DNA of 52,624 nt, filler included, from Squatina squatina (taxonomy: Eukaryota): NCBI GenBank assembly GCA_031763465.1. It is 3 parts of 3 records of this genome, joined end to end, with 100 filler letters (N's around TTAATTAATTAA, not from the genome) between each part and the next. Parts side by side here need not be neighbours in the genome. Positions count along the whole stretch, not along the records: positions 30,973 to 52,624 come from JARFOE010000162.1; 2 more parts are not named here. One strand, given 5' to 3'. How positions within the stretch are numbered: position 1 is the stretch's first letter; the number at the start of each line of letters is the position of its first letter. A program made the position numbers and the translations under genes. Below, piece by piece: positions 1 to 52,624 of this stretch. The notes under the pieces are model-generated. The model saw nothing but the letters and a program-made list of their open reading frames with translations, was not told the origin of the DNA and did no database searches.

Positions 1-45
1 AATTATCTGATGTGGGGCATTATAAATTAGATTCTAGGTACATAC

Positions 46-788
46 CAAAGATCGTCTCATCTGCATAAGAATGTTCATGAAACAGTCATAACTGATCATG
101 CCTTCTCGACTCATGGACAGTTTCGTTTTTTCCATGGTGCTAACTACAGCCGATGCAGCCAAAGCCATTTCGATCCATTCCAAAAGGTAACGTAGAGAAC
201 CACGTTGGGCTGCAAGTCCAAGCAGCAACTCTGAAGCCAGTCTTCGTCCCAAAATATCTGCTCCTGAGTTTGGCATTGTTACTCCTTTTAGGAATGTTGT
301 CACTTGAGACAAGCAGTCCAGTCCCATTGCTGGAATTTTACTTTCATTTGCTAAAGATAATGGTGGCAATGAGCTTATCACATCGATTGCTGTATGGATA
401 ACATCATTGCAGAGGTTCAATCCTGGTACTGTGGAAGGCACCATCCAGCTCTGTCGTAATAGTGCAAACAATAAGCTCAGTCCAGTCCGAACCCCCATCT
501 CGATTNNNNNNNNNNCGTTCACTGACAGAGTGGATGTCTGTTGATCCAGAACTGCTTTCAGGTGAATGTTGCTGCTGTTTGACTTTACCTTTGTCATGGT
601 ATTTGTTGGAAAGAGCATAAAAAACACGCTGCAACACCAGCAATCGCTTCCGAAGGGCTGCTGCAAATGGAGAATCTGAGCAAACCATCTTTGCCAGAGC
701 CAGCTGGCTACTAAGGAGAGCATCCAGATAGTGTTCTTGTTCATCGCTAGAGAGGGACTCACGTTCAAAGTCTGGTAACTGGGGTCCC
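46..788 (-). CDS. HERC1: HERC1 E3 ubiquitin ligase, large first coding exon (partial; 5' end lost in gap, internal 10-N gap at 506-515)
   Basis: Translates to GPQLPDFERESLSSDEQEHYLDALLSSQLALAKMVCSDSPFAAALRKRLLVLQRVF...[gap]...IEMGVRTGLSLLFALLRQSW...MQMRRSL, recognised as the HERC1 N-terminus; donor TTG|GTATG at 45; the frame change occurs across the N gap. Confidence 0.95.
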
Positions 789-888
789 NNNNNNNNNNNN
801 NNNNNNNNNNNNNNNNNNNNNNNNNNNNNNNNNNNNNNNNNNNNNNNNNNNNNNNNNNNNNNNNNNNNNNNNNNNNNNNNNNNNNNNN

Positions 889-992
889 TTAGCCATAAGA
901 ACTATATCTAACTCCTTCTTGAATATATTTAATGATTTAGCCTCAACTGCCTTCTGTGGTAGAGAGTTCCACAAGTTCACTACTCTCTGACT
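889..992 (-). mobile_element. CR1-like LINE ORF2 3' fragment
   Basis: SQRVVNLWNSLPQKAVEAKSLNIFKKELD motif typical of CR1 ORF2 C-termini. Confidence 0.85.
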
Positions 993-994
993 CA

Positions 995-3140
995 GATATA
1001 CACACATTTTGTCTTATTTGTTCTGAGGACATCAGCATTGAGAATGCTGGAGTAAACAACCTCAAAAAACACCTGGAAACTTACAAGCATGTAAGTCGGG
1101 CTGATGCTTTGGAAACGCAACGGTCGATAACAGACTTTTTTAGCCCAGATCAACAGGCTTTAGGTCAAAAAGTTACAAATGTTTAAGTACTTTTTTGCCA
1201 AGCCATTGCAGAACAGGAATTAACCATTACATTGGCAGATTATTTCACAAAACTCGTAAAGCTGATGTTTCCTGATTCAAACATTGCAAAAGAATTTTCC
1301 TGTGGGAGTACAAAAATCACTGCAATAATAAAAGCTCTTGCCAACCAACATTCTGAATCAGCTAGAACACATGCTAAAACAGACCCGATCACTTTAACAG
1401 TGGATGAGAGCAATGATGCTTTTAGCGACAAGGAGGTTTCCATTCACACTTGGTACGTTCACCAGATTCTTAAAGTTGTAAAAAAAACATGGAAATATGT
1501 AATATAGCAAATGCAGAAAACCTGTTTAAATTCTGTTTTTGCTAACCACCACATTCTCTTCTGACTCTGCCAACGTCATGATAGGAAGCGTAACTCTGTT
1601 TTAAGTCGGAGAAAACAGCAATCAAGTTCCACGTACAGTCTGCCTTGTGTTTCTCACATTGTGCACCTTGCAGCGAAGGATGCTGTTAAAGCAATCTCAA
1701 AACCAGTGGAAGATCTGCTCGTGGACATACTTTATTACTTTAGTGGTAGCGTGAAACGGAATGAGGAGTACAAGCAACACCAGCAGTGGTGTGATGCAGA
1801 CGAGCTTCAGCTAATAAAACGCGCAGGAACAAGGTGGCTCCGACTCTGCCAAGCAGTCACAAGATGTAATAACCAGTGGGAGCCCCTTAAAGCCTATTTG
1901 GAAGCGATAATGAAACAGAACAACCTGGCCGAGTTCAGCGAATTTACACCTACACACAAGACGAGGAAATGCACCTTTGCTTTCTTTTTTTGGAACATGG
2001 GCTGGATGATTTAATAGCCCTATGATTTTTTTTTCAAGCTGATGAGTTGTGATTTGAGAGATGTGTTATATCTGGACTTTCAGAAGGCTTTCAACAAGGT
2101 CCCACATAAGAGATTAGTGTGCAAANNNNNNNNNNNNNNNNNNNNNNNNNNNNNNNNNNNNNNNNNNNNNNNNNNNNNNNNNNNNNNNNNNNNNNNNNNN
2201 NNNNNNNNNNNNNNNNNNNNNNNNNTATGTGGGACCTTGTCCCACATAATAGAACAATCTGGCCGAGTTCAGCGAATTTACACCTACATACAAGACGAGG
2301 AAATGCACCTTTACTTTTTTTTTAAATGGGTTGGACAATTTATTAGCCTACAATCTTTTTTTTCAAGCCAAGGATTTAACTCTGGGAAGAAAACATTCGA
2401 CTGCTAAAAATCCTGCTCCATCGATTTGTCAAGTTGCATGTGGTAAGCAGTACGAATGATGCAAACATGGTGGGTTTCCAAGATTTAACAAAACAAGAAG
2501 TTGTGTATTGGCATTAAAGCTAAAATGTTTACTGCTGCTAACGGAGATTTAGACAATGCAACACTTCAGAGGCTTTATGCTGGAGTCAGAGTTTTATTCT
2601 GCAGCTGTCCAGAAACTACTAAAGAACTTATCAAAAGCAGACAAACTTCTTCAGGCATTGTGACTGCTACATCCGGCTAAAAAACTCGATTATGATGAAG
2701 ATACAGTTATTAATCTACTGACAAAATTTCGACGCATAACTAAGTCTGAGGATGTAACACAAACAACTGTGATGAGTGGAACCAGTATCAAGTAAATTTT
2801 CAACTGTCTGTTTTTTAGCCAGGGTTAACAAAACTGGATAAGTGGTGAGGGCAAGTAACAAAATGGGGGCACAAGAAAAGCAGTATCCAGCTCTTTGGAA
2901 ATTGATTACTACACTTCTGATTCTCCCTTATGATCAGGCTAGCATGGAGAGTGTTGTCTCCCTAATGTGGAGAAACAAAACCATTTTCCGATTCAGAATG
3001 AGCAGCAAAATTTTAGCTGCTGTACTTGTAACAAAAATAAATGATCTGGCCTGCTGTGAAATGAAACATTCCCAACAGCTACTGGAAATTGATAAATGTG
3101 CAGCACTCCAGCAGATATCATTCCAATCACAGTTTTTGTA
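995..3140 (+). mobile_element. Decayed hAT-superfamily DNA transposase (frameshifted, with stops)
   Basis: BED-like CxxC...LKKHLETYKH; MFPDSNIAKEFSCGSTKITAII; TVDES catalytic-type motif; HLAAK; TRWL; C-terminal dimerisation-like segment (YPALWKL...LILPYDQASMESVVS...R) spread over several broken ORFs. Confidence 0.85.
2055..2125 (+). mobile_element. CR1 LINE reverse-transcriptase fragment within the hAT remnant
   Basis: DVLYLDFQKAFNKVPHKRLVCK matches the RT LDFxKAFDxVxH motif. Confidence 0.85.
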
Positions 3141-4000
3141 ACTTTAAACTGAGATGCATGGCAGCGTGGTGATAATGGATAGGAGTTTTAAAACGTTTTT
3201 TGTAAAGTATTTTCAGATGCAATAATATAGTTTTTGTAAAGAGCAGTGACCTGTTAGAGGTTAAATAAAGCCACTAATGGGCCTAGAAATTGGGCTTCTC
3301 TTCACCATCCGTTTGTGCCGCTGTCCTGGGGAAAATGGCGGCCGCAACTAGAGNNNNNNNNNNNNNNNNNNNNNNNNNNNNNNNNNNNNNNNNNNNNNNN
3401 NNNNNNNNNNNNNNNNNNNNNNNNNNNNNNNNNNNNNNNNNNNNNNNNNNNNNCGTTCACTTTTCACCAGTGTACAACTCACATCTAAATCTTCCATATG
3501 ACATGACAAAAACAGATACATCTATAGAATTACAAGATTGTGTAACATTAATTAATTGGTAAATTCAGCGTTCCCAATGGGAACCACAATTAAAGGATGA
3601 ATAAGTTGGAGAAAAGGCTCCAACACCGATTCTCCAACTCAGTGTCTCGGAGTATAATCTCCTGGTTGGGAGTGCAGGACTGCTGAACTTACCCTTACAT
3701 AATTTCTGTTAGTAATTCAATTTTTTCTTTTAAGTGTGCTTCACTCAACTTGATAAAAATCAACACTGAAGTAATTATGTCACAAAAGTTGAATGTTCTG
3801 ATTTTTGTTTGTAAGTCAGTTTTATAAATAAAGTTAACAAATAGTTGTCAACTTTGGCCATCAATTTGAATTTAAATAAAGTCGGCTCTTTAGTGAAATA
3901 CAAATACATTTTCCCCAAACGGTTATCTTTCTGTGGGACAGACAGAGAAAAGCTGACTGCAACATCACATATGAAAGTGGTGTCATCAGACCTCCTCAAT

Positions 4001-4645
4001 CTAACTGTAATCACTTGACTCCGATACATTTAGGCTGGTGATAAGTTCTCCATTGCATGTGCCGTTTAACAGATCCTTCCAAGTTTCATTCAGATCTTTG
4101 TTGAAGACAGAAGCAAAGTCTCCATTCATATATACTTCACTGATGTGCTCAGCTTGAAAAGAGCGAATTACTTCCTGGACCCATTTCAATTCAGCAGAGA
4201 TCTCTTGATTCAGAGACTCAAACTGAGATTTTAGTTCAGCGTACTTTGCATCGACTGTGTTCAGCGTGCTATTCACGCCCTTTATCTCATCTTGCAGTTG
4301 CTTCTTCCTGGATTCGGCTTTACGATATTCATACCTGATCTGGGAAAGATCATGCCGGACACTTTCATTTTCCTCCTTGTACCAGGATTCCTTTTCATTA
4401 TAAATTGAAATCAATGCATCAATATCTTCCTGAAGGGAATCGTGCGCTGAAGTGAGCCCACTGAAGGTTGTCTCCATCACAGAGAGGTCCTCCACCACTT
4501 GGGCAAATCTTTCAAAGTTAACATAGGTGTTATTAGGTGGCATGCTGGAGTGAGATTTGATGGTGTATTCTTTCAGACGCTTGGTCTTCAGCTGCCTGCG
4601 TTCCTGTTTCTTGCTCTCCCTGGTTTTCTGTTCTTTTTGATGAGA
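4001..4645 (-). CDS. DAPK2: DAPK2 alternative terminal exon encoding a ZIPK/DAPK3-like coiled-coil tail (DRP-1beta type)
   Basis: Acceptor GAAG|TCT at 4646; 645 nt open frame SHQKEQK...ERRQLKTKRLKEYTIKSHSSMPPNNTYVNFERF...YNEKESWYKEE...SSDYS*; same strand as and downstream of the DAPK2 kinase exon; next to HERC1. Confidence 0.85.
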   Translation of the reverse strand, partial: SHQKEQKTRESKKQERRQLKTKRLKEYTIKSHSSMPPNNTYVNFERFAQVVEDLSVMETTFSGLTSAHDSLQEDIDALISIYNEKESWYKEENESVRHDLSQIRYEYRKAESRKKQLQDEIKGVNSTLNTVDAKYAELKSQFESLNQEISAELKWVQEVIRSFQAEHISEVYMNGDFASVFNKDLNETWKDLLNGTCNGELITSLNVSESSDYS

Positions 4646-5400
4646 CTTCAGTGGATCAGACAGAAGAGTTTCAGATTATTGAGGAGCACAATGCAAACGG
4701 GTGGGCTGCACACACGGCAGTAATGCGATACAAGTCCCATTCCAGCATTCCACAATCACTACAGTTAGTGCACTCCACACAAGCCTTTCCGGTTTAAAGG
4801 TTGTGCAATGGGACACACAAGATAACATTTCAAACAACACACACGACTTACTGTGCATGCAAACTGGTGGTGTTAGTTTGATTTTCAATGCAGACTTGGA
4901 TTGGAATTCTAGTTAGCTTCCAGATTACCAACAGCTTAAATTGACGGCATATTAAGACTGCAGTTCACTCAAAGCAGGGCTGAAATAAACTCAAACAGTT
5001 CACCCTAATGCTCCATGTGTTAGAATGCTATTTGTTTGCTGAAACTGGGATTTTGCCTCTGAAACAGATCCCCAACTCAAAGCCAAGTGTAAGAAGCTTC
5101 AGAAAGAATCAATATTTTATGTGACCCGTGGAATCTAAAGATGAAAATCACGCGATCGCTTCACTGCGTGCAGATTAACGCGCAGGCTGTCAAACAACAG
5201 TGGCACACACACTGCAGCAAGAAACGCAATTCATTTCTACACGGATGCGAAGACTTACCATTATCCCTGGGTGTGAAAGAGCAGCTCTGATGTTTAGCCT
5301 NNNNNNNNNNNNNNNNNNNNNNNNNNNNNNNNNNNNNNNNNNNNNNNNNNNNNNNNNNNNNNNNNNNNNNNNNNNNNNNNNNNNNNNNNNNNNNNNNNNN

Positions 5401-5449
<49 letters not shown>
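5401..5449. repeat. (GA)n microsatellite at contig edge
   Basis: Direct observation. Confidence 0.95.
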
Positions 5450-5452
<3 letters not shown>

Positions 5453-5676
5453 ATAGAACAAATGAGGAATATTGATCAATGCGAAGTGTTTTGAATATTG
5501 TGAAAATCTTTAAATTAGAGACGAATGCTGCTGCTCATCAACACTGATAAAAATAATTTAATTCCCGGTATTAGCAGAGTTCCGTTTCAGCAACTCATTG
5601 CTCAGGATTATTAATACTATCCTTCCTGTTCTGATCCTCTTTATCCCACCAACAGAAAAGGAAATCCTTTTACTCA

Positions 5677-5931
<255 letters not shown>

Positions 5932-5997
5932 TTAGAATCTGATCTGCTGATAATAGCTTTTGGTGTCAGAACAGCAACTAATATCTGCACGTATACA

Positions 5998-6230
5998 AGT
6001 GTCAGCTTGGCTCAGTGTCAGCGATCTGGAGTCAGAGGTTCGGAGTTCAAGTCCTACGCTGGGACTTGAGCACAACAATCTAGTCTAACTCTTCACTGCA
6101 GTTCTGAGTGAGTGCTGCATTGTTGGAAATGCCATTTTTCAGACGAGATGTTAAACCAAATGTAAAGAGCAGGAAATTCTCTTAATGTTCTGGCCAACAT
6201 TCTTCTCTAAGCCATCACCATAAAATAGAT
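5998..6230 (+). mobile_element. tRNA-derived SINE with Deu-domain-like core (SacSINE1/DeuSINE-like)
   Basis: A-box-like TGGCTCAGTG, B-box-like GAGTTCAAGTCC, then TGCAGTTCTGAGTGAGTGCTGCATTGTTGGA...GAGATGTTAAACC resembling the DeuSINE core. Confidence 0.65.
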
Positions 6231-6867
6231 TGAACATGGGGACTGCAAAACAGAAAAAGACCAAGGCCCACCTCGTTCTCCTACCGTCCTGGTAGTCACA
6301 TGATAATGGAGTTGTTGACCAATCACATCAATCAATCTCTATCAATGAGTCTATATCACACCCAGACACGAGGTGAGGAAAACCCCAGTGGTGGAGAGCG
6401 TGAGGCACCAGACGTCCAAACTCACCTGTTCCTCCTGAGCTCGCTGCACTCAACACATCCCATCTCAAATTACTCATACTGCATCCCAAAATGTTATTTG
6501 ACTTGGGTTTGCTTAACTATACGAGTTCAAGTTTTTTTCTTATACACACAGTTTACCATTGGTCCAATGCACCAAAGTGCCATTAAAAAAAAAAAATTGG
6601 AGTACATTTTCCATGTGGGATACNNNNNNNNNNNNNNNNNNNNNNNNNNNNNNNNNNNNNNNNNNNNNNNNNNNNNNNNNNNNNNNNNNNNNNNNNNNNN
6701 NNNNNNNNNNNNNNNNNNNNNNNAAGCTTTCTATGTAATGAAGCTATATTTTCAAGATTAGTTGGTGGGTTACTTTCCACGTGAGGGTGTGCACGAGTAA
6801 ATGTAATAGAGTAGGACTAGCTTACTGATAACTCAAGACTTCTATCCAAACACGAGTAAGTTCACAC

Positions 6868-7362
6868 CTGTTTAAGCCTTGGCAGTATCCTACATCGGGG
6901 TTCCTCCAGGAAAAAGCCAACAGAATGTTTCGAAGTTTTTGTATTCCTTCCGAGGTTGGCGAGGCATAGTGCTTATTGTTTGGCAAAGTGCGCATAAGAT
7001 CCAGCTCAATCTGTTTTGAAGCAGGGTTCTGTTTCTCTCGTGCTTTCTCCAGCAACGAGTTAAAATACCCAGAACTGCATTTATCCCTGTATTTTCTGAC
7101 ATGGAGGTGGACACACCACTTCCAGACTTTTGAGCGATGTTCATGTGGAACGCCCCAGCGAATGAGGCTCTTCAGCTCCGGTGAGCGCACCATTTCTCGG
7201 TTCATGGTGCCAGCAAAGTAATTCGCCCACTTGACTCCCATGGAAATTTCCTGGCCATCGGTGAGCGACAGAGATTTTAAATCTAGAGCCCGAACTTTGG
7301 CAACCAACTTCTCCTCTTCATCATCTTCAGGGACGGTCTTGAAGCCATATACATCATACTCA
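6868..7362 (-). CDS. TBC1D2B: TBC1D2B exon, start of Rab-GAP TBC domain
   Basis: 495-nt exon with CAG|/|GT boundaries; EYDVYGF...LIRWGVPHEHRSKVW...QIELDLMRTLPNN (IxxDxxR)...GYCQGLN (YxQ). Confidence 0.93.
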
Positions 7363-8219
7363 CTGGAATCAAAAAGACCAAATGTTTTACAGTGGAAAAA
7401 GTACTTCACTTTTTAAAACAGAGATTAAAAAATAACATTTATCAAAAGGAGATTGTGTACCAAAGGTACAACTAACATTCAAGCTCTTTAATGTCTCTCC
7501 CATTCATATTACTTCCCATTTTAAGCTCTCCCTACTTGCCATTTTTGCAGTAACTGAGGGTGGGGTTCATTGCTGTTGTTAATAAATGGAATTGCTGCTC
7601 TTTGTCTAAATTTATCGAGCCATCGAAATTAATTGTAGGTTTCTGGTCCCAATCTCAAGGATACAAGTCCTCATGTGATAATCAGGCACAGAAAGTATGG
7701 GTTTCACTTTTCCTGTTCGCTTTGCCCGTGGTGCCTATGGTTTAGAACTTGGTGCAAGTTTCATAGCTGGACGTCAGCTTGAGTTTAACTCAATATCCAA
7801 ACAAATGTCTATTTCTTTACAGCTCTAAAAAGATTCTTGCCAGATGCAGGTAACATACTTGNNNNNNNNNNNNNNNNNNNNNNNNNNNNNNNNNNNNNNN
7901 NNNNNNNNNNNNNNNNNNNNNNNNNNNNNNNNNNNNNNNNNNNNNNNNNNNNNNNNNNNNNTCAGAGATGGACCGGTCGGATGTAGACTCGACAGGACAG
8001 GAGGTCTGCTGGGAAATCTAACCTACATGTCAGTACTCCAAAGTGCCGCGCTATTTTGTCACCTATTATTATGCACTTCCTAAATACAAACTGCCTTTAA
8101 TCACTCTCTGGGATCTTTGATTTCCACCCGTACCAATTTGTATTTTGAAAGGTTCAATTGCCTTATCTGGAGAGATGGTGAGAATCGTAAAGAATACCTT
8201 TAGTCTTTCAGAACCTTAC

Positions 8220-8437
8220 CTTTTGACTGCCTAAATCTTCTTTCACCTTGTTCAGTTCCTCCTGCTGAGCTTGAATTCTGGACTGAATTTCTGTTGATGC
8301 CTTTCCATTAGTAACGATCCATTCCACAGGTGATGACTCAGTACTATTACGGCTCTTTGATGTTCCAATCATGTCTCTCAGGAACGGGCGTTTAGGTCTT
8401 TGTGACATTCTTGTAAAATCAAAAGGAAATGCTGATC
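8220..8437 (-). CDS. TBC1D2B: TBC1D2B upstream exon (linker and coiled coil)
   Basis: TAG|...|GTAAG; GSAFPFDF...KRPFLRDMIG...QAQQEELNKVKEDLGSQK resembles TBC1D2B QSQQEELEQLKKDLSSQK; correct exon order. Confidence 0.85.
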
Positions 8438-8641
8438 CTACAGAAAATACCAACAAATTTTTCCAGATATAAACAAGTCTATTTTATTGCTCACAAAACA
8501 ATTAAAACACAGATCAGATAGAGTTAAATGCTTTAAAATACNNNNNNNNNNNNNNNNNNNNNNNNNNNNNNNNNNNNNNNNNNNNNNNNNNNNNNNNNNN
8601 NNNNNNNNNNNNNNNNNNNNNNNNNNNNNNNNNNNNNNNNN

Positions 8642-8770
8642 CATAACCCTCTATTCCCTTCTCCCTCATTTGCTTGTCTAGCCTCCCCTTAAATCCATCT
8701 ATACTATTCGCTCCAACCACTCCCTGTGGTAGCGACTTCCACATTCTCACCACTCTCTGGGTGAAGAAGT
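8642..8770 (-). mobile_element. CR1-like LINE 3' fragment
   Basis: FFTQRVVRMWKSLPQGVVGANSIDGFKGRLDKQMREKGIEGY. Confidence 0.85.
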
Positions 8771-9445
8771 TATGAGCAGCACTGACCAAGAACACAACTT
8801 GAGCTGTTAGTTTGCTTTCAATTATTTATTAAGACAACAAGCAACGGAAAAGCCATATATTCAAAATATACCCAGAGATTTCCGACGAGGAGCGACACTG
8901 GAAAAGGAGATATCAGTGGACATCGCTTGCTCACATTCAATTGCAACAAACCAAACCAACAAAAAAAATCAAAGAGAGTATTCAACAGAAAAGCAATAAA
9001 CGGCAAATCGGGATCCTCCAAGTGAGAATGGGTCCAAGCAGAGTAATGATAGAGCCCTTCCACCGACTGTATTACAGTCACATGATTGTCATTGTGCTCC
9101 AGTACCTCACCGATACCGGAATAGAAAAATGGGAAAGCAGAAGGGAGATAAAAGGTCACATTCATGCACTTTTATGATCAAGATTGCATAGCTCTTAAAG
9201 AAATGGTCTTCAGTCTCTCCTTGGTACTGGCGCCGTTAGACACACTAGCCAGTCAAAATCCATCCACCACAGTGTAACCATTTCAAGCACAGGGAGTAGG
9301 ACACTGAGCCTGTCACAACAGCAAAATCCACGTGTTCCTGCTACANNNNNNNNNNNNNNNNNNNNNNNNNNNNNNNNNNNNNNNNNNNNNNNNNNNNNNN
9401 NNNNNNNNNNNNNNNNNNNNNNNNNNNNNNNNNNNNNNNNNNNNN

Positions 9446-9670
9446 ACTCTTTGGAATTCTTTACCCCAGAGAGCTGTGGAGGCTGAGTCATTGAATATAT
9501 TCAAGGCTCTGAGGGAGACAGATTTTTGATCAACAAGGGAATCAAAGGATATGGAGAACAGGCAGGAAAGTGGAGTTGAGGCGAGTATCCGATCAGCCAT
9601 GATCTCATTAAAAGACGGGGCAGGCTCGGGCCGAATGGCCTATTCCTGCTCCTATTTCTTATGTTCTTAT
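9446..9670 (+). mobile_element. CR1-like LINE 3' end with UTR and (TTCTTATG)n-like tail
   Basis: LWNSLPQRAVEAESLNIFK, then GGCCGAATGGCCTATTCCTGCTCCTATTTCTTATGTTCTTATG. Confidence 0.85.
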
Positions 9671-9732
9671 GTAATATCAGGTCTTTATCTCTGCTTCTGG
9701 TAACTGAACCATATTTATTTTTCTGTTTACAG

Positions 9733-9816
9733 GTGCTGACCAAAGATCTTGGCGGCAATTCTAAATGCTCTGAGTTCACCAATGAAATCTGCCGAAGAGT
9801 GAGGGATCAAGATTGA
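9733..9816 (+). CDS. IDH3A: IDH3A last coding exon
   Basis: Not in ORF track; acceptor TTTACAG|, [27 protein letters not shown] matches the IDH3A C-terminus; AATAAA at 10192-10197; expected position between TBC1D2B and DNAJA4. Confidence 0.93.
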
Positions 9817-11060
9817 GTCGCCATCCTGTTTGCTGTCTGGCCCGTATCCCATTGGTTATCCTGTGAAACTAGCGCTGCTGTATGTCAATCCATGACTCCC
9901 ATGTAAACCATTGCTGTAAATTGTCATTTAAATGTCCTGCTACTCTGCATCATATTACTACTTTTGGTTGAAACCTATCATGTGCTGTCTTTAGTGCCAT
10001 TCTGATTTGTTCTCTATTTATTGAGAGTTTTTTTTGTCCAGACCCACAGAGTATTTTTTTTTAATATAGAAAGGTATTAGAAAGATTGGGCATGAGATTT
10101 CATTGTTTACTTCCATTCCATTTGATTAAAACTGACTTCAAAATGGCTTCTTGCGTTCTAACTCCTTGACAGGCTGTTTAAAGTTCTTCAAAATAAAGAT
10201 ATAAAGCTGCTTCCATTCTGCTGTTGAAGATGGGCGTTTCATCTTTTGCACCAGTTTAGAAAACATCGCACTGGAAGCTGGCCCTGCCCACAACACTGGC
10301 CACACCCCCAGATCGCATTAATCGTCATGGCGAGTTTCCCCTAATTGCGCTCGTTTGCTGGCCTGTGGACATACTCTTGAAATATGTTTTTTTTGGGCGC
10401 AAGGACACCTTTTAAAAGTTTTTAATATTTTAAAATTTACTGAAAAAGTGATTACCGGACACCAATATAACTAGGAAATGGTTCTGTATAGTTTTTAAGT
10501 CATTTTCAGTTATTTAAAATTGGAATTCTCACAGGTAGCAGATGAGAGAGACTGATTAAAATGCATATTTTTTGTGATAAACCCATTCTCAGCTGTTTTA
10601 ATGAAACTGTACCAAGTAAATATATCAAGGAAGATTTTTGAATGCAATTTTTTAAAATTACATTCTAAAAAAAACGCTCGATTGCTCTGGGTCAGGGCAG
10701 ATTTTGCACAGCCATATGCAAATGAGTGAGCGGAAACGTGGGCAAAAAATTCACTTTCCAAAAGTAGCGTGATTCTGAGTGCCCGGCGTGCCGGTGGCAC
10801 CCAAAGCGGAANNNNNNNNNNNNNNNNNNNNNNNNNNNNNNNNNNNNNNNNNNNNNNNNNNNNNNNNNNNNNNNNNNNNNNNNNNNNNNNNNNNNNNNNN
10901 NNNNNNNNNNNGGTGGTTCTACAATCCCAAAATTCATCACCTTTGTGAAAATTGAGAATACTTACTGAACATTTCTGCCATTCTTCACTATCATTATTGA
11001 CCTATACAGAGCTTCTTTAAACTAAATTTCTGTACCAAAATGTTTGTCATTTTGTTTTAG

Positions 11061-11161
11061 GTGAAGTTATAAGAGTGGGCAGCCTTAAAAGTGTTGGTAA
11101 TGAAGGTATGCCTATTTACAGAGATCCATTTGAAAAAGGACAACTGATTATTCAGTTCTCG
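11061..11161 (+). CDS. DNAJA4: DNAJA4 (Hsp40 A-type) penultimate exon
   Basis: TTTTAG|...|GTAAGT; GEVIRVGSLKSVGNEGMPIYRDPFEKGQLIIQFS (NEGMPIY motif); paralog assigned by synteny. Confidence 0.85.
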
Positions 11162-11243
11162 GTAAGTGTTAACACAGAATGTTATGGGTACTTAAGATGC
11201 GGTTTGTGATTGCTGTGTAGTTATGCTCTTGCCTCGTTTGCAG

Positions 11244-11439
11244 GTGAAGTTTCCACCATATGGCTGGATTCCAGCACCCAGCTTGACTGAGTTGGAGGAT
11301 CTGCTTCCGCCACGTCAGGAGGTGATGATCACTGATGACATGGAACAGGTGGAGTTAACAGAATGTCTCCCGGAGGAGCAACGCAAAAGTTACTGTGGGG
11401 AAGCATACGAGGAAGATCAGAAACCTAGAGGAGGTGTTC
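11244..11439 (+). CDS. DNAJA4: DNAJA4 last exon (truncated by gap just before the CaaX)
   Basis: Follows an 82-nt intron; VKFPPYGW...LEDLLPPRQEVMITDDMEQVEL...EAYEED...RGGV. Confidence 0.85.
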
Positions 11440-11539
11440 NNNNNNNNNNNNNNNNNNNNNNNNNNNNNNNNNNNNNNNNNNNNNNNNNNNNNNNNNNNNN
11501 NNNNNNNNNNNNNNNNNNNNNNNNNNNNNNNNNNNNNNN

Positions 11540-11720
11540 GAGGTAGGAGGTGGTTTCGGGAGGAACACCAGAGCTCAGGGCCTCAGCAGCTGAAGGCACG
11601 GCCACCAACGGTGGAGCGATGTAAATCGGGAATGCGCAAAAGGCCAGAATTGGAGGAGCGCAGAGATCTCAGAGTTGTCAGGCTGGAGGAGGTTACAGAG
11701 ATAGGAAGGGGTGAGGCCAT
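11540..11720 (-). mobile_element. L2-like LINE 3' ORF fragment
   Basis: Reverse strand reads ...GGRAFSC*GP.LW...LP-like L2 C-terminal motif. Confidence 0.55.
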
Positions 11721-11988
11721 AAGAGTCCATCCAGTTCATATAACACTGGGCTTTTAATATTAACGGCCCCAGGTTATGCTACCCCATGACTAGATTTTGG
11801 GCTGTGAAGATAAACTCCCGAATGTAGGGGACGCACGGAGAAACTAGTCAAGCTGAACAGACGAGAATATCCTGAGTAGACCTAAAAGTAACACAAACAC
11901 ATCTTCACCAGAACCAGGCTTCAGTCCGCCCTCAGTGCAGGGCAACAACGTCCACTGTGAATAAAATTCCTCCTCTGGTTTGTCTTAC

Positions 11989-12137
11989 ATATGCAATACT
12001 GAGGATGAATTTTCCTCTTGTATCCAGGGAAGATTCTTTCTTTCCACTTTCAACGCCAAATATATTAACTTTCCCCAGGTGACTCACTGTTGCTAAAAAC
12101 TTGCCATCTGGAGAGAAGGCCACAGACCAGGCATCAA
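11989..12137 (-). CDS. WDR61: WDR61/SKIC8 internal exon
   Basis: TTTCAG|...|GTAAG; [49 protein letters not shown]. Confidence 0.95.
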
Positions 12138-25464: not shown

Positions 25465-25730
25465 CTCTTTCCCACTCCTCCTCTCTGCCATGATTCCCTC
25501 CCTCGCCCTTCCTCCCTCTCTCCCTTTATCCCTCTTCACCTATCCTTCTCCCTTAACCTCCCTTCCCTTTCCCTCTCTTCACTCCTCCTTTCTCCCCACA
25601 TTTCCTCCTTCTCTCTCCTTCCATTCCCTGTCCTCCCCTCCGCTCCTCCTTCCTCTCCCCCTCCTGTCCCCTTTCTCTTCTCTACTCTCCTCTTTCCCCT
25701 TCCTAACCTTTCTTTTCCCCCTGCTCTCCT
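25465..25730. repeat. Low-complexity polypyrimidine tract
   Basis: About 265 nt almost entirely C/T. Confidence 0.9.
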
Positions 25731-28700
25731 GAAAAGTGCTCTTAGTCCTAACTACCCATGTGCAATGGCTTGGGAGATTGACTAGTAAATAAAAAGTTAA
25801 AATACATTATGTCTGTCCTAAAGTTCTGTGTATTTGTTTTGATAAAAATGAGTTTTTAGATGTAGAATAATTCTTCACAGTCCCTAGGAAGACTGCTGTC
25901 AAACACTGCAGCATTTCTTAAGCGCTGTTTAAAATGTATAATAACTGTTTGAAACATTGCAGTGGGGCTGAGTTATTCTCCGAGGAGATTTAGTATAATG
26001 CACTTTGGATGGTATTGGAATCAGCCTTTGTAGCCTAACAAAAGGCTACAGCTTTAAATAGTTCATATCACTAGTCAATAAACAAAAGGGGATGTGTGCA
26101 TAATTGTTCTGCAANNNNNNNNNNNNNNNNNNNNNNNNNNNNNNNNNNNNNNNNNNNNNNNNNNNNNNNNNNNNNNNNNNNNNNNNNNNNNNNNNNNNNN
26201 NNNNNNNNNNNNNNTGTGCATAATTGTTCTGCAACAGAGGAATATTTAGATATTTCCATTGTACTGTTACTACAACAGCAACATCTTGAAACATAGCCCA
26301 TTTGTGAAAAATAACCCATTGTTATAAGGGTATGTATTACTCTGGTAATTAAAGAAACCTCAATTAGGCACTAATAGGCTTGGCACAAAAGGGTCACCAG
26401 ACTACATACAAATAACCTCTTTTAGCAATGGGTTCCTGTTTTTCTTGGTACTCTAAACAGAGATGTTTTTGTTCCAGTAGTTTTACAATTTAAAATTTGC
26501 CCTGGCATCTGAAGGTGGGGAGAGATGAGTGCCCCAAGGCAGCGTGCAGGCGAGTTTAGACACAGATACACATGAGTGGGTTGCCTTTAGGCACTCTCAC
26601 TCATTTGTTTCCAGAACTTACTGTGTTTGGAGAAAATGTGACAGCAGCAAATGGCGGAAGAAATAATTCAAGATAGTGAAATTGTGCATAACAATGTTGA
26701 GAAAATAAAACCTTTTTCAGCTGAGGTGAGGAGAGTGGGCTGCATTGCAGAAGGATATGTCAGATGTGGCAGTGCTAACAAAAATACATGTACAATAATA
26801 TGTTGTAGGTATTAGTCAGAATTAATACGGCTCACCTGAACCACTTGTGGATTATTCCCAATGTATTTGATGGTATCATCTGTTTCACTTACACTTTCAT
26901 AATTAGTGTTTCAAAGGGAGGAATTTTAACCCCCAAAACGGGTGGGTTTACATTGGGTGGGATGTTAAAATGTAAAAATTCTGAATCCCGGCCAAAATCC
27001 ACCTTCAACATGCTCACTTCCAGTTTTAACGGAGGTGGGACAGGACGGGGGATGGGGGTGGCGGAGGGGTGGGGTGGTAGGTGACGGGCAACCAACCTGC
27101 TCCCAGGAGGCAGGTTGGCAATTTAAATATTATAATGAGGCTGCGTGCCTCATATTTAACTACCTTTTTAAATTTAAGCCAGACTGGCCGAACTTTCCAG
27201 ACCTCGGGAAACCCGACGGCTAAGGGGAGGCGAGGACTGCTGGAATCAAGAGGTAAGTGCCTTTCCGCTTACCTGCTGGATCCAGTNNNNNNNNNNNNNN
27301 NNNNNNNNNNNNNNNNNNNNNNNNNNNNNNNNNNNNNNNNNNNNNNNNNNNNNNNNNNNNNNNNNNNNNNNNNNNNNNNNNNNNNNCTCTGGTACCGAGA
27401 CAAAAAGACTGTTTCAAACTGTTTTTTCCAGCTCCTGGGATATAATAGTGGACATGCAATGCAATATTTCCTGGAGCTATCATGATTACCATTAAATCAA
27501 CAACCACAAAGACATTTATGTGAAATGATTTTTGGGGGGCTCAACAGTCCAATTAAAGTTCACATGAAATTAGCATGTAACATTCTTCCCTAAGAGTACA
27601 TTTGCTTCATCTATCCTTTTTCTGGCTTGAGGATGTTTAAATGCCTGTTATTTTTAAGCTGACTAAAATATTTCCAAAGCAGTTTGGAGAAACAGTGTTC
27701 TCCTATAAACAAGTTTCACTGTGTAAATAGCCTGTAGTTTGAAGCAAGCAGGCCTGGATCTGGTTCCAGCTGATTTGAATTATACTGATCCAAATGACAT
27801 TACTCTCATCACATAAATGGAAATTTAATGTTTACAGCACAGATAACTTATCATAGATATTCACTCAGAAAATAAAATCAAAAACAGTTTGTTCAAACAT
27901 TAAGTCATGTATGACCATTTATAACAAGACTACAATCTCCGTGCACTACAGTAGGAATATGATCTAGTTCATCCTATTTGCTCCAAACAAAATCCTAAAC
28001 TCCTTCAGCCCCTTGCTTCCTATGGGCAAACGCATGCGCTGGAAGAATTTAGAAAGAATTTTTAACAATCATAAAAATATAAAATCAAACTAACCTTTTA
28101 ATATGTACCAAGGTTGTAAAAGAAAAGGAGCAATCTTTCTTATTTTAAAGTCAAAGAAAAGCCTTGATCAGCCCATTTCTTGAGCTACTGTACTGCAGTG
28201 ATTGGCAGTGCATTAAATAGGGCTTTGTGTTGGCTACAGATTGGCTCCAGAATAACCAGGATGTCGGATTACATCCTGCAGACTTAGTGACTCCATGCAG
28301 CCCCTATGANNNNNNNNNNNNNNNNNNNNNNNNNNNNNNNNNNNNNNNNNNNNNNNNNNNNNNNNNNNNNNNNNNNNNNNNNNNNNNNNNNNNNNNNNNN
28401 NNNNNNNNNCATGCAGCCCCTATGATAAATTTTGCAATATTTGGGGGAAAACTTATATTAAGCCTAACTTAACCTTTTATGAGGTTATTCGCCAAGCAAA
28501 ATGTCCATCAACTGACCTAGAATATTAGGTAACCAGAACTAAATGAGATCCTTTGTGAGAACTAGCACAAAAATTTCAAACACAAAAGCTGTACAAGTAA
28601 TATGGGGCTGTCTGGGAAAGTAAATGTGTGAATCCTACCTCTGTGTTAAGCGAGCATCAGTAAATGAATACACAGGAGCCAATGAAATGGAGCAAAACTC

Positions 28701-30872
28701 ATTTAATGTAAGATAACAAATGCTGATATGTTCCTGAATGCTTGATCGTGTTTTGAAATAATGATAGACCCGCGTGGTTTTACCCTATCGTTAGGTTAAT
28801 CCTTTTTACCAAGTGACTAATGGAAGATGATATGGTGGTATCATTTAACTCTTCATATGTAACGATCAGTTTACAAACTGTGGTAAAGATTTAACTATGC
28901 ATTAAGCATAATGAATTCAGTGATATTTATACTCTGCAGTAAAAGCTGCTTATCACCATACTCCAGAGTGGGCTGCACTCACTATTAGTTCTTTTTAAAA
29001 CTCAACCACTGAAGTAATTTTAATTAGGTATGGTGATCCAATCAGGAAAAAGAAATTCTGCACCTAAATGCATTGTACTTGCTGTAAAATATTTTCAATA
29101 GATTGATAAGTAGCAGATCAGTGCAAGTTATTGGGACAACTAACCTTAATTTGAGAAAATGTATAATGTTTCACTTTTATAATGTGATGAAGAACATCAG
29201 TTCTTTTTTTTTAAATCCTGTACAATTTCCTCTGAATAAATTCTAGGCTTTTAGTCTGCTTTATTGGATGAAAATATACAATTAATGTATTAATAAGAAG
29301 GAAAGCAAGCATTTATTTTCCAAAATATTGTTCTGAGATAAAATTGTCACATTCACTTAAATAAAAGTCAACAATCTCCTTGAGGCTGCAGCTCATACCA
29401 TAAAGCAGTAATAGTTTAGTAGCATATCTAAAGAGCGTGTTTAAACCTCAGAAAGCACATCATAACAAGATATCTCTACATTGGGCCTCAAGACAAAAGA
29501 AAACGACACAATAANNNNNNNNNNNNNNNNNNNNNNNNNNNNNNNNNNNNNNNNNNNNNNNNNNNNNNNNNNNNNNNNNNNNNNNNNNNNNNNNNNNNNN
29601 NNNNNNNNNNNNNNTATCTCGCTTGAATTGGCAGAATTAAAGGTTTAGCCCGATCTAGCAGCCAACCAGAAACGTTAGACACCGTTTGAGATGGAGTTCT
29701 GGGACCTTCGGGCTTGTGTTTCACTAACCAATCCTTTTGTTTATTTATACTGTAATCTGTGATGATTTTCCTACTGATTCGCATTTAGCAGTAAGTCAAG
29801 TGCCAGTCTTCTTCCAATGAAGAGTAAGTGGTTCTATAGAGAAGTTACACATGGTTCCCATTTCAGTTTTTGCAATATTTATGTTAAATCAATGAATTGA
29901 CAGCTCGGCAACTGTGTCAGGTGGCTGCCAGTTTAAGCTGCCCTGTCAGCAGCTTGAAGTAGTTGATCTTCTATTTTAAACAGGCCCAATGTCCTGTAAT
30001 TAGTTTAAATCACAAGCTTAAAAAACCAATACCCAGGGCAGAAACAATTACTGATACAATTAATACAAGTTATCCTTAGTTAGTAGAGTTTTTGTCATCA
30101 CAAGAATCTTTCCAGCTTCATTGAATTTATCCATTATTGTATTACGTACCTCATATAAGTGGCTCTTGTTTCACCATCTCACCATTCTGACTGCAGATGA
30201 ACGGATCTTTCAAACTGAGCTTCCAGGCAAATTCTTCAGTCGTCTAATAGAAACTGTTACAAATTCTTCTTGTCGAGGTTTACAGGCCCTCCTCTGTTGG
30301 AAGTTTGCTCTGAATTTGATGACTGGTTAGTTTGGACTGTGTTGCTACGACTCGTTGCAACTGTCAAGCAAAGCCTTCAATTTTGACCTCCAAATGTCCA
30401 GCACCCTTTATCTCCTTAGTTTGAAAAAAAAAACTTTGGCTTTTCATAAAGAATCCTATGTGCCCTCATTTGAACAGAGTTCCCTCAGAATACCACTACG
30501 TAATCTCATGTGAGAGTTAATAAAATGTATCAAAAGAAATTGCAGTTTTACCTCTATAGTATTTTGTTTGGCTTTGATTTTATTTGGGGCATATGCAGTA
30601 AATATTGTCAGAAAATGGATGGTGGGCTCTTTGCTTTCGCTGATAGTATAGTATAACAGCATAGTAATATTCTGTATCGTGGCATCCCAAACTATGCTAA
30701 TTTTATGCAATATTATTGTTATTAGTTGTTGTACTTAGATTAACAGTGCAGGGTGCTAAATATTATATCATTGTGATAACTGAACATACAAACGGGGTAA
30801 TTTTGACTTTGGGCAGCAGTGTGCAACGGCTGATACTGATTCAACTGCCCTTTATACATCTTTTCTGATTTT

Positions 30873-30972
30873 NNNNNNNNNNNNNNNNNNNNNNNNNNNN
30901 NNNNNNNNNNNNNNNNTTAATTAATTAANNNNNNNNNNNNNNNNNNNNNNNNNNNNNNNNNNNNNNNNNNNN
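30873..30972. other. Artificial concatenation spacer 44N-TTAATTAATTAA-44N
   Basis: 12-mer at 30917-30928; same design as 17060-17159. Confidence 0.95.
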
Positions 30973-31148
30973 AAACCAGACAATTCACATCCACCGAGAG
31001 GGTTTGCTTCATTCGACCAGATATAGTCCAGATTAATACTTGGGACAATGATCCACGATTTTTAAATGATCCTCAAAAACAACATTTAGGACAGTCGGTT
31101 TATATCAAGAAACTTATGCATGTGGATTCAAGGATAATTTTCTGGGAT

Positions 31149-31346
<198 letters not shown>

Positions 31347-31964
31347 CTATGATTAAAAAGAAACAATTTTTATAATATTCTATAAATTGATGAAACAACC
31401 ATTGCTACAAAAGATACGGCCAAAAGTTATAACCAGTTGCTATGAAGCTCCATACATTTCACATTTACCCAATCCGAATGGCTAAAACTTCATCTGAGCA
31501 ATATCCTATTCCCGCCCCACATCTAGTAGAAATCAGCAGACATCGAGCTAAATACACTTGTCAACATTTATTCTAAATACTTTTATTTTAAGAAGTTCCT
31601 TAACCAACTAATCTTAATCCCATTGGTCAGGTGCAACATGTTATGTTCAAGTGACATAACAATACAGCTTTGTTGCTAAATGGTGTTTTAATAGCTCCTT
31701 ACGCCTTTGCATTGCCAGCTGCTAAGAGATATTGGAGTCGAAATTCCCTAGCGTCCTGAAGAATTATTTACCTTTTAGTGTCCAGCACGCTGCCTTGCCA
31801 AATTCTGCGACATTCGGCACATTGAAAAAAAATTGGTGTGGCGTTGTCGGAGTCGCTGATGACCTCATTGAGGTGTAGTGGGGTGCGATTAGTGAACCTA
31901 CAGCCAATTTCGCCTGACCTTCATTGACTGATAATCAGGTTCCAGTCCATTGGACTCCTTTAAG

Positions 31965-32045
31965 GTGATGGGACCCCAGTTATTTACAATATATATTAAG
32001 GATTTAGACGAAGGAATTGAATGTAACATCTCCAAGTTTGCGGAT
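31965..32045 (+). mobile_element. CR1 RT fragment
   Basis: GPQLFTIYIKDLDEGIECNISKFAD. Confidence 0.85.
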
Positions 32046-32599
32046 NNNNNNNNNNNNNNNNNNNNNNNNNNNNNNNNNNNNNNNNNNNNNNNNNNNNNNN
32101 NNNNNNNNNNNNNNNNNNNNNNNNNNNNNNNNNNNNNNNNNNNNNCAATTTATCTCCCTCAGGGAGAGATCATTTTCCCTCAACAGTTGTTCGGCATTAA
32201 ATCTTTTGGAGCCAGCCCTAATCCAAGTTGAGTTACAAGACATGAATTAAGCTTGGTGGTGACATGTTGCAGAAATACACAAAGCTTCTGTTGCAAGACA
32301 TGCTGCCCATCAACTTGACATGATAGACAGCAAAGATCTCTGCACGGAAATCCAGAATAAGCAAAAGAAAAACCATGTAATGCATATTGGAATGAGGATG
32401 TGTTAATAGCAAAACTCCTGTGGCATTTCCCCACGAGAGTTGCAGAATTCACTGTTCTGCAACACAAGCCCATTAAACTGCATCGCAATCAAGTCAGAAG
32501 TTCTCTGACCCCACAATAAGGATTTTATTTCTCCCCCTGCCCCCAACTCACTCAATCTCCCACTTCTCTCTCTCTCATTTTTGAGATATTTTGTTACAT

Positions 32600-32720
32600 C
32601 GGCCTGAAACATTAACTCGGTTTCTCGCTCCACAGATGTTGCCTGACCTGCTGAGTATTTCCAACATTCTCTGCTTTATTTCAGATTCCAGCATCCACAG
32701 TATTCTGCTTTTGTATTTCT
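32600..32720 (+). mobile_element. Penelope-like element terminal-repeat fragment
   Basis: CCTGAAACATTAACTC...CCACAGATGTTGCCTGACCTGCTGAGTATTTCC, a repeat I recall as common in sharks. Confidence 0.55.
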
Positions 32721-35524
32721 CTAGTTGTCTGTTTCTGGCCCTCTCTCTCTGCCATTTCTGGAACATTTTCTCTTCTTCTCTGGTTTCTTTACTCTCCTCT
32801 AATTCCAATTACCCTATGTATTTAGACCCTGGTTTTCCTTATGCACTAAGCCTCTACCCATCTGTAACTATCTGCTGCTCTCCCTCCTTCTCTGCCCCAC
32901 TAGGCCCATCATTGAAATGTAAAGAAGCTCTCAGTATCTTTAGCACATGCCCATCATTTTGTCTCNNNNNNNNNNNNNNNNNNNNNNNNNNNNNNNNNNN
33001 NNNNNNNNNNNNNNNNNNNNNNNNNNNNNNNNNNNNNNNNNNNNNNNNNNNNNNNNNNNNNNNNNTCATATCACTTCAGTTCAAATCAAATGGTATAGTA
33101 GCACTTCCGTTCAAATCACATACCAATTTACAATCATGAGATTCTTCTGTTTATTAACATCTGCTAAGATACCAGGGCCAGCGAAATATCACTTGGAAAT
33201 GTGATGAAATAAAAATGCCACCTACAAACTACCATCTGCATATTATGAATTATAATACAGCTTGGAGTCTACCCCAAGGCAGTAACAAATATCTAGGCTG
33301 AGTTGCTACAGAAAAACTGCTTCATCTTTCTGTCACACTTTATATTGTCTCAATGCCTTGTGTTACTCACCTGTGATACACATCTATATGAATTACACAT
33401 AGGAATTGAATGTTCCAAGACAGTAACACATCTTCTGCATTGAGATGACACTAATGAGTGAAGTTCAAATATTATCTACTTAGTACTGCTTCATAATACA
33501 CTCCAGACTATGCGTTCTCTGCTTGGAAAGTTCTTTGACATGTGTTTTTCAAACTGTTTGTCAAGACCTGAATTCCTGGCTTAGGAGGTAGTAATTCTGC
33601 TGATAGGAATTTAATTGCCAGTAATAATTTTCGTAACTTCAACTGCATTTATATTGTTAATCAATAAAGAAAATGTTATCCTTTAATGTTCAGCTAGCAA
33701 ATAACATTAATAATGCATAAACTGTGTCAACTCTTTGATTTAATGTGAACTACATAGGGGACCCACATTTCAATGTATTCCATTATGTACATAACTTTAC
33801 TTGGAATGGTTGCAAGTTGGGGTTGACAGATGGTTCTCAGAAACTAATGTGCTTTCTCTGTGAGAGACTTTGTCATTATCATTAAGTCTGACTGACTTCC
33901 TGCTCTCCAGTGAGCACGTCCAATAACGCAGCGCAAAATCCTCACTTTCACGATTTCCAAGCATTCTCGTTTAATGGATTTCAGAAAACACGTTCTCATT
34001 TAAAATGGGTTACAGGTTTTGCAATGGGTTTCGTGCCCTTTCACTCACAAATTTGATGCAAGTTAATCTCCCATAGCATTGCACACAGGAAGCCAAGNNN
34101 NNNNNNNNNNNNNNNNNNNNNNNNNNNNNNNNNNNNNNNNNNNNNNNNNNNNNNNNNNNNNNNNNNNNNNNNNNNNNNNNNNNNNNNNNNNNNNNNNCGT
34201 TTGGGTAAAAGTTTTTAAAATCTCAAACCCCAACCCAATCGCCCCGAACCAGCCCACTTCCAGTTTTAACAGAGGCAGGACAGGGGGTGACCAAGCAGCT
34301 TACAGGAGGTTGATCGCTCACCAGCCTCCGATCTCCCCCTCTCCGTCCAGGCGAACTCCTGTACAACCCCCACTCTTTCTTTTCCTCGTCTTCTTCCTAG
34401 ATTTCTGCTGTTGGAGCGAAAGCAGCTCCTGTTAGTCTGTTCTACATCTGGATAGCCCGCTACGAATCAGAAGGACCCCCTCCAGAAAACATTGCATTGC
34501 ACCTTGGAAGTCCCCCGTCCCTTGTAAATCTCTCTGCTCGGGAGTAAAAAAGCAAGCCCTTCTCGCTCTAGAAGTCCCGGTGTGAATTATTGATGGGAAC
34601 AGCCACAGCCAAACCAAACATTATTAGACCTTCCCACATCAGTTAATATCCCCCTGTCCGATCCGGGCGGGATGTAACGCGAGATATCGACTGCCGAGGT
34701 TCACTGCCTGCCAGATGCCGAGCTCTCTGACTGCTCTAAGTGGCAGGGTGGTGGCAGTTTGGAGTCACTGCAATCGCGAATCCCCCAGGTTTTATGTCAT
34801 AAACCTACTCCACTTTCAAAGGCTGGCTAGAGTGGTGCTAATGAATACTCTACGTCGCCTGGTTAAAAACTCTGTCTGAATGTAAATGATCCTTCCCAGT
34901 AAGACGCCAAGATAAAGAAATAAAAGACACACTCAAATAAGTGGAGCACTGTTAAAGATATAATAGATAAGCAATAGCTATCTTAAAATTACTCCGTTAT
35001 CCCCACAGTGCTTTATAGGCAGAGGCATGTCTAACAGTTTGTTACTGACATTTTCGTTCTGCCTGCGTTTCTCTTCACCTATTTTTTTTTTTAAATATTT
35101 TATACAACAGGCTGTTGAAGAGGTTGCAGAAAACACATGGTGTACTTTCAAAGAAATGTCCAGTACAATAGCTTGGCCTGTTGCTAGCAACTAGCAGTTG
35201 GCTTGACTCACCAACTGAAAACAGTACAACATTTAACAACATTAAAGGTCTAAATCTATGGATGATCCTAAAATTACTTTTCTCAATTTGGAAGATATTT
35301 ACTTTGTTTTCATGAAAGGATATTTAATTTTGTTTCATGATTTCACATATTCTCTTACTGAAAGTCAACTGGAGCAGAACAGTAAACATGGAAACTGTTG
35401 CTAATGAGTCAGTGAAGTGGATTACAAGGTCTATTTTTAAAGGAATACAGCAACCGTGTATAAATGCTTTTGCAAGTAAAGTGAACAGTTAAAATTTCGG
35501 ACAAAACTGGACAGAATCCTCCCC

Positions 35525-35870
35525 TAAAGGCTCAATGGGTGAGTGCGCTCTCTAGTGTGGAACTGAGTCCTACAGACTAGGATGGGCCAAGTCTGCTGAC
35601 TTAGTTCTTTGCAACTGGAGCAGCAGGAGGGTTCCATAATTGGCCTGCACGCTCCCGGGCTAGGGAGGAGAAAACAAAGCCAGGTTTACAACCCAGTAAC
35701 TCCTGTTGGAAAGAGTGTAGGTGTACACCAGGTTATGATAGGATCATACTTGGCCAAAGTGACCTTCTCAATCAATTAGCCTGCTGGCATTCACTGTCTA
35801 GGTCCACAGTGCCTCAGAAACATAGCCCAGCATGAGTCAGCACCTCCCCAACAGGAGGGGAGAAAACTGA
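35525..35870 (+). mobile_element. tRNA-derived SINE
   Basis: A-box-like GGCTCAATGGGTGAG head; related to 24880-25012. Confidence 0.5.
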
Positions 35871-36055
35871 AGGGAAAACAGTTGGACAGAATATCAAATG
35901 TTCAATTGTAAATTTATATACACATTGCTAAGCTTAATGTTACTGCCTACAGTATAAAGGAACTTGTAAAGCAAAACAACGTTTACATTTTGTGACTGGC
36001 CATTTCTGTGTCATTGTAAAAGTTATTAAGATTCCATTCTTACTGTCACTAACAG

Positions 36056-36152
36056 GTCCTCAATGCTCAAGTGTCAGATACAGGCAGATATGTTTGTGTT
36101 GCAGAAAATGTAGCTGGAAACACAGAAAAATACTTCAACTTAAATGTCCATG
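36056..36152 (+). CDS. Hemicentin-type Ig (I-set) domain exon
   Basis: Not in ORF track; CTAACAG|...|GTGAGT; VLNAQVSDTGRYVCVAENVAGNTEKYFNLNVH (DxGxYxC), close to the HMCN1 repeat ILNTQITDIGRYVCVAENTAGSAKKYFNLNVH; HMCN1 vs HMCN2 unresolved. Confidence 0.8.
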
Positions 36153-36269
36153 GTGAGTGACATTGTTANNNNNNNNNNNNNNNNNNNNNNNNNNNNNNNN
36201 NNNNNNNNNNNNNNNNNNNNNNNNNNNNNNNNNNNNNNNNNNNNNNNNNNNNNNNNNNNNNNNNNNNNC

Positions 36270-36705
36270 CGCCACTTCAGCGTGCCAGATGAGGGGATGG
36301 TGACCCGCTCCAACCGTGGGCCACCATCATTCGGCCGACAACAGAGTCAGCCGACAAATTAAGATGCCGGCCGCAAGCGCACAGGCCCTCCCCTTTGAGA
36401 GGTTTCTCTGTCGCTGCAACCACCTGATGCTGCAGCCGTGTCCCGCAGGTGAATTCCAGCTGCGGGACGCAAATGGGCCACAAAGGGGGCTTGTAGCTGC
36501 GTAGTGCAGGTCAGTGTGCGTCTTTATGACGTCACAGGCCGACCCGTCGCAGAATTCAGCTGGCAAGGCGCAAAGGCCTTTGTGCCAGCTAAGCTCTCCG
36601 GGAGGCGAGATGGCCATCTCCCGGAGCCATTTTGTCCTGTTTCGCCCCATTAGCGCCCCTCAGAGGCACTAATGGGGCACAACGGGAGATGAATTTCTAG
36701 CCCTA
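36270..36705. mobile_element. GC-rich Harbinger-like DNA transposon end
   Basis: CGCCCCATTAGCGCCCCTCAGAGG (36643-36666) also occurs at 45665-45688; ends in AATTTCTAGCCC. Confidence 0.55.
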
Positions 36706-38259
36706 AGTCTTCTGTGTTCAATTTTATATGGGCATAGATCACTTTTTCTTAGCATATAGAAATGTGCAAGGCAACGTAACCACCAGTTTGCATCACTTTC
36801 AAGAAAAGTAGCAGTCTCAAACCTGCAGTATATATCAGAATTATTGCATCTAATTTGTATTCAATGCCATATTGCGATACTGCGTATAAGAAATGAAATA
36901 GTTCAGTTACTACAGTTCCATGTCTTCTTGTTTAAAAAGACATACACAGCAATAATAGATTCACGACTCCCAATGGTTACATTTTACACAGATAATTCCA
37001 ATCATGGGAGTCTAAAATTTGAGGGTTACACATAATTCAGTTTCAGTTGGACAAGTCTCGCACAACATTTCAAGTCATTCAGAACATGCTTTTGTTTCCT
37101 GTTGCAATTAAAAGTTGAATAAAACTGCATACGATTATGATATTGAGATGCATTAGAAAATGAAACTTGACAAAAATATGCTTTCACAGCAATCTGCATA
37201 TATATGAAGTTGACTGGATATACCAGGAGAGGCAATATGATCAAGTGTCAGTGAGATGGGGGTTGAAGCTTTTAGCTCAAGGGCCTTAGTTTAATCAGTT
37301 TCTTGCTTCCATCCCTCCCCCATCTTGGTGATGCACCTTGTTCACCCATTGCTGTGAAGTGTTATTGGGTTCCATTTGCAATGGTCTACAGTAGGCATAT
37401 TTGACCATGTAAGATATAGTTGAGTGTAAGATCTATCAAAATTGTAGTAAACAGATAATGCATCATATACAGTTACATGACATATCATTGTCACATTACT
37501 GACAGCTTTAGGTTTTTGATTTTCTATTGCATTTCAACCAGTATTGAAATTCGGAGCTAACATTTTTCTGTGGATGAGGGACTAGTTAAAACTGTGTTCA
37601 AATTTGAGCTGCTAACCTCTCAAATGTTCCATTTTGGAATAGCCTGTTCATATTCCAACATATGGTGCATTGCACTTCTTACTTGTGAGTGGTGGACATT
37701 TTATACACCCTTTTTCAGGCAAGTACGTACCCTATAGCTTGGGCTGCCAATTATCGCACTGCTGCATTGTNNNNNNNNNNNNNNNNNNNNNNNNNNNNNN
37801 NNNNNNNNNNNNNNNNNNNNNNNNNNNNNNNNNNNNNNNNNNNNNNNNNNNNNNNNNNNNNNNNNNNNNNTCAACCGATTAGATTAAGTACTTTGCTCAG
37901 GTCTTCTTTATACTTCAAACAAAAACATTCTCCACACACTGTCGAAGTCTGGCCCTCTGCTAATTGGTTCCTATGGGAACACATGCTCAGCATACAAAAA
38001 TGTTACAATATTGTCTGTACTGGTGCCAACACGTGATCGACTGTCCCCGTTCGTTTTCATGGCAGGCATGCAAGTCAATTAATTTTGTCCAAAGCTGCAG
38101 CAAGCAACTAGTTGATACTCCGCTCACCCTAGATGATCTAAACACTGAGAGGAGCCTGTGAAGGTGGCTGAGTGGGGTTGTAATGTGTGCAGAACGTTTC
38201 TATTTGAAGAATGAAGAAACCCTACCACGACAGGTAATTTATGAGAGCGTGTGGATTTG

Positions 38260-38540
38260 AAGTGGATCTATTGACATGGTAAGAGAATTGGTTAGGAGGT
38301 GGGAGACAGAGAGCAGGGATAATGGGATGTATTCCAGGGTGTGACTCGTGGTGTCCCTCGGGATCTGTACTGAGGCCTCAGCTTCTCACTGTATTTAGAA
38401 AGTACTTTGATGAAGGAATAAAGAGACATATATCCAGGTTTGCTGACGACACCAAGTTCGGCGGAACAGTAGATAGTGTAGATGGGAGCAGAATGCCACA
38501 AAAGAACATTGATAGATTAAGTGAGAGGGCAAAACTGTAG
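38260..38540 (+). mobile_element. CR1 RT fragment
   Basis: PSGSVLRPQL...ISRFADDTKFGG...QKNIDRLSERA. Confidence 0.85.
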
Positions 38541-38974
38541 CAGCTAGAATTCCNNNNNNNNNNNNNNNNNNNNNNNNNNNNNNNNNNNNNNNNNNNNNNN
38601 NNNNNNNNNNNNNNNNNNNNNNNNNNNNNNNNNNNNNNNNNNNNNNNNNNNNNCAATATTGAAAAACTGACATAAGGTTGGGATTTCTAACTGCTTTTCT
38701 GCATACTAAGTCATAACATTATATTTTTACAATATGCTACTGGGCTGTAAAATTAAGAGTGCATGAAGGAATCCATGACATGTCTGCTTGACAGCTCAAC
38801 AGTTTGGTCTCTCATTGAAGGAGCCTATAGAATCATCATGTGATATTGTTCCCTGTCATTCAATTAATCTTTCCTGTAATTTCCTTACTTTGAGTTGTTT
38901 ACAGATTGCAGAAGCCTTTTTATGTTACTGTTCAGATCCTGGAATATCTGCACAAATATGACTTTCATGGAAGA

Positions 38975-39535
38975 AGACTAGTAGACTCATCACTAAGGTC
39001 AGGACATGTGGAATTAGGGGACAAGTGGCAGAATGGATAGCAAGCTGGCTACAAAAGAGAGAGTAGGGGTTAAAGGTAGTTACTCAGGCTGGAAAAGGTG
39101 GGAAGTGGTGTTCCAGAAGGATCAGTGCTGGGACCACAGTTGTTCACCACTTACACAAACGATTTGGACTCGGGAATTGGAAGTACAATTTCAAAATGTG
39201 TACCTTTTGGCAGGAAGAATAAGGAGACCACATACTATTTGGAAAATAAGTGTCTGAATGGGGTAGAGGAGCAAAGGGATCTGGGGATACAGATATGTAA
39301 ATCACTGAAAGTAGCAACGTAATGAGGACAAAAAGCAACCATATCATTGGGGTTCACTTCTTGAGGGATAGAATTGAAAAGCAGAGTAGTCAGCTACATA
39401 AACTTGTACAGAACCATGGTTGGGCCACACTTGGAGTACTGCGAACAGTTCTGGTGACCATATCACAAAAATGTATAGAGGTACTGTGGAAGGTGCAAAA
39501 AGGATTTACTAGAATGATACCAGAACTGAGTGGTT
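38975..39535 (+). mobile_element. CR1 RT fragment with internal deletions
   Basis: SGVPEGSVLGPQLFTTYTNDLD...EEQRDLGI...KVQKGFTRMIPEL. Confidence 0.85.
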
Positions 39536-39863
39536 ATCTTCCTCTTCATCCTCAAACTCCTCCTCTGTCTCTCCCTCTTCCTCCTCCTGAGGTGGTCCCT
39601 CGATCCCTGAAACTTCACACTTGCCCCTCTCACACAGCAATAGAGCAAAAACAATTCCGGTAGTCTAATAACAAAGCCCATGTTATTCAACATATTGTTA
39701 CGATTCAACATTTTGCACAGGTGACACTCCCAATGTCCCCAACAATATTGGAACCACAGTATTCCAAGTAGTATTTCCATCCTTCCGATAATCTACAATC
39801 CATTTCGTAATTAATTATTTGTTCAGAAACTTAGTCAATGCAGGATTAAATAAGACTACTTAC

Positions 39864-39954
39864 CTCCATCATATATTGGTCAACAATATGGAGGTCAGAC
39901 TGAGGGCCTTTGAACGTTTTGTACTTTTCAATATCATCCAACGTGGGAACATAT
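39864..39954 (-). CDS. Formin FH2-domain exon (putative PHCF-type formin)
   Basis: Not in ORF track; AATCAG|...|GTAAGT; YVPTLDDIEKYKTFKGPQSDLHIVDQYMME fits the FH2 PTxEE...L..xDQF pattern; phase-compatible with 43706-43817. Confidence 0.8.
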
Positions 39955-40609
39955 CTGATTTATAAAACAAGTACACAATTTACATTTCTGAAATGTAATT
40001 AATCAACCGGCACATAATAAACAAAAGCAAGCTTACAACAGATAGAAAACTAATTGAAAGTACGTTTTCGAAGAAACTCCAATACCTGCACATTAAGTTC
40101 ATTTCCATATATTGCAACCTTAAGTATACAGAAGATACTCAGTGAATTAAAAGGCAGTAATCCAATCATGGGTATTTGAGTAGGTCATTTCCATTGTCAT
40201 AATGCTATTGACCACTTGAGTTAGAAGCTGAAGGAATATCAGGTTTGTGCTGAAGAACGTACAGCATTACCTTCTGACGGACTACAGGAAATTTCACTAT
40301 CATGTATGTACTAGTCATGGAATCTGCTAATATTGTGAACAACACTGTAAACCTAAGGAAAGCAGACAGTTTAATTGCTAGAAATGAAATGAGGTCATTA
40401 TAAATCACTCAGTTTTCTTCCATCTCTGGTCTGGCTGGCTAGGGCAAATAATCATTGACAATCCAATTCCACACTGCACAATACATGGTCAATTAGTGTT
40501 CCACTGTTAGGGGATATACTCCGATGCATCTATCTATTTCATTCTGCAGAGTCTCCTTGGTATCCATCTGTCTCTTGTCCAACTCTTGGATAGAGGTGAT
40601 GCAAGTGTT

Positions 40610-40725
40610 GGACTCAGTACAGGTAAGGAAGGATAATACAGCCACAGTCGCAGAGGATCTCATTCGTGATTTTGGCTAGGGCCGTTTTGATGCTGTGAGT
40701 ACTTAGAAAGGAAAATTGGATCAAG
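40610..40725 (-). mobile_element. L2-like RT fragment
   Basis: HSIKTALAKITNEIL resembles HSTETALxKVxND. Confidence 0.6.
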
Positions 40726-42289
40726 AGCAATGTTCCCTGTGCAGCGCTCCAACGAACCTGCGCAGCCGACCTTTCAATGTAAAAACCGTGCATGAATGCT
40801 ATTATGAATAGCCCACGCAGCCCCTTAAAGTGGCCACACAGGGCCAAAAAAAAATGATATGGAACATTGGTCAAGGGCTGAGTTTTTGAAGAGTGAGTTA
40901 CTGATGGCAGGTTACATCATCCTGTACATATTGCCTATATCCCAGACGTTCATTTTACTTTTTATGTTGTTAAAGTCCTTGCATCTCCATACCAACTCTG
41001 GAGAGAGGGTGGCAAAGTTGAAGATGCAAAGTTTTTCTTTGCCTCTTGCCTTGGTCATAATCAGTTCCTTTGTCTTATAAAATTTCAGTATTTTCCATAT
41101 TGATTGGCAATGTCACTGAAGTCGTGTGTTTGTAGAGGCAGTTTTTTGGAGGGTGAATGGTGCCAGATTTTGCTTTCTTGTAAGTAAGAGAGTTGCTATC
41201 TGCAGTTGCTCCCAAGTTTCTCTGATCAGCTGCAGTGCTCAGGATTGGTGCTAACGGCCAAGTGGTTCTAATTTGAATTTCCTACTCGGAGGCACATGGG
41301 CAAAAGTCAGACTGGGGATTTCTTGGTCTGGGCCAGGCTACAGCTTTGCATTGCTGCTCTACATTCTGGAGATGCGGACCACGGTTGGGGGACAATGATT
41401 TTCAGTACCTGATTTTGAGCAGGATCCCTATACTTTCTGCAGTATTTTCAAGACTGCACAAGACTATTGCCTTTTTGAGGATGCTACTTGCTAGTGTATT
41501 TTTTCATATATGAAACAGTCAATAGCTGGCACGAGCTAGTTCTTTATGCTGCTGCACTGAACTGAAGTCATGAGAAGTTTATTTTCACTTTTAAGACAGT
41601 TTTCTTCCATATCATCTACCCCTTGATATGTGTAGTGGATACATTAGGTAGAGATGTGGGATATGATTTACATCTGATAAGCTGGCTGATCTGATTACTC
41701 ATAAGCAAAGTCCCAAGTGAGTTATGCTTTATGTTGGAGTGGGATATAAATCATATCCCATGGGCCCCCATAATATATTCAGTTTACATCATACATTAAA
41801 ATTAATTAGGTAAAGAGCCAAAAAAGACGGGTTTAATGGTACACTCTATTACTTTGTGGGCTGGTGCCATGCAGTTGGAAGCAGTGCAAGTGCTAATTAG
41901 TCTTTCATTGAGTGATACCAGTTCCGAATCATTATGCTTCGATCATTCTCTTCAAATAATATTGAAACGAAAAGCAGCAGCAAGAATTAGTATGTGATAT
42001 TATCCCTGTGAAATACGTAAATAGGAATATTTGTTTAAATAAATTTTACAAAAAAACATTCCTCCATTCACAAGGTTTAATGGAAAAGTAGATGTATAAG
42101 AGTGGCAACTGGTGTCCATGTTGACAGATACTGCTCCTCAATAAAGGTAGTTAAAAATGCTTGTTAAATAAAAAAAAATGCTAAACAGGCTTTATTAATA
42201 CTTTGGTCAAGAAGGAGTGCCTAATGTATAATTCCACAGCTACAAAGCCACATTGAAAGATAAATATTCCACAGAAGTTCGGACTTGGC

Positions 42290-42720
42290 ATGAGTGAGGC
42301 TTATGAGGGCAGCAATGAGCACTGGAGTTTTATGACCAGAAGCATAGGTTTAGCAGCCATTGTTGGGCATTTCACGGAGGAGAATGAGGAGAGGGAGGTC
42401 CAAAAGCATAGAAGCCATGGGAGGCATATGAGTCACAACAGGCATCATCCCAGACAACGGGTCTACTGCAATAGCCAGCTGCCTGGTGATAATGCAAAAT
42501 CCACGACTAAAGAGGCAGAGGCTCACCAGGAAAATTGTGATTGAGGTGTGGAATCTTCGGACACACAGGGAGAGTAAAATATCTAAATGTGTTACCAGTG
42601 GTGAACGAAGCCATCACTGCCATCAACTTACATGCCACATGGACCCACATAGGGGCATCAAATACTTCACCATACTCCCAGTTATATATCTCAGCAAAGA
42701 CCAGAAGCAGATCAGTCTCT
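42290..42720 (+). mobile_element. Decayed Harbinger/PIF transposase N-terminal region
   Basis: RHHPRQRVY...KRQRLTRKIVIEV resembles the HARBI-like RVYR...RLRLxRxxVxE pattern; heavily degraded. Confidence 0.4.
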
Positions 42721-43261
42721 GCAAGTAGGAAGACTAAGTGAGTGTCTCATTGCCCAGTTCTTACAGCAAGAGTTGGTATTGGCACAATTCTTTTCATTTG
42801 GACATATTTATAATCACAGAATTGCTACTTGCCATATTTTGTTCCATGCTGCATGTTTTATTTGACTTTTGGACAACTAACAGCATCTTTTCTACATAGC
42901 GGGAGTGAAATTGGTCAACGGCAACATCTCAGAACAGGCCGATTTGCTTTTCCAATGGACCTACATTACTGAGGTCTCCACTGCAGTTGTACTGATATTG
43001 CTACGTGCTCATGAGCCCTGTAGCACCATGTATCTGAATGCTGGACTTCTCCAAGTAATCCGATCATCTTCAAATGCCAAATGCAAGGAGACAAGTGACT
43101 CTTCAGTACAGTCTTCCTGCTGTAATAACCTGAATTTGAACAAAGTCTGTACTTCTATACAATTCAGTGGCACCAGGCAACATGCTGTGGTTCCCCCTGC
43201 ACGCTGAGTTTGGCCCTGCATCAATCATTGCCACTGCTCTCCCTCCCTCACCATTATTTAA

Positions 43262-43370
43262 AAAAAGAAAGACTTGCATTTATATAGCACCTTTCAGGAC
43301 CACCAGACATCCCAAAGAACTTTACAGCCAATGAAGTACTTTTTGAAGTGTAGTCACTATTGTAATGATT
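43262..43370 (-). mobile_element. SacSINE1/L2-type 3' tail
   Basis: Reverse complement ...AAGTACTTCATTGGCTGTAAAG...GGTGCTATATAAATGCAAGTCTTTC. Confidence 0.7.
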
Positions 43371-43705
43371 GCTTAATGATCCTGAAACCATNNNNNNNNN
43401 NNNNNNNNNNNNNNNNNNNNNNNNNNNNNNNNNNNNNNNNNNNNNNNNNNNNNNNNNNNNNNNNNNNNNNNNNNNNNNNNNNNNNNNNNNNTGAGTTTTA
43501 AAAGATAATAGATTGTTGATGGATGACTGAGTGGGATAAGTAGTAACAATGGTTTGAGGATCTGGTAAATTAAGGTAATTAGTCTTGTTTTCAAACCAGT
43601 ATGTGGACAATTCAGCACTCACAATGGCAGCCGTATAGCTCCCTCTCTCTTGCATCATTCCTGAATGGTGCAAATGACAAAGTATCCCTTTCGCTGAAAC
43701 CTTAC

Positions 43706-43817
43706 CTCCGTAAAGAAGCAATCTGCTCATTTGTTAATCCACCATTTTCTTCTCGTATTATGAGCAATTTCCCCCTCAGTTGGGTCACTTTGACAGGGAA
43801 GCTTCTCAGAAAAATGC
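43706..43817 (-). CDS. Formin FH2-domain exon (putative PHCF-type formin)
   Basis: Not in ORF track; TTTTTTGAG|...|GTAAGG; (G)IFLRSFPVKVTQLRGKLLIIREENGGLTNEQIASLR; ends in phase 2 and joins 39954 as ...SLRR-YVPT... Confidence 0.75.
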
Positions 43818-44631
43818 CTCAAAAAATGGAAGAAAAAATTATGTAAAATCATTCACTGTCCATAAATTATGAGCCCATGTTAATTAGGAGAAACTCGATA
43901 AAATCTGTTTACCATTTATTTTCCAGTCTAATAGCTTTCACATTCTATCTTTTCCACTCATTTTATTATCATAACTTTAATTTTATTTTTTACTCTAATC
44001 GATCTATTCAAACGCTTTTTACTCCCAAGAAAATTCAAAACATTTTAATTACCTGTGTTCTTCTTTCTTCTGAAGCATTGTCAACATTCATGATTTACAG
44101 ATTTTTTTAATTGTTTGCAATTCAAGCAGATTTTAAAATATGTCGAAAGTTCCACTTAAATTTCCCACTTGAATTGTGAGCATTAGCAAAATTTCCATGA
44201 ATCACCAACTCACAAGTGAATTATGAGTGTGACATTGCTGCTCCAGGCTCTTACTGTGCAATTTAAAGGGACAACAGATGTCAAAAATGGGCTATGATGG
44301 GCTGGAAAAATAAGTTGATGAGTTATTTTTTCCAGCCAATTAAAAGACAAAGTGNNNNNNNNNNNNNNNNNNNNNNNNNNNNNNNNNNNNNNNNNNNNNN
44401 NNNNNNNNNNNNNNNNNNNNNNNNNNNNNNNNNNNNNNNNNNNNNNNNNNNNNNTTCTACTATTAAGTCATTTTAATGAATCCGTTATAAAATTAAAGCA
44501 CCTTTATGTCATGCAACGCAATCTGCTGAATAAATTGATGACCATACTTTAACTAAACAAAGATTTAGGCAGTCAGCTCCAAATCCAATATCTTTTTAAT
44601 GGCGAATAAAAGAGAATTGCTATTATCATAC

Positions 44632-44757
44632 CTTATCTGGTCTGCTTGGCTCCTGATTTGTTGGTTTGCCACTTTGTGCAACTTCCCAGGCCTGATCAAT
44701 GGTGAGCTCTCGGTTTTTCACTGCATTGAGTAACCTGATCTGTTCATCGTTGCTAAG
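44632..44757 (-). CDS. Upstream exon, probably of the same formin gene
   Basis: Not in ORF track; CATAG|...|GTATG; 126 nt, phase 0-0; LSNDEQIRLLNAVKNRELTIDQAWEVAQSGKPTNQEPSRPDK. Confidence 0.55.
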
Positions 44758-45149
44758 CTATGATGCAGAACAAGAACATTGAACATGTTAATAGAGCAAC
44801 CAATCATAAAAGGTGGAAGAGATAATTAGAACAAACTGCTAAAATTACAGCACAAGTCATTGCTCGCTTACAAAAACATGGTTACTTTTTCAACTAATCA
44901 ATATTTTGTGGATTATTAGAGATATTAATATCCTTAAATACAATGAGATAAGATTACACTGTTAATTCTCCCAAGCAACAAACAGACAATGAATTTTTCA
45001 GTCATTTGAACGTGGCAGCTCAAGATGATAAGGCTGTTAAAAAATTATTTGGGGTCCTTGGCTTTATAATTAGAGGCATAGAGTGCAAAAGCAAGAAAGT
45101 TATGCTAAACTTTATAAATTACTGATTAGTCCTCAGCTGGATTATTGTC

Positions 45150-45735
45150 CATAAATTTCCCTACCTGTGTGGGTCCGGTGCGAGCGATCGCTAGGGCAGA
45201 TCGCGAGTCCGTTGCTGGTTCTATTCTACTTTATGGTGCGGGACTGGTGATGTCATCGATGGTGCGTTTTCAGCCGGGATATTTAAAGGAGCAATGGCCA
45301 CAGTGCATTTGAAGGTTCATCTAGGATAGTGCAGTCACTGCACTGCACAATTCCATTGTTGCCCAGACCAGCAAATATGCTTGTGGGGGGAGTCAGAGCA
45401 CACAGGGAGGTCCTCTTCCCTGTTGAAGGCCGAAAGAGACCTCCCCAGCAGACCAAGTCAGCATGGCTCCAAATTACAGAGGAGGTCAACAGTAGGGGTG
45501 TGTTGGTGCAGTGCCACAAAAAATTTCAATNNNNNNNNNNNNNNNNNNNNNNNNNNNNNNNNNNNNNNNNNNNNNNNNNNNNNNNNNNNNNNNNNNNNNN
45601 NNNNNNNNNNNNNNNNNNNNNNNNNNNNNNAATGGCTGCCTCCGGACGCCTTTTCTTTAAATAACGCCCCATTAGCGCCCCTCAGAGGTGATAATGGGGC
45701 ATTAAAAAAGGCCAATTTTGGCACTAATATCTCTA
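45150..45735 (+). mobile_element. Harbinger element with Myb/SANT-like (MSANTD/NAIF1-type) ORF remnant
   Basis: LVGGVRAHREVLFPVEGRKRPPQQTKSAWLQITEEVNSRGVLVQCHKKF, with W and QCxKKF spacing typical of Harbinger DNA-binding proteins. Confidence 0.7.
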
Positions 45736-47197
45736 GGCCAACACATATTGTCAGAGTGGCCATGATTATGTTAGTTATCTTGTGTCCCTTGGATATTTCA
45801 CATATACCAATCAGTACGTCAAGCCCCACATTATCCTATCAATTTGAGAATGTTTAAAGTAACTTGGTGAAAGCTTGGGATGGTGCAGTAGCTTAATCCT
45901 AAGCACAAATGCACGAGTACCAAAGCTGATAACAGGAATACCTACTATTGCTGTGGGTAGTGATTATTTAATGATAAACAGTCACAATGCAGCATTTTAA
46001 AAATCACAATATTAATTATCATAACAACTAATCCCTGGAGACCTAATTATACGTGAACTAATTGGATTAATGCCAGTTTTTAAAAATTCCATCATAGACC
46101 CTTCCTTATTGCAGCGCTGATATTGCGATGAAATGTCTCTCTGAATTGATTACCTTTTACACTGACTATTATCAGGCTTATTTTAGATTAATTCACTTAC
46201 CAGCATGAGTAAATTACATTAATGTAAAGCTTTGTTTTGCTTGTCCCTGAAGATTGATTTCAGGGTCATTTGTATCTGTATATTAATTAGTTTTATGCAC
46301 ACATAGTTCAAGTCATTGTTTAAAATCACAAGGCATTATAGTATGNNNNNNNNNNNNNNNNNNNNNNNNNNNNNNNNNNNNNNNNNNNNNNNNNNNNNNN
46401 NNNNNNNNNNNNNNNNNNNNNNNNNNNNNNNNNNNNNNNNNNNNNCGCGCAATGATGACATCACAGCGGCACAATAACACTAAAGCCAGTGCCTCGAGCA
46501 TTATGGGCCTTATGCCCCTTTTGCGCCGGCGCAAACGGGAGCTGAATTTTGCGCCCGTGTTTTCGCACCCAAAGTGCCTTTACGCCAGTTTTGCGCTAGA
46601 AGATTTACCTCGAATTGTCCGCCCACAAAGTTTTGATTAGAGGTTGGGTGTATTTATCATGCTGTGATTTGCTGATTGAATTGGTAGATTGTTTTGCAGA
46701 TAGCCACTCACAAGTAACAGCACAAGGGGGCGCCAAACAACTATTGTCCTGGCATTTGAAGAGTTTGAAGACAGTACCTTATTGCAATAGTTAAGTTGCT
46801 GCCTGGAGCAGCAATTCACTGTCAATCAGCCATAGCCCTGCACTTTAAGTGGTCATTTTAAGTCTCTAAAGGACAGGGAGGAGCAGCTGCCTGCTAGTGG
46901 ACTATAAATGCATTGAACCATCAGCCATGACAACTCAGAGAATGAATCGAGACTCTGCCCATGTAAATAGAATGAAAGAAAGGAAATTGGGAACTCTCAG
47001 TCTTGGTGTTCCTTAAAACTAGCAATAGAAGGAATTGCTGTGTGTTGAATGGAGATCAGTAACTACTGACCAAAGTCGGCAGGATGAAGGATGAAGCTTT
47101 TTCACAATGAATTAATGGAACTTTCCAGTGCTGCCACAGTGGAAAAGTCACTCCTTTTAAGCTTTGCTTCCAGCACCACAAGTCAGCCGCTGTCACG

Positions 47198-48125
47198 ATG
47201 AATTCCACCCATTCTATATTCTTCCTGCCGATAATGAACAGCACGGAGGATCTGAAGGAAATCAGTGTTCTGAACAACAGGAGCAGCGCAGGCTTCTGTG
47301 AGCAGGTCCCAATTAAAGCTGAAGTGTTTTTGATTCTGGGAATCATCAGCCTCCTGGAAAACATCCTGGTCATCCTAGCAATCCTTAAGAACAAAAACCT
47401 CCATTCACCCATGTATTTTTTCCTCTGTAGTTTAGCAGTGGCAGATATGCTGGTAAGTGTATCTAATGCTTTGGAGACAATTGTGATGGCATTGTTGAAC
47501 AGCGGTTACTTAGTTGCTAGGGACCAGTTCATTCAGCAAATGGACAATTTTTTTGACTCAATGATCTGTATTTCTCTAGTGGCATCTATATGCAGTCTGC
47601 TGGTTATTGCCATTGACAGGTACATCACCATCTTCTACGCTTTGCGCTACCACAGCATCATAACAGTAAAACGGGCCTTGATTTTGATCATACTTATCTG
47701 GATTGCTTGCATTTTCTGTGGCATTATCTTCATCATGTATTCAGACAGTAAAACCGCCATCATTTGCCTTATCACCATGTTCTTCACCATGCTTTTCCTC
47801 ATGACCACCCTTTATGTCCACATGTTCATGCTTGCTCGTCGACACATTAAAAGAATCGCCACGCTCCCAGTCAATGGGATGGTTCGTCAGAGGACTTGCA
47901 TGAAAGGGGCCATTACCATCACCATCCTCCTGGGGATCTTTANNNNNNNNNNGTCCCAAAAATCCATACTGCATTTGTTACACATCACATTTCAACACAT
48001 ACCTGATCCTCATTATGTGCAATTCGGTCATTGACCCCATCATTTATGCTTTTCGGAGCCAGGAGATGCGCAAGACGTTCAAAGAGATAATTTGCTGCTA
48101 TTGTCTGAATCTCAACTTGCGTTAG
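47198..48125 (+). CDS. MC3R: Melanocortin-3 receptor (intronless GPCR; 10-N gap hides part of TM6)
   Basis: [39 protein letters not shown]; after the gap [57 protein letters not shown]; flanked by CBLN4 and FAM210B/AURKA. Confidence 0.95.
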
Positions 48126-48519
48126 AAGTAGGAACTTCATCAGCTGCGCAGCACCGTGACAGGACAATAGCCCTTCTGCTCCATTTGAGTTACCTGAGCA
48201 GGGATTTAGCTCACTTCGGACAACCTCAACCTGCAACGGCATGAAGAGAAAACATTTGGACAGAACTTTCGACAAAGGAAGCCCAGAATCAAAATCATCA
48301 GTTAATGTGTGCTGCAAATTGTGATCGCAGCTTTTGGGGAAACTGTAAAAAAAAAACCTGCATTTAATCTCTCGTGATGCATTACAGTAGAGAATGCAAA
48401 CTATATACTTATGCTGCAANNNNNNNNNNNNNNNNNNNNNNNNNNNNNNNNNNNNNNNNNNNNNNNNNNNNNNNNNNNNNNNNNNNNNNNNNNNNNNNNN
48501 NNNNNNNNNNNNNNNNNNN

Positions 48520-49012
48520 AGATGCAATGCCCAGAACTGTACAAAGTACTCCAGATTTGGTCTAACCAAGGGCTTTGTATAGTTGTAGCAAAATCTCCTC
48601 CCCTTTATATTCTAGCCTTCCAGTTATAAATGTTAATGTTCCACTAGACCTTTGATTTTTTTGTACTTGACTACAACATTGTAGTGATCTGTGTACATGG
48701 CCCCCTAAAATCTTTCAGCCTCCACTATTCCTAGCTTCCAACCATTTAACTAATACTCGGATCTATCCTTTTTTGGCCCAAAATGAATGACCTCACACTT
48801 ATCTGCACTGAAATCCATCTGCCACAGTTTTGCCCACTCACTTAATCTATGTATGTCTCTTTGTAATATGCACTGTCTACACTACTCACTATACCATCAA
48901 TCTTTGGGTCATCAGCAAACTTGGATATATAGCTCGCTATTGCATTATCCAAGTCATTAATGAATAGTAGAGGTTCCAGCACAGATCCTTAGGGGACACC
49001 AGTAGTCACTTC
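48520..49012 (-). mobile_element. CR1 RT fragment
   Basis: GVP*GSVL...SKFADD...VRPNLEYFVQFWALH. Confidence 0.8.
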
Positions 49013-49253
49013 CTTAAACACAGCTGATAATTTACAAAGTATTTACAGCACACAAACAAGCCAGCCATTTGGCCCAAACTGTCCATGCGGTTATGCTCCA
49101 CACGTGCCTCCTCCTACCCTTCTTCATCTAACCCCATCAACATAGCCTTCTATNNNNNNNNNNNNNNNNNNNNNNNNNNNNNNNNNNNNNNNNNNNNNNN
49201 NNNNNNNNNNNNNNNNNNNNNNNNNNNNNNNNNNNNNNNNNNNNNNNNNNNNN

Positions 49254-49660
49254 TAGGTTTCGTAGATTGTGAGAGACTTTGTGTGCTATAGGGCATTGAA
49301 GGTAGAGGAAATGAATAAGCTGGTCAACAGCAGCAGTGGTTTTGTAGTGGGAAGAGACCCAGAAGTGAGTTAATTAATTTTGAAGGTTGTTGGAGAAGGC
49401 CCTGAAGATATGTTTTTCCCCAGAGGCAAGGGCGACAAGCAGGGAACTGTTGATGTTGAGAAACATAAGGAAATGAGCAAAGGTGGCCTTGTCAATGATG
49501 ATAACCAAGGAGGTGACAAATCTCCAGGTGATGACAAGTTTGAGGGAGTAGCCATGGGTGTTGGTGAAGGATTTGATGAAAAAGGTGAGATTCAGAGGAC
49601 AGGAGAGTAGACAAATCAGAAGTGAGAAGGAGAGGATTCAGGAGAACATGAAATACTTTA
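49254..49660 (-). mobile_element. Decayed L2-like LINE fragment
   Basis: Purine-rich plus strand; Ser/Pro/Leu-rich minus-strand translation like L2 ORF2. Confidence 0.4.
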
Positions 49661-51192
49661 GCTGCCATTTGGGCCCATTAGAATCTCCTAATTTGCAAGG
49701 ATATAGGATTGGCTTCCTTTAGTTGGTGGAGTAGTAAAATGCCAAATGCCCAGAGTTTAATTAATTTTTCGTGAAGTTGCCACTATGATGGGGATAAACC
49801 ATGGCTAAAGTCAAATGAGTCCTGGTTTTGTGTTGGAAATGATGCTACAGTGGAGCCAATCACATGCGCGTTTTTGTTGCAAAGGTTTGTTTTCTCTTTT
49901 TTAAGGTATGAACTATGAATCCAATAATTTGATTTATTAGGTAATTTTTTTTGTGGTGGCAAGCAGTGATCACAAAGAATGTTGAATGCAGGATTTCCAA
50001 TGAAGTTCATGTGTGACATAACGCACAAGAAATTTCATAATGTATATTACTGGCTGCTTTCTGAAGGCTAATGGAATCATTTTAACTAATTAATCCCAAC
50101 ACGGACTGTTTCCAGTTAATGTATAATCATGACCTGTCTGGCGCTAGACAATTGGCAGTAGTGTGCTAGGTCCACTACAGTTCAGAGTGGAGTACTGAAT
50201 CAATTACAAATTTTAATACAATATAAAATAGCTTTGCTATCAGTAATTAAAAAGGCTCATCTTAAGGGTATTCACTAAATGTATGTTTATAATGTAATAT
50301 ACTTTATTACCACAAATATGACTGATTCACAAACATTGAAACCATACAAGATGGAAATAAAAGTATTTTCTTGTGAGCCACAATATGTTACTTATTGCAT
50401 TTTTTTTGGGGGGGGGGTGTGCTTGTGTTTTAGTGTGGAAAATCACAGCCAGATGTTGTGACATTATGAGCACTGGTAATGTCACAAATACCATGATGAT
50501 AGGAAATGTGGAGAAACCTTTACATTAGCCAGTCCATGTGAGCCAGATACATTATGACACATCACCAGCTGTACTTCAGTGCCGCACATGTTGGAACTGT
50601 GAACTTTGTACAAAACAGGACATTCCTTTTGAATCAAGAACAAACTGAAAAGTGGAAATTTGTATCCAGTTTAAAATTGTAATAGAAAAACCTACATCAG
50701 TAGAATAATGAATTTAATTAGAAATGGTAAAGTTGTGAAGGATTGGTCAGTAAAAGAGTGGATCTGAGATTTTTATTGTACTGAAATGGACAGCATGGAC
50801 GTTTTTTTTTGTTTGTATAGATCTATTGATAAGCTAAGTGAACAGATTCATAAACCCACATATGGCCAATGCCTTGAGAGATTAATCCAATAATTGAATT
50901 TAGTTGCTAAGATTACTTTTTGTGAANNNNNNNNNNNNNNNNNNNNNNNNNNNNNNNNNNNNNNNNNNNNNNNNNNNNNNNNNNNNNNNNNNNNNNNNNN
51001 NNNNNNNNNNNNNNNNNNNNNNNNNNTCACCAGTTTTGCAGATGAAATGTTGAAACCTTCTGATGAATTTCCAATAAAAAAATAAGCTAGGGTTGGGGGC
51101 GACTTCAACAATTTAAAAAATTTGGAAAAGACACCTTTCCCTTCCTTAGGGTGAGACTCTGTGTTCATGCAGGATATTTTAAATAATGTTTT

Positions 51193-51203
51193 TGTGTGTG
51201 TAT

Positions 51204-51238
<35 letters not shown>
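51193..51238. repeat. (TG)n microsatellite
   Basis: Direct observation. Confidence 0.95.
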
Positions 51239-51239
<1 letters not shown>

Positions 51240-51356
51240 CCACTATTTGAATGCTACATGCCTTGGAAAATCCCACTGAATTCAATAAGCTATAGCTCGT
51301 TGTTTCTTTTATATTCTGTTCCAATGATAACATTCACCCTTACCATATCTCCTCAG

Positions 51357-51535
51357 AGTGCGAGCGGAGATGGAACAACTGGGAAAGAAGGCAGAAGATC
51401 TGATAACAGCAATGATAAACTCAGCAAGTCCCAGCAGCTAAAGCAAGTCTTCAAAGAATACGGAGCTGTGGGAGTGGTATTTCACACTGGAATATCACTG
51501 ACCTCACTTGGAATGTTTTATCTGGCTGTTTCAAG
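51357..51535 (+). CDS. FAM210B: FAM210B exon 2 (DUF1279 start)
   Basis: CTCAG|...|GTGAGT; KLSKSQQLKQVFKEYGAVGVVFHTGISLTSLGMFYLAVS; lies between MC3R and AURKA. Confidence 0.92.
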
Positions 51536-52057
51536 GTGAGTCTTGCGAAGGATCCATTTTTAAATGGGACGAGTGCTGCNNNNNNNNNNNNNNNNNNNNN
51601 NNNNNNNNNNNNNNNNNNNNNNNNNNNNNNNNNNNNNNNNNNNNNNNNNNNNNNNNNNNNNNNNNNNNNNNNNNNNNNNTAAGTAAAGAGCATCACCAAT
51701 TACCCACTGAGCCAGCAGTGGAGTGAATGTTGCCACACAGACTCAGAAGTGTCTCGATCTGCAACACTCGAGGTGTATGTCTGAAATGAAATCAAAGCAT
51801 CATGGATTAACTGTGCATTGACTAGATTCAGATCCCACAAACAATTTAAACCAATTCAAAGATTTTTTTTTTTTTAAAAAGATGCTAGTTCCACCCTTTA
51901 AATCACTGACCATTGCATATATGCTAAACTGGATAATGAATATAGGCCATTAAACACCTTCAGACCATTTTGCTCCAGCTTAAAAGATACATAATTTCTA
52001 TTGTAGTTGAGCGGCAGCATAGAATAGAAGGTTTACAAGTTTGTCCAGGTCACTTAC

Positions 52058-52232
52058 TTTAGAAATTCTCCTGAAGGTTTCTTGACGATCTGCTGCTTCA
52101 AATGGAGGATGGCCGACTAAAAATTCATAACAAAGAACACCAAGACTCCAAAGGTCAACCTTCTCATCATGCATTTTCCCCTCAATCATCTCTGGCGGCA
52201 GATAGTCCAGGGTACCACACAATGTCGCTCTC
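52058..52232 (-). CDS. AURKA: Aurora kinase A exon (activation loop to subdomain X)
   Basis: 175-nt exon TTTTAG|...|GTAAGT; [46 protein letters not shown]; paralog assigned by synteny. Confidence 0.92.
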
Positions 52233-52467
52233 CTAAAACAAAAAGTGCCTTTTAGTATACATTACATCATGCACATTAATTCAGTGTTTCTAGCCAGTTA
52301 GCATTGTATGCTACACCGTGAAACCAAAGCCTGAAAATGATTGGGGATGGGGGAAGGGAAAAGAGCTTGTCCTAATATTTAGGAATTTAAACTAACAGCA
52401 ATCTGCTGAACTTGGGTGTAAATGGGGGACTGATACATAAATATAAAAATATACACACACGGTAGAG

Positions 52468-52624
52468 AAGGGGGGGGGCGGCCAATTCGGCTGTTAATGT
52501 CCGCGCTAAACGGGCGTTAACAGCCTAACTACGTTTTTCGACGCATACTTTTGCGCTCACCAATTCAGGCGCCCCAATCCCGGGCGCTAAAGTAGTGCTG
52601 GACTGGGAGCATTCGAAACGCAGT
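52468..52624. mobile_element. GC/CpG-rich DNA-transposon-like end
   Basis: Abrupt shift to CpG-rich GGCCAATTCGG...GGGCGCTAA sequence like the other Harbinger-type ends in the window. Confidence 0.4.

Follow-up and report, generated by a model that had tools for sequence, protein, structure and literature searches.

Animal formins fall into nine subtypes, of which PHCF, the PH-domain-containing formin, is one. The literature searched names it only in phylogenies and in a delphilin paper; no bench work on a PHCF, whether biochemical or cellular, was found there, and a search on the loss of such a formin from placentals gave only unrelated papers. Described members include zebrafish LOC101883438, chicken LOC419333 and opossum LOC103097295 (Pruyne 2016, PMC5047451; Pruyne 2017, PMC5628938), and RNA-seq tables in two papers list the chicken gene in breast muscle and intestine (PMC10258505, PMC7458390). 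The original prediction put the PHCF gene between MC3R and CBLN4, with remnants in humans, and this is what Pruyne 2016 (PMC5047451) reports. Delphilin (GRID2IP) is likewise a formin with N-terminal targeting domains and no Rho-binding autoinhibitory module, and the available text of PMC6004577 suggests that the two share a mode of regulation. It differs in having PDZ and harmonin-N domains in place of PH domains and in forming a separate FH2 clade.

The locus described here, from the shark Squatina squatina, resembles the known PHCFs in its FH2 sequence, in the predicted PH-PH-FH1-FH2 order of its shark orthologues (the chordate layout, with no C-terminal PH domain), in the apparent lack of G, DID, DD and DAD regions in those orthologues and in its apparent position between cerebellin and melanocortin-receptor genes. 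It differs in coming from a cartilaginous fish, a group absent from the species set of Pruyne 2016 (PMC5047451). Its direct orthologues are chondrichthyan gene models such as Heptranchias XP_067856710.1, Heterodontus XP_067904242.1 and Callorhinchus XP_007910263.1 (identity of 74-92% in the FH2 piece and of 50-95% in the N-terminal exon).

Exons, gaps and orthology

The window (the whole stretch of DNA analysed, 52,624 nucleotides with filler) contains three coding exons of this gene, interrupted by assembly gaps:

44632-44757, minus strand: PHCF N-terminal coding exon (126 nt, phase 0/0, GT-AG ends)
44355-44454: 100-N placeholder gap, which must conceal both PH domains, FH1 and the start of FH2
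43706-43817, minus strand: PHCF FH2 exon (112 nt, phase 1 to 2, AG/GT ends)
43392-43491: 100-N gap within the intron joining the two FH2 exons
39864-39954, minus strand: next PHCF FH2 exon (91 nt, phase 2 to 0, AG/GT ends)

The exons sit on three contigs (44455-45530, 43492-44354 and 38654-43391) joined by the 100-N gaps. As originally proposed, all three are real minus-strand exons with GT-AG boundaries, given their splice ends, frames and homology far above chance, and 43706-43817 splices in phase to 39864-39954. The join gives a single open frame of 67 codons that forms part of an FH2 domain, and these two exons are consecutive in all homologues. The third exon is equally genuine, but it is not adjacent to the FH2 exons. 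Its 42 residues come from the extreme N-terminal part of the protein to which the FH2 piece belongs (positions 53-94 in the Heptranchias orthologue P0158) and comprise a SHOCT-like helical hairpin and a linker immediately ahead of the first PH domain. Because its distance from exon 43706-43817 amounts to just 714 real bases, the gap at 44355-44454 must conceal about 412-418 codons.

The start of the FH2 piece requires one correction. The acceptor of exon 43706-43817 is GAG, not the usual YAG; GAG acceptors are rare. The Gly given as the first residue of the spliced peptide had borrowed its G from the intronic acceptor AG. The split codon at this position is completed by a missing upstream exon, and it likely encodes Ser, as the homologues have Asn (34/35) or Ser (1/35) there.

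Full-length shark homologues used as tblastn queries score 56-86 bits per exon, compared with 27.3 bits for the best of 100 shuffled queries. A PHCF profile run over 2622 six-frame segments gives the three exons 43-60 bits and everything else 1.4 bits or less. No further PHCF exon was found in the window by tblastn with 11 homologues or by two profiles in all six frames. The exons taken singly have no Pfam match, and the FH2 call rests on the domains of the homologues and on the profile score of the spliced piece. Pfam FH2 is present in 10 of the first 11 homologues (E-values of 8e-41 or better), and the piece falls inside the PF02181 matches of the orthologues. On an FH2 profile built from 25 non-PHCF formins it scores 32.7 bits (best of 1000 shuffles: 6.4 bits), which upholds the FH2 assignment; a second profile, made from 13 non-vertebrate sequences of the PH clade, gives it 72.2 bits.

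The three exons are a shark orthologue of PHCF and so a new member of a known subtype. This conclusion follows from the chondrichthyan FH2 matches, the identity to zebrafish PHCF, placement in the PH-formin clade and the two PH folds in an orthologue model; sequence, tree and predicted structure thus bear out the PHCF identification first offered. The exons match full-length FH2 proteins of at least 15 named cartilaginous fishes (identity up to 92-95%), so "hidden", as had been claimed, is too strong: the gene is already annotated in these fishes under names such as DIAPH2/3, DAAM2, formin-F/H or uncharacterized, and not as PHCF. Identity of the FH2 piece is 74-92% to chondrichthyan proteins (92% to Pristiophorus P0003), 51-70% in other jawed vertebrates and, across partial matches, 21-41% in Drf-, PDZ- or PTEN-domain formins. 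Exon 44632-44757 is 81-95% identical to 11 chondrichthyan proteins. Counted by eye, 44 of 67 residues of the FH2 piece are identical, with no gaps, to the zebrafish PHCF row in the S1 Text of Pruyne, and quail P0332 and wombat P0393 closely track, also by eye, the chicken and opossum rows. No placental name occurs among the matches listed (120 of 182 and 120 of 357), which is no measure of absence.

In a quick IQ-TREE analysis of FH2 sequences (61 rows, no bootstrap; the window row fills 18% of the columns), the elasmobranchs (8 rows, SH-aLRT 99), the chondrichthyans (9 rows, 99) and the jawed vertebrates (20 rows, 99) form nested groups that all include the window piece. It lies inside a 36-row clade with the PH-bearing formins, which is separated at 100 from 25 other formins in a tree without identified metazoan rows for DIAPH, FMN, FHOD, FMNL, INF and MWHF (six of the other eight subtypes).

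The genes on either side of the PHCF exons are as follows:

31149-31346, minus strand: cerebellin gene, frame with the last coding exon (C1q domain; PF00386, E-value: 7.5e-10)
47111-48122, plus strand: melanocortin-type GPCR (PF00001, E-value: 1e-28), split by a 10-N gap at 47943-47952
51240-51536, plus strand: FAM210 exon beyond the melanocortin-type gene (PF06916, E-value: 2.9e-09)
52001-52261, minus strand: protein-kinase exon (PF00069, E-value: 1.4e-15)

We take the cerebellin gene to be CBLN4, the melanocortin-type gene, which is head to head with PHCF, to be MC3R, and the kinase exon to be AURKA. The order in the window agrees with the proposed CBLN4-MC3R position. No single contig carries a PHCF exon together with either neighbour gene, however, and the synteny is weaker than it appears because the order of the contigs comes from scaffolding across gaps.

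Domain layout and predicted function

Since the window encodes just 109 residues out of about 810-817 (13%) and has no PH, FH1 or lasso exon, the domain layout is wholly borrowed from the orthologues. From the N-terminus, the predicted protein has one or two helical hairpins, a pair of PH folds, a disordered linker that holds a short, proline-rich FH1, an FH2 domain and a tail of fewer than 20 residues. In an AlphaFold model of a single shark orthologue (P0009; pTM 0.41, built on 35 sequences), residues ~94-194 form a PH fold (ARAP3 PH, Z 13.5, rmsd 2.4, 92 aligned), as do residues 206-332 (AKT PH, Z 13.1, rmsd 2.2, 105 aligned), and the FH2 region matches the fold of active formins across ~300 residues (Z 19-23). 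An Atlas search with residues 48-335 of P0009 returns PH families at 0.80-0.83, under the 0.9 mark. Pfam places the shark PH domains below threshold (best E-values: 0.0034 for PH_29 and 0.0096 for PH), and PH matches above threshold occur in several invertebrate and choanoflagellate members. None of the 11 orthologues scanned has a GBD, FH3 or PDZ domain (Drf_GBD/Drf_FH3 by Pfam: 0/11). The tail after FH2 is 14-19 residues long in 10 orthologues, and proline runs ahead of FH2 reach at most 2-5 residues in 11 chondrichthyan proteins.

The knob Ile is retained, as the original prediction stated. It is the first whole codon of exon 43706-43817, is invariant (35/35) and corresponds in the alignment to residue 845 of mDia1 and, by range offset, to residue 1431 of Bni1, which we take to be the classical actin-contact Ile. 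Both lasso Trp residues are also invariant in the orthologues (35/35), and the position of mDia1 residue 994, a conserved Lys, is Arg in 34 of 35; the exons for both lie outside the window.

The three exons are probably fragments of a likely intact shark PHCF gene encoding a predicted membrane-targeted actin nucleator. The PH pair, in which PH1 has a conserved basic loop, would bind phosphoinositide-rich membrane, and the FH2 dimer would nucleate filaments at that membrane, riding on the barbed ends. Because its proline runs are short, the protein would elongate filaments only weakly with profilin, much as delphilin does. As GBD, DID and DAD are lacking, control would come from placement, and possibly from the N-terminal hairpin, and not from Rho-released autoinhibition.

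It is also conceivable, but unlikely, that the gene is intact and its FH2 domain, in place of membrane-gated nucleation, chiefly caps barbed ends, bundles filaments or binds microtubules, or is kept closed by the N-terminal hairpin. The very short proline runs, the Arg at the second actin-contact position and the putative role of a conserved PHCF-specific hairpin would fit such a protein. In the available text of PMC6004577, the effects of actin-contact mutations vary among formins, and delphilin, which cannot do without the Ile but depends less on the Lys, nucleates but barely elongates. Against this, neither the knob Ile nor the two lasso Trp vary among the orthologues, the fold matches that of active formins, and no DAD-like tail was found in the PHCFs.

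Somewhat less likely again is a PHCF orthologue that is decaying or dead in S. squatina, as in placental mammals. The description "apparently intact" in the original prediction is unsupported, because 87% of the coding sequence is outside the window; the unusual GAG acceptor and the earlier loss in placentals (Pruyne 2016, PMC5047451) also suit a decaying gene. The visible exons, however, keep open frames and matching phases and share 89-95% identity with the nearest shark orthologues, and the terminal branch of the window row is the shortest among sharks (0.029 in the quick tree). The missing exons fall at placeholder gaps, the neighbour genes are equally fragmentary, and other sharks and rays have full-length models of the gene.

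An origin of the exons in another subtype (DIAPH, DAAM or delphilin), or in several genes whose contigs were misplaced, is very improbable: although the best matches bear names such as "protein diaphanous homolog 2/3", "DAAM2" and "delphilin-like" and the exons are spread over three contigs, all three match the same proteins in the correct order and strand, and the orthologues are just 21-28% identical to DAAM1 and mDia1. The zebrafish PHCF identity, the identity ranking and the tree refute a DIAPH, DAAM or delphilin identity in practice. A Diaphanous-related formin (DIAPH/DAAM/FMNL) was rejected, as the orthologues have the hairpin and PH folds, no GBD-DID-DD, and a clade apart from the Drf rows; delphilin was rejected, as they lack PDZ and harmonin-N and the tree puts proteins named DAAM or delphilin in the other clade.

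The N-terminal hairpin

The SHOCT-like hairpin encoded by exon 44632-44757 is present in PHCFs from choanoflagellate to marsupial and in 0/40 other formins. Its helices span residues 54-65 and 71-80 in the P0009 model. Most shark orthologues and lungfish have two copies, and the rays, chimaera, teleosts and tetrapods checked mostly have one. With respect to SHOCT-like PF22746, the similarity is best taken as a resemblance and not as membership: two distant relatives give weak matches over the same hairpin (P0240, 26.6 bits; P0181, 20.8 bits) that are under the curated cut-off of 27, and the window exon itself has no match. The hairpin may also resemble the C-terminal region of BCAP/BANK1.

A PDB sequence search with the hairpin exon gave no match up to an E-value of 10. 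The best ESM Atlas score was 0.88, to bacterial or hypothetical clusters, and is a lead only. Complex prediction with two hairpin peptides, run without an alignment, scored 0.04, which says nothing for or against binding. The main texts of Pruyne 2016 (PMC5047451) and Pruyne 2017 (PMC5628938) make no mention of the hairpin under the terms searched, and the matches listed in a literature search joining SHOCT with formin were only unrelated word matches.

Tentatively, and with more doubt than confidence, the hairpin may be an undescribed PHCF regulatory module of ~30 residues that has persisted between choanoflagellates and marsupials and is present twice in most sharks. It would substitute for DID/DD as a switch acting through oligomerisation or partner binding, and PHCF would then be a formin gated by lipid and controlled in a way of its own, which was lost in placentals.

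PHCF is well conserved across cartilaginous fishes, where databases mask it under other formin names. Its presence in sharks is useful for annotation, yet no surprise, given the members in lamprey, fish, birds and marsupials on either side of the sharks. The conserved N-terminal hairpin is the part that could matter more, as it offers a concrete deletion target for studying the control of a formin without Rho-type autoinhibition.

PHCF exons and the proteins to which they belong

The PHCF (pleckstrin-homology-containing formin) exons lie on a heavily gapped scaffold, with 43 N runs in the window (mostly of 100 N) and contigs of up to 4.7 kb. They are as follows.

43706-43817, minus strand: PHCF FH2 exon (112 nt; AG/GT ends; starts in phase 1, ends in phase 2)
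39864-39954, minus strand: PHCF FH2 exon (91 nt; AG/GT ends; starts in phase 2, ends in phase 0)
44632-44757, minus strand: PHCF N-terminal (hairpin) exon (126 nt; phase 0 at both ends)

Both originally predicted FH2 exons are present, with AG/GT ends and a shared frame; joined, they form a single open frame of 67 whole codons. The predicted peptide began with a Gly that uses the acceptor's G and is incorrect. Because the homologous residue is Asn in 34/35 homologues and Ser in the remaining one, the true residue at the split codon before 43706-43817 is, judging from sequence, likely Ser. The acceptor of this exon reads GAG; such acceptors are rare.

Of 53 candidate proteins, 11 were retrieved with the 42-residue hairpin exon; every one comes from a shark or ray, and 10 carry an FH2 domain. 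In tblastn, these proteins matched all three exons in order on a single strand at 56-86 bits (maximum for 100 shuffled queries: 27.3 bits); the partial protein P0010 matches the N-terminal exon only. The FH2 exons adjoin in homologous proteins, and the hairpin exon encodes a segment approximately 412-418 residues upstream of theirs. The three exons supply 109 of about 810-817 PHCF residues (13%), and no further PHCF exons were found when the window was searched in all frames.

A search with the Heterodontus protein (P0009) gave 182 matches, of which the best 120 are led by chondrichthyans, followed by bony fishes, coelacanth, lungfish, turtles and birds. With a turtle protein as query there were 357 matches, the best 120 of which add crocodilians, lizards, amphibians and one marsupial. 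At least 15 chondrichthyan species are named among the matches listed for both searches. The source names of the homologues are uncharacterized, formin-F/H/I, DIAPH1-3, DAAM1/2 or delphilin-like; shark PHCF orthologues already have database entries, misnamed as other formins. An amphioxus PHCF member (P0178) carries the public name 'Cerebellin-4'.

Assignment to the PHCF subtype

In the text of Pruyne 2016 (PMC5047451), PHCF is defined by FH2 clustering and the presence of PH domains, and the species given as searched include no cartilaginous fish. The zebrafish PHCF row in S1 Text of that paper, compared by eye, shares 44 identical residues with the window's 67 in a gap-free alignment, and the quail (P0332) and wombat (P0393) proteins closely resemble, again by eye, its chicken and opossum PHCF rows. 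By BLAST, the 67 residues are 74-92% identical to chondrichthyan proteins and 51-70% identical to those of other jawed vertebrates; formins with Drf, PDZ or PTEN domains give partial matches of 21-41% identity.

A quick IQ-TREE analysis of FH2 domains (61 rows selected from 150 listed matches of one search and from other homologue searches; SH-aLRT support, without bootstrap; DAAM and delphilin as the only other animal subtypes named) places the window piece, which covers 18% of the columns, in nested clades of elasmobranchs (8 rows, support 99), chondrichthyans (9, 99), jawed vertebrates (20, 99) and jawed vertebrates plus lamprey (21, 99). The enclosing 36-row clade holds PH-bearing formins of amphioxus, acorn worm, jellyfish and choanoflagellate, and is separated from the 25 other formins at support 100. 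Against a profile of the 13 non-vertebrate clade members, the window piece reaches 72.2 bits (shuffles ≤7.7), versus 32.7 bits against one of the 25 other formins (shuffles ≤6.4). The zebrafish match, identity gradient, tree position and profile scores bear out the predicted PHCF identity; by sequence, the locus is a real gene fragment belonging to an already known subtype. The wombat gene model skips ahead exactly at the end of exon 39864-39954; it is suggested that the intron position there is common to shark and marsupial.

Locus and neighbouring features

According to the text of PMC5047451, coelacanth, birds and marsupials have PHCF between MC3R and CBLN4, and the human interval holds six defunct PHCF blocks. 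The order in the window (cerebellin, PHCF, melanocortin receptor, FAM210, kinase) matches this published locus, in agreement with the predicted placement between CBLN4 and MC3R. The three PHCF exons and both neighbour genes are all on different contigs. Because scaffolding (probably on a related genome) rather than contigs supplies the order, it is not an independent observation for Squatina squatina. The hairpin exon is separated from the first FH2 exon by 714 real bases and one 100-N gap, which must hide >1.2 kb of coding sequence; the N gaps are therefore placeholders. The gene is likely intact, since the visible exons are open, identity is high and the tree branch is short.

Between the hairpin exon and MC3R, a Myb/SANT-like frame (45287-45529, plus strand; PF13873, slightly under cut-off) is likely a transposon-derived repeat; GC-rich stretches near 36269-36700 and 46446-46640 resemble it. 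An iron-containing alcohol dehydrogenase exon (25123-25353, plus strand; PF00465), resembling ADHFE1, lies ~6 kb before the cerebellin exon and may be a retained paralogue in the block or a scaffolding neighbour. The left half of the window holds single exons of genes that lie on other chromosomes in human. The single exons at 37-13904 have Pfam classes kinase, TBC, DnaJ, WD40 and lipocalin; they resemble HERC1, DAPK2, TBC1D2B, DNAJA4, WDR61 and CRABP1, a human 15q block that here shares a scaffold with the human 20q13 block. Fragments of hAT transposase (a BED finger and the hAT dimerisation region) are found at 941-3138 (plus strand), and a 224-codon open frame of coiled-coil character, for which a Pfam search gave no specific family, at 4004-4675 (minus strand).

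Protein anatomy and proposed function

In an AlphaFold model of the Heterodontus protein (810 residues; 35 sequences; mean pLDDT 68.6, pTM 0.41), helical hairpins are predicted at 8-36 and 54-80, followed by two predicted beta-sandwich-plus-helix domains, a disordered linker (330-437) and the FH2 domain. Foldseek ranked FH2 structures first and tandem-PH proteins such as centaurin alpha-1 and FARP2 next. In VIA-align, the model matches FH2 domains (Z 19-23), the PH domain of ARAP3 (residues 96-190; Z 13.5, rmsd 2.4, 92 aligned) and that of AKT (residues 206-331; Z 13.1, rmsd 2.2, 105 aligned); the shark PH domains score below the Pfam threshold. A basic loop in PH1 is kept in the vertebrate proteins examined, and loops of this kind in PH domains bind phosphoinositides. 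The knob Ile aligns to mDia1 residue 845 and is invariant (35/35 homologues), as are both lasso Trp residues among the homologues compared; the position equivalent to mDia1 994 is Arg in 34/35. The longest proline run before FH2 is short (2-5; 11 proteins), and the tail after FH2 has 14-19 residues (10 proteins).

The PH pair would recruit PHCF to the membrane, where the FH2 dimer would nucleate actin and keep hold of the barbed end. Profilin-driven elongation would probably be weak, and the protein would act without Rho-released autoinhibition. Delphilin, described in PMC6004577, is a formin of similar style, and that paper proposes that PHCF may share its mode of regulation. A literature search found no PHCF study testing membrane recruitment, nucleation, elongation or autoinhibition; single RNA-seq table rows in two papers have the chicken orthologue transcribed in muscle and gut.

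The hairpin encoded by exon 44632-44757 consists of two helices. A profile built from 35 vertebrate rows, all of which it matches by construction, also found the hairpin in 9/10 additional jawed-vertebrate proteins and in 13/31 more distant ones, among them proteins of lamprey, amphioxus, acorn worm, jellyfish and the choanoflagellate; the other 18 may be partial or diverged sequences. The profile matched 0/40 non-PHCF formins and 0/411 shuffled proteins, and a Pfam SHOCT-like model matches the hairpin slightly under threshold in two distant relatives. A second hairpin copy, diverged in sequence, lies upstream in most sharks and lungfish, whereas residues 13-85 of the sawfish protein (P0001) form a near-exact hairpin duplicate. 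A term search of the main text of PMC5047451 and of main-text passages of Pruyne 2017 (PMC5628938) gave no mention of the hairpin, which is apparently subtype-specific and undescribed. It raises the modest interest of this locus a little, as does the absence of functional studies of the PHCF subtype.
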